This document shows positions 1 through 64,000 of a stretch of DNA of 64,000 nucleotides, one piece after another. The stretch is from positions 16,184,001-16,248,000 of the forward strand of contig CM059432.1 in NCBI GenBank assembly GCA_030390025.1, read 5' to 3'. Made by a program: the position numbers and the translations under genes. The notes below the pieces were generated by a model. That model saw only the letters and a program-made list of their open reading frames with translations. It ran no database searches and was not told the DNA's origin. How positions within the stretch are numbered: the stretch's first letter is position 1; every line of letters begins with the position of its first letter. This DNA is from Squalus acanthias (taxonomy: Eukaryota).

Positions 1-35
1 ACCTCAGGACGTCCCAAAGCGCTTTACAGCCAATT
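1..35 (-). mobile_element. fragment of tRNA-derived Deu-type SINE (cut by window edge)
   Basis: Reverse complement matches ATTGGCTGTAAAGCGCTTTGGGACGTCCTGAGGT, seen in the SINE copies at 32.4, 44.7 and 61.3 kb. Confidence 0.7.
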
Positions 36-350
36 AAATTTGGGAGAATTGGAAAAGTTTTATTTTCCTGCTGAACAGATTTATTGGGAGAATATACTTG
101 GAACAATCCAAAAGCATTATTTTTGTGATAGGTTATTTTCACTACCCCTCCCGTTCTCAGCTCACTAAATTCCATCCCCCCTGTGCAAGTAACTCAGTGC
201 AGCCTGGTGCCAAAGTCGCTGTGTGACAGACCATCAAGACATGAGTAAGAGTAATCAGGATGAACAATCATTCTGACATTCTCGGTGTCCTACCTCTTTG
301 AGGTGATGCGTCACATTGCTAAATGCATCTGTCCCTATCAATTCATTTTA

Positions 351-1415
351 CTTACATAGACTTACATCGAATTTACAGCAGAGAAACAGGCCATTCAGCC
401 CAAATGGTCCATGCCGATGTTTATGCTCCACACAGGCCTCCTCCCACCCTTACTTCATCTCAGCCTATCAGCATATCCTTCAATTCCTTTATCCCTCATG
501 TAGTTATCTAGCTTCTGCTTAAATGCATCTATGCTATTCGCCTCAACCACTCCATGTGGTCATGAGTTCCACATTCTCACTGCTCTCTGAGTAAAGAGGG
601 TTCTCCTGAATTCCCTATTGGATTTATTAGTGACTACCTATATATATGGCTCCTAGTTTTGGATTCCCGCACAAGTGGAAACATCTTCTCTATGTCTACC
701 CGATCGAACCCCTTCATAATTTTAAAGAATGAGAATGAGAGGGGATCTCATTGAAATGTATAAAATTCTGACAGGGCTAGACAGACTGGATGCAGGGAGG
801 ATGTTTCCCCTGGCTGGGGGGGCTCTAGAACGAGGGGTCACAGTCTCAGGATACGGGGTAGGGCATTTAGGACTGAGATGAGGAGAAATTTCTTCACTCA
901 GAGGGTGGTGAACCTGTGGAATTCTCTACCACAGAAGGCTGTGGAGGCCAAGTCACTAAATATATTTAAGAAGGAGATAGATAGATTTCTAGACACAAAA
1001 GGCATCAAGGGGTATGGGGAGAGAGCGGGAATATGGTATTGAGATAGAGGATCAGCCATGATCATATTGAATGGCGGAGCAGGCTCGAAGGGCCGAATGG
1101 CCGACTCCTGCTCCTATTTTTCTATGTTTCTAAAGACTTCTATCAGGTCACCTCTCAGCCTTCTCTTTTCTAGATAAAAGAGCCTCAGTCTCTTCAGTCT
1201 TTCCTGATAGTTGTACCCCCTCCGTTCTGGTATCAAAACGTTTTGCACTTTCTCCAGTACTTTGACATCCTTTTAATAATCTGCAGACCAGAACTGTGCA
1301 CAGTACTCTAAGTGTGGTCTAATCAAGGTTCTAGTTAAGTTGAACATACAGTCTCTGCTTTTGAATTCTATTCCTCTAGCAATGAACCCCAGTGCTTTGT
1401 TTGCAATTTTTATCT
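351..1415 (-). mobile_element. CR1 LINE 3' fragment, interrupted at 729-1130
   Basis: Minus-strand ORF 1273-1470 gives the CR1 RT C-terminus (IRPHLEYCAQFWS); CR1 3' UTR at 351-480. Confidence 0.85.
729..1130 (+). mobile_element. CR1 LINE 3' end nested in an older antisense CR1
   Basis: RRMRGDLIE/FFTQRVVNLWN-coding sequence, TTTCTATG tail, TAAAGA duplicated at 723-728 and 1131-1136. Confidence 0.9.
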
Positions 1416-1534
1416 TAATTTTAATCAAAAGTAAATTTGAAAATATTAAAATCGTATTGTACCAGTTCATCCTGAGACAGATGCATATAGCATCTACTGC
1501 CGCACAAACCTTCTGCAGAAGCCAATATAACAGA

Positions 1535-1633
1535 ACTGAGTGTGGTTTAAACAGAGTGCTGTGAGTTGGGTGAGTCAGGGAGTCTGGTGAGGAGTGGAAA
1601 GAGGAGCTCCCTTGCTTCGCCTTCGCCTTTGTT
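1535..1633 (+). repeat. shared leader L, copy 1 (others at 12606-12698 and 14613-14705)
   Basis: ACTGAGTGTGGTTTAAACAGAGTGCTG...GGAGCTCCCTTGCTTCGCCTTTGTT is present three times, near-identical. Confidence 0.95.
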
Positions 1634-2704
1634 GGAGAGACACAGGCTGCGAGATTCTCAGCTCAGCTCAGCTCGGTGCTGTGTGAACGGGACTGAGTGC
1701 GGTTTGAAGAGTGCTGAGAAGAGGAGAGGAGAGGAGAGGTCTCTCTCTCTCTGTGCCTAGGAGGAGAAGAAGACAGAGCCACGAAGGGCAGAGTGGAGAC
1801 CCTTTCCACCTCCACCACGCCTGCTGCAGCTATTTCCACAACTACTGCTGAGGTGCCAGAAGGGAGAGGGGAGAGGGGAGAGGAGAGAGAGGAGAGGAGA
1901 CCAACAACAACAACAGAGGGAAGCCATTACATCACTGCCTCCCCAACTGGTCTCCATTACGAGAGAGGGAGAGAGGGGAGAACAAGACTACCATCTGCTT
2001 GGAAGGAGGGAGAGCGAGCCATCAAGAAAAACAACATCTAGAGGTGGGTGTTAAAAAGGGCACTCTCCAAAAGACTTTGTAGTTTAGGTGGGGGGAGGAA
2101 AGAAGAAGGAGAAGACCGGAACAGCAAGGGGAGTGTGTGTGGCTCTTGCTAACAACTAGGCCACACACACCATCAACAAGCACCCCTTGCCTATTGCTTG
2201 ACCTGGGACAGCTGGAGCTGCCCAGGCAAAGTCATCAATCTATTTCCCCAATCTATAACATCGTTAAGACCTGGTAGTGGACTGAGCCTGGGCATCTCCA
2301 GCTTTATTTTCCCAGGTGAAGACATCTTCTCCCCCCACCAGAAGATCAGAAAAAAACCAACAAGGACTATAATTAACATCGGAGAGTGCCCCCCCGTAAG
2401 CACCCACCCACTATCCTGAGTGGCGAACAGGCCCTTGCGGCCTCCCTTCTTCCCACCCGCTCTCTCTCTCTCTCTCTCTCTGCCTCTCTCTCTCTAACAA
2501 GGCACCTTTACCTATTAATTACCCAATTGAGCAGAGGGGAGAAGGCCCCTCTCCCAATTCCAATCATCAAAGGGAGAGGTGTGCCTTCATTTTTAAAACA
2601 ACCCCCTCTTCTCAGGGAAGAGACAAAAACAAACAACCTAGGCCATTTCAACCATCACCCGGCCTGTGACTTGGGGTGGGTGTAGCCCTTTATACCACCT
2701 TATT

Positions 2705-4747
2705 ATGGCGAGCACATCTTCGCCGGCAACGGGGCAAGCAAGGTCGTACGCGGGTGTGGCAGCCACGGCCACAGCCAGTCCCGCTGCTTCTGCTGCCCTG
2801 TCGCCTTTCAGGCTATTGACCAAAAAGCTGGGGGTGAAGAGCTACACTCACCCCAACATGACCATAGAGGCTTGCGTCAAAGCCATGGCTGGGGTAGTCG
2901 GCCCCTCAGCCATCGTAGCAGCCTCTAAAATGTACGGCAAGGCTGTGTTCTTCCTGGGGTCGGAGCGGGCGGTGTCCCTGGCCGTCACGAAGGGGCTCAC
3001 TGTGGGCGGGACCTTCCTGCCGGTGGATCCGCTTGAGGCCACCGCGCAGCGAATCGTCCTTTCAAACATCCCGCCCTTTGTTCCGGGTGAGCTCCTCCTC
3101 CCCCACCTACGTCAACTGGGGGAGGTGAGGTCGGGGATTAATCCGATCCCGCTCGGCTGCAGGGAGGCCAGCCTCCGGTACGTCTTCTCCTTCCGGCGCC
3201 AGCTGTTTATCCAGCTGGTGCGGGAGGAGGACAAAGAAGGCGCGTTGTCGTCCAACACGTGCGGTGCCACGCCTGCAAGGAGGTGGGGCACATAAGAAAG
3301 AACTGCCCCGCCTTCAAGGCCGCCAAAACATCTGAGGCAGCCGAGGCTGGCACCACCGCCGCTTCCCCCCCGTTTCTGTCTGCGCGTCCGCGACACCCGA
3401 TGCGCGGTCAACACCGAAGTCAACGCCGTCGCGGCCTCCGGCAGAGGGGAGGGGGAGCGTCCGATCGGAAGGAAGGCGCGGAGGAAAACTAAACTAAACA
3501 CCTTCAGGTGGGTCCCCTTGACATACAGGATGAGCTACCCGGGCTTACGCCCCCGTACCTTGCGCAGGTGGCGGCGGTGCTCGAGAGTGCGGGAGGTCTC
3601 GTGCCCGGGCCTGCGGCCGCAACTGCCAAGACAGCAAAATCAAGACCTGTGGTTGGGCCCGGGCCCGGGCACGAGAGACCCAAGCAAACCGTTCGACAGG
3701 AGGGAGCGGAGGTGGAGGCCTCGGTACACATGAGGTCTCCCAACCTCCGTGTCCCTTCACACTGAAAAGGAGGCGCAACACCCTGGAGGAGGAGGAGGAC
3801 CGCGAGGAACAGGGTCCCTCCTCGCAAGGGGAGTCGTCGCTCGCCGCGGGTGCTGCGCCCCCCCCCCGCAACCGACACCGACACCATCACTGACATCCGG
3901 CAGGAGTCGCCTGTCCCCCGGGAGGGTACGACAGATGAGTCTGTCCAGCCTGTGCCTCCCGGGGATGGGGAAGAGACCCTGCTCGTGGGGGGGGCCGCGG
4001 AACTACCCGCGGAGGAACTATATATTGAACCATTGTTTCTCGCCAGGTTGGGCGTCCTGGGGACCGGGGCGGGCGAGGCCAATGAGGCTGAGCCCGCCGT
4101 ATACGGTCAAGACTATTCCCAGGTGCTGCTCGACCTGGTTGAGGAATTCAGCCAGGGTCCCCGGTCCGCTGGGTCGGAGGATGGTGGCGGTGAAGGGGAA
4201 GGCCCCCTGACTCCGTCTCCGACGCTGGCGCCGGGGGTGTTGGGGGAACTGGCATTAATGTACTCCCCGGTTTCCCCTGTGCACCCCGGTGCCGGGGGCG
4301 GAGGGGGGCCCCGAGCCTGCCGCCGCTTCCTGGCCCGGCGCCTCTGGAGGAGCCCAGGGAGGACTCCTCTGCCGCTGATCCTGGGGGTGGGATCGGGGCA
4401 GAGGTAGGACCAGCTGATGGCGACCCCCCGAGGAGGAGGACGGGGACCCGGCGGAGGGCACTGAGGATGACATGGACTCCGTCGCCAGCGAGGCGGCGGA
4501 TACCCTCGTGCCCCCCTCCGGGCCCCCCCTCATCCCCGTTGTGGAACTCCGGGACTTTGTGGCCATGGGCCAGGGTCGCCAGGATATAATCCGGCTGGCC
4601 ATCGATAAATGGTCGATCTGGCGCTGCTCGTTTGCTCCGTCCGCGCCGCCGTCAAAACCATGGGCGCGACGGGGGCATGGGCCCGGCCGAGCGGCATCGG
4701 ATCCGGAAGTTCCTGGCTGGGCTGAGAAGGGAGTGGCGGTCGACTAG
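2705..4747 (+). pseudogene. Tx1 ORF1 (gag-like nucleic-acid-binding protein), frameshifted
   Basis: IVAASKMYGKAVFFL and IVLSNIPPFVP motifs, CHACKEVGHIRKNC knuckle in another frame at ~3262, low-complexity C-terminal half split over frames. Confidence 0.8.
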
Positions 4748-4803
4748 CGGCTGCGCTCCCTCCTCCCGTTAGGGTTAGGTAGAGGTTGCACTATGCTCTT
4801 GTC

Positions 4804-7800
4804 ATGAAGATAACCATAGCCAGCCTCAACATCAACGGCAGCAAAGAGGCACGCCGTAGATTTAATAACTTCACGGTCCTTCGGGAAGGGAGGCATGCAG
4901 TGTGCTTCCTGCAGGAAACTCACACCGTTCCGGGAGACGAGGCCATGTGGCTCCTGGAGTGGCGAGGAGGGGTCAACATGAGTCATTTCTCCAACATTTC
5001 CGGCGGGGTGGCTATCTTGCTGGCCCCGCATTTTCAGCCGCAGATCTTGGGGGTCAAGGAGCATGTGCCGGGCCGCTTGCTCCAGGTCACTGTTCGCCTG
5101 GGGGGCATGCCGCTCCATTTAGTGAACGTGTAGGCCCCCCAGGCCGGTGGCCAGCAAGTGCGCTTCTTCGAAGAAGTGTCCGCTCTTCTGGGCTCCATCG
5201 ACGTCGGCGAGTGTGTCATCCTCGGGGGGGATTTCAATTGTACCCTCGAGGCGAGGGACCGTTCGGGTCCTCCGCGAAGCCTGGCGGCGATGGTGAAGTT
5301 AAGGGACCTGGTCGGGTCCTTCGACTTGGTGGACGTCTGGCGAAATCTCCATCCCGACTCCAGCGCCTTCACTTGGGTGGGGTCTGGAGGAGGAAGGTCC
5401 AGAATCGACCGCCTTTATATTTCCCGGGCGTACGTCTCCTGCGTTCCGGCGGCTTCCATGCGGCCGGTACCGTGCACGGACCACCACCTGGTGTGGGCGG
5501 AGCTCGCTCCGTTGCACGCGCCGGGGGGGTCCGCGTACTGGCATTTTAACAACCTGCTGCTGGAGGACGAGTGGTTCCGGGATTCGTTTCGCCGGTTCTG
5601 GGCCGACTGGAGAAGGAAGCAGGGGGGGCTTCCCCTCCTTGAGGCGATGGTGGGACGTGGGCAAGGCTCACGTCCGTCTCTTCTGTCAAGAGTACACGAG
5701 GGGGTCGACCAAGAGGCGGGAGGCCCGGGTCGGGCGGTTGGAGAGGGAGGTGCTTGACCTGGAGTCCCGTCTCGGTCAGGTCGTCGAAGACCCGGCCCTG
5801 CGGAAGGTGTACGAAGAGAAGGGCGCGCTGAAGGACCTGCAGCTGGTCGGGTCCCGAGGCGCGTACGTGAGGTCGCGAATCCAGTTCCTGCGGGACCTGG
5901 ACCGCGGCTCCCCCTTCTTCTACTCGCTGGAAAAAAAAGACGGGGGGTCCGTGAGCAGCTCTTGGGGCTGCTGGCCGACGACGGATCTCTGGTCTCGGAT
6001 TCGGAGGGGATCAGCGCGGAGGCCCGGGCCTATTACGGGGCTCTGTTCTCTCCGGATCTGTCCAGTGAGGATGCGCGCAGAGCTTTGTGGAAGAACTTGT
6101 TGAAGGTCGGCCCGGAGGGCGCCGAAAAATTGGACGCTCCGCTAAGCTTGGCGGAGCTGACTGGCGCTCTCGGCCAGCTCTCGAGGGGAAAGTCCCCGGG
6201 GCTGGACGGGCTGACCGTAGAGTTCCACAGGGCGTTCTGGGACGTCTTGGGGGGCAACTACGCGCGGGTCCTGGGGGAAAGTCTGGCGACCGGGGAGATG
6301 CCCCTCTCTTGGCGCAGGGCGGTCATCGTCCTGCTGCCCAAGAAGGGCGATCGCCGCCTCTTAAAAAACTGGCGCCCGGTCTCCCTCCTCAGCACGGACT
6401 ATAACATTTTTGCCAGGGCCATGTCTGCGCGCCTTGGCTCCGTGCTGGCCTACATGATCCACCCCGACCAGTCCTACACGGTCCCGGGCCGGTCCATCCA
6501 TGACAACATCCATCTGGTCCGGGACCTGGTCCACCTTTCCCAGAGGGCTGGATCAGGAGAAGGCGTTCGACAGGGTGGATCATGAGTATCTTTTCGGAAC
6601 TCTGCGCGCATTCGGGTTCGGGACGCACTTTGTCGCCCGGATCCGACTTCTGTATGCCTGCCGCGGAGTGTCTGATTAAAGTTAACGGGTCTTTGACGGC
6701 GCCCCTTCGCTTCGGGAGAGGGGTACGTCAGGGATGCCCCATGTCCGGTCAGTTATACGCCGTTTGCGTGGAGCCTTTCCTGCGCCTCTTGCGGAAGAGT
6801 TTGATGGGACTGGCTCTGCAAGGGCCGGGCGTGGAGGTCGTCCTCTCGGCTTACGCCGATGACGTGCTCCTCATGGTCACGGATCCCGTCGACTTGCGGA
6901 GGATGCGAGAATGCCAGCAGATTTACTCGGACGCATCCTCCGCCAGGATCAACTGGGAGAAATGTTCTGGACTCCTGGTGGGCCAGTGGCGGGTGGACTC
7001 CCTGCCGGAAGAGTTCAGGCCCTTCGCCTGGAACACAACGCACCTCCTCTACTTGGGAGTCTACCTTGGCCCTGCTGAGGACACCTGGCCGGCGAACTGG
7101 CAAGAGCTGGAGGCCAAAGTCACCGCTCGCCTAGGACGTTGGACGGGGTTGCTCCGAGTGTTGTCCTACAGGGGTCGAGCGCTGGTCATAAACCAGCTGG
7201 TGGCCGCCATGTTGTGGTACCGGTTGGTCACTTTGATCCTTCCCTCTGCATTTGTCGCCAAGATACAGAAGAAGCTGATCGACTTCTTCTGGGACAAAAG
7301 GAAGCACTGGGTCTCTGCTGCGGTTCTGTGTCTCCCGCTTAGGGAGGGCGGTCAGGCGCTGTTGTGCCTTCGCACCCAGGCGGCGACTTTCCGCCTTCAG
7401 ACGCTGCAGAGATACCATTACGTCGAGAATCCTCCCAGATGGTGTGCGCTGGCGACATATTTCTTCCGTCAGATGCACGGCCTCAACTACGACACGCAGC
7501 TCCTGTTTGTGGAATTGGGCCGCACGCGAGCCTACCTGTGGGAGCTGCCTGTCTTCTACCAGGAAGTGCTATGGGTCTGGAACCAAGTCACCTCCAGGCA
7601 GAGTTCTCCCCCGTCAGGAGTGGCGGCTCTCCTTCGGGAGCCGCTGCTCAGTAATCCGCACCTCCACGTCCGACAGATCGGGTGGCTGGCGGAGGGCAGG
7701 GCTGTGCCTGGCAAGGTGACCAGAGTCGGGGACCTGCTCGATGGCGGAGGAGCGGGCTGGATGGCGTCGGAGGAGTTGGCGCGGCGCCTCTCCTGGGTCG

Positions 7801-8678
7801 ACGTCTGGCGCGCGGCCAAAGCCATCGAGTCGCTGAAAGTGGCCCTGGGCCCCGACTCCACTAGGTGTATCAAGGAGGCTCAAGCACATGGGGCGATCCC
7901 GTCCGAACTGACCCCCGTTCGGACGGAATTCCTCATTGGCGCGCGGCCCCGAAACCCCTCTCGGGAACAGGCGCCTCACAACTTGAGCCATCTCGGGGAA
8001 ATGCCCTCCGTGCCTTTTAGTTCTCCACGGAGGTGTTTCCTGTACTGGCTGCTCCTGCACACTCTCCACTTTGCCATCTTCGCCTGCCGTCCGGACACGC
8101 CTTGGCAGGCCACCTTGCCGTCCGGCGGAGGCGAAGGTCCCCAATGGAGGGCTCTCTACGCAGGAGTCCTCCCCTTTTCTACTGGGGACTAGGCCTGGAG
8201 GGTGTTGCACGGAGCAATCCCGTGCAATCAGCTTTTAAGTAGGTTCACGGACTCCCAGGCCGCCTGTCTTTTTTGCGGCCTCGAGGAGTCCGTGTTCCAC
8301 GTGTATGTACAATGTGAGAGGTTGCAGCCCCTCTTTCAATATTTGAAGGGGCTGCTCCTTGCTTTTTGGTTGCACTTCAGTCCCACGCTCCTGATCTACA
8401 GTCACCCAGTGCGGAGGGGAGAGGGCAGGTCGGAGGACCTCCTCGTAGGACTGCTCCTGGGCCTGGCCAAAGTGGCCATTAACAGGTCCAGGCAGCGGGC
8501 GGTCGAGGGGGTCGGTCGGCCCAATTGCCTGCCTCTCTTCCGCGGCTATGTTCGCGCCCGGGTGGCTCTGGAGATGGAGCACGCGATGTCCGCCGGCACA
8601 CTTGAAGCCTTCCGAGACCGGTGGGCGCCGCAGGGACTGGAGTGCATCGTCTCCCTGGGCAATGTTATTTTAATTTAA
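4804..8678 (+). pseudogene. Tx1 ORF2 (AP endonuclease, reverse transcriptase, zinc motif) with stops and frameshifts
   Basis: SLNING, FLQETH, GGDFN, SRIDRLY, TDHH; KSPGLDG, WRPVSLL, GVRQGCPMS, YADD, YLGV; CLFCGLEESVFHVYVQC; stops at 5131 and 8190, shifts near 5635, 5940 and 6550. Confidence 0.92.
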
Positions 8679-8743
8679 TGGGATAAGTTTCATTTGAAGT
8701 TTTGTTAATTTGCAGTCGTTTTATGTTGACTCAAAAAAAAGAG

Positions 8744-8877
8744 TACAAGGCCTACAATTCAGAGCAGCTGAGGCAGTTAATTAGGGGAACTAGATTAAAC
8801 TGGTTCTCCTGTAGCAGGGCAGGGCCGAGCAAGCTCCTTTGTTTCAGGGCCGATAAAAACAGGCTTTGAAGTGCGAT
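8744..8877 (+). promoter_or_regulatory. module P copy 1 (TATA altered to GATAAAAA; separated from its Inr by a CR1 insertion)
   Basis: Near-identical to 14473-14607; continues at 12601 after the inserted CR1. Confidence 0.75.
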
Positions 8878-8976
8878 CATAGAATCATAGAATCATAGAA
8901 GATAGGAGCAGGAGTAGGCCATTCGGCCCCTCTAGCCTGCTCGCCATTCAATGCGATCATGGCTGATCATCCAAAT

Positions 8977-10626
8977 TCAGTACCCTGTCCCTGCTTTCTC
9001 CCCATATCCCTTGATCCCTATAGCCTTAAGAAATATATCCAACTCCTTCTTGAATCTATTTAATGAATTGGCCTCTACTGCCTTCTGTGGCAGAGAATTC
9101 CACAGGTTCACCACTCTCTGGGTGAAGAAATTCCTCCTCATTTCTGTCCTAAATGGTTTACCCCTTATCCTTAGACTGTGACCCCTGGTTCTGGACTCCC
9201 CGACCATCGGGAACACCCTTCCTGCATCTAGTTTGTCCTGTCCTGTCAGAATTTTATAAGTTTCAATGAGATCGCCTCTCATTCTTCTAAACTCCAGCGA
9301 GTATAAGCCCAATCGACCCAATCTCTCTTCATACGTCATTCCTGCCATCCCAGGTATCAGCCTTGTGAATCTTCGCTGAACTCCTTCCATGGCAAGAACA
9401 TCCTTCCTCAGATAAGGCGACCAAAACTGCACACAGTACTCAAGGTGTGGTCTCACCAAGGCCCTGTACAACTGCAGCAAGACATCCTTGTTCCTGTACT
9501 CAAACCCTCTCGCTATGAAGGCCAACATACCATTTGCCTTCTTAACCACCTGCTGCACCTGCATGCTTACCTTCAGTGACTGGTGCACAAGGACACCCAG
9601 CTCTCGTTGCACTTCCCCTTCTCCCAATCTATTGCCATTCAGATAATAATCTGCCTTCCTGTTTTTGACACCAAAGTGGATAACCTCGCATTTATCCATG
9701 TTATATTGCATCTGCCATGCTTCTGCCCAATCACCCAACCTGTCCAAATCATCCTGGAGTTTCTCGGCATCCTCCTCGCAGCACACACGCCCACCCAGCT
9801 TTGTGTTGTCTGCAAACTTGGAGATATTACATCTAGTTCCCTTGTCTAGGTCATTAATATATATTGTGAATAGCTGGGGTCCAAGGACCGATCCCTGCGG
9901 TACCCCACTAGTCACTGCCTGCCACTCGGAAAAAGACTCGTTTATTCGAACTCTTTGCTTTCTGTCTGCCAACCAGTTCTCTATCCAAGTCAATACCTTG
10001 CCCCCAATCCCATGTGCCTTAACTTTACACGCTAATCTCTTATGCGGGACCTTATCAAAAGCCTTTTGGAAGTCCAAATACACCACATCCACTGGTTCTC
10101 CCTTATCTATTTTACCAGTTACATCCTCAAAAAATTCCAGTAGATTAGTCAGGCATGATTTACCTTTTGTAAATCCATGTTGACTTTGTCCGATCCTGTC
10201 ACTGTTTTCCAAGTGCTCAGCTATTACATCTTTTATAATGGACTCTAGCATTTTCCCCACTACCGATGTCAGGCTTACCGGTCTGTAATTCCCCGTTTTC
10301 TCTCTACCACCCTTTTTGAATAGTGGGGTAACATTAGCTACCCTCCAATCCATGGGTACAGTTCCAGATTCCATCGAATGTTGGAAGATGATCAGCAATG
10401 CATCTACTATTTCTAGGGCCACTTCCTTAAGTACCCTAGGATGTAGATTATCAGGCCCTGGGGATTTATCGGCCTTCAATCCCTTCAATTTCCCTAACAC
10501 CATTTCCCTACAAATACTGATTTCTTTCAGTTCCTCCCTTTCATCAGACCCTATGTTCCCCAACATCTCTGGGAGGTTATTTGTGTCCTCCTTTGTGAAG
10601 ACAGAACCAAAATATGTATTTAATTG
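8977..10626 (-). CDS. CR1 ORF2 RT portion (open frame; catalytic FADD reads FADN)
   Basis: KSPGPD, NYRPVSLTS, YLDFQKAFDKVPH, GVPQGSVLGP, SKFADNTK. Confidence 0.85.
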   Translation of the reverse strand, partial: QLNTYFGSVFTKEDTNNLPEMLGNIGSDEREELKEISICREMVLGKLKGLKADKSPGPDNLHPRVLKEVALEIVDALLIIFQHSMESGTVPMDWRVANVTPLFKKGGREKTGNYRPVSLTSVVGKMLESIIKDVIAEHLENSDRIGQSQHGFTKGKSCLTNLLEFFEDVTGKIDKGEPVDVVYLDFQKAFDKVPHKRLACKVKAHGIGGKVLTWIENWLADRKQRVRINESFSEWQAVTSGVPQGSVLGPQLFTIYINDLDKGTRCNISKFADNTKLGGRVCCEEDAEKLQDDLDRLGDWAEAWQMQYNMDKCEVIHFGVKNRKADYYLNGNRLGEGEVQRELGVLVHQSLKVSMQVQQVVKKANGMLAFIARGFEYRNKDVLLQLYRALVRPHLEYCVQFWSPYLRKDVLAMEGVQRRFTRLIPGMAGMTYEERLGRLGLYSLEFRRMRGDLIETYKILTGQDKLDAGRVFPMVGESRTRGHSLRIRGKPFRTEMRRNFFTQRVVNLWNSLPQKAVEANSLNRFKKELDIFLKAIGIKGYGEKAGTGY

Positions 10627-10627
10627 T

Positions 10628-11761
10628 GGATATGTGGAACACTCTTTGTTCCAGTCCTACTCGGGTCCCCTCCCTCACCTCTTTTTCCGGTACATTGACG
10701 ACTGTATCGGTGCCGTTTCCTGCTCTCGCCCTGAACTAGACAATTTCATTCACTTTGCCTCCAATTTCCACCCTTCCCTCACCTTCACATGGTCCATCTC
10801 CGACTCTTCCCTCCCCTTCCTCGACTTCTCCGTCTCCATCTCTGGGGATAGGTTATTGACCAACATTTACTACAAGCCCACTGACTCCCACAGCTACCTG
10901 GACTACACTTCCTCCCACCCCGCCTCCTGTAAGGACTCTATTCCCTTCTCCCAGTTTCTCCGTCTCCGCCGCATCTGCTCCGACGATGCCACCTTCCATA
11001 CCAGTGCTTCCGACATGTCTTCCTTTTTCCTCAACCGAGGATTCCCCTCTACCGTGGTCAACACGGCCCTCGACCGTGTCCGTTCCATCTCCCGCACTTC
11101 TGCCCTCACCCCGGCCCCTCCCTCCCGGAACCACGATAGAGTTCCCCTTGTCCTCACCTTTCACCCCACCAGCCTCCACATTCAACGGATCATCCTCCGC
11201 CATTTCCGCCACCTCCAACGTGATCCCACCACCAAACGTATCTTCCCCTCACCTCCCCTTTCAGCATTCCGTAGGGACCGCTCCCTCCGAGACACCCTAG
11301 TCCACTCCTCTATCACCCCCAGCACCCCTTCCCCTTCACCCGGCACCTTCCCGTGCAAGCGCAGGAGATGCAACACCTGCCCTTATACATCCCCCCTTCC
11401 CACTCTCCAGGGCCCCAAACACCCCTTCCAGGTGAAACAGCGATTTACTTGTACTTCTTGCAATCTAGTATACTGTATTCGCTGCTCACGATGTGGTCTC
11501 CTCTACATTGGGGAGACCAAACGCAGACTGGGTGACCGCTTTGCGGAACACCTCCGTTCAGTCCGGAAGGGTGACCCCGAGCTTCCGGTCGCTTGTCATT
11601 TTAATTCACCCCTCCACGCTCACTCAGACCTCACCGTCCTCGGCCTCTTGCATTGTTCCACGGAAGCGCAGCGTAAGCTCCAGGAACAGCACCTCATCTT
11701 CCGTTTAGGCACTTTACAGCCTTCCGGACTCAATATCGAGTTCAACAATTTCAGATCATAA
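10628..11761 (+). CDS. Penelope RT C-terminal half, Cys linker and GIY-YIG endonuclease (open frame)
   Basis: RYIDD, LPFLD, YYKPTD, CKRRRCNTC, LVYCIRCSRCGLLYIGET, RFAEH, LQPSGLN. Confidence 0.9.
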   Translation, partial: GYVEHSLFQSYSGPLPHLFFRYIDDCIGAVSCSRPELDNFIHFASNFHPSLTFTWSISDSSLPFLDFSVSISGDRLLTNIYYKPTDSHSYLDYTSSHPASCKDSIPFSQFLRLRRICSDDATFHTSASDMSSFFLNRGFPSTVVNTALDRVRSISRTSALTPAPPSRNHDRVPLVLTFHPTSLHIQRIILRHFRHLQRDPTTKRIFPSPPLSAFRRDRSLRDTLVHSSITPSTPSPSPGTFPCKRRRCNTCPYTSPLPTLQGPKHPFQVKQRFTCTSCNLVYCIRCSRCGLLYIGETKRRLGDRFAEHLRSVRKGDPELPVACHFNSPLHAHSDLTVLGLLHCSTEAQRKLQEQHLIFRLGTLQPSGLNIEFNNFRS

Positions 11762-12030
11762 CCCCGGCCCCTACCACATATGTACACATTTTATCCACTC
11801 TTTTGGTCCGTGCCTTTTTCCTTTTTTTCTCTCTCTCCCCCCACGGCAGCTGTCTCTGATTCTGCCAGCATTTCACACCTTACCTTTTGTTTCTCAACCT
11901 GTCCCATTACCATCTCGTCTTGCCTTGAGCATCTCTCAATGTCTCTACTCACTAAAGACCATCCCATTTGTTCTTTTATTCCTCCCCCCAGCCTCCCCCT
12001 TGCATTTTTATCTGTTTATTTCTTGCTCTC

Positions 12031-12072
12031 TCAGTTCCGACGAAGGGTTTCAACCTGAAACGTTAACTCTGT
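12031..12072 (+). ncRNA. minimal hammerhead-ribozyme-like motif of the Penelope 3' region
   Basis: AGTT-CCGACGA-AGG...CCT-GAAA-CGTT-AACT: core variant of CUGANGA plus GAAA, short stem II, palindromic AACGTT stem III. Confidence 0.6.
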
Positions 12073-12605
12073 TTCTCTCTCCACGGATGTTGCCTCGCCT
12101 GCTGAGTTTTTCCAGCGTTTTCTGTTGTTATTTCGGATTTCCAGCATCCGCAGTATTTTGCTATCGTATATGTATTTAATTGGTCTGCCATTTCTTTGTT
12201 CCCCATTATAAGTTCCCCTGATTCTGACTGCAAGGGACCTATGCTTGATTTCACTAATCTTTTTCTCTTCACATATCTATAAAAGCTTTTACAGTCATTT
12301 TTTATGTTCCCTGCAAGCTTACTCTCGTATTCTATTTTCCCCTTCTTAATTAATCCATTTGTCCTCCTTTGTTGAATCTTAAACTGCTCCCAATCCTCAG
12401 GGTTACTGCTTTTTCTGGCCAATTTATATGCCCTCTCCTTGGATCTTATGCTATCCCTAATTTCCCTTGTTAGCCACGGTTGAGTCACCCTTTTTGTTTT
12501 ATTCTTATGCCAAACTGGGATGAACAAATTCTGTAGCTCGTCCATGCGGTCTTTAATGTTTGCCATTGCCTATTTCGGGTTTTAGCACAAGCGCAGCGAT
12601 TTTGC

Positions 12606-12698
12606 ACTGAGTGCAGTTTAAACAGAGTGCTGTGAGTTGGGTGATTCAGGGAGTTAGTTGAGGAGTGGAAGGAGGAGCTCCCTTGCTTCGCCTTTGTT
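12606..12698 (+). repeat. shared leader L, copy 2
   Basis: Near-identical to 1535-1633 and 14613-14705. Confidence 0.95.
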
Positions 12699-14472
12699 GG
12701 AGAGACACAGGCTGCGAGATTCTCAGCTCAGCTCAGCTCGGTGCTGTGTGAACGGGTGAGCAAGCATACCCAAGCTGCTTGCGGGGAATGCTAGTGGGAA
12801 GGCTGTGAGATTCTCGGCTCAGCTTGGTGCTGTGTGAATGGGCTGTTCCACACCCCGGCTGCTCGTGGGGAATGCCAGTGCGGAGGGCCCAGTGCAGAAG
12901 GTCCAGGGTGGAAGACCCAGAGGAGAGTGGCCTAGGCGGGAGGCCCAGCATGGAGAACCCCAGGTGGGGGGCCCAGGGTGAAGCGGCTGGTCGGCAGAGG
13001 TGGAGTCGGGAGATGCTGTGGGTGAGCATGCTGCACTGGTTCTAAAAGTTGAAGAATGGTCTCGGGCCGGGATGAGTTCCAGCGGCCCCGTATGTGCTCC
13101 GTCTGGTGGCAGCTGTGAGGCTTTTCTCGGTGACGGGATCGGGTTTGTGCGCTGCCATTTTGGTGGAGGAAAGACAAACTGTTTCCATCTGTAGCATGGC
13201 GCGTGAGCAGGTCACAAGATGGGAAATGTGAACGGTTAAAAGTGGGGGAAAAAAGGAAAAATAAAAGGAAGATAAAAGACAAAACAAAGTAATATCGGTA
13301 AGGAATAATGAGTATTTTTTGATGACTGGGTCCTGTGAGCAATAACAGCAAGTAGAAGAAAATCTGAGTTTTCGGTCTTTTTTACGGGATTGAGAAAGTG
13401 GATGGTTTCTTTTCCGTGGAAAAGCTGAAGACTGTGGACAAGGACTATGACATCACATGGTTCGACAGACATCAAGTGAAAACGAGGAGTTATTAAATTG
13501 CCAATAGGACTGGCGTAGAACTGGTATTTACTTGTTTTGTTGAAAAAAGTTTCAGGTTTTCTGGTTGAAAGCAGTCTACTTGAGCTTTAATTGATTTTTG
13601 ATAAGGTGATGGGATTTTGCACATTGTGTTGTTAATTAGTGTTTATGTAGAATTTGCTTTGAGATTATTGTCTAGCAAATGGTATGAATTTATATTGGTA
13701 AGAAATTTATGGCTGGCTTTCGGGGGGGGGAAATTTCCTTAATGAACGAACTATTGAACGGACGGACGCTTGAGTGAACGAACGAACGAACGATCGAACG
13801 AACGCACGCATGCACATTGGAACTTACGCTCGATCGAACGAACAATCGTTTGGCTAGCGATTGAACGAACGAATGAGTGAACGCACACACTTAGACAAAT
13901 GGTACGCACGCACGCATACATATTGGAACTTACACTCGATCGAACGAACGGTCGTTGGCCTCTGAACGAACGAACGAGCGAACGAACGCACGCATGCACG
14001 CACTTAGACAAACGGTAGCACACGCACGCACATTGGAACTTACGCTCGATCGAACGAATGAACGAACGCTCGAGTGAACGAACGAACGATTGAACGAACG
14101 ATCGAATGAACGATTGAATGAACAAACGATGCCAGTAGGACTGGCGTAAAATGGGTAGTAGTATATTTGTAGCATTTAATTGAATTATGATGGTGCTATG
14201 TGATTTGTACACTGAGGTGTTAAACTGTTTTCTTTTATGTGGAGTTTACCTTGAGATTTATTGTTTTAAATCTACAAAGTTTGTGTGAGATTATTTAAGG
14301 GTATTTGTATTGTAAACTTTGTTGATTTATTTGTAAAATTTTATTAATGTATTTATATTGTTAATCGTAAAGCTGTTTTTAAGGCTTTATTGTTTATTGT
14401 GATCAATGAATGTAATGGTCTACTATGTAATTGATGAGTTGTGTAAGTACTATTGTACTTGAATAAAAGATT
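12699..14472 (+). mobile_element. unclassified non-coding element X (putative non-autonomous partner of the Tx1)
   Basis: First 58 bp identical to the Tx1 start (1634-1691), no credible ORF, T-rich tail with AATAAA at 14462 directly before P2. Confidence 0.6.
13740..14128 (+). repeat. (GAAC)n/(GCAC)n compound repeat with a ~110-120 bp higher-order unit
   Basis: CATTGGAACTTACGCTCGATCGAACGAA recurs three times (~13814, ~13921, ~14031) among GAAC runs. Confidence 0.85.
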
Positions 14473-14615
14473 TACAAGGCCTACAATTCAGAGCAGCTGA
14501 AGGCAGTTAATTAGGGGAACTAGATTAAACTGGTTCTCCTGTAGCAGGGCAGGGCCAAGCAAGCTCCTTTGTTTCAGGGCCTATAAAAACAGGCTTTGAA
14601 GTGCGATTTTGCACT
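14473..14615 (+). promoter_or_regulatory. module P copy 2: candidate Pol II core promoter (TATA and Inr)
   Basis: TATAAAAA at 14582, 31 nt upstream of the A (14613) of TGCACT (BBCABW Inr consensus); that A is the first base of leader L. Confidence 0.7.
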
Positions 14616-14987
14616 GAGTGTGGTTTAAACAGAGTGCTGCGAGTTGGGTGAGTCAGGGAGTCAGGTGAGGAATGGAAGGAGGAGCTCCCTTGCTTCGCCT
14701 TTGTTTTTCCTAACTTTTCACCCTGTAGGAATTGGTTCTTACTTTACACCAAGGAAAGAGTCCGAGAGCGGGAGCAGTCAAACAACAACAACTGCGAAAC
14801 CGCTAAAGTGACGTCACAACCAGGGAAGGAGCTGATTGGTAAGTAGGACCTGGTGAGTATTTCTACAGTCCAGTCGTTAAAGTAAAAGTAAGGTCTCTAG
14901 TTTAGAGTAAGTAGTGTTTAAAGGGAAGTAAGGTCCCTAGTGTATTTAATATTCTTTAATTTAAAGGGAGTAAATTAAGGGTAGGAC

Positions 14988-16001
14988 ATGGCAGGGCAGC
15001 TCGGCTGCGTGGAGTGCTCCTCCTGTGCTATGTGGGAAGTCAGGGACACATTAGGTGTCCAGGGCGAACACATGTGCAGGAAGTGTCTCCAGCTACAGCT
15101 ACTCGAAATCCGCGTTTCAGAACTGGAGCTGTGGCTGGAGTCACTGTGGAGCATCCGCGAAGCTGAGATCTTCGTGGATAGCACGTTTAACGAGGTGGTC
15201 ACACCGCAGGTAAAGAGTGCACAGGCAGACAGGAAATGGGTGACCGCCAGACAGAGTAAAAGAACTAGGAAGGTAGTGCAGGAGTCCCCTGGGTCCATTT
15301 CCCTCTCCGACAGATTTTCCGTTTTGGATACTGCTGGGGGAGATGGTTTCTCAGGGGAATGCAGCAAGAGCCAAGTCCGTGGCACTACAAGTGGCTCAGC
15401 TGCACAGGAGGGGAGGAAAAAGATTGGGAGAGCAATAGTGATAGGGGATTCTATTGTAAGGGGAACAGATAGACGTTTCTGTGGCCGCAGACGTGACTCC
15501 AGGATGGTATGTTGCCTCCCTGGTGCCAGGGTCAAGGATGTCACTGAACGGCTGCAGGGCATTCTGAAGGGGGAGGGCGAACAGTCAGAGGTCGTGGTTC
15601 ACATTGGTACCAACGACATGGGTAGAAAGAGGGATGAGGTCCTGCAACAAGAATTTAGGGAGCTAGGTAGCAGATTAAAAAGCAGGACCTCAAAGGTTGT
15701 AATCTCTGGATTACTCCCGGTGCCACGTGCTAGTGAGTATAGGAATAGGAGGATAGAGCAGATGAATGCGTGGCTAAAGAGTTGGTGCAGGAGGGAGGGC
15801 TTTAGTTTCCTGGATCACTGGGCCTGCTTCTGGGGGAGGTGGGACCTGTACAAGTCGGACGGGTTGCACCTGAACCGGAACGGGACCAACATCCTTGCGG
15901 GGAGGTTTGCTAGTACTGTTGGGGGGGGGTTTAAACTAACTTGGCAGGGGGCTGGAATACGGAGTGGAGCTATAGTAGGGGTGATACACAGCCAAATATA
16001 G
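14988..16001 (+). CDS. CR1 ORF1: zinc finger/leucine zipper and SGNH (GDSL) esterase domain, 337 aa
   Basis: CVECSSC...HMCRKC, heptad leucines, IGDSIVRG, HIGTND, DGLHLN. Confidence 0.9.
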   Translation: MAGQLGCVECSSCAMWEVRDTLGVQGEHMCRKCLQLQLLEIRVSELELWLESLWSIREAEIFVDSTFNEVVTPQVKSAQADRKWVTARQSKRTRKVVQESPGSISLSDRFSVLDTAGGDGFSGECSKSQVRGTTSGSAAQEGRKKIGRAIVIGDSIVRGTDRRFCGRRRDSRMVCCLPGARVKDVTERLQGILKGEGEQSEVVVHIGTNDMGRKRDEVLQQEFRELGSRLKSRTSKVVISGLLPVPRASEYRNRRIEQMNAWLKSWCRREGFSFLDHWACFWGRWDLYKSDGLHLNRNGTNILAGRFASTVGGGFKLTWQGAGIRSGAIVGVIHSQI

Positions 16002-16042
16002 AGGAAAAAACAAGTCAGCCTGGAAGGAAGAGCAAATATGTA

Positions 16043-18866
16043 ATGGCACAAGGGAGTATGGCAAGGCTGGATGGCATTTATTTTAATGCAAGGAGTCTTG
16101 CGAGTAAGGCAGATGAATTGAAGGTGTTGATGAACACATGGGAGTATGATATTGTTGCTATCATAGAGACATGGTTGAGGGAGGGGCAGGACTGGCAGCT
16201 CAATATTCCGGGGTATAGAATCTTCAGGCGAGACAGAGGGGGGTGTAAAAGAGGAGGGGGTGTCGCAATATTAATCAAGGAGTCAATTACTGCTGTAAGG
16301 AGGAATGATATCTTAGCAGGTTCCTCTAATGAGGCCATATGGGTAGAACTTAAAAACAAAAAGGGGGCAAGCACTTTGCTGGGAGTGTACTATAGGCCCC
16401 CAAACAGTCAGGGGGAGATAGAGTGACAGATATGTCGGCAAATCTCAGAGAAGTGTAGAAATAATAGGGTAATAATAGTAGGGGATTTCAACTTCCCCAA
16501 TATTAATTGGGATAGTCAGAGTGTGAAAGGCTTGGAGGGTGCGGAATTCTTAAAGTGCATCCAGGAGAGCTTTTTGAGCCAGCATGTAGAAAGTCCTACA
16601 AGAGAGGGGCGGTACTGGACCTAATTCTAGGGAATGTAGGGCAAGTGGTAGAAGTGTCAGTAAGAGAGCATTTTGGTGACACTGACCATAATTCGGTGAG
16701 ATTTAAGGTAGTCATGGAAAAGGAAAAAGGTGGACCAGAAATAAAGGTTCTAAATTGGGGGAAGGTCGATTTTAATATGATAAGGCAGGATCTGGCCAAA
16801 GTGGACTGGGATCAGCTACTTGCAGGAAAGTCCAAATCAGAGCAATGGGAGTCTTTCAGAAAGGAAATAGAGAGAGTACAATGCCAACATGTTCCCGTAA
16901 AGGTCAAGGGTGGGACCAACAAACCCAGGGAACCCTGGATGTCAAGGGATATACAAGAATGGATTAGGGGAAAAAAGGGAGGCTTTTGGCAGATACAAAG
17001 GACTAAAAACAGTGGAAGCCCTAGAGGAGTATAGAAAGTGCAGGGGGGTACTTAAAAAAGAAATTAGAGAGCAAAGAGGGGGCATGAAAAAACACTAGCG
17101 GGTAAAATAAAGGAAAATCCCAAGGTGTTATATAAGTATATTAAGGGCAAGAGGATAACCAGGGAAAGAGTAGGGTCCATTAGGGACCAAAGTTGCAATC
17201 TGTGTGTAGAGCCAGAAGATGTAGGTGAGGTGTTAAATGAATATTTTGCATCTGTGTTCACTCTGGAGAAGGACGATGTAGGCATAGAAATCAGGCAGGG
17301 GGATTGTGATATACTTGAACAAATTAGTATTGAGAGGGAGGAGGTACTAGTGGTTTTAGCAGGCTTAAAAGTGGATAAATCCCCAGGCCCTGACGAGATG
17401 TATCCCAGGCTGCCGTGTGAGGCAAGGGAGGAGATTGCAGGGGTTCTGACACAAATTTTCAGAACCACTCTGGCCACAGGGGAGGTGCCAGAGGACTGGA
17501 GAACAGCTAACGTAGTACCATTATTCAAGAAGGGTAGTAGGGATAAACCAGGGAATTACAGGCCAGTGAGCCTAACATCAGTGGTAGGGAAATTATTGGA
17601 AAAAATTCTGAGGGACAGAATTAGTCTCCACTTGGAGAGGCAAGGATTAATCAAGGATAGTCAGCATGGCTTTGTCAGGGGGAGATCATGTCTAACCAAT
17701 TTGATTGAATTTTTCGAGGGGGTGACTAGGTGTGTGGATGAGGGTAGTGTAGTTGATGTAGTCTACATGGACTTCAGTAAGGCTTTTGACAAAGTCCCAA
17801 ATGGGAGACTGGTCAAGAAGGTAAGAGCCCATGAGATCCAGGGCAAATTGGCTCATTGGATCCAAAATTGGCTTAGTGGCAGGAGGCAGAGGGTGGTGGT
17901 CGAAGGTTGTTTTTGTGACTGGAAGCCTGTGTCCAGTGGTGTACCGCAGGGACCGGTGCTGGGTCCTTTGTTGTTTGTAGTGTACATTAATGTTTTAGAT
18001 ATGAATGTAGGAGGTATGATCAGTAAGTTCGCAGATGACACGAAAATTGGTGGAGTGGTAAATAGCAAGGAGGGAAGCCTCAGGCTACAGGACGATATAG
18101 ACGGGTTGGTTAGATGGGCAGAACAGTGGCAAATGGAATTTAACCCTGAAAAATGTGAAGTGATGTATTTTGGGAGGACTAACAAGGCAAGGAAATATAC
18201 AATGAATGGTAGGACCCTAGGAAGGACAGAGGATCAAAGGGACCTTGGTGTGCATGTACATAGATCCCTGAAGGCAGCAGGACAGGTAGATAAGGTGGTT
18301 AAAAAGGCATATGGGATACTTGCCTTCATTAGCCGAGGCATAGAATATAAGAGCAGGGAGGTTATGATGGAGCTGTACAAAACGCTAGTTAGGCCACAGC
18401 TGGAATACTGTGTGCAGTACTGGTCACCACACTATAGGAAGGATGTGATTGCATTGGAGAGGGTGCAGAGGAGATTCACCAGGATGTTACCTGGGCTGGA
18501 GCGCTTCAGATATGAAGAGAGACGGGACAGGCTGGGGTTGTTTTCCTTAGAGCAGAGAAGGCTGAGGGGAGACCTGATTGAGGTGTACAAAATTATGAGG
18601 GGCATAGATAGGGTAGATAGAAAGGAACTTTTCCCCTTAGTAGAGGGTTCAATAACCAGGGGGCATAGTTTCAAGGTAAGGGGCAGGAGGTTTAGAGGGA
18701 TTTGAGGAAAGACTTTTTCACCCAGAGGGTGGTTGGAATCTGGAACTCACTGCCTGAAAGGGTGGTAGAGGCAGGAACCCTCACAACATTCAAGAAGCAT
18801 TTAGATGAGCACTTGAAACGCCATAGCATACAAGGCTACGGACCAAGTGCTGGAAAATGGGATTAG
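16043..18866 (+). pseudogene. CR1 ORF2 (APE and RT), disrupted
   Basis: YFNARSL, ETWL, GGGVA, YYRPP, TDHN, FADD; stop at 16424 and frameshifts near 16600, 16970, 17070 and 18700. Confidence 0.92.
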
Positions 18867-19113
18867 AATAGACAGGGCTTGATGGCCAGCGCGGACACGA
18901 TGGGCCGAAGGGCCTCTTTCTGTGCTGTATAACTCTATGACTCTATGAGAACTGCAGCATGGTTTGCAAAACTATTTCAGGATCTGAGTCCACCCATAAA
19001 CTCCCTGCTCAGATAGTCTGCATTTTAAATAGTTTCCCCAGTTTGTTGCTTGCGTTGGTGTTTGATGCAGACTCACTTGTCTCTGCTCATGCTTGTAGAA
19101 CTCCTCCTCATCC

Positions 19114-19532
19114 TACATAAGAACATAAGAAATAGGAGCAGGAGTAGGCCATTCGGCCCCTCGAGCCTGCTCCGCCATTCAATAATATCACGGCTGATCT
19201 TCTACCTCAACTCCACTTTCCTGCACTATCCCCATATCCCTTGATTCCCTTAATATCCAAAAATCTATCGATTTCTGTCTTGAATATACTCACCGACTGA
19301 GCCTCCACAGCCCTCTGGGGTAGAGAATTCCAAAGATTCACCACCCTCTGAGTGAAGAAATCTCTCCTCATCTCAGTCCTAAATGGCCAACCCCTTATTC
19401 TGAGGCTGTGACCCCTGGTTCTAGACTCCCCAGCCAAGGGAAACATCCTCCCTTCATCTACCCTGTCAAGCCCTGTAAGAATTTTGTATGTTTCAATGAG
19501 CTCACCTCTCATTCTTCTAAACTCTAGAGAAT
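19114..19532 (-). mobile_element. CR1 3' fragment
   Basis: LEFRRMRGELIE...KGYG on the minus strand, ATAAGAAC tail. Confidence 0.9.
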
Positions 19533-19575
19533 ATTGGCCTATCCTCTCGCTTCCTGAGGGCAAGTGGAATTTTTG

Positions 19576-19754
19576 TTTATTCATTCATGGGATGTGGGCG
19601 TCGCTGGCAAGGCCAGCATTTATTGCCCATCCCTAATTGCCCTTGAGAAGGTGGTGGTGAGCCACCTTATACAACTGAGTGGCTTGCTAAGAGAGCAGTT
19701 AAGAGTCAACCACATTGCTGTGGGTCTGGAGTCACATATAGGCCAGACCAGGGT
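19576..19754 (-). mobile_element. 3' part of a SINE sharing its tail with LINE family B
   Basis: 19576-19662 matches the family-B 3' end (49931-50017), then diverges into sequence shared with the tRNA-headed SINE at 60230-60480. Confidence 0.75.
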
Positions 19755-20381
19755 TTAAAGTGCACCTGCTTTATATGGACACACACCAATGGTGTTACAC
19801 AAGTGAATTGGACCATTCGAAAAAGCAAGGCAGGGGAGCCTCATCCTCATTAACATGTTTCCTGGATGTCTAATGAGCCGTGTGTAGATCAACAGCACAA
19901 GCCTCCTGCTCCCCCAGCACGGCCCAGTGCCTTTCCGGCGACTTTCTGCCCCGCTCCACCTCCACCCCAATGCTTGAACCACCAATGCACGGGTTTGGAA
20001 AATCTTCCCTCGAATTCCAAGTGACAACAGAGTCTGAAAAAGAGCTGTACGGGCAAGTGGTGTGTGCACGTCATCACTGGTATTCAATGGCGACATTTTG
20101 CACTGTTTAAGAATATTGAGGTGCAGCCCTTATGTTTTCCTGGCATAAGTATACAGGTATGGATGAAACCACCATCAACTTTCATGATCCGACTGCAGTT
20201 AGAGTATTGTAGAGCACTGGCATCTTGACTACAATGCTCAGTATTGTAGAGGCCAGTGTCTTTTACATTACATCACGCATTCCACCAGCAATATAGCAAT
20301 TTGCACACTAATCGTTGAAGGGGTGGAGTGGCTAATTAAATCTATAACAACCTTGCTACAGTAAGTTGTAACACAAGATAG

Positions 20382-20561
20382 CATAAGAACATAAGAACTT
20401 AAGAAATAGGAGCTGGAGTAGGCCATTCGGCCCCTCGAGCCTGCTCCGCCATTCAATGAGATCATGGCTGATCTTCGACCTCAACTCCACCTTCCCGCAC
20501 TATCCCCATTTCCCTTGATTCCCTTAATATCCAAAAATCTATCGATCTCTGTTTTGAATAT
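20382..20561 (-). mobile_element. CR1 3' end
   Basis: ATAAGAAC tail and GGAGTAGGCCATTCGGCCCCTCGAGCC hairpin region. Confidence 0.9.
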
Positions 20562-21272
20562 ATTGCTATATTCTATTTTTATCAATACTATTGTGGTCAC
20601 TTCCCCTCTGAACTTTCTCTCTTTCTCCATTTAAAATATGCAATCCTGCATGCTTTTCTTACATCTCTCGTGTTGAAATCAAGGCATGGCACAATTAAAT
20701 CATCCGTTGCACATGTTGGGGTGCAATCCTGCATTACAAATAACAATAACAATTGTTCTGCAACTAATAGTGCTCACAAAGCTCACCCATTCAGGGCAAA
20801 GTGGCCTTGGAATTGTATGACCTGGACTATTTCGCTCCAGGTTCAGTTTTCTAGTGACTGAAAAGAAATCGCATTACTGGGCACTTCTTGAAACCTAAAT
20901 GGAAAAAATGTTGCTTTGAAGTGTCAGGGGAGAATGAAAGCAGAAAAAAAATAAGCATCGTGGTCCTCTCTTGTCAGCAGCCTGGTAATGGAATTTGGTC
21001 ATAAATGATCCTGAGAGAGCTTTCGTGTGCCCTAAATCGAGCTAAAGAAAACAGTTTTGGTGCTATTGGATACGCCAGTGGCACACTTGCATCCTCTCAG
21101 TGCATTAATAAATGTCAAATAGATTGAATTAGTCATACAAAAATATTTACTCCTACGCAAAAGAGCTCATGCAGAATGTTTTCCTTTAGTGCTTATCTCA
21201 CGTAGACCTTGATACAACACAGACAAAAGTGGATTGAATTGCAAAAATCAAATGCTTGCAGCAGAGACTTGC

Positions 21273-21660
21273 AGATCTCATTGAAACATATAAGATTCTG
21301 AGGGAGAGTGACAGGGTAGATGCTGAGAGGCTGTTTCCCCTGGCTGGAGAGTCGAAAACCAGGGGACATAGTCTCAGGATAATGGGGCGGCCATTTAGGA
21401 CTGAGATGAGGAAAAATCTCTTCGCTAAGAGTAGCTGTGAATCTTTGGAATTCACTACCCCAGAGGGCTGCGGATGCTCAGTCATTGAGTATATTCAAGG
21501 CTGAGATCGTTAGATGTTTGGACTCTAAGGGAATCAAGGGATATGGGGACCGGGCGGGAAAATGGAGTTGAAATCGATGATCAGCCATGATCTTATTGAA
21601 TGGTGGAGCAGGCTCAAGGGGCCGAATGGCCTACTCCTGCTCTTATTTCTTATGTTCTTA
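21273..21660 (+). mobile_element. CR1 3' fragment
   Basis: DLIETYKIL...TRGHSLRI; TTCTTATG tail. Confidence 0.9.
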
Positions 21661-21719
21661 GATTCCCCACTAGGAGTTTGAAAGGTTAACCTCCTAATGG
21701 AACATTGGACATTCAACTA

Positions 21720-21990
21720 TACTGGGGAGCACAGCTACATCAGATAATGTCCTTATCCTACATCCACATCCACAATTTCCAGCAAGGGTGACGGGATAAC
21801 AATCCAGGCCAGAAATACTGGTTGATTTCCCATTTCCCTAGCCCAAGGATATTGAACCTGATTGTAACACCACCCCGCCCGCCCACCCCCATTAGCTTCC
21901 TTGCTAAGCTCAGCTAACTCATCAAAGACCAGCGATCAAACCCGGACCTTCTTGCTAGTACCATACAGCACACATCCACTGAGCCATCAA
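21720..21990 (-). mobile_element. LF-SINE-like relic
   Basis: Reverse complement resembles the LF-SINE 5' half as I recall it (AGGTCCGGGTTTGATC...GAGTTAGCTGAG...GGGCTAGGGA...TGCTGGAAA); similar to 50345-50720. Confidence 0.55.
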
Positions 21991-22294
21991 GGTTCATTGA
22001 TACTCAGATTTAAAAGATAGGGTCCAAATGACCCCAAAATTTCACAGGCCACAATCCTGGCACTTACGCCATGATTCTGCTTGCTGGTGCTCTCCAGTGT
22101 TGACCTGACTGGATTCTACAAGGTTGGGTTCGCACCTAATTAGCATGGGGCTAGCTGGTGCCCATGCCACTATTTGCCCAGGAGGCCAGAAAATGCAATG
22201 ATGGAGACTAGGACGTATCCGGACACCGCCAGAAACCCCAAACTGTGCCCGCAGTCAAAATGGCTGCTCTTCGGGAGAATTGCATTTCAGACTC

Positions 22295-22820
22295 GCCAAA
22301 GCCTTTCCACCATCTACAAGGCACAAGTAAGGAGTGTGATGGAAAACTCTCCACTTGCCTGGATGAGTGCAGCTCCAACAACACTCAAGAAGCTCGACAC
22401 CATCCAGGACAAAGCAGCCCACTTGATTGGCACCCCATCCACCACCTTAAACATTCACTCCCTCCACCACCAGCGTACCGTGGCTGCAGTGTGTACCATC
22501 TACAAGATGCACTGCAGCAACTCCCAAACCCACGACCTCTACCACCTAGAAGGACAACGACAGCAGGCGCATGGGAACACCACCACCGCCAAGTTCCCCT
22601 CCAAGTCACACACCATCCTGATTTGGAAATATATCGCTGTTCCTTCATCGTCGCTGGGTCAAAATCCTGGAACTCCCTCCCGAACTGCACTGTGGGAGTT
22701 CCTTCACCACAAGGACTGCAGCGGTTCAAGAAGGCGGCTCACCACCACCTTCTCAAGGGCAATTAGGGATGGGCAATAAATGCTGGCCTTGCCAATGACG
22801 CCCAAATGCCATGAACAAAT
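22295..22820 (+). mobile_element. LINE family B (CR1/L2 group) 3' fragment
   Basis: LSTIYKAQVRSVME..LDTIQDKAA; same family as 29.2, 47.7 and 49.9 kb. Confidence 0.85.
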
Positions 22821-22919
22821 ACATTTTTAGAATTTCTTTTGGCCATTTTTCTACAGAAAGGTTTTGGTGTATCCTCATGCGTCAAAAAAGTGCACCCGGA
22901 CAAAGCATAGTTAGTATGT

Positions 22920-23085
22920 TAACATATGAAAATGGCAAACAGGTAAGGACCAGCTGGTCCATCAAGCTTGTCCCATATCATCATAGTGCGCATCGTGACC
23001 CCCACCCACCAGAGTCCACATGAAATCCTGGAAGAGGCAAAAAAAAACCTAGCCCAATTTGGGGAGTGGGGGGGATGAATCTGGG
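22920..23085 (-). mobile_element. degenerate CR1-type 3' end
   Basis: AGGTAAGGACCAGCTGGTCCATCAAGC terminal hairpin pattern. Confidence 0.45.
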
Positions 23086-24434
23086 AAATTTCTCTCCAAC
23101 ACTTGAAGGCGAACAAAACAGGTCCCAGGAGACCAATGATCAAGAGACACTTTGCACAAAACCCCATCTACCTTTTGTAGGCCGTGATTTCGGCCTCATT
23201 CTAAATGGAGGTTTTGTTTCCCAGAGTCTAAATAATAAGCCTCTAGGTAATCGGAAAACATCTCTCGCCCATTGCATCCGAAAACTTTGATCTCTGTCTG
23301 TCTGTGAAACGGGGGATAAGAGAGACGCAGACACGTAAAAGGCAACCTGGCTTTTGGAAACAGGATGCTGCACAGGCAGCCACGTAGGAAAAGGTTGCAA
23401 AAGACAGGAGATGGCAGGGGGAGGAGGATTCTCTCAGGGCTGTAGGACAGAATGCAAAGGAGTTCGTCCATTTAAGTCAAGTAAGGTGACCCACTGAAGT
23501 GGGGTAGCATAGCATTTTCATTATTTTTATGTTATTACATGGAGATAAGCTGAATCAATTGAACTAAATGAATCTGAGCATAATTATTGCTCTCTGTAGT
23601 TACTGTGGAATAAAGCAGCCTAACGATTTGAACCAAGCCTTGCCTCATCTGGTGTTAACTAGGTCCAGCTTCAGAGAGATTGAAGACATAGACATGCAAA
23701 GAAACATGGATTTCAGCTTCAGGTCATAAGGGGCTTCCATCATTACACCCTCAGGCCCTGCTACCATGAAAGTAAATATAGGGCAAAGAGAGTTAACTCC
23801 CATAAATTAAGACACTTGCGTGAGCATCAGACCTGAATTCATAACAGAGGCTGCAGGCCACGACCCTTGCCCAGACCTCCCATGTGGGTCCCGTCTCTGA
23901 GGTCAATGCACCTCTTCCTTCTGTTACTGGTTGACGATCTCCCAAACGACATATCCTAGGCCAGGGCCAAGAGCACTCGCAGCGTTGGGACTCCCTACCT
24001 CCTCTACCCACCCCAGACAAGGCTTCCGGCATAGTCAGGAGAACCTGCCGTATCTGAATCCTGGCCTATTTTCTGGCCCGGCTGCTCACTCCCACTGGAA
24101 TGGAATTACGGCCCAAATATTTTGTACGCTTTGTAAGAATGCTACATTTTGAATATAAATGAAGGCTAGCCACGGACGCAATACACTGAGACATTTGCTT
24201 TTATGTTGCTGGATATCTGACATGAACAGAAACCCATCAACGTGTTTAACAGTCTTCAAAGCAAGCCATTGAGAAATCATTGTATGTAGAATTTCTGTCT
24301 ACCTGATACGGAGTGCACATTTTCTCCCCTTAAGGTCACACGGCACTTGCCCAAGTCCAGAGAGCTTAGGCGCTAGTTGACAGAGCCAAGGTTTAGAAGC
24401 CCCCAAGTCTACGCAACGGCACTGCCACAGTTTA

Positions 24435-27210
24435 CATAAGAACATAAGAACATAAGAAATAGGAGCAGGAGTAGGCCAATCGGCCCCTCGAGCCTGCTCC
24501 GCCATTCAATAAGATCATGGCTGATCTGATCCTAACCGCCAATCTACTATCTATCACAGAACCATCTCCTGCATCTAACAGAATTGCACACACGAAATAG
24601 GAGCAGAATCAGGCTACACAGTCCCTGGGCCCGCTCCACTACCCACAGGGCCATGACCGATCCGAACCTAGACTCATGTCCAAATTCCTGCCCGCTCCCC
24701 GTAACCCTTAATGCCCTTTACTTCTAGGAAACTGTCTATTTCTGTTTTAAATTTAATTAATGTTGTAGCTTCTACAGCTTTTTGTGGCAGCATATTCCAT
24801 GGACCTACCACCCTCTGAGTGAAGTAGTTCCTCCTCATCTCAGTTTTGAAAGAGCAGCCCCTTATTCTAAGACTATGTCCCCTAGTTCTCGTCTCACCCG
24901 TCATCGGGAACATCCTCCCCGCATCCACCCGATCCAACCCCTTCACAATCTTATATGTTTCAATAAGATCGCCTCTCATTCTTCTGAACTCCAATGAGTA
25001 GAGTCCCAATCTACCCAACCTCTCCTCATATGACCACCCCCTCATCCCCGGGATTAACCGAGTGAACCTTTTTTGCACTGCCTCGAGAGCAAGGATGTCT
25101 TTCCTTAAGTAAGGACACCAAAACTGTATGCAGTATTCCAGGTGCGGTCTCACCAATACCTTGTACAACTGAAGCAATACCTCCCTATTTTTATATTCTA
25201 TCCCCCTAGCAATGAAAGCCAACATTCCATTTGCCTTCTTAATCACTTGCTGCACCTGCATACTAACCTTTTGAGTTTCGTGCACCAGGACCCCCAGATC
25301 CCTTTGCACTTCAGTACTCTCCAGTTTCTTGCCATTAAGATAATAAATTGCTCTAGGATTTTTCCTGCCAAAGTGCATCACCTCACACTTTCCAGTGTTG
25401 TATTCCATCTGCCAAATCTCTGCCCACTTACTTAGCCTGTCTATGTCCCCTTGCAGGTTTTTTATGTCCTCCTCACTCACTACTTTCCCTCCCATCTTTG
25501 TATCATCTGCAAATTTTGATATGTTACACTTGGTCCCTTCCTCCAAATCGTTAATATAGATTGTGAAGAGTTGGGGACCCAGCACTGACCCCTGTGGAAC
25601 ACCACTAGTTACTGATTGCCAGTCTGAGAATGAACCATTTATCCCAACTCTTTGCTTTCTGTTAGATAGCCAATCCTCTATCCATGCCAGAATATTACCC
25701 CCAATCCCGTGATTTTTTACCTTAAGCAATAATCTTTTGTGTGGCACCTTGTCAAATGCCTTTTGGAAGTCTAAATACACTACGTCCACTGGTTCCCCTT
25801 TATCCACTCTATATGTTACTTCCTCAAAGAACTCCAGCAAATTTGTCAAACATGACTTCCCCTTCGTAAAACCATGCTGACTTTGTCCTATTAAATTATG
25901 ATTATCCAAATGTCCTGTTACTGTTTCCTTAATAATGGACTCCAAAATTTTACCTACCACAGATGTTAGGCTAACCGGTCTATAGTTACCAGCCTTCTGT
26001 CTACTGCCCTTTTTAAATAAGGGTGTTACATTAGCAGTTTTCCAGTCTGCCGGGACCTTAGCGGAATCCAGGGAGTTTTGAAAAATTATTACCAATGCAT
26101 CTACAATCCCTACCGCCACTTCCTTCAAGACTCTAGGATGTAAGCCATCAGGTCCAGGTGATTTATCCGCCTTGAGTCCCATTATTTTACCGAGTACCAC
26201 TTCCTTAGTGATTTTGATCGTGTTTAGCTCCTCTCCCCCTATAGCCCCCTGTTTGTCCAGTGTTGGGATATTCTTAGTGTCCTCTACTGTAAAGACTGAT
26301 ACAAAATATTCATTCAGTGTTTTTGCCATCTCCATATTTCCCACCATTAATTTCCCGGTCTCATCCTCTAAGGGACCAACATTTACTTTAGCCACCCTTT
26401 TTCTTTTTATATAACTATAAAAACTCTTACTATCTGTTTTTATATTTTTTGCTAATTTACTTTCATAATCTATCTTCCCTTTCTTAATCAATCTTTTTGT
26501 TATTTTTTGCTGCCTTTTAAAGTTTTCCCAATCCTCTGTCCTCCCACTAGATTTCGCTACCTTATATGCCCTTGTTTTTAGTCGAATACTATCCTTAATT
26601 TCTTTACTTAGCCACGGATGACTGTCCTTTCTTTTACACCCTTTTCTTTTCAGTGGAATATATTTTTTTTGGAAGTTGTAAAATAACTCCTTGAATGTAC
26701 ACCACTGATCATGTGTCGTCTTACCCTTTAATCTATTTTCCCAATCCACTCTACTCAATTCCGCTCGCATACCTTCATAGTCTCCTTTATTCAAGCTTAG
26801 CACGCTTGTTTGAGATCCAACCTTCTCACCCTCTAATTGAATATGGAATTCAACCATGTTATGGTCACTCATTCCAAGGGGATCCTTTACTAGGACATTT
26901 TTAATTAATCCTGTCTCGTTACACAGGACCAGATCTAAGGTTGCTTGCCCCCTGGTCGGTTCAGTTACATACTGCTCAAGAAACCCATCCCTAATACACT
27001 CAATGAACTCATCCTCAAGGCAGCCCTGCCCCATTTGATTTGTCCAATTAATATGATAGTTAAAATCCCCCATAATTATAGATGTTCCCTTATTACATGC
27101 CTCAACTATTTCCTGATTGATACTCCGTCCAATAGAGTTGCAACTGTTCGGAGGCCTATAGACTACGCCCACTAATGTTTTTTTCCCCTTATTATTCCTT
27201 ATCTCCATTC
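24435..27210 (-). mobile_element. young 5'-truncated CR1 with doubled 3' terminal module
   Basis: Uninterrupted ~845-aa frame, ATAAGAAC tail, short TTTA duplication at the flanks. Confidence 0.95.
24674..27210 (-). CDS. CR1 ORF2 (partial APE, complete RT), open frame
   Basis: VYRPPN, MGDFN, SDHN, KAFDKVPH, GVPQGSVLGP, FADD. Confidence 0.9.
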
Positions 27211-28639
27211 CTTTAACCAACTAAAGCTGCACAGCCGACCAGCGCAGAGGACTTTTAAGCTTTCCACTGCTTGTCCAGCTAGGACCACCATTAGGGCGTT
27301 GCAGCGTGAGAAGAATTCCAATCTCAAGTGACAGATTCCATTAGTGAGCTGGTTAATCATCGACACTGTCCTGGAGTACAGCAGACACGCCTGTTTCAGG
27401 TATCTGGTTACCGAGTCTGGCACGGAGGGTTGGCTTCTTCCAAACTTCCATTTCCAGACATGTCAATCTTGGAGCCACTTCAATTCCAAAGAGATCATTT
27501 GCCTGCCCCATAAAGGAGGGTAGTCACTAGTTGGTCATTAGAATGGTTAAAGTCCTTAATCGTAACAGCAGGAACACGAAGGTCTATGGTTTGGAAGTAA
27601 ACAAAGTTCAGTCATGCAGCTACCATGCTGGGGCAATAGCCTTTACTTTACTGGATACTAAGAGATAGCTAATGTCCTTAATTGGGTCAATGAGGGCAAT
27701 TCATATAAAAAGTGCACTCTCTGAGCAGCCAACGATAACCGTTGCTCACACAGACTAATGGATATGTGGAGTGGACTCTGAAGGTAAAGTGGTTAATGAC
27801 ACCTTTAAAAAAAGTGGAACTGGATGAATACCTGGTTAGGAATGCAATTGAGGTTCATAATGTTAGATCCAGAAAGAGGTGATCAAATCTCGCGTGGATC
27901 CTGAGTTGCGAGGACCAATTAGAAATGTTACACCAAGATGATTGCATGATATAAGATAATCCATGATAGAGTGAATCAGACATAGTTTATGGAAGAAATG
28001 GGCTCAATTGGACAGAATTGGCAATCAGTAACATCGCCAAGTGGTTGCCAATTCTGTCCAAGCAGGAAGAGGCAGCCCTCTCCAAACGGTCGCCCAGCCA
28101 TGCCTTGGCAGCAGTGTGAGTTACAAAGAGCAAACTGATCCTGTGTATTCAGGGCATCCACTGCGGGGTTCCCTGGACTGTCGTGCTCGCCAGGGTTGCT
28201 TTCAGTGCTGTGAATTATGGTGCTGAAAACGCTACCCTTGGACTCCTCCGGTTGGGCGTGATTGTAACCAGCCTGCAGTGCCTTTAATAGGTCTGATGCT
28301 CAGCCTTCATATAAAGGAAAGACCCCTGACATCAGGGTCCACAGGTTCCAGAGCCGAAATGAGATGTCTCCTGACCCTCAGCCCAGGAACTTCAGACTCT
28401 CATTTTCCACCCCCTACTCCTGCTCACATGCTTTGTGTATCACCCTCTGTGATCTCGTCGTGCTCCCTACCTACCCGCCCCTGCAGTTGGATATCTCTAG
28501 GCTGGTGCCAGTAAGAGAGTGGGTGAAGGAGTGCTAGCAGGGACTGAAGCAGACAGGCCTAGCTGGGGGGGTAAGTACTGAGTGGGGTGCCTCAGCATTT
28601 GGCAGTGGAACCACTACTGTTTCTACTTTACGGAAATGG

Positions 28640-29197
28640 ATTCAGAAACTGAGAGCAAAGTGGTTAAATTTGCAGATGATACCAAACTAGGAGGGTAATG
28701 AAATGAGAAGAGGCAGCTCAGAAATTGTGGAATGAGTTGGACAAGACTTTTGAGCAGGTCAATGGCAGATAAACTGTAACATAAATAAGTGTAAAGTGCT
28801 ACAAATAGGAAGGAAAAATAAATAACACACATCATACTTCACGAATGGTGTTCAAATAGCTACGGATGAGTCTTAGTAGACTCGACACTAAACATGTCCA
28901 AGTACTGCAGAGCATCAAGGGAATCAAAGGATATGGAGATCGGACGGGAAAGTGGAGTTGAGGTAGAAGATCAGCCATGATCTTATTGAATGGCAGAGCA
29001 GGCTCAAGAGGCCGAATGGCCTACTCCTGCTCCTAGTTCTTATGTTCCTTTTTTAGAACAGCAATCAACAAAGCCAACAGAGTATTGAACTACACAGTCA
29101 AATCATTAGAATGTAAGTCAGTGGAGGTAGTGATTAAACTTGATACCCCTCTTGGCAGATCGCACCTTGACTACTGCATCCAGTTCTGGTCACCAAC
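28640..29197 (+). mobile_element. old CR1 RT fragment with a younger CR1 3' end at ~28912-29048; resumes ~29947-30050
   Basis: AAATTTGCAGATGATACCAAACT (KFADDTK) and HLDYCIQFWSP. Confidence 0.75.
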
Positions 29198-29206
29198 AAG
29201 CGAGAG

Positions 29207-29937
29207 TCTAACCACCGCCCCTTGACATTCAACGGCATTACCATCGCCGAATCCCCCACCATCAACATCCTGGGGGTCACCATTGACCAGATACTTAACT
29301 GGACCAGCCACATTAATACTGTGGCAACAAGAGCAGGTCAGAGGCTAGGTATTCTGTGCCAAGTGTCTCACCTCCTGACTCCCCAAAGTCTTTCCACCAT
29401 CTACAAGGCACAAGTAAGGAGTGTGATGGAATACTCTCCACTTGTCTGGATGAGTGCAGCTCCAACAACACTCAAGAAGCTCGACACCATCCAGGACAAA
29501 GCAGCCCGCTTGATTGGCACCCCATCCACCACCTTAAACATTCACTCCCTCCACCACCGGTGTACTGTGGCTGCAGTGTGTACCATCTACAAGATGCACT
29601 GCAGCAACTCGCCATGGCTTCTTCAGCAGCACCTCCCAAACCCGTGACCTCTTCCACCTAGAAGGACAAGGGCAGCAGGAGCATGGGAACACCACCGCCT
29701 CCAAGTTCCCCTCCAAGTCACACACCATCCTGACTTGGAAGTATATTGCCGTTCCTTCATCGTCGCTGGGTCAAAATCCTGGAACTCCCTACCTAACAGC
29801 ACTGTGGGAGTACCTTCACCACACGGACTGCAGCGGTTCAAGAAGGCGGCTCACCACCACCTTCTCAAGAGGCAACTAGGGATGGGCAAGAAATGCTGGC
29901 CTTGCCAGCGACGCCCACATCCCATAGATGAAAAAAA
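29207..29937 (+). mobile_element. LINE family B 3' fragment inserted in old CR1
   Basis: ILGVTIDQILNW...; A-tail; AAGCGAGAG duplicated at 29198-29206 and 29938-29946. Confidence 0.9.
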
Positions 29938-30224
29938 AAGCGAGAGAGACATTCAAGCACCGGAGGCAGTGCGGAGAAGAGCCAGGAGGCTGAACCCCCA
30001 GTGTCGGGGGCCTGAGCTCTAAGGAACAGACTGCAGAAACTGGCTCCCTTCGTGGGTTCGGTTCACAGGCTGATAGGGAGAGAAGATAGAAATACCAACT
30101 GGAATTTCCACACAAATGAGCCCATGGGCAACGGGGAAACTTCCAATCAGAGTTTAATATGTTGGGGGTTTTCCTTTGTTTTGATGATAGATATTGACTT
30201 ACTGTTTGCGTTTAATTGTAAATC

Positions 30225-30300
30225 TGAAAAAGAAAACCCACAAATGCTGGAAATACACAGAGGGTCAGTGAGCAATTGAAAGAGAAAGAGAAGTTTCATT
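30225..30300 (-). mobile_element. degenerate Penelope terminal remnant
   Basis: AAATGCTGGAAATACACAG..GGTCAG resembles the reverse complement of 12065-12125. Confidence 0.4.
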
Positions 30301-30982
30301 TTGCAGAGCAGTTGTAATCAGTATTTTATTGTACCTGGGTTATTTTTGTGTGCGGTTTTGTATTAAGTAAAAAAGAAAAAGAAAACTTCTGAAATAATGC
30401 TTGGGGAGTAGTGATGTGCTGGAACACACACCTGATATTTTGGGTGTAAAAGATGCCCTCCGAAGCCCACATTAGTTTGAAATAAAGGCAATGCTTAGCT
30501 GTCTGCTCCCACAGATTCTAACCTGAGCTTTTCTAACCTCACTTGCGTGCGTACATGTGTTCACTCTCTCGCTCGCTCGCCCCTCTCTCTGGTTCCCCAA
30601 GGGCCAAGCTGAGGGCCGCTGCCAGTGTTGCAACCAGCGCAAATTGGTGGCCTCCAAACCGGCGAGCTGCATCGGGACGGGCGATCGGTATCCACAGCTC
30701 GCCCGTTAAATACAGATGAGGCCCAGTGCAGAGTCCGCACACCGGCACAGACCGACGCACGGAGCAATCGCTCTGCTGACTTGTCAGCCCCCAATTGTTA
30801 ACATCAAGCGTTCTCAGGTCAGGTATAGCACAGCTCAATGAAGAGCATTCTGCCTCGGCCATGTGCTTGATTCAGCGTCAACCTTAGTAGAGTACTCCCG
30901 AATGGGCCAGTGTGGCAATGTTTCCATTTCCCACACCGAATGAAATGGATTGAGACTGCAAAAACTCATTTCACACTAGAAG

Positions 30983-31112
30983 CATAGAAACATAGAAGAT
31001 AGGAGCAGGAGTAGGCCATTCGGCCCCTCGAGCCTGCTCCGCCATTTAATGAGATCATGGCTGATCATCCAAATTCAGTACCCTGTCCCTGCTTTCTCCC
31101 CATATCCCTTGA
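30983..31112 (-). mobile_element. short CR1 3' end (same subfamily as 8878)
   Basis: Near-identical to 8890-9014. Confidence 0.9.
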
Positions 31113-31195
31113 TAGGACCCTTACAGCCAGCAGATAGAGGAGACCTTTGTCATCCAGTCAGACCGGGACTTAAACCCGTTTCTCACTTCAGCGCA

Positions 31196-32043
31196 TCTTC
31201 TTCTTCGGCAGTTCCTCGGAACCGAGGATGACTTGCTTCCACATTAAAAATGAGTTCTCAGGTGACTGATGAGTCCAATGCGGGACCTACAGTCTCTGTC
31301 ACAGGTGGGGCAGACGGTGGTTGAAGGGGCGGGGGGTGGGGTGCTTGGGTTGACGTGCGCTCCTTGCGCTGCTTGCGCTTGGCTTCCACTTGCTCCCGGA
31401 GAAGAGACACGAGGTATTCGGTGCCTTACCGGATGCTTCTCCTCCACTTTGTGTGGTCTTGGGCCAGGGATTCCCAGGTGTCAGTGGGGATGTTGCACTT
31501 TTTCAAGGAGGCTTTGAGGGTGTCCTTGAAGCGTTTCCTCTGCCCACCTGGGGCTCTCTTGCCGTGTCGGAGCTCCGAGTAGAGTGCTTGTTTTGGGAGT
31601 CTCGTATCGGGCATGCGGACGATGTGGCCCGTCCATTGGAGCTGATCGAGCGTGGTCAAAGCTTCGATGCTGGGGATGTTGGCCTGAGCGAGAACACTGA
31701 CGTTGGTGCGCCTATCCTGCCAATAGATTTGCAGGATCTTGCGGAGGCAGCGTTGGTGGTACCTCTCCAGTGCTTTGAGGTGCCTGATGTACATGGTCCA
31801 TGTCTCTGAGGCATACAGGAGGGCGGGTATTACTACTGCTCTGTAGACCATGAGCTTGGTGCCGGGTTTGAGGCCCTGGTCTTCAAACACTCTCTTCCTC
31901 AGGCGACCGAAGGCTGCACTGGCATACTGAAGGCAGTGTTGGACTTCGTCATCGATGTCTGCCCTTGTTGACAGTAGGCTCCCGAGGTATGGAAAGTGGT
32001 CCACGTTGTCCAAGGCCTTGTTGTGGATTTTGATAATCGGGGG
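31196..32043 (-). mobile_element. RTE-clade LINE 3' fragment
   Basis: VDHFPYLGS, TKLMVYRAVVIPALLYASETW, GHIVRMPDTRLPKQ, CPTCDRDC..GLISH; (GAA)n tail. Confidence 0.92.
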
Positions 32044-32045
32044 AC

Positions 32046-32430
32046 ATAAAGCTAGGCTGACACTCCAGTGCAGTGCTGAGGGAGTGCTACACTGTCGGAG
32101 GTGCCATCTTTCGGATAAGACGTTAAACCAAGGCCCTGGCTGCTCTCTCAGGTGGACGTAAAAGATCCCATGGCACTATTTTGAAGAAGAGCAGGGGAGT
32201 TATCCCCGGTGTCCTGGCAAATATTTATCCCTCAATCAACATCACTAAAAACAGACTATCTGGTCATTATCACATTGCTGTTTCTGGGACCTTGCTGTGC
32301 ACAAATTGGCTGCCGCGTTTCCCACATTACAACAGTGACTACACTTCAAAAAGTACTTCATTGGCTGTAAAGCGCTTTGAGACATCCTGAGGTCATGAAA
32401 GGCGCTATCGAAATGCAAGTCTTTTTTTCT
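32046..32430 (+). mobile_element. Deu-type SINE lacking its tRNA head
   Basis: Matches the body and 3' end of the full copies at 37981 and 44316. Confidence 0.85.
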
Positions 32431-33254
32431 ATGAAAGGCACTTAAACCATCAGGGAGAGAAGTTGTTGGGGGTGATTTTTCAAGTGCATACTGGCCATGG
32501 CGAACCTCATCTGCCACAAGTGCATATCAGAAAATCATAGGCGCGCTGCCCCGATGAACTGCGCAAAGGTAAGACATGGGCACTGTTCTGAGGTTATCTG
32601 CCACCAGCTGTGCCCCTCATTACCTCTTTAAATCTTCTTTTTAAGTTCCAGCTTTAAACACGACTTGTTGTCACAGCGCATTAATACAATAAAGTTACAT
32701 CCAACAGTTTGTGTACTTTTTTAAGAAGCTTTGTTGTCTTATTTCTGATGAAAAATGACAAGGCCTTTGCCAGGCCCGCCCTGTTTGAGGCGAGCCAGCT
32801 GACCAACCCTGACTGACCGCTGAGGCCAGCGAGATTAGCTGAACCCAGGGTCCTAACCATGTTTAGCGCAACGGCAACTTTTACCCACCCCGCTTTGCCC
32901 CCCCCTCCCCCACCCTAAAATAAGCAACAACAAGGAATGAGGCAGAAAGACAGGATGGTTTGTCCGACCCAACAAATACTGCAAAACAGGCTCTTGGGGC
33001 AATGCGCACACAGCCAGGGGGATTCCTTTAAAATCTATTGTCAAGACTATTGAAGATGCAGAACACCGATCCAATCAGAAACGGGTCTAAAATTTTATTC
33101 AGAGAGTTCATTTTTTTTTTAAATAAGGGGAAATTTTACACGGTCAGCTCATGTCGGAAAATTGGCGACACAAGGCCTGGCAAAATTTGCCCTGTAACAT
33201 GCGAAGAATTGTGTCTTGCCTTGCTGGAATGTTCATCTTGTGTGCAATACTTAT

Positions 33255-33638
33255 ACCGTGCACACAATCTCGGCTGACACCCCAGCGCAGTACCGGCAGA
33301 GTGCCGTGTTGTCTGAGGTGGAACCTTTCGGGTAAGGCGTTAAACCGCGGGCCCCGCAGCCATTTAAGATGGATGGGAACGAAGTCAGTGGAAGAAGAGC
33401 GTGAGTTCGCCCAGCGACTTGGCTAATATTCCTTCCTCAAGCAACAACGCCAAAAACAGATCAGACAGTTATTTAGCTCATGTGATGTTGACGGAATCTT
33501 GCTGTGAGCAAATTGGCGGCTGCATTTGCTTACTTAACAACGGTGACTACTCGTCAAAAAAATAATTAATTGAATCCGAAGTGCTTCCAGCTGTAAAGAG
33601 GAAGCGATAAGGCGCTACGTGAATGGATGTTCTTTCTT
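33255..33638 (+). mobile_element. diverged Deu-type SINE
   Basis: GGCTGACAC...TTAAACCG...CAAATTGGCGGCTGC...AAGGCGCTA landmarks in order. Confidence 0.7.
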
Positions 33639-33915
33639 ATACTATTCTCTGCAAGTATGGGTGTGTACGTTCAAGCTATTTACATCTATTGTACATGTTA
33701 CACTCTCCCCTTCTCAGCAGACAGAAGGATTATTGTAATTTTGCACAAAGGCACCAAATCCCATTTGTATTTTGGCCTTTTGCACAGTCAGTGATAATAT
33801 AGCCCTCAGACTATTTATATAAAAAATGTTTAGTGCATTCCTAAAGCATTTATCATTTGGGGGACTCTGGGAGTGCATGCAGTATTATTTATTTAAAGAA
33901 ATATTTCTACACGAT

Positions 33916-36378
33916 GGGGGGAGTCTTAACCCTCAAGAACGGTTGGATTGGGGCGGGTGGGAAGTAGCAATTTAAAAAATCTCAAACCCCACCCCCACCC
34001 CACCTCCAACCCGCCCACTTCTGGTTTTAACGGAGGTGGGTCGCCGGGCAGGCGACCGATTCGCTCACACGAGGCGGGTCTGTCAGTAAAATCTTTTAAG
34101 GAGGCGGCGTGCCTCCATTTTAACAGCATTTCTATTTTTATCTCATGGAGGCCGGGATTCCCGGGGCTTGGGAAACCCGGCAAATTAAAGGAGGCGAGAA
34201 GGGCTGGATCCATGAGGTGAGTGCGTTTACAGCACTGCTTGTGGGCCAAGAGGAGCAGAAGTGTTTCCTCCAGGCCCAACCAGCTTTATCGCTTTACAGA
34301 CCCCACGATCAGCTAAACCTCCCCCCACCCACAATCACCGACTCTCCCCACCCCCCCCGATCACCAACTCTCCCCTCACCCCCCCGCCGATCACCAACTC
34401 TCCCCTCACACTCCCCGATCACCAACTCTCCCCTCACACTGCCCCGATCACCAACTCTCCCCTCACACTCCCCGATCACCAACTCTCCCCTCACACTGCC
34501 CCGATCACCAACTCTCCCCTCACACTCCCCCGATCACCAACTCTCCCCTCACACTGCCCCGATCACCACCTCTCCCCTCACACCCCCCCGATCACCAACT
34601 CTCCCCTCACACTGCCCCGATCACCACCTCTCCCCTCACACCCCCCCCGATCACCAACTCTCCCCTCACACTGCCCCAATCACCAACTCTCCCCTCACAC
34701 TCCCCCGATCACCAACTCTCCCCTCACACTGCCCCGATCACCAACTCTCCCCTCACACCCCCCCGATCACCAACTCTCCCCTCACACTCCCCCGATCACC
34801 AACTCTCCCCTCACCCCCCGCCGATCACCAACTCTCCCCTCACACTTCCCCGATCACCAACTCTCCCCTCACACTGCCCCGATCACCAACTCTCCCCTCA
34901 CACTTCCCCGATCACCAACTCTCCCCTCACACCCCCCCCGATCACCAACTCTCCCCTCACACTGCCCCGATCACCAACTCTCCCCTCACACCCACCCCCC
35001 CAATCACCAACTCTCCCCTCACACCCCCCCGATCACCAACTCTCCCCTCACACTCCCCCGATCACCAACTCTCCCCTCCCACCCCCCCGATCACCAACTC
35101 TCCCCTCACACTCCCCCCGATCACCAACTCTCCCCTCACACTCCCCCGATCACCAACTCTCCCCTCACACTCCCCCCGATCACCAACTCTCCCCTCACAC
35201 TCCCCCCATCACCAACTCTCCCCTCACACCCCCCCGATCACCAACTCTCCCCTCACACTCCTCCGATCACCAACTCTCCCCTCCCACCCCCCCGATCACC
35301 AACTCTCCCCTCACACTCCCCCGATCACCAACTCTTCCCTCACACTCCCCCGATCACCAACTCTCCCCTCACACTGCCCCGATCACCAACTCTCCCCTTA
35401 CACTGCCCCGATCACCAGCTCTCCCCTCACACTGCCCCGATCACCAACTCTCCCCTCACACTCCTCCGATCACCAACTCTCCCCTCCCACCCCCCCAATC
35501 ACCAACTCTCCCCTCACACTCCCCCGATCACCAACTCTCCCCTCACACTCCCCCGATCACCAACTCTCCCCTCACACTCCCCCCATCACCAACTCTCCCC
35601 TCACACCCCCCCGATCACCAACTCTCCCCTCACACTCCCCCCGATCACCAACTCTCCCCTCACACTCCCCCCATCACCAACTCTCCCCTCACACCCCCCC
35701 GATCACCAACTCTCCCCTCACACTCCTCCGATCACCAACTCTCCCCTCCCACCCCCCCCCGATCACCAACTCTCCCCTCACACTCCCCCGATCACCAACT
35801 CTCCCCTCACACTCCCCCGATCACCAACTCTCCCCTCACACTGCCCCGATCACCAACTCTCCCCTTACACTGCCCCGATCACCAACTCTCCCCTCACACT
35901 GCCCCGATCACCAACTCTCCCCTCACACTCCCCCCGATCACCAACTCTCCCCTCACACTCCCCCCGATCACCAACTCTCCCCTCACACTCCCCCGATCAC
36001 CAACTCTCCCCTCACACGCCCCACCCGATCACCAACTCTCCCCTCACATTCCCGATCTCCAACTGAAGAGTCCAACTTCGATCTCTCCCTCCGCACGGTC
36101 TCCACCCTGCCCCGCGATCTTCCCTCCTCCCCCCCCACCGCAATCTCTCACCCCCTCCCTCCCTCCCTCCTCTCCTCTCCGCTCCCCGGCTGCGGCCTTG
36201 TGCCGCAGGCATTCCTGCCCGACCAGCAGCCAGCCTGTCAATCAGGGCTGACTGTCTTGCTGGAATCCTGCTGTAAAAATTTAAAGGACTTCCTGCTGTT
36301 AATTTTGGCAGGACGTCTGGGAAACCTGTACATCTTCCTCATCGCTCTCTTCACGGCCCCCGAATAAATAACGGGGCC
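33916..36378. mobile_element. non-autonomous DNA transposon with expanded internal minisatellite
   Basis: GAT flanks both ends; the left part is the reverse-complement homologue of 42350-42709 and 46900-47158; the right end resembles the reverse complement of 41149 GGCCCCGATA. Confidence 0.7.
34358..36058. repeat. ~29-bp C-rich minisatellite GATCACCAACTCTCCCCTCACACT(G/C)CCCC, roughly 55-60 copies
   Basis: Directly visible tandem array, unit 27-33 bp. Confidence 0.98.
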
Positions 36379-36691
36379 GATACCTCCATTATAATGAACA
36401 ACCCTCTCCCCACCCCCAACACCTCGATTCTTTACTGGTAATGTTTATTTGGTCATTGAGAGCTTCAATCCACCCGCCTCCCCCCCAGGCTGGCCCTCCC
36501 TACCTTTCTGAAACCCTAGTGTTATATATTAAAGAACATACCCTGCAGAAAATATTATGATCTTCAGATCGCCCTGGTGAAGCACCATCTGGGTGAAGCC
36601 ATAAAATATACAATAGTGGTGGCTAGTCAGACCAATTCAAAAAATTCATGTGCCCATTCCTTTAGTGCATATAATTATATCAGGGCTTTTA

Positions 36692-37072
36692 TCATAGAGT
36701 CATAGAATGATACAGCTCAGAAGGAGGCCATTCATACCTGTGCCGGCTCTTTGATAGAGCTCTCCAATTAGTCCTACTCCCCTGCTCTTTCCCCATAGCC
36801 CTGTAATTTTTTTTCCCTTCAAGTATTTATCCGATTCTCTTTTGAAAGTTGCTATTGAATCTGCTTTCAGGCAGTGCATTCTCGGTCACAACAACTCGCT
36901 GCGTAAAAAAAATGTTTCCTCACATCGCCTCTGGTTCTTTTGCCAATCACCTTAAATCTGTGTCCACTGGTTACCGACCCTTCTGCCACTGGGTACAGTT
37001 TCTCCTTATTTACTCCATCAAAACGGTTCATGATTTTGAACGCCTCTATCAAATCTCCTCTTAACCTTCTCT
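36692..37072 (-). mobile_element. CR1 3' fragment
   Basis: IEAFKIM...GHRFKVIGKR; CATAGA(G/A)T tail. Confidence 0.85.
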
Positions 37073-37980
37073 ACCAGGAAAGAAAATTACAATGGTTACC
37101 GATGTAGCGCGCTTGGCCACAATTTCTTTCTCCAGTTCCCTAAGTACCTCTCAGTAGGACACAAAGGATTTTTTCTTAAGTAGTATTTTGTTTCAGACTG
37201 CCACATCCTGGCTCTCTGTCTAGTCACCATATGCTACACCAGTCAACCATTTTGCTTCTCAGGGTTAAACAACAGATTTCCTTTCTGCTCTGGATCAGGA
37301 AGCCAGACACTTTAGAAACAACACCCAGAGACCCAGCTGAACTCTGAGTGGAGGACTGGGATTGCACTAGGCTCTTGGACCTATATTGGGAGTGTGTGAG
37401 GGAGAGGGGGAGGTTAGAGCAGTTTTGTGGCATATCCAAAAATGTGACAAGACTGCATCGAAAGAAAAAAACATAACTCAATTACAAACCAAAGCCATGT
37501 GTGTTTGTGATTCACTTAGGGTCGGACTGAACTTGAAAAGTCATCCAAGAAGCCATCTAACAAACCGGGTTAAAAATATTTGCCTTGAAAATATTGTTGG
37601 TGATATTAGCAGATGATAGGTTAAATGGACTAATGCCTCACAGCAGCAGAAAAATATTCTATGAATGCTAGTACCTGCCAACAATCATTTCTAGGCTATT
37701 GTGTCATCTTTTAGCAATTGCTGTTGGTGCACTATTGGGGGTGGGGGGTGGGATGGGAGGTGTTAGTGAAGGTTTTTGGGAGGGTGGTCATCAGTGCTTG
37801 ATATTACTGTTTGATAAGCACATGCAAATCAAGCGAGCTCCCGCCCCACTGGTTACAGGAGCAGCCGCACTGAGTAAGCAGCTGAGCAGCACTTAGACAG
37901 CTTAACCAGGCATTTCAAACCTCTGAACTCGCATTTCAACATTACTGACAAATGGAGACTTTCCCAGTGAGAACTACTCA

Positions 37981-38438
37981 GCCAGTGGCTCAGTGGGCAG
38001 CACCCTCGCCTCTGAGTCACTGAAGGTTGTGGGTTCAAATCCCACTCCCGAGACTTGAGCACAAAAATCTAGGCTGACACTCCCAGTGCACTGCTGAGGG
38101 AGCCCTGCACTGTTGGCGGTGCCGTCTTTCGGACGAGACGTTAAACTGAGGGCCCCGTCTTCTTTCTCTCTCAGGTGGAGGTAAAAGATTCTATGGTACT
38201 GTCTCGAAGAGGAGCAGGGGAGTTCTCCCCAGTATCCTGGCCAATTGTTTCTCTCAATCAACATCACAAAAACAGATTATCTGGTCATTATCACACTGCT
38301 GTTTGTGGGAGCTTGCTGTGCATAAATTGGCTGCCACGTTTCCTACAGTGACTCCACTTCAAAAGTACTTCGTTGGCCGTAAAGCACTGGGACATCCTGA
38401 GGCCGTGGAAGGTGCTATATAAATGCAAGTCTTTCTTT
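37981..38438 (+). mobile_element. full-length tRNA-derived Deu-type SINE (SacSINE1-like)
   Basis: A box TGGCTCAGTGG, B box GGTTCAAATCC, central CTGAGGGAG..CTGCACTGT..GTGCCGTCTTTCGG, tail ATAAATGCAAGTCTTTC. Confidence 0.85.
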
Positions 38439-39239
38439 TACTCGCTTTGATGATACAGCACTGGAACTCCAGATATAAGGTAGTGCAAGAATGGATAGAA
38501 GGACAGCCTCTTCAAAAGTGTCTGATTAACATGGCATCAGATAGGAGACAGAATTAATGCTGCCTGAACGACCCCGGGAACATTAATAGAGGTCACACTG
38601 ACTTGAAGAAAGCTGCTAAAGTAAGACTGCGTAACAACTTTGTATGCCAAGTACCTGCCCTAAGATGCATCTCTCGACTATTCCTCTGCTTGGAGGACAA
38701 GATGGCACAAAATAAAAGGGAGAAAAGCAAGTCTGCAGCGGGTTCCATGACAAGCTCTTGATCCCATTTGAGGAGGCTGCCATGTGCATTCGTGGAAGGT
38801 AAAACTGTACATGACCAGAAAAGACAATTTCAGTCCATTTGACTTGTCCCAGAGTTTGAAATTAGGCTACAAAGTTCACTTCCTATATCACTCAGTCTTC
38901 ACCCTCCTAAAATTACTGATGTTATCAGCCTTAATCGCCACCCTGGGACAGTCCATTCCAAACATTCACCACCCTCTGTGTGAAATAGTTATATCTAATC
39001 TGAACATTCACCTTCCCTCTTCTGAGCTGCATCTGATGCCCTTTCTTTGTTGTTCTCAGGGCCACAGTAAAGAGTATTTCAGGCCCATCTCAGTGTAAAC
39101 GAACACCTTCTGCAGTCTCTTCTTGTAGCTCAGGTTCTGATGCCAGGTCCATGATGTCCTACCTGGATACGCATCAAGCACAGCAATCTTTGTCCTGCCC
39201 TGGCTTTAATTCCAAAATGATCTCTTTCTCTTTATGTTT

Positions 39240-40005
39240 AGATGTCAGAAAAATATCTGGAAACAGAAAATATAATACAGTAGTCAACTTGGATTTCAAA
39301 AGGGAAGCTCATGCTTGATGAAACTTTATTCTTTGAAGAAGTACAGAAAGAGTAGATAAGAGTAATGCAGTAGATGTAATTTATTTGGATTTTCAAAAGG
39401 CCTTTGATAAGGTACCACATTCTTCTCTTCTTAGGCAGTCCTCGGAACCGAGGATGACTTGCTTCCACACTAAAAATGAGTTCTCAGGTGACTGATGAGT
39501 CCAATGCGGGACCTACAGTCTCTGTCACAGGTGGGGCAGATGGTGGTTGAATGGGCAGGTGGGTGGGATGCTTGGATTGACGTGCGCTCCTTCCGCTGTT
39601 TGCGCTTGGCTTCCGCTTGCTCCCGGCGAAGAGACTCGAGGTGTTCGGTGCCTTCCCGGATGCTTCTCCTCCACTTTGTGCGGCCTTGGGCCAGGGATTC
39701 TCAGGTGTCGGTGGGGATGTTGCCCTTTTTCAAGGAGGCTTTGAGGGTGTCCTTGAAGCATTTCCTCTCCCACCTGGGGCTCTCTTGCCGTGTCGGAGCT
39801 CCGAGTAGAGCGCTTGTTTTGGGAGTCTCGTATCGGGCATGCGGACGATGTGGCCCGTCCATCGGAGCTGATTGCTCAGGCCAACATCCCCAGCATCGAA
39901 GCTTTGACCACGCTCGATCAGCTCCGAAGGTACCACATAGTAGACTCGTGACTAAAGTTAGAGCGTGTGGAGTCAGGGGACAAGAAGCAGAATGGATAGC
40001 AATCT
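39240..40005 (+). mobile_element. old CR1 RT fragment interrupted by an RTE
   Basis: DVIYLDFQKAFDKVPH continues after the insertion as SRLVTKVRACG. Confidence 0.8.
39421..39926 (-). mobile_element. RTE LINE 3' fragment with 5' inversion
   Basis: 12-bp TSD AAGGTACCACAT (39409-39420, 39927-39938); 39873-39926 is inverted. Confidence 0.92.
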
Positions 40006-41148
40006 GACATCCCTGCCAAACCTTGTCTGCTTCTGGCCATTGACCTCTAAATCAAGTGACAGGGAAGGACAGGAAACAATCCTCGTCGCTGTGAACTAAT
40101 GAGTGGTCAAACTGGCCGACACTGCTGCCGTTTGGCTAATAATTCCCAAGATAAGAGAACCTGCATCGCACGTGACATTGCCGGCTCCACTCTGTGCCTA
40201 AAAGTCCAGGGTATTCGATAATGTAAAAAGAGTCTGTTGTTATCTATGATGATATCAATCATGATATTGCCAGTCGACGTCCTATGGATGTGTCACATTT
40301 GACGGTTGAGCCCAAAACAAATATTATTTGAACTTTATATACTATATGAGCTTTATAAGTTGTAATACACAGCATAAACACGATCAATTGAGCAGCCAGC
40401 TCTCCCTCCCACTGATTTCAATGGGTAATAGTCTCCAGCGAATGATTTCATCAGCTGGCCATTTACCGCAAGCCGATGGAATTCCATTAATGAAATTAAT
40501 TTATGTCTGGAGTTAAAACAGAACAAGCACTGACAGGACATTAATTAAGCAGTCACCCCTTCAGGTGACCTCATAGTGCTCAATGAGCCAAATGGCCTCC
40601 TTCTGTGCTGTACTATTCTATGAATATGCAATAATTCACTCGCCATCTATTGCTTCCGTGATTGTAGTCCTCTTAATCGTTTTAGTTACTCTTGAACATA
40701 ATAGATAGCGACAATAGCTATCAGGCTTGGTCCAAAATTATATAATGCTGTCTTTAATAAAGTTACATTTAAGGTTGCATCCAATTGGAGAGGGCAGGCA
40801 ATAGAAGGCCAGAGGAAACGAGGTACTTCAGAGAACTAGCTACAATACAGAGGCTAGCACACAGGAACAGGTCTGTGACGCACCAGCAAAGCAGCTGGCA
40901 GGTGTGACTGAACCAGTCCCCAGTGATGGAGGTCGCTCACTAACGTAGTGTTTATAGAAGATAGGTTTCAATTTAACCTCCATTTGTCAAAGATGCCCTC
41001 AACTGTGATAGCATGCAGTCAGTATTTGTTTTATTATATCTGTGGAATTAAATTTACTCTGTAAATGGATCCTTTTCCACAAGTTTTGTACAGATGATAT
41101 CTTGTGTGCATTCTCCCTCAGCTGCAATTTGTGACTTCCAGACTTAAT

Positions 41149-42709
41149 GGCCCCGATAATGAGAGGGGAGGGGTTTCTGAGCTGGGGGGTGGAGGAGTTT
41201 CGTTATAGAAACCCGGAAGTCTGGGTTTCCCTGTATGCTGTGGAGTTTTACATCGGATTACATAGGATTACACAGGATATACGGCACAGAAACAGGCCAT
41301 TCGGCCCAACCAGTCCATGCCGCCGTTTATGCTCCACTCGAGCCTCCTCCCGTCTTTCCTCTTCTAACTCTATCAGCATAACCCTCTATTCCCTTCTCCC
41401 TCATATGCTTATCTAACTTCCCCTTAAATCCATCTGTACTATTTGCCGTAACTACTCCCTGTGGTAGCGAGTTCCACATTCTCACCACTCCCTGGGTAAA
41501 GAAGTTTCTTCTGAATTCCCTATTTGATTTTTGGTGACTATCTTATATTGGTGGCCTCTAGTTTTGCTCTTCCCCACAAGTGGAAACAGTCTCTCTGTAT
41601 CCACTCTATCAAAACCTTTCATAATTTTAAAGACCTCTATTAGGTCACCACTCAGCCTTTTTTTTTCAAGCGATAAGAGACCCACCCTGTTCATCCTTTC
41701 CTGATAGGTATACCCTCGCATTTAAGAACATAAGAAATAGGAGCAGGAGTAGGCCATTTGGCCCTTCGAGCCTGCTCCGCCATTCAATAAGATCATGGCT
41801 GATCTTCTACCTCATCTCCACTTTCCTGAACTATCCCCATATCCTTTGATTCCCTTAATATTCAAAAATCTATCGATCCCTGTCTGAATATACTCAACGA
41901 CTGAGCCTCCACAGCCCTCTGGGGTAGAGAATTCCAAAGATTCACCACCCTCTGAGTGAAGAAATTTCTCCTCATCTCAGTCATAAATGCTCAACCACTT
42001 AATCTGAGACTGTGACCCCTGGTTCTAGACTCCCCAGCCGGGGGAAACATCCTCCCTGCATCTACCCTATTTCTAGTATCATCCTTGTAAATCTTCTCTG
42101 CACCCTCTCCAGTGCCTCTATATCCTTTTTATAATATGGCGACCAGAATTGTACGCAGTGACTCCACGGCGTGGGACTTTTTTTTCCGACAGGATCCCCG
42201 CCAGGAAGTCAGCCTGATTGACAGCCTTGGCTCCCAGTCGTGCATCCAGGGAGCGCTGCACGAGCAGGCCGCAGGAGCAGGTAGGAAGCCTGCAGTTGCT
42301 AGCGGGAGCGTGGGGTGGGGTCCGATGGCAGGGAAGCAGGTAGCCTGGGGTGGGGGGAAGCTCTCCTGCTCCTTCTGGCCCACAAGCAGTGCTGTAAGGG
42401 CACTTAGCCTTTCCCCGCAGCTGTCCTCGCCTCCCTTGAGCTGCCGGGTTTCCCAAGGCCCGGGAAACCCGGCCAGCCAGGGTTAAACCTGTAATGCAGG
42501 TTAAATGTGAGGCACGCAGCCTCATTATAATAGTTAAATGGGCATCTCGCCTCCTGGGAGCGGGTTGGCTGCCCGCCCTCTGTCCCGCCTCCGTAAAACC
42601 CGGAAGTGGGCGGGTTGGAGGTGGGCATTGGGGTCGGGTTTGAGATTTTAAAAATGTTTACAACTCACCCGACCCCAACACACCCGTTTGTGGGGGTTAA
42701 AATTACCTT
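41149..42709. mobile_element. non-autonomous DNA transposon (family of 33916) containing nested CR1s
   Basis: AAT on both flanks; ends GGCCCCGATA and GGTTAAAATTACC; 42350-42700 homologous to the reverse complement of 33920-34270. Confidence 0.6.
41250..42156 (-). mobile_element. CR1 3' fragment with a second CR1 nested at 41724-42068
   Basis: Two distinct tails (TTACATAGGA, ATAAGAAC); host resumes at 42069 after an ATTT duplication. Confidence 0.88.
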
Positions 42710-42759
42710 AATAGTTCTGGTTCTATCACCTGCTGATGATGGTACTTATGGAAAACTAT

Positions 42760-43801
42760 GGCCTAGAAATTCGGCCACACGCCGCCTTTTCTTTCGTTAT
42801 GAGCCAGAAGGGCACCACCCGCCATATTGGTAAAGGCCAAAAAATCTGCATACAATGCCCACGCATATGCAAATAAGGGGCCTAACGCCTGTTCGAGGCC
42901 CACACTGCAAGATTGGTCTGCCCTGGAAAACCAGGCCTACATGCGGCCTAACAGGCAGTCCTTAAAGGGACTGTTAGGCCACAATCAACAAATTAAGTTT
43001 TTAAAATGTAGTTAGCTGAATGTGAAGCTGGAGTGTTCCTCGCAATCCTCACATTAAAAGAATGCGGGCTGGCACCCAAACACCCCCCCCCCCCCCCACT
43101 ACCCCCTAGCTACCAATCACCCACCACCAGATCCAATTCCCCACCCCCTCCCCCCCTCCCCAGCTTCCAATCCCCCACCCCCAGATCCAATTCCCCACCC
43201 CCGACCCTCCTCCCCAGCTTCCAATCCCCCCACCCCCAGATCCAATTCCCCACCCCCGACCCTCCTCCCCAGCTTCCAATCCCCCACCCCCAGATCCAAT
43301 TCCCCACCCCCGACCCTCCTCCCCAGCTTCCAATCCCCCACCCCCAGATCCAAGCCCCCACCCCCAAGCCACCAATCAACCCTCCACCCTAGCTTCCAAT
43401 TCCCCACCCCCGTATTCAATCCCCCACAAGCACCAATCGAACTCCCCCCCCCCCACCCCACTGATTGACCACACCCCCCCCCCCCCCCCCCCCCACTCCA
43501 CCCCTGTCTACAGGTTTCCCCCCCCAGCCACCAATCAATCCCACTAGGTGACTGATCACCCTCCCTGGTCACCGACCGACCGACACCCCCCCCGCCCCCA
43601 ACATTTACCTGAAGGCTGCAGCTAGCGTCACAGCGGCCTGAACTTCAAAGACGCCTCACTGAGCGAGCTGCCTCTTGCTCTCCGCAGCTCGCCCACTGCA
43701 TGGAGACGAGGCCCGAGGCCCAGTATCAGGGGCACCTCGGGACTCAATGTTCAGGCGCAGGAATCGAGCCCTGCACCCCCGCAGGCCCAAATTTCTAGGC
43801 C
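42760..43801. mobile_element. MITE-like DNA transposon (PIF/Harbinger-like)
   Basis: Perfect 12-bp TIR GGCCTAGAAATT, 3-bp TSD TAT. Confidence 0.85.
43105..43430. repeat. ~54-bp C-rich minisatellite inside the MITE, 5-6 copies
   Basis: CAGATCCAA recurs at ~43128, 43182, 43237, 43291 and 43345. Confidence 0.9.
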
Positions 43802-44315
43802 TATTACTTGATTATGTCAGCTAGTGAAAGGCCATGGCTGTTCAGTCAATCATGTTCAATGTTTCGACTTACGAATAATATACATTTCAACTCTTTGCTT
43901 TGGCTCGGCAGTCAAACAGGGCAGGCCTATCGTACAATAACATGTCTTTCATCATTATTATCATTGTTATTGTCACAGATTAACTTACAGGAGGCTCTGG
44001 AATAGGTCTCATTCTGCAATGTCAACATGGACACCTGCCAGTATAAACTGGCAGCAGACTTACAGCCCGAATTCCTGCAGGTTGGCAGTTGCAGACCTCT
44101 TCCTCCCATTCCCTGTTTCCCATAATCCCACCCGCCAATTGTCTTCTACTATACCACTCCCCACCACAGGATATTGTAAAATAAAATTTCTTTTTTAAAT
44201 GTCTGGGTATGCATGTTGATTCAGCACATGACATCTAATATGTGCTGTATGTGAATGTGTGCCTGTTTGAAAACAGGAAGTGCTGCTCTGGGCTTCTGTT
44301 CTCCAGCACCCTGCC

Positions 44316-44782
44316 CCGCTGTGGCTCTGTGGGTAGCACCCTCACCTCGGAGTCAGAATGATTGTGGGTTCAAGTCCCACTCCAGGGACTTGAGCACATA
44401 AAGCTAGGCTGACACTCCAGTGCAGCGCTGAGGGAGTGCTGCACTGTCGGAGGTGCCGTCTTTCGGATAAGATGTTAAACCGAGGCCCCTTCTGATCTCT
44501 CAGGTGGACGTAAAAGATCCCGTCGCACTATTTTGAAGAAGAGCAGGGGGAGTTATCCCCAGTGTCCTGACCAATATTTATCCCCCAATCAACATAACAA
44601 AAAACAGATGATCTGGTCATTATCTCATTGCTGTTTGTGGGAGCTTGCTGTGTATAAATTGGCTGCTGCGTTTCCCACGTTACAACAGTGACTACACTCC
44701 AAAAGTACTTCATTGGCTGTAAAGCGCTTTGAGACGTCCAGTGGTCGTGAAAGGCGCTATATAAATGTAAGTCTTTCTTTCT
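44316..44782 (+). mobile_element. full-length Deu-type SINE
   Basis: A/B boxes (GGTTCAAGTCC) and the same body as 37981. Confidence 0.88.
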
Positions 44783-44942
44783 CACCCCACCAAAAGAACT
44801 TCTTCCACCTTCTACTCACACTCTCCGCTCTCCCAAAGTGTTGTTCCAAACTTCTCTTCCCACCCTCACTTTTCTACGCATTACTCCATTAAGGTAATTG
44901 CTCTTACCTTCTACTCTTTTTCCCTCACAAAACAATGCTCCT

Positions 44943-45496
44943 ATAGAATCATAAAATCTAGAATGGTTACAGCACAGAAGGAGGCCATTCGGCCCGTCGA
45001 GCCCATGCCGGCTCTCTGCAAGAGCACTTCAGCTAGTCCCACTCCCCCGCCCTTTCCCCGTAGCCCTGCAAAATTTTTTTCCTTCAGTTACTTATCCAAT
45101 TCCCTTTTGAAAGCTGCAATTGAGTCTGCCTCCACCACCCTTTCAGGCAGTGCATTCCAGATCCTAACCACTCGCTGCGTAAAATAGTTTTTCCTCATGT
45201 CGCCTTTGGTTCTTCTGCCAATCACCTTGAATCTGTGCCCTCTGGTTCTCGACCCTTCCGCCAATGGGAACAGTTTCTCTCTATCTACTCTGTCTAGACC
45301 CTTCATGATTTTGAACACCTCTATCAAATCTCCTCTCAACCTTCTCTGCTCTAAGGAGGACAACTCCAGCTTCTCCAGTCTGTCAACGTAACTGAAGTCC
45401 CTCATCTCTGGAACCATTCTCGTAAATCTTTTTTGCACACTCTCTAAGACCTTCACATCCTTCCTAAAGCACGGTGCCCAGAATTGGACACAATAC
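44943..45496 (-). mobile_element. CR1 3' fragment
   Basis: LESVQKRFTRMVP...FTQRVVRIWNALP; CTCCTA at both flanks. Confidence 0.9.
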
Positions 45497-46061
45497 TCCT
45501 ACACTTTCTTCCCCTGAACCACGAGTCCCAGCTTCTACCTTCTCCTTTCTCCCTCCTCAAAGCATCAGTCCCCCTGCACAAAAGCACTGCTCTCTCTTTC
45601 TGCCCATTCTCTGTGCCCCCCACACGACTGTGGGAGCGCTCCCCCTTCCCCAAACCCCGCTGTTGAGATCCTACCTCCTACTGCTCCTGTTCTATTGCTG
45701 TACATTGTGGGCAGGAATTCCTGATCTCACAAGTATTCCCATCCTCGGTGTACCGTGCATTCAATCACAGCAGGAGTGCCAGAAGGTAGGAGCTCGATAG
45801 CAGTACTTGGGGGAGGGGCCCTAATCCGCACTGATTTTGAAAAAATGAATAATGACAAACGCACAGTGCCTCAGAACGCTGGTGTCCGTATCAAATATGG
45901 ATGGTCGGCATGTATGGTTTCCACTTCCTTCAGTTTTTATGCCACAAGGTCATTTTAGGGAACAGCTCAGAAATCGCTTTTCTACGCATTGCTCCATTAA
46001 AGTAATTGGAACCATGTGTTGCCACAGACACATACTTTAGCAATGAGAAGCAGCTACAGCG

Positions 46062-46334
46062 AGGGGTTGCCAACCCTCCAGGATTGCCCTGGAGTCTCCA
46101 GGAATGAAAGACTAATCTCCTGGACACTGCTGCGAGCAAACTCCGGGAGAGAAATCATAGGAGCGTTAAAAGAAATGGGCGTTGTTTTCATTTTCTTTCA
46201 ATGCTTGTTTATTAGTTGTAAATATATTGTAGTTAGGAAAAAAGGCTGTTTGACCAGGGAGGCAAGGCGGTTGGATACGGGAGGTCATGTGATGAAGCCT
46301 CTAGGAATACGTCCAACCAGAGTTGGCAACCCTA
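46062..46334. mobile_element. small MITE with GGGTTGCCAAC TIRs (hAT-like, superfamily uncertain)
   Basis: GGGTTGCCAACCCT ... AGAGTTGGCAACCCTA; TSD not convincing. Confidence 0.7.
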
Positions 46335-46413
46335 GCTTCACAAGTAGCAGGAGAGGCAGCTAAAGTGTTTCCAAATTGTTGTCTTTGTCAGGGTGCAGGT
46401 TATCACTGACTAT

Positions 46414-47496
46414 GGGGTCGATTTTAACCTGGAGCGGTTTTTGAGTGGGTGGGAGGCAGGGCAAGTGGAAAATGCACTCACTGGCCTAAATTTAAGGCCC
46501 AGTCTATTTTAACTCCCAGGCCTCAATGGCTGGAATTTTGACATTTAGACCCGCCGGGAGTGGTCCCAGTAGAGCTGTGCAGCAGGTTCCCCATCCGGAA
46601 GTCAGCCTAATTGACAGTCTGGCTTCCAGTCAGGCGGGGAACGTTGGGCAAGAGGCCGCAGCCTCAGGTTGGTGCGAGCCCCAAGGGGGGGGGTCCAACC
46701 ACGCTGGGGGAGGGGGGGAATCGGATCCCTGACTAGGGCGGGGGGGGTTTGCGATCACTGACCGGGGGAGGTTTGATGCGGGAGTGGAGTGCGATCATCG
46801 ACCGGCAGGGGAGGGGGAGGGAGGGGGGAGTCCAATCCGGTGGGGCTGGGGGAAGGGTCCGATCACAGGTTGGGGGGGGTGGGGGGTGCTGACGGTGGGG
46901 GAGCTTGGGAGGCCAGGAGGAAGCACTCCTATTCCTCAAGGACCACAAGGTTAAATTCGAGGCTTCCATCCTCGTTATAATATTTAAAGTGCCAAGCCGT
47001 CTCCTGGGACCGGGTTGGATGCCCACCCCCCCCCCGTCCCGCCTCCATTAAAACCAGAAGTGGGCAGGTTGGAGGCGGGTCGGGATTCACATTTTTAACA
47101 CCTTAACCTCCTACCCAACCCCAACTCACCCGTTTTTTTGGAGTTAAAAGTTCCCCCCAATGTTGACAGTCCACTTTCTGCCGGTAATGGGCGTGAGGAG
47201 GGCACAGAGCGGCTGCTGGTAGGCGTAGATCGGTAGCCCCTGGTCTTTCCGGTCTTCAGACCAGCGGCAGACCTGATTCTGCCTGGAGGGAGAGCTGTGG
47301 TGTCTTCCCCATTCAGGCCCCAGTTTGTATAAAGTTATGTGGCTCCCATTGGCTTTAGGCGGGCAGACCATCCGGCTGCAAAGCCCAGCAGGCTAACATC
47401 ACAAACGGTCGGGATCTGAGCGGGTAAGTAACCTGCTCATTTTTAACTGGCCACCCTCCCAGTTTCGGCTGGGCGGGTAGGGTCAAAATCACCCCC
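46414..47496. mobile_element. non-autonomous DNA transposon, possibly composite (extra internal end at ~47158)
   Basis: GGGGTCGATTTTAACC / GGTCAAAATCACCCCC (13 of 16 inverted match), TAT on both flanks. Confidence 0.7.
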
Positions 47497-47671
47497 TATA
47501 TGTGTGTATTCATGCTCGCACCATCATCGCATGCCACAGCTAGAAAGGAAGGGCTCCTGTTCAATCAACATCCAAAATTGTATGCGATCTCCATAACAAA
47601 ATGGTGTCCCACAAAGCGTTGTTCCCAAGAGTATGCATGATATTTTAATTCTGTAAGCCCTCCCCTCCCTA

Positions 47672-48866
47672 CTTCATTACAGCGTTGGTCCAAACATGGA
47701 CAAAGGAGCTGAATTCCAGAGGTGAGGCGAGAGTGACTGCCCTTGACATCAAGGCAGCATTTGACCAAGTGTGGCATCAAGGAGCCCTAGTAAAACTGAA
47801 GTCAATGGGAATCGGGGGAAAACTCTCCACTGGCTGGAGTCATACCTAGCACAAAGGGAGATGGTCGTGGTGGTTGAAGGTCAATCATCACAGCCCCAGG
47901 ACATCACTGCAGGAGTTCCTCAGGGCAGTGTCCTAGGCCCAACCATCTTCAGCTGCTTCATCAATGACCTTCCCTCCCACATAAGGTCAGAAATGGGGAT
48001 GTTCGCTGATGACTGCACAGTGTTCAGCGCCATTCACAACTCCTCAGATAATGAAGCAGTCCATGCCCGCATGCAACAAGACCTGGACGACGTTCAGGCT
48101 TGGGCTGATAAGTGGCAGTTAACATTCGCACCACAGAAGTGCCAGGCAATGACTATCTCCAATAAGCAAGAGTCTAACCACCTCCCCTTGACATTCAATA
48201 GCATTACCATCGCCAAATCCCCCACCATCAACATCCTGGGGGTCACAATTGACCAGAAACTTAACTGGACCAACCACATAAATACTGTAGCAACAAGAGC
48301 AGGTCAGAGGCTAGGTATTCAGCGGTGAGTGTTTCGCCTCCTGACTCCCTAAAGCCTTTCCACCATCTACAAGGCACAAGTAAGAAGTGTGATGGAATAC
48401 CCTCCACTTGCCTGGATGAGTGCAGCTCCAACAACACGCAAGAAGCTCGACACCATCCAGGACAAAGCAGCCCGCTTGATTGGCACCCCATCTACCACCT
48501 TAAACATTCACTCTCTCCACCACCGGCGACCGTGGCTGCTTTATGTACCATCTATAAGATGCACTGCAGCAACTCACCAAGGCTTCTTCGGCAGCACCTC
48601 CAAAACCCGTGACCTCTTCCACCTAGAAGGACAAGGGCAGCAGGCGCATGGGAACACCACCACCGCCAAGTTCCCCTCCAAGTCACACACCATCCTGACT
48701 TAGAAGTATATCGCCGATCCTTCATCGTCGCTGGGTCAAAATCCTAGAACTCTCTACCTAACAGCACTGTGGGAGTACCTTCACCACACGGACTGCAGCG
48801 GTTCAGGAAGGCAGCTCACCACCACCTTCTCAAGGGCAATTAGGGATGGGCAATAAATGCTGGCCA
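47672..48866 (+). mobile_element. LINE family B RT fragment
   Basis: LDIKAAFDQVWH, GVPQGSVLGP, MFADD, ILGVTID. Confidence 0.9.
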
Positions 48867-48894
48867 AACACTGATGCAATTTCACACCAGCACA

Positions 48895-49270
48895 CAGCAG
48901 GAAACTGGAAACAGAAGGAGAGGTCAGAGAAAGACAGCGAGCAGAGATAGGACAGAGGGAGAACAGGGAGAAGAGAGAGTGCAAGTGAGACCTGGAGCAG
49001 AAAGAAGGCTGGGGAGGGAGTGAGACTAGAAACTGGAAAAGGGTAAGTGGTGAACAAGGAGCAGAGCGAGAGAGGGAACAAGGGGAGGCTGGGAGCACGC
49101 AGGGGATCAGAGGACAGATGGAGGGCAGGAAAAGAACAGGGAACAGAGGGAGAGAGGGGACCAGGGGAGCCTGGGAGCACAGAGGGGATCAGAGAACAGA
49201 GGGAGGGCAGGGGAAGAACAAGGAGCAGAGAGAGGCCAGGAGAGATCGGGAGCTAGAAAGGAGAGAACCT
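48895..49270. repeat. purine-rich (GA) low-complexity tract
   Basis: Strong A/G strand bias. Confidence 0.7.
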
Positions 49271-49399
49271 AGGGGCCGGTTTTGTGGCGAGCAGTGCCAT
49301 GGCTAGCACTAGTCGCATCTACCAGGCAAAGAGTGGGCGTTACAGTAGAATGTGAGGTCAACTGATTCAAATAAATTCTGTGGGCTCCCATTGCTTAGC

Positions 49400-49582
49400 A
49401 CATGACTGAGATCACATTACAGAGGGCTATGGCTCCTTAAAGGTGAAGTGACTCTCGAACACTTTCTAGATTCCCATGTGAAGAAATGTTATTTAGGAGA
49501 GGTAGCAAAGGACGGCCAGCACTTGTGCAACTGTATCCCAGCATGAGTCAGCACCTTCAGAAAAGGAGGGGGAGAAGACTGG
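49400..49582 (+). mobile_element. LF-SINE-like 3' half
   Basis: AACTGTATCCCAGCATGAGTCAGCACCTTCAGAAAAGGAGGGGGAGAA resembles the LF-SINE 3' end as I recall it. Confidence 0.6.
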
Positions 49583-49930
49583 AAGCGGGGAACTAAATGA
49601 CTACATTTTTACGCTCTGCTAAGTTTTTCCCGTGAGGTCAGAATTTTTAAATAAACTTGAAACCAGGTGGCTGCATTCGCAGGACAACATGGCAGGGACG
49701 CTTTTAAGGTTCCTACTTCCTATATTTTCTTTATTGGTCAAAGGCACAAGACTACTCATATCTCATTTCTATTGGGGACTTTTTAAACGTGTCTCTAGGG
49801 GTATTCCAACCTCCTGGTAAGTTCCTATTCCTGTTTCTTTCTACAAGTCTTGAGTATTCTACAACTTTGAAGAGCAAGATTGGGAAATAGTTCACGCAGC
49901 AGTTGCACCACAGACATTTGGGTTTTACTT

Positions 49931-50230
49931 TTTATTCATTTATGGGATGTGGGCATCGCTGGCAAGGCCAGCATTTATTGGCCATCCCTAGTTGCCCTTG
50001 AGAAGGTGGTGGTGAGCTGCCTTCTTGAACCGCTGCAGTCCATGTGGTGACGGTACTCCCACAGTGCTGTTTAGGTAGGCAGTTCCAGGATTTTGACCCA
50101 GCGACGATGAAGGAACGGCCGATATACTTCCAAGTCAAGATGGTGTGTGACTTGGAGGGGAACTTGGAGGTGGTGGTGTTCCCATGCGCCTGCTGTCCTT
50201 GTCCTTCTAGGTGGTAGAGGTCACGGGATT
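49931..50230 (-). mobile_element. LINE family B 3' end
   Basis: Reverse complement of 29640-29930. Confidence 0.9.
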
Positions 50231-50344
50231 GGTTTATCCATTAAATAACAATTCCGAACATTAGAGATACTGGCCAACAGTATATTTTACCCTGGCAAAA
50301 GTCCGCCGACCGTTTCACAGTATTAAATCGAAATACTTCCCCGC

Positions 50345-50720
50345 CCCCGTGGATCAGTGAGTCTATCCTGTAAATAGCTGAGCCGCACAGACCAGGAAGA
50401 TCCCTCATTTAGTCTGTTTTGAACACGCTGATCTCGGGCAGCAGTAGGAGTGCTCAGCAGCCCTGGGTTAGGAAGGGGAAAATTCACTGGGGTATTTTTG
50501 GTGCTCATCACCGTCCAGTGACCTCAGCAGGAAAGTACGTCTGTGTAGACACTGTGTGAAGGCGAGATTGCGCTCGACTGAGGTGCCTAATGTGGTCAAA
50601 TAGCCCGATGTTACTCACAGTCACGGCTCATACATGAGTAATGAGTGCTTGGCTGAGGTGCCAGAGCGTGAGTGGAGCATATGCCAGCAAGCTTTCGACA
50701 TCTTCGGAAGAAGAGGAAAG
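50345..50720 (+). mobile_element. LF-SINE-like element, near full length, diverged
   Basis: CTGAGCC..ACAGACCAGGAAG, GCTGATCTC, CCCTGGGTTAGGAAGGGGAAAA, TCCAGTGACC, GGTCAAATAGCC in LF-SINE order. Confidence 0.7.
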
Positions 50721-51245
50721 AATGATGATAAAACAAACTGATGCTGATGTAGAGGAATGTTATTGACTTTTAACCACAGAGAAAACCACCTCTTCTTCAA
50801 CCCTGATCTGTTCATTATCACATGAATGGGGTTCAGTACAGTGCAGTAACCCTTTACTAGAGCACTCTCTCATGTATATCTTTTCAGAAGAAAAACTTCT
50901 TCATAACAGCTTTGTAAAGGTGACCTTTTTTCTGCTGGGTGGGCCCACAACCTTAGTCAGGGTCTCCTGCCAAGGTATTTCCTAATTGGAGGTGGGAGAT
51001 TTTTATTTGAATTCAACACTAGCACTAATCTTTTATATTCACATCGCAGTTCCTGCCAGCGGGGAAAGTGAGTACTATGACTGAGCCGAGAGCATTAAGT
51101 ACTGTACAGAGTTTACGTGCAACTAACAAAACACCCATCACCACCTTTCTAATTGTAGGGAAAATATATAGCTGAGAACAGATAAGTACATAAAAAAAAG
51201 TAAAAGGAAGAGAAAGACGGTTTATTGAAACTCATAGGAAAAAGA

Positions 51246-51680
51246 AAAAAGAAAGACTTGCATTTATATAGCGCCTTTCATGACCACCGCTTTACAATGA
51301 AGTACAGTCACTGTTGTAATGTAGGAAATGCAGGCAGCTAATTTGCGCACAGCAAGCTCCCACAAACAGCAATGCAATGATGACCAGATCATCTGTTTTA
51401 GAGTGAGGGATAAATATTGGCCAGGACACCAGGGATAACTCCACTTGCTCTTCTTTGAAATAGTGCCATGGGATCTTTCACATCCACCTGAGCGAGCAGA
51501 CGGGGCCTCGGTTTAACGTCTCATCCAAAGGACGGTACCTCTGACAGTGCAGCACTCCCTCAGCACTGCACCGGAGTGTCAGCCTAGATTTTTGTACTCT
51601 TGTCTCTGGGGTGGGACTTGAACCCACAATCCTTCATGACTCAGAGGCCCGAGTGCTACCCACTGAGCCACAGCTGACAC
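51246..51680 (-). mobile_element. full-length Deu-type SINE
   Basis: Reverse complement of the 44316 copy, including A/B boxes. Confidence 0.88.
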
Positions 51681-51831
51681 TGTCATAGGTAGGAAGATAG
51701 GAATGTATAGAACAAGAAAGAACGTTCAACCTATCAGCCTGTTCCTTTCACAGCATGTGTATAATTTGTCCCATCAAGGACTATCACAATCTAGTTAATC
51801 TCCTGAGATACCCGACCAGGCGGGAAACTAT

Positions 51832-52592
51832 GGCCCAGAAATTCGCCTCTCCGGCTTGCCACGGGGGTAAGGATCGCGCGCGCTCTTACCTACCGCGCCT
51901 GCCGTTGTGTTTTGGGCCCACAGGAACTTCAGCTCCTGGTCCTGCTCCAAGTGCCGGCGCGCAGTGCTTGCGTGTCCCAGGGGCGCAGTTAGTGCGATGC
52001 GTCCCCTGGGATCACGTGGGCCATGGAGAGCCAATGGCAGCAGACCATTTTTCATTCATAGATTTGACAGGAGACCTGTCAAATCTGTGAATTGAAATCG
52101 GCCCCAAAAGAACAGCTAAACTTAAAATAATTTTTTTTAAAAACCATCACATTTATAAAATAACTATAGTTAAATAAATTAACCACTTTAAACAAAAATT
52201 TAAATTTTTGAAAAAATTAAAATACTTTTTAAAAGTGATAAATTAAACTTACCTTTCTTTAAAGTATCTAAAAAAGATAAAACTGTTGAAAAAAATTTAA
52301 ATTATACTTAATTAACCACTTACCTTGTTGAAAACGGGTCTTGCGCCTCCTTTTTAATAGCGTAGTTTCTTCAATACTTACCCTCGCGTAGAAACCTGAA
52401 AAAAATCTAAGTTTGCTGCGTGCGCGCAGCCTCTCCCGCGCACACGGTTCACCTAGGAACCGCCCCCTTCACCATACCGGAAGTTCCGGTTTCTCGCGCA
52501 TGCGCAGTGCATGCAGGAAACCGGCACTTCGGGACACATTACGGGTGAGTACGGACTATGTACTCACCCGGGAAGGGCCGAATTTTTGGCCC
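51832..52592. mobile_element. MITE-like DNA transposon, AT-rich core (family of 55498)
   Basis: TIR GGCCCAGAAATTCG / CGAATTTTTGGCCC, TSD TAT. Confidence 0.85.
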
Positions 52593-53099
52593 TATAAATA
52601 GGTAAAGCTCTGTGAAATTTCTTCCTCATGTCCAAAGGTATTGAAGTAAAACTCCTGGATATTAATCCAACCTTACAACCCACAATACTTAACTCTATAC
52701 TGTTGATTTTCTCATTAACATATGCCACCAACATAGGAGCCATCCTATTCCATAAGGAAATCGCTGAGTAGTCACATGTGCAACTACAGGGAGACCGTTT
52801 TATCCACATGCATTAATTTTATAGAAAATGCCTTCCACACAATACAGGCAAATTTACTTAACAAACATCTACCACCATTCAGTGAAACACTTTGCAATCT
52901 TTCTCTTTCACCAAAGTTTGGATTTGGGGCATGAATTTATCAGAGCCAGCACATCTCAGTGCGGTTTCTCGCTTTTTCTCCAGCAGTGGCGAGCGGTACT
53001 TTGACTTCATCAGAGTGCTTGCTGAGAATGTTAACGCGCACAGTGAGACCCCCACCAGGCCCATCCCTGCTCTCCGTCCAGACCACGGTTGGATGCTGC

Positions 53100-53305
53100 T
53101 TGTCCGTTGCCATGGTGAGCCCTGTTGGAGCTGCTCGCTATTGGTTGGGCTGATTCCTCCTGCTGGCCTGGAGCGGTTATTCTGATTGGTCGAGCTGACC
53201 ACAGTGACCGCTCCCTTCTCCATTCCATGTTGCTGGTGTTTCCACGGTGCTGAAGTCCAGAGTTTTCACCCGTGTTACGCACCATTTTAGCACACAACCA
53301 ATAAG
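53100..53305. promoter_or_regulatory. candidate promoter or enhancer: three CCAAT boxes and an RFX half-site
   Basis: ATTGG at 53140 and 53185, CCAAT at 53298, GTTGCCATGG at 53106, in unique CpG-containing sequence. Confidence 0.35.
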
Positions 53306-53711
53306 CAGGAACCAAGGAAGTAAAGCACACACAACGATCAAAATACTCACACTTTTTGGTCTTACCATTTTACCGACAAATACACAAAAAGGTTAAAGTA
53401 GACTTGCATGCGCCGTGCAAATATAAGAATCGAGATCACATCCCTAATGAGGGAGCTTATTATTCAATTTTTATTTACTAATCAAAAATACAATTAGCCA
53501 AATCTGAATGCCTAATGGGCCACATGTGGGTACTGTTTAATGTATTGAACAACACTGATCCACCGCCATTCACGACTGGATGTGGCAGGACTGTAGAGCT
53601 TTCACCTGATTCATTGGTTGTGAGATCGCTTAGCTCTGTCTATAGCATGCTGCTTTCATTGTTTAACATGCATGTAGTTCTGTCTTGTAGCTTCACTGGG
53701 TTATAGAGGGG

Positions 53712-54561
53712 CAACCTGCTCCCGCCACACAGTACTGCCCCCCGATTATCAAAATCCATGACAAGGCCTTGGACAACGTGACCACTTTCCATACCTCGGG
53801 AGCCTACTGTCAACAAGGGCAGACGTCGATGACGAAGTCCAACACCGCCTTCAGTGTGCCAGTGCAGCCTTCGGTCGCCTGAGGAAGAGAGTGTTTGAAG
53901 ACCAGGACCTCAAACCCGGCACCAAGCTCATGGTCTACACAGCAGTAGTAATACCTGCCCTCCTGTATGCCTCAGAGACATGGACCATGTACAGCAGGCA
54001 CCTCAAAGCACTGGAGAGGTACCACCAACGCTGCCTCCGCAAGATCCTGCAAATCCATTGGCAGGATAGGCGCACTAACGTCAGTGTTCTTGCTCAGGCC
54101 AACATCCCCAGCATCGAAGCTTTGACCACGCTCGATCAGCTCCGATGGACGGGTCACATCGTCCACATGCCCGATACGAGACTCCCAAAACAAGTGCTCT
54201 ACTCGGAGCTCCAACACGGCAAGAGAGCCCCAGGTGGGCAGAGGAAACGCTTCAAGGACACCCTCAAAGCCTCCTTGAAAAAGTGCAACATCCCCACCGA
54301 CACCTGGGAATCCCTGGCCCAAGACCGTACAAAGTGGAGGAGAAGCATCAGGGAAGGCGCCGAACACCTCGAGTCTCTTCGCCGGGAGCAAGCGGAAGCC
54401 AAGCGCAAACAGCACGTCAACCCAAGCACCCCACCCACCCGCCCCATCAACCACAGTCTGCCCCACCTGTGACAGAGACTGTAGGTCCCGCATTGGACTC
54501 ATCAGTCACCTGTGGAAGCAAGTCATCTTCGGTTCCGAGGGACTACCTAAGAAGAAAGAAG
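53712..54561 (+). mobile_element. RTE-clade LINE 3' fragment
   Basis: Same family as 31196; (GAA)n tail. Confidence 0.92.
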
Positions 54562-54562
54562 A

Positions 54563-56743
54563 GAGTCATAGTCATAGAGTTATACAGCACAGAAAGAGGC
54601 CCTTCGGCCCATCGTGTCCGCGCCAGCCATCAAGCCCTATCTATTCTAATCCCATTTTCCAGCATTTGGTCGGTAGCCTTGTATGCTATGGCGTTTCAAG
54701 TGCTCATCTAAATGCTTCTTGAATGTTGTGAGGGTTCCTGCCTCTACCACCCTTTCAGGCAGTGAGTTCCAGATTCCAACCACCCTCTGGGTGAAAAAGT
54801 TTTTCCTCAAATCCCCTCTAAACCTCCTGCCCCTTACCTTGAAACTATGCCCCCTGGTTATTGACCCCTCTACTAAGGGGAAAAGTTCCTTTCTATCTAC
54901 CCTATCTATGCCCCTCATAATTTTGTACACCTCAATCAGGTCCCCCCTCAGCCTTCTCTGCTCTAAGGAAAACAACCCCAGCCTGTCCAGTCTCTCTTCA
55001 TAGCTGAAGCGCTCCAGCCCAGGTAACATCCTGGTGAATCTCCTCTGCACCCTCTCCAATGCAATCACATCCTTCCTATAGTGTGGCGACCAGAACTGCA
55101 CACAGTATTCCAGCTGTGGCCTAACTAGCGTTTTGTACAGCTCCATCATAACCTCCCTGCTCTTATATTCTATGCCTCGGCTAATGAAGGCAAGTATCCC
55201 ATATGCCTTTTTAACCACCTTATCTACCTGTCCTGCTGCCTTCAGGGATCCATGTACATGCACACCAAGGTTCCTCTGATCCTCTGTCCTTCCTAGGGTC
55301 CTACCATTCATTGTGTATTCCCTTGCCTTGTTAGTCCTCCCAAAATGCATCACCTCACACTTTTCAGGGTTAAATTCCATTTGCCACTGTTCTGCCCATC
55401 TGACCAACCCGTCTATATCGTTCTGTAGCCTGAGGCTTCCCTCCTCGCTATTTACCACTCCACCAATTTTCGTGTCATCTGCGAACTTACTGATCATGGC
55501 CCAAAAATTCGTGAGGAAGCCTTCGTGCGAGGGTAAGGCCTCCCCGCGATCTCTCACTGCGCGTTGGCTTTTTCAGTTCCAGCTCGCACGAACTTGATGT
55601 TCTGGACAGCTGCTGTGCTGGGCTTGCGTATCCCACAGGCGTAGTTAATTCGTGCGAGCTGTGGGATCACGTGACTCAGTTAGAGCCAATGGCAGCACAC
55701 CATCTTCCATTCATAACTTTCACATAAGTGCTGTGAAAGCTATGAATACTATAGCCCCCAAAAGAACCGCTAAACCTCAATTAAATTTTTTTTTAAAACC
55801 ATCACATTAATAAAATAAGTATAGTTAAATAAATTAACCATTTTAAATAAAAAATTAAATTTTTGAAAAAATTTAAAATCTTTTAAAAAGTTATAAAAAT
55901 AAACTTACCTGTCTTTAAAGTCTCTAAAAAAGATATACCTGTTAAAAAAAATTCAAAATAATACTTAATTCACTACTTACCTTGTTAAAAGTGGGTCTTA
56001 CTCCTCCTTTTTTTATGTGTAGAATCTTCCGTACTTACCTGCGCGTTGAAACCACTAAGTGCACTGCATGCGCGCAGCCTGTAGCGCGCACGCGGTTCAC
56101 CTAGGACCCGCCGCCTTTTCCATTCACCAAGTGCCGGTTTTCAGCGCATGCACAGTGCATGCAGAAAACCGGCAATTGGAGACAGAATACGCGAGAGTAC
56201 GCAGTGCGTACTCTCGCGTAGCGGCACTAATTTTTGAGCCCATATCTCCTACATTCATATCTAAATCATTAATGTACACTACAAACAGCAAAGGACCCAG
56301 CACCGATCCCTGCGGTACACCACTGGACACAGGCTTCCAGTCACAAAAACAACCTTTGACCATCACCCTCTGCCTCCTGCCACTAAGCCAATTTTGGATC
56401 CAATGTGCCAAATTGCCCTGGATCCCATGGGCTCTTACCTTCTTGACCAGTCTCCCATGCAGGACTTTGTCAAAAGCCTTACTGAAGTCCATGTAGCCTA
56501 CATCAACTGCACTACCCTCATCCACACACCTAGTCACCCCCTCGAAAAATTCAATCAAATTGGTTAGACATGATCTCCCCCTGACAAAGCCATGCTGACT
56601 ATCCTTGATTAATCCTTGCCTCTCCAAGTGGAGACTAATTCTGTCACTCAGAATTTTTTCCAATAATTTCCCTACCACTGATGTTAGGCTCACTGGCCTG
56701 TAATTCCCTGGTTTATCCCTACTACCCTTCTTGAATAAAGGTA
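54563..56743 (-). mobile_element. 5'-truncated CR1 of the same subfamily as the full-length copy, interrupted by a MITE
   Basis: Near-identical to the reverse complement of 17515-18947; RT frames 54646-55497 and 56244-56743. Confidence 0.95.
55498..56240. mobile_element. MITE-like DNA transposon inserted in CR1
   Basis: TIR GGCCCAAAAATTCGTG / CACTAATTTTTGAGCC; TSD CAT confirmed against the uninterrupted CR1 at 18001-18030. Confidence 0.92.
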
Positions 56744-56799
56744 AGCACCTCATTTTCAGGTACACCTGGTACTGCTCCCATTATACTCTTCTAAACTCC

Positions 56800-57450
56800 T
56801 CATTGAACTAGGGTTGGCCATCTTGCTTGAACATGATGGAGGAGTGAGTGCTATGCCGGACCATGAGGTTACAGATTGTAGTGGTATACAATTCTGTTGC
56901 TTCTGCTGATGGCCCACAGTCCCTCATGGATGTTTGGTTTTGAGATGCTAGATCTGTTCTTAATCTATCCCACTTAGCACAGTGGTAGTGCCAACATGAT
57001 ACAATTGGGGTTGTCCTCAGTGTGAAGATGGGACTTTGTCTCCACAAAGACTGTGCAGGGGTCAGTCCTACAAATGTTGTCTTGGACAGATGCATCCGCG
57101 ACAGGTAGATTGGTGAGGATGAGATCAAGAAGGTTGTTTCCTCATGTTGGTTCTCTCACCATCTGCTGCAAGCCCAGCCGGGTAGCTATGTCCTTCAGGA
57201 CTCAGCCAGCTCCGTCAGTGGTGGTAGTAGAGAGTCACTCTTGGTGATGGCTATTGACGTCCTCCACCCAGAGTACATTCTGTTCCCTTGCTACCATCAA
57301 TGCTTCCTCCAAGTGGTGTTCAACATGGAGGAATACTGATTCATTAGTTGAGACAGTGCAGTAGGTGGTAATCAGCAGGAGGTTTCCTTCCCCATGTTTG
57401 ACTAAAACCACAAGACTTAATGGGGTTCGGAGTCAATGTTGAGGACTCCC
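56800..57450 (-). mobile_element. diverged LINE endonuclease-region fragment (probably family B)
   Basis: WHYHCAKWDRLRTDLA...YTTTICNLM on the minus strand. Confidence 0.65.
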
Positions 57451-57483
57451 AGGGCCACACCTTTGGTGGGTTTGTCCTGCCGG

Positions 57484-59978
57484 TGGGACTGAATAGGATA
57501 ACTAAGGAAAGAGAAGGGCCTATTAGAGACCAAAAAGGTAACCTATGTGTCGAGGCGGAAGACAAGGGTATGGTTCTTAATGAATACTTCACAGAAGAAA
57601 GGGACGATGCAGACATTGTAGTTAAGGAGGAGGAGTGTGAAATATTAGATGGGATAAACATAGAGAGAGAGGAAGTAGTAAGAGGTTTAGCATCATTGAA
57701 AGTAGAACAGCAAAGGGTCAGAAAACAGATAGTAAGAGCTACAAAAAGGGAGTATGAAAAGAAACTTGCAAGGATATCAAAATCAACACAAAATTTTATT
57801 ACAATTATATTAGGAAAAAGAGGGTAGTCAGGAGCAATGTTGGCCCCTTTAAAACTGTAATATTATCAATGATAATAAGGAAATGGCGAACATGTTGAAT
57901 AATTACTTTGCGTCAGTATTTACAGTAGAGGAAGAGGATTGCATGCCAGAAATCCCAAGGAAACTAATACTGAATCAGAGACAGGGACTCAATAAAATTA
58001 ATGTAAGTAAAATAACAGTAAAGAGTGGCAAATCCCCAGGACCAGATAGTTTCCATTCCAGGGTTTTAAAGGAAGTAGGTGAGCACATTGCAGATGCCCT
58101 AACTATAATCTTCCAAAGTTCTCTCGATTCAGGAACCGTTCCTTTAGATTGGAAAATTGCGCATGTCACTCCGCTATTTAAAAATGGTGAGAGCGGGAAA
58201 CCAGGGAATTATAGACCAGTTAGCCTAACATCTGTTGTCGGGAAATTGCTAGAGTCTATAATTAAGGATAGGGTGACTGAACACTTCGAAAATTTTCAGT
58301 TGATCATAACATAAGAACATAAGAACATAAGAAATAGGAGTAGGAGTAGGCCAATTGGCCCCTCGAGCCTGCTCCGCCATTCAATAAGATCATGGCTGAT
58401 CTGCTCCTAACCGCCAATCTACTATCACAGAACCATCTCCTGAACCTAACAGAATTGGACACACGAAATAGGAGCAGGATCAGGCTACACGGCCCCTGGG
58501 CCTGCTATGCTACCCACAGGGCCATGACCAATCCGAACCTAGACTCATGTCCAAATTCCTGCCCGCTCCCCGTAACCCTTAATTCCCTTTACTTCTAGGA
58601 AACTGTCTATTTCTGTTTTAAATTTATGTAATGATGTAGCTTCTACAGCTTTTTGGGGCAGCATATTCCATGGACCTACCACCCTCTGAGTGAAATAGTT
58701 CCTTCTCATCTCAGTTTTGAAAGAACAGCCCCTTATTCTAAGACTATGCCCCCTAGTTCTAGTTTCACCCATCATCGGGAACATCCTCCCCGCATCCACC
58801 CAATCCAATCCCTTCACAATCTTATATGTTTCAATAAGATCGCCTCTCATTCTTCTGAACTCCAATGAGTAGAGTCCCAATCTACCCAACCTCTCCTCAT
58901 ATGTCCATCCCCTCATCCCCGGGATTAACCGAGTGAACCTTCTTTGTACTGACTCGACAGCAAGTATGTCTTTTCTTAAGTATGGACACCAAAACTGTAT
59001 GCAGTATTCCAGGTGCGGTCTCACCAATACCTTGTACAACTGAAGCAATACCTCCCTATTTTTATATTCTATCCCCTTATCAATGAAAGCCAACATTCCA
59101 TTGGCCTTCTTAATCACTTGCTGCACCTGCATACTAACCTTTTGAGTTTCGTGCACCAGGACCCCCAGATCCCTTTGTACTTCAGTACTTTCCAGTTTCT
59201 TGCCATTTAGATAATAACTTGCTCTACTATTTTTCCTGCCAAAGTGCATAACCTCACACTTTCCAATATTGTATTCCATCTGCCAAATCTCTGCCCACTT
59301 ACTTAGCCTGTCTATGATCAGGGAGAGCCAGCATGGATTTGTGAAATGTAGGTCATGCCTGACAAACCTAATTGAATTTTTTGAGGTGGTGACTAAAGTA
59401 GTGGACAGGGGAATGTCTATGGATGTTATTTATATGGACTTCCAGAAGGCATTTGATAAAGTCCCACATAAGAGACTGTTAACTAAGGTAGAAGTCCACT
59501 GAATTGAGGGCATATTATTGACCTCGTTAGGAAATTGGTTGAGCGGCAGGAGACAGGCAGTAGGGATAATAGGTAGGTACTCAAATTGGCAGGAGGTGAC
59601 TAGTGGTGTCCTGCCAGGGATCTGTTTTGAGGCCTCAACTATTCACAGTATTTATTAACGACTTAGATGATTGCATTGAAAGTCATTTAGCCAAATTTGC
59701 TGATGACACAAAGATAGGTGGCATTGTAGGCAATGATTTTTCACCCAGAGGGTGGTAGGGGTCTGGAACTCACTGCCCGAAAGGGTGGTAGAGGCAGAAA
59801 TCCTCATCACATTTAAAAAGTACTTGGATATGCACTAGAAGTGCTGTAACCTGCAAGGCTACGGACCAAGAGCTGGAAAGTGTGATTAGGCTGGATAGCT
59901 CTTTTTCGACCGGCGCAGACACAATGGGCCGGATGGCCTCCTTCTGTGCCGTAAATTTCTATGATTCTGTGATTCTAT
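57484..59978 (+). mobile_element. patchwork of CR1 fragments (host of the nested copy at 58307)
   Basis: NNYFASVFT, KSPGPD, NYRPVSLTS, then QHGF/KAFDKVPH after the insertion, FADD, and an ATTCTATG tail at 59960. Confidence 0.85.
58307..59314 (-). mobile_element. CR1 3' fragment (same subfamily as 24435)
   Basis: TGATCA duplicated at 58301-58306 and 59315-59320; open 244-aa frame. Confidence 0.93.
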
Positions 59979-60229
59979 AATGTACTCAAGGATGGTGATA
60001 GTTGAGTCGGGGACAGTGATATGATAGATATGATTCTGTGATTTTATGTCAGGCTGTTGCTTGACCAGTCTCTGGGCTGGCTCTGCCAACTTTGGCACCA
60101 GTCCCCAGATGTTAGTGAGGAGGACTTTGCAGGGTCACGTGGGCTGGCTGTGCTTTGTCGGGTCCTGATTCGTTGTCTTGGTCGCAGCCGACCGCCCGGT
60201 TTATTTTTTGGTTACTCTTTGTAGTGGTT

Positions 60230-60480
60230 TAATAGTCAACTACGTTGGTGTGGAACTGCAGTCACATATGGGCCGGATCAGATTTCCTTCCATAAAGGAC
60301 ACTAGTGAAACATCTGGGATTTAAAACAATCTGTTAGATTTTTATTTCCAAATTTTTTTTTTTTAATTACATTCAACTTCTCAAACTACCATGGTGGTAT
60401 TATGAGCTCACATTGTCTGGATTAACTGGTCCAGGCCTCTGGATTCACTAGTCCAGTAACATTACCACTGCACTACCGTA
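60230..60480 (-). mobile_element. diverged tRNA-headed SINE (5' part of the family at 19576)
   Basis: Reverse complement starts CGGTAGTGCAGTGGTAATGTTACTGGACTAG; AGTCAAC..TGTGG..AGTCACATAT shared with 19705-19745. Confidence 0.65.
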
Positions 60481-61024
60481 ACCCTTCAACCTCCTTTCGA
60501 ACATTACCAATGCTGATTATAGGCCTTACCTGGCCAGATAGCTTGTTATCCTCAGGTAATTTTATCACATTACTGGAAGTACTCTCCTCTGAACTGGTTA
60601 TAAATCGTACATGAAACCTAGAACAGACCCTTGTGGAGTTCCACTCCTCACTGCCAGACCCACCCTTTCCCAACTCCAGACATTCCTTTTCCCAATTATC
60701 ATCACCTTCTTTTGCCAAACCGATTTTTAATTCAGCTAGTTAATTGGCCATTCTCCCTACATTTAAAGCAGAACTTTATCAATGACTTCTGAAAATCTGA
60801 GTAAATTATAATCATTAGCGAAACCTCATCTTATTCATTTAGCCCAGTTTCTCAAGGAAATCCGGCAATTTGTGCGACATGATCCGTTGCTTCTAAAATC
60901 ATACTTCTCTGCCCTTGAGCAGAGGCCAACCTTTCAAAGCTTAAGAGCCAGGAAAAAAAAAGAGATTGCATGCTGGCAAAGAGCCACCATTTTAATTATA
61001 GTATACTCATTGATTGCTGTGCGC

Positions 61025-61355
61025 TCGTCTTTCGGACAAGACATTAAACCAAGGCCCCGTCTGCCCTCTCAGGTGGACATAAAAGATCCCATGGCACTAT
61101 TTGAAGAAGATCAGGAGGGTTCTCCCCGGTGCCCTGGCCAACATTTATCCCTCAACCAACAGCACTAAAACCAGATTATCTGGTCATTATCACATTGCTG
61201 TTTGTGGGAGCTTGCTGTGTGAAAATTGGCTGCCGCGTTTCCTACATTACAGCAGTGACTGCACTGCAAAAAGTACTTCATAGGCTGCAAAGCGCTTTGG
61301 GACATCCTGAGGTTGTGAAAGGCGCTATATAAATGCAGGTTCTTTTTCTTTCTTT
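61025..61355 (+). mobile_element. Deu-type SINE, 5'-truncated
   Basis: Matches the 3' two-thirds of the 37981 copy. Confidence 0.85.
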
Positions 61356-61414
61356 CTAGCTCAGCATCACTCTGCACTCATAGTTATCTTTCATTCTCTG
61401 GCGGTGGAGTCATT

Positions 61415-61496
61415 GGGCTGGATTTTCATTGACCCGTGGTTCTATAATACCATTTTGAAATGCCTTTGTGATTTTAACCCTTGTTCTACATGAAGC

Positions 61497-61545
<49 letters not shown>

Positions 61546-61817
61546 TCTCTCTCTGAGCTGCTGCTCATTTTGCATCCAGGTCCTCTCACAGCAAAGGCCA
61601 GGCAGTCTCTTACCTGCAATGCAGGAGCAATGATGACATCATCAGAGGCGACTTTCAGACTGAAACCACTAATTGGTTCATGGGTTCCCACATGCTGGAA
61701 CTCAATTGCCCAATTAGGTGAAAATTGCATCAATCTCCCACATCCAATTGCAGTCGGGTGGATAACACGAAATGCGGATGACACGACCCCAACCCGCCCC
61801 GTATCAAAATCCAGCCC
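61415..61817. mobile_element. MITE with internal (CT)n microsatellite, inserted in a CR1 3' end
   Basis: Perfect 12-bp TIR GGGCTGGATTTT, TSD ATT; flanks rejoin as CR1-type GAGTCATTGAATATATTCAAGG. Confidence 0.9.
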
Positions 61818-61997
61818 ATTGAATATATTCAAGGCAGAGATAGACATATATTTGAGCTACAGGGGAGTCAAGGGTTATGGGGAGCGGGCGGGAAAGTTGC
61901 GTTGAGGCCAAGATCAGACCAGCCATGATCTTACTGAATGGCGGGGCAGCCTCGAGGGGCCGAATGGACTACTCCTGCTCCTATTTCTTATGTTTCA
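61818..61997 (+). mobile_element. CR1 3' end
   Basis: FKAEID...KGYGERAGK and 3' hairpin region. Confidence 0.85.
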
Positions 61998-62898
61998 ATG
62001 ACAGAATCAATCTGTCGCTTGTGTTGCACTCTATTATGTGTGTGTGGAATTAAACTAGTAAATTCAGTCAGGTGGACCACAGAATCATTGGTGTGGGAAA
62101 TGGAAATGTCACGCTGGAATCAGTAGAGGTGCTCTTCTAAGGTAGGGGAGAGTAGAGGAAGCTTCACTCTGGATGTGGCCCGGACGATATCTGAGCTGGG
62201 ATAGTGAATCCAAAGGCATAAAATATTCCACTCTCCAGCACTGATATATTTTACCTCAATAGCTCAAAACGTCACCACTTCCACTAAACAGTAAGTTAAA
62301 TTTTAAAAGAATTTTTGAGTGGTTACATTTTTTTCTGTACACTATACTATTAAGTCACCATAATACGTGCTGTCACTAGGGTGTACTGCGGAAACAATGC
62401 CAAAGGCATAAATGAGTAAGTACGTGAACAAACTGTTCTCGAGCTGCCTCGAGTACAAACTTAATGGTGGTAAGGAAAGGAGCTAATGGTAATCATTGTG
62501 CCTATAAAGGTGTCCCTCAAGTAAAAATTAGAAGCTCATGAATACTTTAATGAGGAATTGATCTATATAGTTGGTAAGTACCATGGCATCCGTTGAATGT
62601 AGTGGCAATAGAGCTTAAAAATAATTGTATATAACATTTTCTTTTAATTTTATTGTTATAATTTACATGACATTTAACAGTCATAAATAATCTAAGTGAG
62701 TTTTACTGCAGTACATCCCCTGATATAGAATCCATGGCTTACAGCTGGCACTCCAACCGAGAAATAATATGAAACATTCAGACTGCCAGGACCAACAGGC
62801 CTTCATTAACGCCACTGCCTCCTCCTCAACTATTATGTAATTGCACACATTGTACATCATTGGCAGGAACCTTCCATTTAATTCAGCTGCTCAAAGCA

Positions 62899-63196
62899 TC
62901 ATAGAATCATAGAATGGTTACAGCACGGAAGAAGGCTGTTCGGCCCGTCGAGCCCGTACCGGCTCTCTGCAAGAGCACCTCAGCTAGTCCCACTCCCCCC
63001 CCCCCCCCCCCACACCGCCCTTTCCCCGCAGCCCTGCGAATGTTTTTCTTCCAGGTACCTATCCAACTCCCTTTTGAAAGGCGTGATTGAATCTGCCTCC
63101 ACCACCCTTTCAGGCAGTGCATTCCAGATCCTAACCACTCGCTGAGTAAAAAAAGTTTTTTCTTATGTCGCCTTTGGTTCTTTTGCCAATCATCTT
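62899..63196 (-). mobile_element. CR1 3' end (subfamily of 44943)
   Basis: CATAGAATCATAGAAT tail and homology to 44945-45225. Confidence 0.88.
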
Positions 63197-63777
63197 GCAT
63201 TTAAGAGTAAAACAGATGTGATTTTCTTTACATGTTTTTCTTTGTATATTTTTGAGTCAACACAACAAAATTATCACGACTTTACAGAAGGAGCTTCACG
63301 GAACATCGAGATGGAAGTAGGAGAGAAACTAGAGGAGAACAAAAGCAAGGCCATGAGGTGTGTTTTTGGAAATTACATCCAAGAACTGGAGTTGAAATGT
63401 CCTCGTACACCACCCCAAAGTTTAAGATGTCACCTCCTCACTGGGTGGTGAAGAGGCCAAAAATGTAATTGGCAAAAGGCTGTTGAGAACCAAACTATTT
63501 GGGAGGACGGTGGGGGGGTCAAAGGTTTGTGATGCCTTCACTGTTAAATTTTGATGTAATCTGTATTAACAGGGCCGAGGATAGTGCACCCATTAGTTTG
63601 GCAATCCCTCAACCTCTGCATTAATTTCACAATTGCTGTTAAATGTTAGAACACATTTGAACTTCAAAATCTTAGCCTCTTTGTAACACAGAGCTCTTAC
63701 TTCAGCAGGTGTTTACATTCCAAAGATGTCCTCATAGAGATAGTCCAACGTACCAGAATGCAGACTGTTGAAGAGCA

Positions 63778-64000
63778 ATCTCATTGAAACTTATAAAATT
63801 TTAACAGGACTAGACAGACTAGATGCAGGAAAGATGTTCCCGATGGCCGGGGAGTCCAGAACCAGGGGTCACAGTCTAAGGATAAGGGGTAGGCCATTCA
63901 GGACTGAGATGAGGAGGAATTTCTTCACCCAGAGAGTGGTGAACCTGTGGAATTCTCTACCACAGAAGGCAGTAGAGGCCAATTCATTAAATATATTCAA
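63778..64000 (+). mobile_element. CR1 3' fragment cut by window end
   Basis: LIETYKILTGLDRLDAG...FFTQRVVNLWNSLP. Confidence 0.88.

Follow-up and report, generated by a model that had tools for sequence, protein, structure and literature searches.

A Tx1-X-CR1 retroelement chain in Squalus acanthias with a common leader and a putative CR1-type promoter unit that Tx1 elements target

Mouse L1 carries tandem promoter monomers, and the Drosophila element HeT-A has a 3' promoter that serves the next copy in telomeric arrays. For CR1-group elements, 5' repeating subunits of 100-500 bp have been described (PMC13343379, in the part that treats these subunits). The passages of Kojima (2015, PMC4494074) on the crocodilian Tx1-Mar LINEs and SINEU give as their target a Mariner DNA transposon, or LTR or Harbinger elements, and suggest transcription from the target, with co-transcription strengthening the targeting. 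Two further systems enter through citations in that paper: Xenopus Tx1L, which sits in Tx1D, a DNA transposon repeat (Christensen et al. 2000, as cited in PMC4494074), and R2/R1, with target co-transcription and homology-assisted 5' joining (Eickbush 2000, Fujimoto 2004, as cited in PMC4494074). Tx1-clade targeting of other transposons is thus already known, and a LINE promoter unit as the target is a new variation; full-text literature searches did not find Tx1 targeting of another autonomous LINE's promoter unit, a cross-clade leader or promoter-bearing mixed chains.

The window analysed here, a 64,000-nt stretch of the Squalus acanthias genome (GCA_030390025.1, contig CM059432.1, positions 16,184,001-16,248,000), holds a 17-kb head-to-tail chain, L-Tx1-P-L-X-P-L-CR1, with one 7-bp duplication around the whole block (Table 1). 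A sequence-only reading of this DNA had claimed that a leader, L, heads a Tx1 element, a non-coding element X and a CR1, that a module, P, lies between an element's 3' end and the next L (at 8744 and 14473) once a later insertion is removed, and that AGAACTG flanks the block; all of this was confirmed, with the boundaries given in the table. The L copies (repeat family D5) show 82-100% identity to the reference copy, while P1 and P2 are 98% identical over a 107-nt ungapped D6 stretch and agree at 131/135 positions across the whole module. The later insertion, whose 8878 end carries a (ATTCTATG)n tail and which is flanked by the 5-bp duplication GCGAT (8873-8877 and 12596-12600), cuts P1 5 nt short of its end; these final 5 nt (TTTGC) lie on its far side at 12601-12605, and P1 joins L2 directly when the insertion is removed. 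At the left edge, ACTG, the final 4 nt of AGAACTG, could equally be the opening 4 nt of L.

Table 1. Coordinates of the chain members and flanking features in the window.
Feature	Position	Strand	Basis or remark
Left AGAACTG target-site duplication copy	1532..1538	+	Present once in the empty-site contig
L1, leader of the Tx1 element	1535..1627	+	Begins at predicted transcription start; without P upstream
Tx1-clade LINE	1628..8744	+	RT homology, decayed ORFs, 3' end
P1, putative promoter module	8745..8877	+	Repeat family; TATA box mutated to GATAAAAA at 8852
Later insertion, 5'-truncated CR1-like LINE, outside the system	8878..12595	-	Tail and 5-bp duplication
L2, leader of X	12606..12698	+	Repeat family
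X, non-coding element	12699..14472	+	No long + strand ORF
TACA, preferred Tx1-family nick site at P's upstream edge	14473..14476	+	Junction comparison
P2, putative promoter module	14474..14612	+	TATAAAAA at 14582-14589, 31 nt before L3
L3, leader of CR1	14613..14705	+	Repeat family
CR1-group LINE	14706..18947	+	Protein domains, octamer tail
Right AGAACTG target-site duplication copy	18948..18954	+	Follows CR1 tail; empty site

The best of 88 matches to the reverse transcriptase piece of the first element (6504-8192) was YTX2_XENLA, the Xenopus 'Transposon TX1 149 kDa protein' (46% identity, 91% coverage, E 6.6e-137), and the element is accordingly assigned to the Tx1 clade by closest RT match. 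Its reading frame is broken many times. A 5' UTR (about 1628-2641) is followed by decayed ORFs (2642-8678), in which Pfam recognized RVT_1 and zf-RVT only; an AP-type endonuclease domain (PF03372) occurs in most full-length relatives. The copy ends in ...CTCAAAAAAAAGAGT without poly(A), and the family end is ...AAAGAGT. The last element belongs to the CR1 group, as indicated by an ORF1 with a GDSL esterase domain (14985-16001, Lipase_GDSL_2, 4.1e-16), the ORF2 domains Exo_endo_phos (2.8e-6) and RVT_1 (2.2e-32) in at least three pieces, and a tail of two ACTCTATG octamers (18932-18947), features that do not tell CR1 and Zenon apart.

The sequence-only reading had proposed an assembly-wide search, and the arrangement proved not to be unique: each part gave over 1000 first-look candidates, and the loci are dispersed over most large contigs. 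The samples used below are the best 20-40 of these candidates each (for P+L, the best 40 of 1198, each matching at least 219/232 nt), so they are biased towards copies resembling those of the window. Later samples were snippets of 36-50 nt, and some rows are duplicates (the C3 cluster at 117-118 Mb, L007/L009, L043/L049, L115/L116, L123/L124 and L135/L136).

Comparison of these copies revealed a modular 5' unit of ~390 bp, consisting of L(1-52), Y3 (106 bp), P (~139 bp with a TATA box) and L(1-98). The TATA box precedes L by 31 nt, and ~40 independent CR1, Tx1 and Y-headed copies have their 5' end within ~15 nt of the first nucleotide of L. Among CR1 copies lacking P, 17/18 begin in the interval from the final 12 nt of P to L +11, and one (L066) begins at about +29; 17/20 L-Tx1 heads adjoin unrelated DNA, 7 of these 17 beginning exactly at ACTGA; and the best 40 of 1124 first-look candidates for Y all begin at query positions 1-19. 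Given this spacing and the clustered 5' ends of retrocopies, from which the activity is deduced, P reads as a promoter and L as its leader. That P might be a poly(A) site (TATAAA, CA, then GU-rich) was considered and dropped, since there are no copies that stop at this point and carry an A tail; also dropped was an LTR-like R-U5...U3-R reading, the elements being non-LTR and the dispersed copies having no P.

In a set of 30 P+L loci, P was always preceded by Y3 or a Tx1-family tail (long Tx1 11, X 8, Y 6, Y plus truncated Tx1 5), and downstream there was always a complete L and then an element, with no case of P followed by unrelated DNA. Y 3' ends continued into P in 16/20 cases and into a duplication plus truncated Tx1 in the remaining 4/20; none ran into unrelated DNA, either in these 20 fresh cases or at ~15 earlier loci. 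Y3 and P are a single unit, and P is no free module. The candidate reading of Y (160 bp) as a SINE was rejected for the same lack of free-standing 3' ends. Some Tx1 and X copies have a Y-P-L head as well, and the module may have belonged first to CR1 or to another of these families.

The first of two models in the sequence-only reading had given CR1 a (P+L)n 5' array with Tx1 and its partner inserting at the L|P junction. The array did not survive: no L-to-P junction occurred in 90 loci, and its exact pattern had 0 matches against 67 for a control junction pattern of equal length (67 matches being about 6-8% sensitivity). Arrays of this kind, if any, are rarer than Y3-to-P junctions by at least ~20 times. 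The repeating unit is L(1-52) + Y3 + P. Like mouse L1 monomers and CR1-group subunits, as far as the latter are described in the part cited above, it is a 5' unit that can occur in repeats and would have a start site of its own, and new copies would lose the upstream units; unlike them, it is usually present in only ~1.3 units per copy and rarely more. Most copies carry one P, and the exact pattern P, L(1-52), Y3 had five matches, one of them with a further Y3 upstream. It also differs in being a landing site, so that the body of another clade ends up between promoter copies.

Dispersed truncated Tx1 copies were flanked by 12-28 bp duplications in 8/9 testable cases, and 5 of these 8 duplications open with TACA, which shows a target-sequence preference. 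At nine loci, truncated Tx1 copies with nine distinct truncation points all lie at the same TACA, where Y3 gives way to P, in the order Y3, TACAAGGCCTAC(AA), truncated Tx1, GAGT, P, and each is bracketed by a 12-15 bp duplication of P's opening bases. Such inserts occupy 9/35 Y3|P junctions. Since the opening bases of P are duplicated on both sides of the truncated Tx1, P is target and not cargo. Nor does it belong to the 3' end of Tx1, since 12/38 sampled ends stop at ...GAGT beside unrelated DNA with their own duplications. These results support the view that the Tx1 family homes into the CR1-type promoter unit. Hence site-specific insertion beside P, with use of the promoter unit that heads CR1, stands from the first model, with the insertion point moved from L|P to the TACA at Y3|P. 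Full-length Tx1 is strongly tied to a downstream P (11 long/5 short on target vs 1 long/9 short off target, p 0.005). A short duplication directly before L had 0 matches in two exact patterns (control 67) and was seen in 0/20 L-Tx1 heads. Because full-length inserts share the L of their target and never stand behind a short duplication, homology within L probably serves to resolve their 5' end.

As in Xenopus Tx1L, the closest protein relative, a site-specific LINE is nested in a mobile element and a composite is formed; unlike Tx1L as summarized in PMC4494074, about one third of the sampled copies here are off target, with a TACA preference only. The likeness to Tx1-Mar/SINEU, as the passages on them present these elements, extends to Tx1-clade LINEs and short partners with common 5' heads, a target inside another transposon, and tandem inserts that sandwich a duplication; here, however, the target is the putative promoter unit of a LINE that is itself autonomous. 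Those passages describe neither promoter-carrying chains nor a leader common to a second LINE clade, both of which appear here. As with R2/R1 as cited in the same paper, a target-derived RNA 5' end could guide precise 5' junctions, here with a LINE leader instead of rDNA as the target.

In a 377-nt contig from run X13, labelled as a different organism, letters 1-166 match 1367-1531 and letters 167-346 match 18948-19128, at ~95% identity. This contig carries a single AGAACTG, and in it 1531 is followed immediately by 18948. The empty site that the sequence-only reading had set as a check thus exists, and the whole chain is one insertion relative to it. Contigs of 341 nt from runs X10 and X11 break exactly at 18948, with 147 other letters each, and may be further empty sites; contigs from other organisms' runs cover parts of the block and the right flank. 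CR1 is the terminal member of chains, and 0/20 CR1 tails were followed by P. The order Tx1-X-CR1 is also indicated by coordinates at C27 and C6, there with a Y-P head. The second model of the sequence-only reading had P as the 3' end of Tx1, which is not supported in view of the P-less ends above, and a read-through RNA ended by the CR1 tail; the latter fits, without being proved by, the single 7-bp duplication with its empty site, the chain heads that start exactly at L beside unrelated DNA, and the recurrence of the element order. Chains probably move also as read-through RNA, and arrival of this chain in one step as a single RNA is most likely. A full-length 13.7-kb cDNA made by the CR1 enzyme would be demanding, and assembly in place is a less likely alternative.

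Overall, a combination of homing, a modular CR1 5' unit and a read-through chain is probably the best explanation as a whole. A CR1-group LINE family with a modular 5' end would be transcribed from each L, with initiation predicted at the A of ACTGAGTG, which lies 31 nt downstream of the TATA box. Transcripts begun at the last start would yield the common 'flank, L, CR1' copies without a promoter, and those begun further upstream would carry P internally. The Tx1-clade LINE and X would nick in front of TACA, with a strong hot spot where Y3 meets P. Truncated inserts there would leave the 12-15 bp duplication, whereas full-length inserts, having the same L as the target, would always give tail, complete P, L and next element, and resolution of their 5' end through L may copy P. 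Repeated homing would build chains such as L-Tx1-P-L-X-P-L-CR1 with a promoter before every member but the first; CR1 would never home and would always come last. The chain in the window would derive from a read-through RNA started at the L of Tx1 in an existing chain and integrated via the CR1 tail. Only tentatively do we extend this to a self-extending promoter parasitism of LINE on LINE, in which full-length homing copies P and the CR1 machinery retrotransposes multi-element trains as single RNAs. If true, newcomer and resident would each keep one P, promoter 'monomers' would become giant monomers holding whole elements, and two LINE clades would have a common leader, promoter lineage and vehicle. 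Within chains, P differs at 15/834 sites and L at 23/558 (p 0.011), the background being 8.7% in either case, and the nearest relative of a P copy is its chain partner (rank 1 of 47) in 4/6 chains, the partner in C11 and C27 ranking only 4-10 of 47. Gene conversion or contemporaneous source copies could account for this near-identity instead of duplication at insertion.

The chain may instead have been assembled stepwise in place, a possibility to which we give a minor but real share. A Y-headed CR1 (or Y-P-L-X-P-L-CR1) would have made the AGAACTG duplication, and a full-length Tx1 would have homed later, its 5' end annealing to the resident L(1-52) and deleting Y3, so that no 14-kb RNA is required. 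Homing is indeed frequent, as the occupied Y3|P junctions show, Y-headed copies are abundant (the 1124 candidates above), full-length Tx1 goes with a downstream P, and the empty site proves only that the whole block is absent from another organism. On the other hand, two or three hits at one locus would be required, the Tx1-X-CR1 order recurs elsewhere and X was never seen to be followed by Tx1 (0/8), and Y-headed chain versions exist, so Y is not always deleted.

The position of P directly behind a Tx1-family tail or Y3 in 30/30 loci, together with X and Tx1 RNAs reading into P (L093), would also be expected if P or P+L were the own 3' end of Tx1 and X, a HeT-A-like promoter carried in the RNA and deposited at each insertion. 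The resemblance is that in both systems a promoter stands before each array member directly behind the previous member's 3' end. Here, however, P is target DNA and not RNA of the upstream element, as the duplicated P bases and the P-less Tx1 ends show, the arrays are interstitial and of mixed clades, and P was never followed by unrelated DNA, which makes this origin unlikely. It is quite improbable that there is no homing and that one accidental ancestral composite was copied repeatedly as read-through RNA with random 5' truncation: chain starts at L beside unrelated DNA and the recurrent order would be explained, but not the nine different truncated copies, each duplication-bracketed at one nucleotide position, nor the junction variants (first or second TACA; GAGT or GAGTT) and the many combinations (Tx1 to CR1, X or Tx1; Y to all three). 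Finally, some loci are clear duplicates (the C3 cluster, L007/L009) and P copies within chains are near-identical, as would result from unequal recombination, gene conversion or segmental duplication between L/P repeats, or from misassembly; yet the retro-type junctions are precise and carry duplications, the loci are dispersed over most large contigs, and contigs of other organisms span portions of the block as well as its right flank, so that a DNA-level origin or artefact is hardly credible.

With a promoter upstream of its start, a LINE loses the promoter at every jump. If the proposed mechanism holds, the promoter would survive inside longer read-through RNAs and be re-copied at homing events, and a second LINE clade would be living off CR1's solution to this loss. 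Automatic repeat libraries will mis-annotate such chains as chimeric consensus sequences.

The non-coding partner X has no + strand ORF over 78 aa, and its minus-strand ORFs gave no Pfam match. It has its first 160 nt in common with Tx1, the 64 nt that follow L2 equal the start of the Tx1 5' UTR, an internal GAACGAAC-type repeat region spans 13739-14135, and its end reads ...AATAAAAGATT. The X-P junction is the same as the Tx1-P junction, and the two 3' ends are not alignable beyond an A-rich stretch and GAKT. CR1 came directly after X in 8/8 cases; X may therefore be, for the most part, an extension of the CR1 5' end and not an element that homes on its own. The one dispersed X copy seen, L093, ends at the second TACA inside P, and we take it as an X read-through into P. 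L072, in which Y is joined to X position 773, was considered as a duplication-flanked insert and rejected; it is a recombinant junction with AAAG microhomology.

The block at 1532-18954, in which a leader of about 95 bp (L) and a module of about 140 bp (P) link three retroelements in the order L-Tx1-P-L-X-P-L-CR1, is a single insertion relative to another organism. AGAACTG stands on both sides of it (1532-1538 and 18948-18954), and the empty site predicted by the sequence-only reading was found in a 377-nt contig under a different organism label (run X13), whose letters 1-166 match 1367-1531 and letters 167-346 match 18948-19128, with ...ATATAAC joined directly to AGAACTGCAGC. ACTG, with which the left AGAACTG ends, serves at once as the opening four bases of L; thus, the 5' joint has 4 nt of microhomology. 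The L and P repeats described in the same reading are real and lie where it had placed them, and the two P copies are identical at 131/135 aligned positions.

Features of the chain in the window
Feature	Position	Remark
L, three copies	start 1535, 12606, 14613	
P, two copies (P1, P2)	8745-8877 and 14474-14612	
Tx1-clade LINE (Tx1)	1628-8744	
Non-coding element (X)	12699-14472	
CR1-group LINE (CR1)	14706-18947	
CR1-like LINE, reversed, 5'-truncated	8878-12595	splits P1 5 nt short of P1 end

The RT piece of the first element has the Xenopus 'Transposon TX1 149 kDa protein' as its top match (46% identity, 91% coverage, E 6.6e-137), which assigns this element, judged by sequence, to the Tx1 clade. 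Only the first ~160 nt of X (L + 64 nt) are common to Tx1. The third element has an ORF1 of the esterase type, domains for endonuclease and RT, and ACTCTATG twice as an octamer, all traits given for the CR1 group in PMC13343379. Decay is seen in both of these LINEs. The LINE that splits P1 ends in (ATTCTATG)n and is flanked by a 5-bp duplication, GCGAT; an ORF on its opposite strand gives a sub-threshold GIY-YIG match (E 5.6e-4). The 5' regions of Tx1 and X themselves carry internal duplications: partial L-like repeats (ACTGAGTGCGGTTTGAAGAGTGCTG...) recur at 1692-1725 in the Tx1 5' UTR, and X repeats its own first ~100 nt at 12800-12886. A ~400-bp region of X (13739-14135) also holds degenerate 8-bp (GAACGAAC) and ~110-bp repeats.

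At all 30 loci found with P and L, P leads into a complete L and then into CR1 (18), Tx1 (7) or X (5). The sequence upstream of P is the 3' end of a long Tx1 (11) or of X (8, window included), or else a 160-bp head piece termed Y, either alone (6) or with a short fragment of Tx1 (5); P is not free-standing. Y consists of L(1-52) and 106 bp (Y3). Of its fresh 3' ends, 16/20 continue into P, 4/20 run into the first 12-13 nt of P followed by truncated Tx1, and 0/20 meet unrelated DNA, which rules out Y as a SINE and shows that Y3 and P belong together. Hence, L(1-52) + Y3 + P + L(1-98) is one ~390-bp 5' unit. Repeating 5' subunits are on record for CR1-group elements (PMC13343379); here additional units are rare, with five exact P-L52-Y3 matches and a further Y3 upstream in 1/5. 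The (P+L)n array proposed earlier was not found, with 0 exact matches versus 67 for an equal-length control junction. At two loci (L002/L071 and L016/L045), the P-L-CR1 match stops at CR1 position 296-297 with other sequence beyond, which marks a point of recurrent insertion or else a short variant headed by CR1.

Within this unit, P looks like a putative promoter and L like a putative transcribed leader. TATAAAAA begins 31 nt upstream of the A of ACTGAGTG, around which retrocopy 5' ends cluster. Eighteen of 30 sampled CR1 5' ends have L without P, and in 17/18 of these the start falls in the interval from the final 12 nt of P to L +11; the other (L066) starts at about +29 of L. All 18 adjoin unrelated DNA, with three flanks shared: L062, L069 and L082 have a common upstream sequence (...GGAGACTGAGCGCAG ahead of AGACTGAGTG), so that the loci are duplicates or else this is another upstream context that recurs. 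In a fresh sample of L-Tx1 heads, 17/20 adjoin unrelated DNA (exact ACTGA start in 7), and 40/40 scored Y head matches start at query positions 1-19. Contigs of three organism labels (X10, X11, X13) skip 81 nt at 14646-14728, from L +34 to CR1 +22; this deletion in the 5' UTR is a common variant.

Tx1 lacks poly(A). Its 38 sampled 3' ends run into P (21), stop at ...CTCAAAAGAGT beside unrelated DNA (12) or join a variant leader (5). Off-target copies are short in nearly all cases; 8/9 testable ones have clear 12-28 bp duplications, and 5/8 of these start with TACA. P starts with (T)ACAAGGCCTACAATTC, a stretch that holds two TACA sites. The one dispersed X copy ends in ...GATT-TACAAGGCCTACA and then an A run, for which the simplest reading would be that its RNA read through into P and primed at the second TACA. 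Nine loci share one structure at the Y3-P boundary, namely Y3, TACAAGGCCTAC(AA), 5'-truncated Tx1, GAGT and ACAAGGCCTACAATTC... (P). No two of the nine have the same truncation point, and their duplications measure 12-15 bp; they are independent Tx1 insertions at a single nucleotide position. Tx1 occupies 9/35 Y3-P junctions versus <=2/37 of those in which P comes after the tail of a Tx1 or X (p 0.02), which suggests that the Y3 side contributes to recognition; chains would then grow at the 5' end. P follows 0/20 CR1 tails.

The sequence of L157 is GAGT-TACA-AAAGAGT-TACAATTC, which would fit insertion of a 7-nt Tx1 stub at the second TACA. At L056 (512-3272), two Tx1 fragments, both truncated at 4769, stand in tandem ahead of P. 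At L044, L047, L052, L053 and L058 (about 1840-1945, Tx1-oriented), the Tx1 3' end joins, at an identical junction and without P, a different leader that begins CACCCCGAGTGCGGCCCC... and is followed by a body resembling X from about position 102; L044 and L052 share an internal Tx1 deletion. These five look like a second composite lineage.

Known Tx1-clade elements include ones that use other transposons as targets, have heads in common with short partners and form tandem stacks (Kojima 2015, PMC4494074). Full-text literature searches yielded no account of Tx1 targeting to the promoter unit of a LINE, of a leader common to two LINE clades or of mixed promoter-bearing chains. What these sequences would add to Tx1 target specificity is a LINE promoter unit as the target, with a putative promoter-sharing logic.

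The order Tx1-P-L-X-P-L-CR1 is also present on contigs C27 and C6. Their Tx1 3' ends have a Y3-P junction about 7.3-7.7 kb further upstream, from which we infer that both chains are Y-headed. C18 and C17 carry Y-P-L-X-P-L-CR1, and C11 carries Tx1-Tx1-CR1. By coordinates, 9/9 Tx1 copies of ~7.2 kb are followed by P, and 8/9 head a chain beside unrelated DNA, the C11 copy having P upstream. X is followed by CR1 in 8/8 cases and by Tx1 in 0/8. These patterns speak for read-through RNAs as the means by which established chains are copied, via the 3' end of the last member, and Y-P-L-CR1 copies must arise by read-through copying regardless; assembly in place at this locus is a less likely alternative. 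Upstream of full-length Tx1 or X there is, in every case, either unrelated DNA or a complete P; L preceded by the short duplication alone gave 0 matches with two exact patterns and was seen in 0/20 L-Tx1 heads. The P copies of one chain are mutually closest relatives (partner ranked 1/47 in 4/6 chains, chance about 3e-6), with 96.3-100% identity versus a background of 91.3%; L is less alike within chains (23/558 differing sites versus 15/834 for P, p 0.011), and the likeness between chains from different loci is only 88-95%. In our reading, full-length inserts resolve their 5' end by way of the shared L, and P may be copied during insertion. The likeness of P within chains would also fit gene conversion or an assembly out of contemporaneous copies.

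Runs under six organism labels contain 16-58% of the words sampled from 14180-15400, so the family extends beyond a single assembly. In the window itself, a second copy of the chain's CR1 family lies on the minus strand at 54570-55497 and 56241-56743 (97% identity, positions about 2811-4237), interrupted by a further insertion.

Follow-up and report, generated by a model that had tools for sequence, protein, structure and literature searches.

The 64,000-nt stretch of vertebrate DNA analysed here (the window), in which esterase-type CR1, Penelope-like and Tx1 elements are abundant, a content that suggests a cartilaginous fish, holds a 1.8-kb stretch, here called X, in the slot that is occupied elsewhere in the same array by a Tx1-clade LINE. 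The locus raises the question of what X is and which element brought it there. An earlier note had taken X for a non-coding, Pol II-transcribed, non-autonomous retroelement that the Tx1 machinery had mobilised into the Tx1 target. Self-comparison of the window gave the order L1, 58 bp, Tx1, P1, reverse CR1 (with a nested Penelope-like element), L2, X, P2, L3 and forward CR1, where L and P are repeats that recur along the array:

1532–1538, plus strand: left copy of a 7-bp direct repeat that may be the target-site duplication of the array as a whole; L1 begins within it, sharing its last 4 nt.
1535–1633, plus strand: L1, beginning at an initiator-like A without P upstream; exon 1 and the 5′ part of a leader intron, with donor GTGAGT at 1570 and a 6-bp duplication within L1.
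1634–1691, plus strand: 58-bp stump of the head of X, preceding Tx1; an exact match to the start of X.
1692–8743, plus strand: Tx1-clade LINE with frameshifts; L-like head at 1692, ORF1 from 2705 with a zinc knuckle, ORF2 with APE, RT and zf-RVT, a short T-rich 3′ end and an A-run before P.
8744–8877, plus strand: P1, first promoter copy; TATA altered to GATAAAAA, split at GCGAT by the reverse CR1.
8878–12595, minus strand: reverse CR1, apparently a later nested insertion, between TATA and start site; 5-bp duplication GCGAT.
About 10630–12170: Penelope-like element nested inside the reverse CR1.
12596–12698, plus strand: L2, continuing P1; start-site A at 12606, donor 1 weakened (GTGATT, 12641), donor 2 lost (TTGAGG, 12658).
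12699–13215, plus strand: X, 5′ part; 61% GC, two ~88-bp tandem units (12709–12799 and 12800–12886), GCCATTTT at 13154.
13216–13738, plus strand: X, middle; A-rich, then T-rich.
13739–14135, plus strand: X, compound repeat of (GAAC)n type; its 397 nt contain 55 CpG, an observed/expected ratio of 2.3 against 0.5 for the window.
14136–14472, plus strand: X, T-rich 3′ part, ending in AATAAAAGA; AAAAGA (14465–14470) may belong to the P side.
14473–14612, plus strand: P2, putative upstream core promoter; TATAAAAA at 14582, 31 nt upstream of an initiator-like A at 14613.
14613–14647, plus strand: 35-nt leader exon 1, which opens L3, from a contig joint and a splice-signal scan.
14613–14705, plus strand: L3, from self-comparison.
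14648–14728, plus strand: leader intron, 81 nt, with a GTGAGT donor and a TAG acceptor; CTAAC at 14710 as branch point and pyrimidines at 24 of 30 positions.
14729–18947, plus strand: CR1 body; rest of the leader, ORF1 from 14988 with a GDSL esterase, broken ORF2 (APE, RT), (ACTCTATG)n tail.
18948–18954, plus strand: right copy of the 7-bp direct repeat, immediately after the CR1 tail.

Without the reverse CR1, the array is ~13.7 kb long and reads L-58-Tx1-P, L-X-P, L-CR1. The period from L2 to L3 is 2,007 nt, which is the length of the L-X-P unit, and this tandem arrangement includes a first unit that begins at the predicted transcription start and retains 58 bp of X only. The two P copies are identical at 140 of 144 aligned nt, and the forward CR1 is ~97% identical to a sister copy at 54570–56743. 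The reverse CR1 separates P1 from L2 with a 5-bp duplication (8873–8877 and 12596–12600) and is best read as a later guest in the array. With its TATA altered and the reverse CR1 lying between TATA and start site, the first promoter P1 is predicted to be dead.

X itself is a real, multi-copy, non-coding element. Across all six read-through frames the best Pfam match had an E of 0.11, and X was matched at E<0.01 by none of the 116 Tx1-related proteins, all of which matched the Tx1 element. The longest open frame in 12699–13738 spans 149 aa, a length equalled by 53 of 300 shuffles, and for the 149-aa minus-strand frame of X no usable protein match was found in Atlas. The statement that X beyond the shared 58 bp is unrelated to the Tx1 also stood, since its best matches were 13-mers at E 0.45, or E 0.71 in a looser search. 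Internally, X 13499–13730 is a diverged duplicate of 14130–14370 (score 92, reached by 0 of 300 shuffles). Folding revealed no special RNA structure in the head (z +0.86) or tail (z −1.46; 16 of 200 shuffles) of X.

Several familiar identities for X were tried and rejected. A Pol III SINE was ruled out by the lack of any tRNA or Rfam match and by a scan for the A- and B-box consensus patterns. In agreement with the earlier note, no B box turned up; a single loose A-box match lies at 12928, and the plus strand has 21 TTTT matches. Rfam at E≤1 over 1–20000 returned three weak microRNA-type matches, none of them in X, L or P, and P-L is therefore not a recognised small-RNA gene. An internally deleted or bipartite Tx1 derivative was ruled out as well, because the shared 58 bp is a unit of X, the 3′ similarity is near chance and none of the 116 Tx1-related proteins matches X. 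An LTR element or solo LTR was rejected on the grounds that the P-L repeats, by inspection, neither begin with TG nor end with CA and that P-L is followed by a CR1 bearing a tail of its own; X itself showed neither long terminal repeats nor terminal inverted repeats. A DNA transposon or MITE was excluded because none of six inverted pairs connects both ends of X. Neither a poly(A) nor a short target duplication of its own accompanies the copy of X at 12699–14472.

The copy number and variants of X were examined using contigs of four public runs (X5, X6, X8 and X12; three organisms, four studies) placed on 12450–15050 at 85% likeness; X12 is RNA by guess only, and coverage was not used as evidence of expression. 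X is not confined to a single copy, as all 20 bins within it were covered in all four runs and three organisms. Summed contig depths inside X, which are not copy numbers, were 386–65,804 (X5), 28–2,685 (X6), 9–2,561 (X8) and 10–639 (X12), and the lowest listed single contigs had depths of 21–29 (X5) and 2–7 (X6 and X8). X is clearly repetitive and common to relatives. Among 40 of 245 differences, those between the window copy of X and others were mainly CpG decay in the GC-rich part, and among 15 of 41 joints there were variants of X with internal deletions or altered repeat counts. The GAAC-type repeat (13739–14135) retains its 55 CpGs, although CpGs have decayed in the GC-rich head of this copy of X. 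In the metagenome collection there were no matches to the L pattern and no confirmed CR1 ORF1 relative among 171 candidates; two viral-contig matches to a 17-mer were taken as chance.

The runs also bear on whether X needs L and P at all. In X6 and X8, two of the three runs that are probably DNA, the depths at 14456 (1385 and 1282) were ~8–20 times those at places in P (175/80 and 160/64), and in X5 the depth by single places was 24,881 at 14456 versus 1,611/1,295 in P, although the bin means of X5 show no such drop. Many ends of X may thus lack a similar P, and the junction of X and P was bridged by 31 nt on each side in no contig among the 32 of 5,621 pieces listed. Possibly, X is a dispersed repeat in its own right (a different LINE's leader, an LTR interior or a DNA-element derivative) that entered the leader intron of one CR1 lineage, has most of its copies elsewhere and plays no role in CR1 promotion, in which case it would be an ordinary unannotated repeat. 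The excess of X over P depth in organisms B and C, together with the deletion and repeat-number variants found across runs (joints 12891>13147, 12958>14164 and 13016>14044), fits this idea. We nevertheless consider it unlikely, as X has no long terminal or inverted repeats of its own and no coding remnant, and P depth is lowered by variants of P (joint 14522>14578, in three of four runs). In addition, L-X junctions recur, as the window has two of them and two of four runs show one as a contig joint; the duplicated form of L1, with its 6-bp duplication, was joined to the head of X by a contig joint in two of four runs.

The link between X and the Tx1 had been drawn from their shared first 58 bp. 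The identity itself was confirmed, as 12699–12756 equals 1634–1691 over exactly 58 nt, with the exact match extending 13 nt back into L, and the partial repeat was found at 12800–12842 (81%, E 1e-6). What was not borne out is that these 58 bp are the Tx1's own start. The tandem unit continues in X, where 12757–12799 matches 12843–12890 at a level reached by 0 of 1000 shuffles, and not in the Tx1, for which the corresponding score was 13. At 1692 the Tx1 starts anew, with a head that resembles L (1 of 1000 shuffles). Since the unit runs on in X but not in the Tx1, 1634–1691 is a stump of X and not a Tx1 head, and the 58 bp appear better assigned to X's own ~88-bp tandem unit. A one-unit variant of X (joint 12755>12889) shows, at about that place, ACTG, the first four bases of the Tx1 head. 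The 5′ end of the Tx1 (1692–1740) resembles the first 25–50 nt of L, with the same initiator A as its start. Between L1 and L2 there are 7 differences in 93 sites, and in the 58-bp stump there are none; identity over 58 bp is unremarkable at 3–4.5% divergence (probability 0.07–0.17) and unlikely (0.01) only at 7.5%.

The neighbour at 1692–8743 can be placed in the Tx1 clade by its domains and protein similarity (an ORF1 zinc knuckle, APE, RT and zf-RVT in ORF2, and 41% identity over 275 aa to a protein named TX1 ORF2). At this one locus, X and the Tx1 do end at the same junction before P. The claim of parallel 3′ ends fared less well. The last 330 nt of X are indeed T-rich, with 27% GC, but have little in common with the Tx1 beyond AAAAGA: the similarity score of the two 3′ ends was reached by 15–19 of 300 shuffles for the last 30–60 nt and by 148–230 of 300 for the last 100–150 nt. 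AAAAGA may itself belong to the P side, as one contig joint places it behind L and not X (14662>14465), and the 3′ boundary of X lies somewhere between 14464 and 14472. An AATAAA at 14462, near the end of X, is mildly unusual in its position, as 12 of 500 shuffles have one within their last 30 nt.

The nature of the slot became clearer from P and L. P carries the TATA box TATAAAAA 31 nt before the A of an initiator-like TGCACT, judged by the usual TATA-start spacing and initiator consensus, and both the array, through L1, and the Tx1 head begin at such an initiator-like A. In all four runs, three of them listed as probable DNA, a contig joint omits exactly 14648–14728 (GT..AG, joint 14646>14728); the sides of this joint are 25–37 nt long, the letters between them are given as 'not known', and the donors of L3 and of an upstream L are indistinguishable in it. 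Spliced CR1 retrocopies seem to exist, as they are the simplest source of an intron-less joint, and since such retrocopies would derive from spliced CR1 RNA, Pol II transcription from L is indicated. The proposal that Pol II is involved is therefore most likely correct, supported by the TATA box and initiator of P-L and by the spliced intron, but not by the motif with which it had been connected. That motif, the YY1-like GCCATTTT, is present at 13154, yet 47 of 500 shuffled versions of X contain it as well, which is chance level, and was rejected as Pol II support.

L consists of the 35-nt exon and the first 58 nt of the 81-nt GT-AG intron. The last base of L, at 14705, is position 58 of the intron and lies shortly before the branch point, so the slot of X and of the X stump is intronic; X and the Tx1 do share a position, as had been claimed, but that position is a point inside the leader intron of CR1. 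A scan of 12606–14990 found no acceptor-like site other than 14728, so the donor of an upstream L could splice across X-P-L. The unspliced leader contains 43 ATGs, and the spliced leader has no upstream ATG. An intronic position could also mute an AATAAA through U1 protection.

Three minor features of the leader may be recorded here. Both donor positions of L2 are hit by two of its few non-CpG differences (12641–12646 and 12658–12663), L1 and L3 keeping both donors; this damage might favour retention of X, although the numbers are small. The end of L (14692–14705, GCCTTTGT) and the start of P (14473–14480, ACAAGGC) are near reverse complements, and P-L thus has a 7–8-bp terminal inverted match that may be due to chance. 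Further donor-like sites (GTAAGT, GTGAGT and GTAAGG) lie at 14839–14933 in the CR1 leader before ORF1, making a second leader intron possible there; no joint for such an intron was among the joints listed.

The evidence that bears most directly on the carrier of X is the 7-bp direct repeat (1532–1538 and 18948–18954) that brackets the entire L-58-Tx1-P-L-X-P-L-CR1 array. An equally good score was obtained by 33 of 20,000 random right ends, and the same 7-mer was absent after the tail at all six other CR1 3′ ends inspected. Other CR1 duplications in the window are of similar size, with 6 bp at 732–1128, where an empty paralogue served as a check, and 5 bp for the reverse CR1. We read the 7-bp repeat as the probable target duplication of a single CR1 insertion, in which the cDNA would have extended as far as L1 and 4 nt of microhomology would have served the 5′ join. 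A CR1 RNA would then have been the template, in cis, for L1 and for one or more of the units that separate L1 from CR1. This evidence comes from one locus and from a repeat of 7 bp, 4 of which overlap the element start. When 16 CR1 ends were screened for duplications over wide windows, the outcome was uninformative relative to the null of that screen, which had no power, and the halves of one older repeat, sought in the flanks outside the 7-bp repeat, were not demonstrable.

X accordingly lies within the boundaries of a CR1 insertion as marked by the 7-bp repeat at this one locus, and mobilisation by the Tx1 into the same target, as the earlier note had it, is not what the array-wide repeat indicates, which is reverse transcription in cis by CR1. 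The description of X as a non-autonomous retroelement survives insofar as X is non-coding, multi-copy and retrotransposed, but its carrier looks like CR1 and not Tx1. Tx1 mobilisation in trans is possible but less probable; X has no poly(A), no target duplication of its own and no 3′ tail shared with the Tx1, and 5′-truncated copies of X with a fixed junction were not demonstrable. X at this site most likely travelled with CR1 and not as a separate Tx1 passenger.

A role for the Tx1 can be retained if the original proposal is amended. X would then be a non-autonomous retroelement whose L-headed RNA starts from P and ends at AATAAA; a Tx1 specific for the A-run before P would insert it, and P-L (about 240 bp) would be duplicated when the head of L anneals downstream of the nick, which would place the new copy behind a promoter once more. 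X could possibly also hitch-hike in CR1 read-through RNA and be a source of new modules. Such an account draws on the ends of Tx1 and X, which lie in register before P, on the L-like head of the Tx1, which would point to a long association with this promoter, on the AATAAA at the end of X, and on the finding that AAAAGA-P has at least three upstream partners, namely X, the Tx1 and a short piece of L. It also has a precedent, as passages of PMC4494074 describe SINEU elements and Tx1-Mar LINEs that share targets and heads, insert into another transposon and are proposed to be transcribed from upstream. On the other side, X and the Tx1 have no common 3′ tail beyond chance, and X has neither a poly(A) nor a Tx1 protein remnant. 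The leftmost L is without P upstream and abuts a duplication of CR1 size, and a 240-bp duplication would be exceptional; R9 is said to be the closest case to a target duplication of about 240 bp. No pile of varied loose ends was seen at the ends of X among the 24 of 558 listed, and the single Tx1 copy in the window is insufficient for target specificity. We regard the amended model as possible but less likely than not, and note that it can coexist with the reading that we prefer.

The reading that we prefer, with a probability of roughly 0.55, is that L-X-P is a 2,007-bp tandem leader module of esterase-type CR1, carried in unspliced RNA, that would give new copies an internal upstream promoter, and that the Tx1 replaced most of a second module. 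It is supported by the start of the array at the A, the TATA box 31 nt before it, the spliced joint and the bracketing repeat. The summed depths in X5, which fall by bin from 333k in ORF1 to 119k in the leader, 45k in L and 21–25k in P, with 18k at the 3′ end of X, fit 5′ truncation of one element and a leader module; the bin depths of X6 and X8 do not. Furthermore, the anatomy of X matches that of the long LINE 5′ UTRs described in passages of PMC5381506, which have a CpG-rich start, 70–100-bp tandem duplications and T-rich repeats over 2–3 kb. Counting against a leader module, the AATAAA and T-rich end of X appear to resemble an L1-clade 3′ end (12 of 500 shuffles).

In such a module, Pol II would start at L, downstream of the TATA box of the putative promoter P. 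Splicing from the donor of L to the acceptor at 14728 would yield a clean mRNA, X-P-L being removable as an enlarged intron. The spliced RNA would be translated, whereas the unspliced RNA, with X-P-L, would be reverse-transcribed from the CR1 tail by CR1's own protein. A new copy beginning at the start site would lose the upstream promoter but keep the internal X-P and so could still be transcribed. X would be cis cargo, probably a CpG-rich region upstream of P. Each round would cost one module, and modules would be regained by duplication, template switching or targeted insertion. The Tx1 would have entered at the A-run before P in the second module and joined 58 nt into its X, either with a target deletion, an outcome described in passages of PMC2881922, or by a template jump onto L-X RNA, comparable to the 5′ extensions of SINEU-2 in PMC4494074.

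The two modules could also have a more trivial origin, as a local DNA duplication after the CR1 insertion, with the Tx1 landing at the A-run by ordinary L1-type preference and deleting most of one X; there would then be no family-level tandem structure and no targeting. P1 and P2, like L1 and L3, differ by about 3–4%, as does CR1 from its sister copy, and the deletion of target DNA upon insertion has the same precedent (PMC2881922, in part). We consider this origin very improbable nonetheless, as the beginning of the first module coincides with the transcription start instead of some random breakpoint, the Tx1 head is L-like, and contig joints show P-L re-entries elsewhere. These joints (14662>14465 and 12629>14511, seen in one of four runs each) leave L partway and return to P, and they suggest that shorter P-L units may exist as well.

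A tandem leader module has partial counterparts in known systems. The 5′ monomer arrays of rodent L1 (about 200 bp in mouse and about 650 bp in rat) and the long 5′ UTRs of mammalian L1 likewise place tandem promoter units at the 5′ end of a LINE, and the latter share with X a CpG-rich start, 70–100-bp duplications, low-complexity or T-rich parts and leaders of 2–3 kb (passages of PMC5381506 and PMC3600994). Unlike in rodent L1, the element here is of the CR1 clade, the unit is 2,007 bp long, or ~3 times the largest rodent monomer, the TATA box is upstream of the start, and the unit lies in a spliceable intron. CR1 subfamilies with different 5′ UTRs were reportedly described by Haas et al. (2001). 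Repeating 5′ subunits of CR1-group elements (one to five units of 100–500 bp) are also tandem near the 5′ UTR according to passages of PMC13343379; they occur in some elements without ORF1, whereas the CR1 here has an esterase ORF1 and a unit at least four times longer, and the passages on these subunits make no mention of a promoter or a leader intron.

In the Drosophila elements HeT-A and TAHRE, a unit's promoter comes from the 3′ end of the unit before it, and the promoter-to-promoter unit is LTR-like, as in P-L-X-P-L; HeT-A is telomeric and encodes Gag, whereas the unit here is non-coding, interstitial and attached to CR1 (PMC5537684, in part). By analogy to a rodent L1 monomer, or to the 3′ promoter of HeT-A, X would act in an array in which the end of each unit drives the next. 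Crocodilian SINEU and Tx1-Mar offer another likeness, a non-coding, probably Pol II-transcribed retroposon beside a Tx1 that inserts into transposons, with a shared head and template-jump 5′ extensions; SVA and Sadhu are also cited as comparable (both in passages of PMC4494074). Unlike SINEU as described there, X has no snRNA head, measures 1.8 kb versus under 500 bp, and its host would be a CR1 promoter. PMC3747384 and PMC12203849 served, in part, as background only. A literature search, with Repbase, Dfam, subscription journals and supplements outside its range, found no description of this module, of a CR1 leader intron or of a Tx1 targeting a CR1 promoter. The promoter-array strategy is known, and the variant of it that is borne in a CR1 leader intron appears novel.

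LINEs are thought to need internal promoters, as reverse transcription drops everything upstream of the start. The locus suggests a route by which a vertebrate CR1 might preserve an upstream TATA promoter, as an internal copy in a spliceable leader intron. It also raises the question of whether splicing separates CR1 mRNA from CR1 genomic RNA. The locus thereby yields testable statements on the transcription of CR1, the dominant repeat of sharks and rays, in whose genomes CR1-group elements make up 22–34% (passages of PMC13343379). Should the Tx1 prove specific for this promoter, it would represent a new kind of target and a compact way of joining a 5′ end by means of a borrowed head. More speculatively, and in our view rather unlikely as a whole, the parts may form a three-party system, in which CR1 hides a spare promoter cassette, X-P-L, in its own leader intron, and a promoter-specific Tx1 cuts immediately before P and duplicates P-L through annealing of the L head, on its own RNA or on that of X, thereby borrowing the promoter and replenishing the array. 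If true, this would amount to an LTR-like cycle of promoter regeneration in a vertebrate LINE, built from splicing and the target specificity of a second LINE.

Two observations concern other elements of the window. The Penelope-like element is flanked by a 15-bp direct repeat (about 10613–10628 and 12169–12183) and has a 490-codon open frame with a GIY-YIG match. At 34297–36064 lies a tandem array of ~58–59-bp units, with open frames of 616–747 codons in the three plus-strand frames.

Follow-up and report, generated by a model that had tools for sequence, protein, structure and literature searches.

The 64-kb window (the whole stretch of Squalus acanthias DNA that was analysed) contains a 17.4-kb chain of plus-strand units. 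From its octamer-type tail and a 7-bp target-site duplication (left copy 1532..1538, right copy 18948..18954 by sequence comparison) we read the chain as one LINE-type insertion. Random pairs of 20-nt windows have 7 or more nucleotides in common in 1.2% of trials. The chain begins with the outermost copy of a leader, L1, which together with its extension spans 1535..1691 and has no promoter block (P) upstream; the last 4 nt of the left duplication overlap the start of L1 as microhomology. Directly behind it L', a diverged leader start at 1692..1718, heads a broken L1/Tx1-type LINE (1692..8743) with a short A-run at its 3' end. ORF1 of this LINE starts at 2705 and has relatives with a zinc knuckle, and its ORF2 (4804-8678) comprises pieces of APE endonuclease, reverse transcriptase (RT) and zf-RVT. 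Its ORF features suggest Tx1 rather than L1. The extension of leader L1 stops (1686-1700) about where that of leader L2 (12751-12762) has a donor-like CGG/GTGAGC, and L' then begins; this boundary may stem from splicing or from a template jump onto a first exon that had been cut.

The Tx1-type element is followed by P1, the first internal promoter block (8744..8877). A later CR1 insertion on the minus strand (8878..12595), with GCGAT duplicated at its ends, parts the TATA position of P1 from the L2 initiator by 3.7 kb (8873-8877 / 12596-12600). A Penelope-like piece lies within this nested CR1 (about 10630-12170, plus strand); its GIY-YIG match is weak (E 6e-4) and falls short of the Pfam cut-off. 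The end of P1, with the initiator context, and L2 with its extension (59% GC) occupy 12596..12756 and lead into unit X (12757..14472). Next come the second promoter block P2 (14473..14612), the 35-nt exon 1 of leader L3 (14613..14647, from read contigs), an 81-nt intron (14648..14728) and a CR1 LINE body (14729..18947). One leader type heads the CR1, the L1/Tx1-type LINE and the unit with a decayed PHPT1 piece, and the Tx1-type element and unit X have A-rich ends at the identical point before P.

The CR1 body consists of the rest of the 5' UTR, an esterase ORF1 from 14988, a broken APE-RT ORF2 and the octamer-type tail. A Pfam scan detected Lipase_GDSL_2, Exo_endo_phos and RVT_1. Esterase ORF1, APE and RT, combined with a short-repeat 3' tail and a short target duplication, fit the CR1 clade, and we presume it to be of the shark type. 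The end of its ORF1 (about 15925-15940) has a T-TTA-AAC plus stop motif. An esterase ORF1 is typical of vertebrate CR1 according to a 2026 survey of vertebrate CR1-group elements.

Unit X has a GC-rich start, a PHPT1-like piece, an (AACG)n repeat and an AT-rich tail ending in AATAAA (14462). The PHPT1-like piece (13329..13466, plus strand) corresponds to the decayed C-terminal 46 codons of the 14 kDa phosphohistidine phosphatase of the Ocnus family, with 54% identity and 2 in-frame stops. Ocnus proteins account for 5 of 6 library matches, and the bit scores of 38-48 compare with at most 28 in 200 shuffles. The top library match, P0015, was set aside as a 3,357-aa repetitive protein aligned in 6 stretches. 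In the PDB the top 3 of 4 matches were PHPT1 (E 0.005-0.007), while a Pfam scan of the piece and a word-indexed search with 42 aa of unit X returned no match. Once the PHPT1 match was found, we dropped two earlier ideas, namely that unit X is the internal region of an LTR element or a non-autonomous Tx1 tail. The AATAAA at 14462 may be the PHPT1 mRNA's own signal. Unit X also contains a YY1-like core at 13154, and similar short stretches flank its (AACG)n repeat (13500-13525 and 14131-14155). By eye only, a possible weak N-terminal PHPT1 trace runs from an ATG near 13197. Besides P, flanks of other sequence follow the 3' end of unit X in sequencing run X16.

Core promoter motifs and the spliced leader

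P2 carries the TATA motif TATAAAAA at 14582-14589, 31 nt 5' of an A at 14613, the putative start. This A lies in an initiator-like TGCACT (14610..14615) that matches BBCABW, so that both motifs stand where the first-pass annotation had placed them. A TATAWAWR site about 30 nt 5' of BBCABW constitutes a TATA-Inr core promoter of RNA polymerase II by the usual definition. Taken alone, the motif pair is weak evidence against chance; BBCABW lies at +28..33 behind 4 of the 35 TATAWAWR sites on both strands of the window. The repetition of the leader is beyond chance, with 4 matches of a degenerate L pattern in the window against 0 in 100 shuffles. As also described before, P1 has GATAAAAA at the TATA position; besides this variant it differs from P2 by 1 substitution and 1 gap (97.8% identity). 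Sensitive BLAST located P or L only at 1535, 8744, 12596 and 14465, with none near 18950 or elsewhere in the window. Poly(A) signals occur at -151 (AATAAA, 14462) and -89 (ATTAAA, 14524) and none within L, and the CpG ratio of L3 is low (0.38).

We aligned contigs from 4 of 24 listed sequencing runs to 14140-15340. X1 is a DNA run that may be the window's own source, X16 and X17 are RNA by our guess, and the raw-read run X21 gave 2 aligned reads, both within ORF1. The CR1 leader intron has GT..AG ends, a GTGAGT donor, a branch-like CCTAAC and a TGTAG acceptor, and its splice joint (14646 to 14728, cut +1) is present in both X1 and X17. In X17 the joint has a depth of 21 versus 16.5 for the unspliced form (56% of local depth), whereas in X1 it has 50.9 versus about 16,000-67,000 (at most 0.3%). 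This enrichment fits X17 being RNA, itself a guess. GGTGAGT is a splice donor in actual use, and its spliced form in DNA points to splicing and reverse transcription of RNA containing L.

An AP-1-like TGAGTCA at 14649 had been described as overlapping the donor-like GGTGAGT at 14647. The overlap is there, but the AP-1 reading is unnecessary, because the donor in use accounts for 5 of the 7 letters and the motif is missing from L2; TGAGTCA is probably a by-product of the donor. CA follows GTGAGT at 2 of 33 such sites in the window, both of them L copies. Further donor-like sites in the CR1 leader are GGTAAGT at 14839 and GGTGAGT at 14853. At 14852 one X17 contig departs from the reference and continues for 255 letters unrelated to it, which may be a leader spliced into host sequence.

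The promoter block in sequencing runs and the position of the start

P, L and CR1 are adjacent in two organisms, with P-L and L-CR1 contigs present in the second. The stretch, whole or in part, occurs in 20 runs from 9 studies (3 of these aligned). The TATA-to-L pattern was not found in metagenome contigs, nor was the L pattern in viral contigs, and of 326 pattern matches to the N-terminus of CR1 ORF1 in metagenome contigs 0 were confirmed.

The first-pass annotation had named a TATA that is not the consensus across P copies as a result that would speak against it, pointing to the variant in P1. In the contigs G at 14582 is not among the differences of at least 5% in X1 or X17; the check covers changes to G, and a C or A at 14582 could sit among 72 further differences. 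X1 and X17 have one T>G place each, and X16 has a second. As the sole place in X1 and X17 is 14228, the GATA of P1 is not a 5% allele in these runs; it is not a common allele. In X1 the single-position depth is 12,000-14,500 at 14597-14613 versus 1,300-3,100 at 14533-14564. A variant of P with a 55-nt deletion (14523-14577; X1 depth 1,938 in 6 contigs, found in X17 too) stops 4 nt before TATA, which it spares, and removes the ATTAAA at 14524.

The block also occurs in tandem and in transcript-like context. Low-depth back-joints in X1 lead from L into P (14662 to 14465, 14641 to 14511 and 14648 to 14586; depth 59-73). P1 and P2 share one X1 allele at 2% of depth, and leaders L1 and L3 share some at 6% and 10%; these shared minority alleles make the cassettes of the chain close kin. 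In the RNA-like X17, P is present at a depth of about 100 and continues as read-through into a leader of the L' type, which stands directly behind P in one contig.

Concerning the start itself, contigs do not reveal transcript starts, and run depths are not copy numbers. The outermost leader had been said to begin at the very base of the proposed initiator with no P upstream. P is indeed absent, but the start is fixed only to 1535-1539, because the first 4 bases (ACTG) also end the target duplication; the junction at 1535 could be a microhomology-guided truncation. L', a fourth leader start that the first-pass annotation overlooked, has the +1 A as its first base. Among 8 listed X1 contigs out of 4,362, two reach +1: one continues from P through +1 (89% alike), and the alignment of the other starts precisely at 14613, preceded by 24 letters that do not align. 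In total, all 3 P-less junctions seen, two in the window and one in a contig, fall at +1 or within 4 nt, a handful rather than a distribution, with 4,572 pieces and 293 loose ends beyond those listed. The other result named beforehand as refuting, 5' ends that do not cluster at the start, was therefore not encountered among these junctions. Speaking against a sharp start, binned X1 depth ramps from P through L into the leader (21k, 39k, 59k, 80k, 93k, 146k, 320k) with no step at +1, and single-position depth is noisy (42k at 14621, 16k at 14662, 67k at 14672). In X17 and X16 the depth over P is at least that over exon 1. The +1 A is replaced by C in 0.1% of X1 depth. The proposed TATA-Inr core promoter starting at about 14613 finds support in junctions, conservation and splicing, all of them indirect. 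Overall, there is probably a real TATA-Inr promoter upstream, with a leader that is spliced; it is stacked in tandem, common to unlike units and not an LTR.

Readings of the repeated block

The first-pass annotation labelled P+L a U3-R unit that solves the loss of an upstream promoter in an LTR-like way. We compared the block with the features of retroviral and Ty3/Gypsy U3-R-U5 regions as given in the available text of PMC3601003. As in these LTRs, a repeated block holds a TATA 5' of the start. In contrast to them, the block has no terminal position, as the 3' end has no repeat of L, and no TG..CA ends at the start of P and the end of L. It also has no AATAAA downstream of TATA, since the signal sits upstream of P, and no polypurine tract, as purine runs before P2 reach at most 6 nt and the 11-nt run before P1 is an A-run. 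No integrase domain was found in the 15 ORFs scanned. The outer unit has no P, and therefore a new copy does not restore the promoter at its 5' end. The label fails on these points; what finds support in the wider claim is the idea that internal copies of P survive retrotransposition, though not in the manner of an LTR. Rather than R, L represents exon 1 together with the intron. By inspection, nothing evident as a primer-binding site follows L or its extension; a stretch starting with TGG was noticed by eye near 13197.

We lean towards reading P+L as a tandem promoter cassette, not an LTR, that donates promoters to downstream units, one being used per round. A single block with TATA, an initiator-like site and a spliced 35-nt first exon fronts three different units of one insertion. 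The reading draws on these motifs, the splice joint, the adjacency of P, L and CR1 in two organisms, the low-depth back-joints, the LINE-type ends and the P-less outer end. RNA polymerase II would initiate in an upstream cassette, on its +1 A, and frequently pass weak poly(A) sites to reach the CR1 tail, and the CR1 reverse transcriptase would copy this long RNA by target-primed reverse transcription. The new copy would lose the P that drove it and retain all downstream P, so that it could still launch a shorter chain. Because the driving P is lost, each round would consume one cassette. The stack would be topped up only by separate events, either a renewed tandem duplication of P-L or the insertion of sequences at the A-rich point before P. 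Inserted poly(A)-type sequences, such as the Tx1-type LINE and the PHPT1 mRNA piece, would come under the promoter of the previous cassette. A broader proposal is less probable, namely that a vertebrate CR1 lineage has dispensed with the internal-promoter rule and maintains a self-renewing stack of TATA, Inr and intron. The junctions between its cassettes would serve as landing sites at which a Tx1-type LINE and host mRNAs are captured; driven by the CR1 promoter, they would travel through the genome in a single chain of several kilobases. Such a stack would amount to 'promoting in tandem' in a vertebrate and across clades, and at the same time to a vehicle for gene capture.

Four other explanations compete with the cassette. 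That P+L is a true U3-R unit regenerated each round in LTR fashion would account for the TATA upstream of the start, the repeated leader, the P in RNA-like contigs and a CA with a GT-rich stretch downstream of a TATA resembling a poly(A) variant; TATAAA and GATAAA are poly(A)-signal variants too. Against it, the 3' end of the insertion has neither P nor L, the outer unit lacks P, and the LTR hallmarks are missing (TG..CA ends, a purine run above 6 nt before P2, an AATAAA other than that at -151, an integrase domain in the 15 ORFs), whereas a LINE tail and a target duplication are present. We accord this reading very little probability and consider it largely refuted here. An internal TATA-less promoter in the leader, with the initiator and downstream elements setting +1 and P a helpful or passive passenger, is unlikely. 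It predicts a start at +1 equally well, explains persistence without cassette renewal, could use the YY1-like core and the GC-rich L2 extension, and is usual for most LINEs (in the parts available of PMC1636488 and PMC2881922). Nevertheless, the extension is missing from L3-CR1, L3 is CpG-poor, and the TATA-Inr end of P is deep while mid-P varies, with the common deletion sparing TATA.

P could also be the 5' end of the transposing RNA, with a second start near 14465-14474, template jumps adding the upstream units and the TATA start making only mRNA. Unit X, the end of the Tx1-type element, L itself and a 145-nt X17 flank all join at 14465-14474, P occurs in RNA-like contigs, and in TART the major start lies well inside the 5' UTR (PMC1636488, in excerpt). 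Yet both the insertion, at its outer limit, and the Tx1-type element, at its head, begin with L rather than P, no TATA-like motif is visible by eye upstream of 14470, and an A-rich endonuclease target explains the recurrent junction equally, so we judge a second start improbable. Capture of a host or source-locus promoter with its first exon, followed by a burst from one or few master loci without a self-sustaining cycle, would be comparable to the SVA-MAST2 or RAP1GDS1-L1 bursts of 5'-extended copies. Such capture suits the cellular PHPT1 piece and poly(A) signal within the chain, and promoter co-option is known (bioRxiv 10.1101/2025.02.02.635956 and PMC4494074, both in excerpt). This account is quite improbable given that contigs joining P, L and CR1 occur both at 89% identity and in a second organism, that the stretch or part of it is spread over the 20 runs of 9 studies (3 of these aligned), and that leader variants head different bodies.

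Likeness to known systems and further features of the window

By anatomy, the tandem cassette may work most like Drosophila HeT-A. In HeT-A, transcription begins in one element and continues through the next (Danilevskaya et al. 1997, as cited in the excerpt of PMC1636488). HeT-A and TART resemble the chain in that a non-LTR element is driven from a neighbouring upstream unit and the read-through RNA is the template, and the authors draw a comparison with LTRs (PMC1636488, same excerpt). The chain has a promoter upstream in the neighbouring unit that is lost from the outermost unit, as seen in its anatomy, with a corresponding function presumed. However, the HeT-A promoter resides in the element's own 3' end, with arrays renewed by telomere-directed insertion (excerpt of PMC1636488). 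The CR1 3' end has neither P nor L, and so no counterpart of a 3' promoter with terminally redundant RNA. The units here are heterologous and the site is non-telomeric.

The pseudo-LTR of Penelope is similar in that a partial tandem provides the start site and the 5' UTR holds an intron of 75 bp (81 here), but there the 3' part of the element itself serves as pLTR, its promoter is called internal, and a GIY-YIG/PLE enzyme stands in place of the APE-RT of CR1 (available text of PMC8557442). In mouse and rat L1, monomers at the 5' end of this vertebrate LINE are likewise promoter units in tandem; they are CpG-rich and directly adjacent, whereas TATA-Inr, low CpG, an intron and kilobases of foreign sequence between the blocks characterize the chain (excerpt of PMC5381506). 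Since P does not form the 3' end of its own element, the chain belongs to none of the HeT-A, Penelope and mouse L1 classes.

Some Tx1 families insert into other transposons, and transcription of SINEU from flanks has been proposed; here the host would be a CR1 promoter stack, with one Tx1-type copy seen before P, and a target-specific Tx1 family is one in which >20% of copies share the flanking target (PMC4494074, in the part available). L1 SpIREs show splicing in a LINE 5' UTR and spliced copies in DNA as well (PMC5860796, in excerpt), and promoter co-option chimeras place LINEs carrying mRNA pieces under an outside promoter (bioRxiv 10.1101/2025.02.02.635956, in excerpt). In these excerpts both are rare, mostly dead-end and confined to single loci, in contrast to an arrangement that appears multi-copy and in two organisms.

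Replacement of LINE promoters is frequent (PMC2881922, in excerpt). Little has been written on the promoters of vertebrate CR1; the word 'promoter' is absent from the main text of the 2026 survey. In the open literature we found no description of a TATA-Inr tandem cassette in shark CR1, though Repbase, subscription papers or supplements may hold one. The principle of tandem promoters is already known from HeT-A, Penelope and mouse L1, and the locus extends it. As a case for testing it is sharp: a single base is predicted as the start, a single TATA precedes it, the splice joint is visible in contigs, and the leader is common to two LINE types and a host gene fragment. Should the stack be self-renewing, a TATA promoter placed upstream can maintain a vertebrate LINE that has no LTR.

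As to RNA genes, 3 sub-threshold Rfam matches to miRNAs were taken as chance, and ARAGORN predicted 0 tRNAs. A tandem array at 34297-36064 is built of about 58-bp units with strong C skew and long open frames. On the minus strand, 54570-56743 holds a 5'-truncated CR1 copy, itself interrupted, that is 97% identical to 17516-18942.
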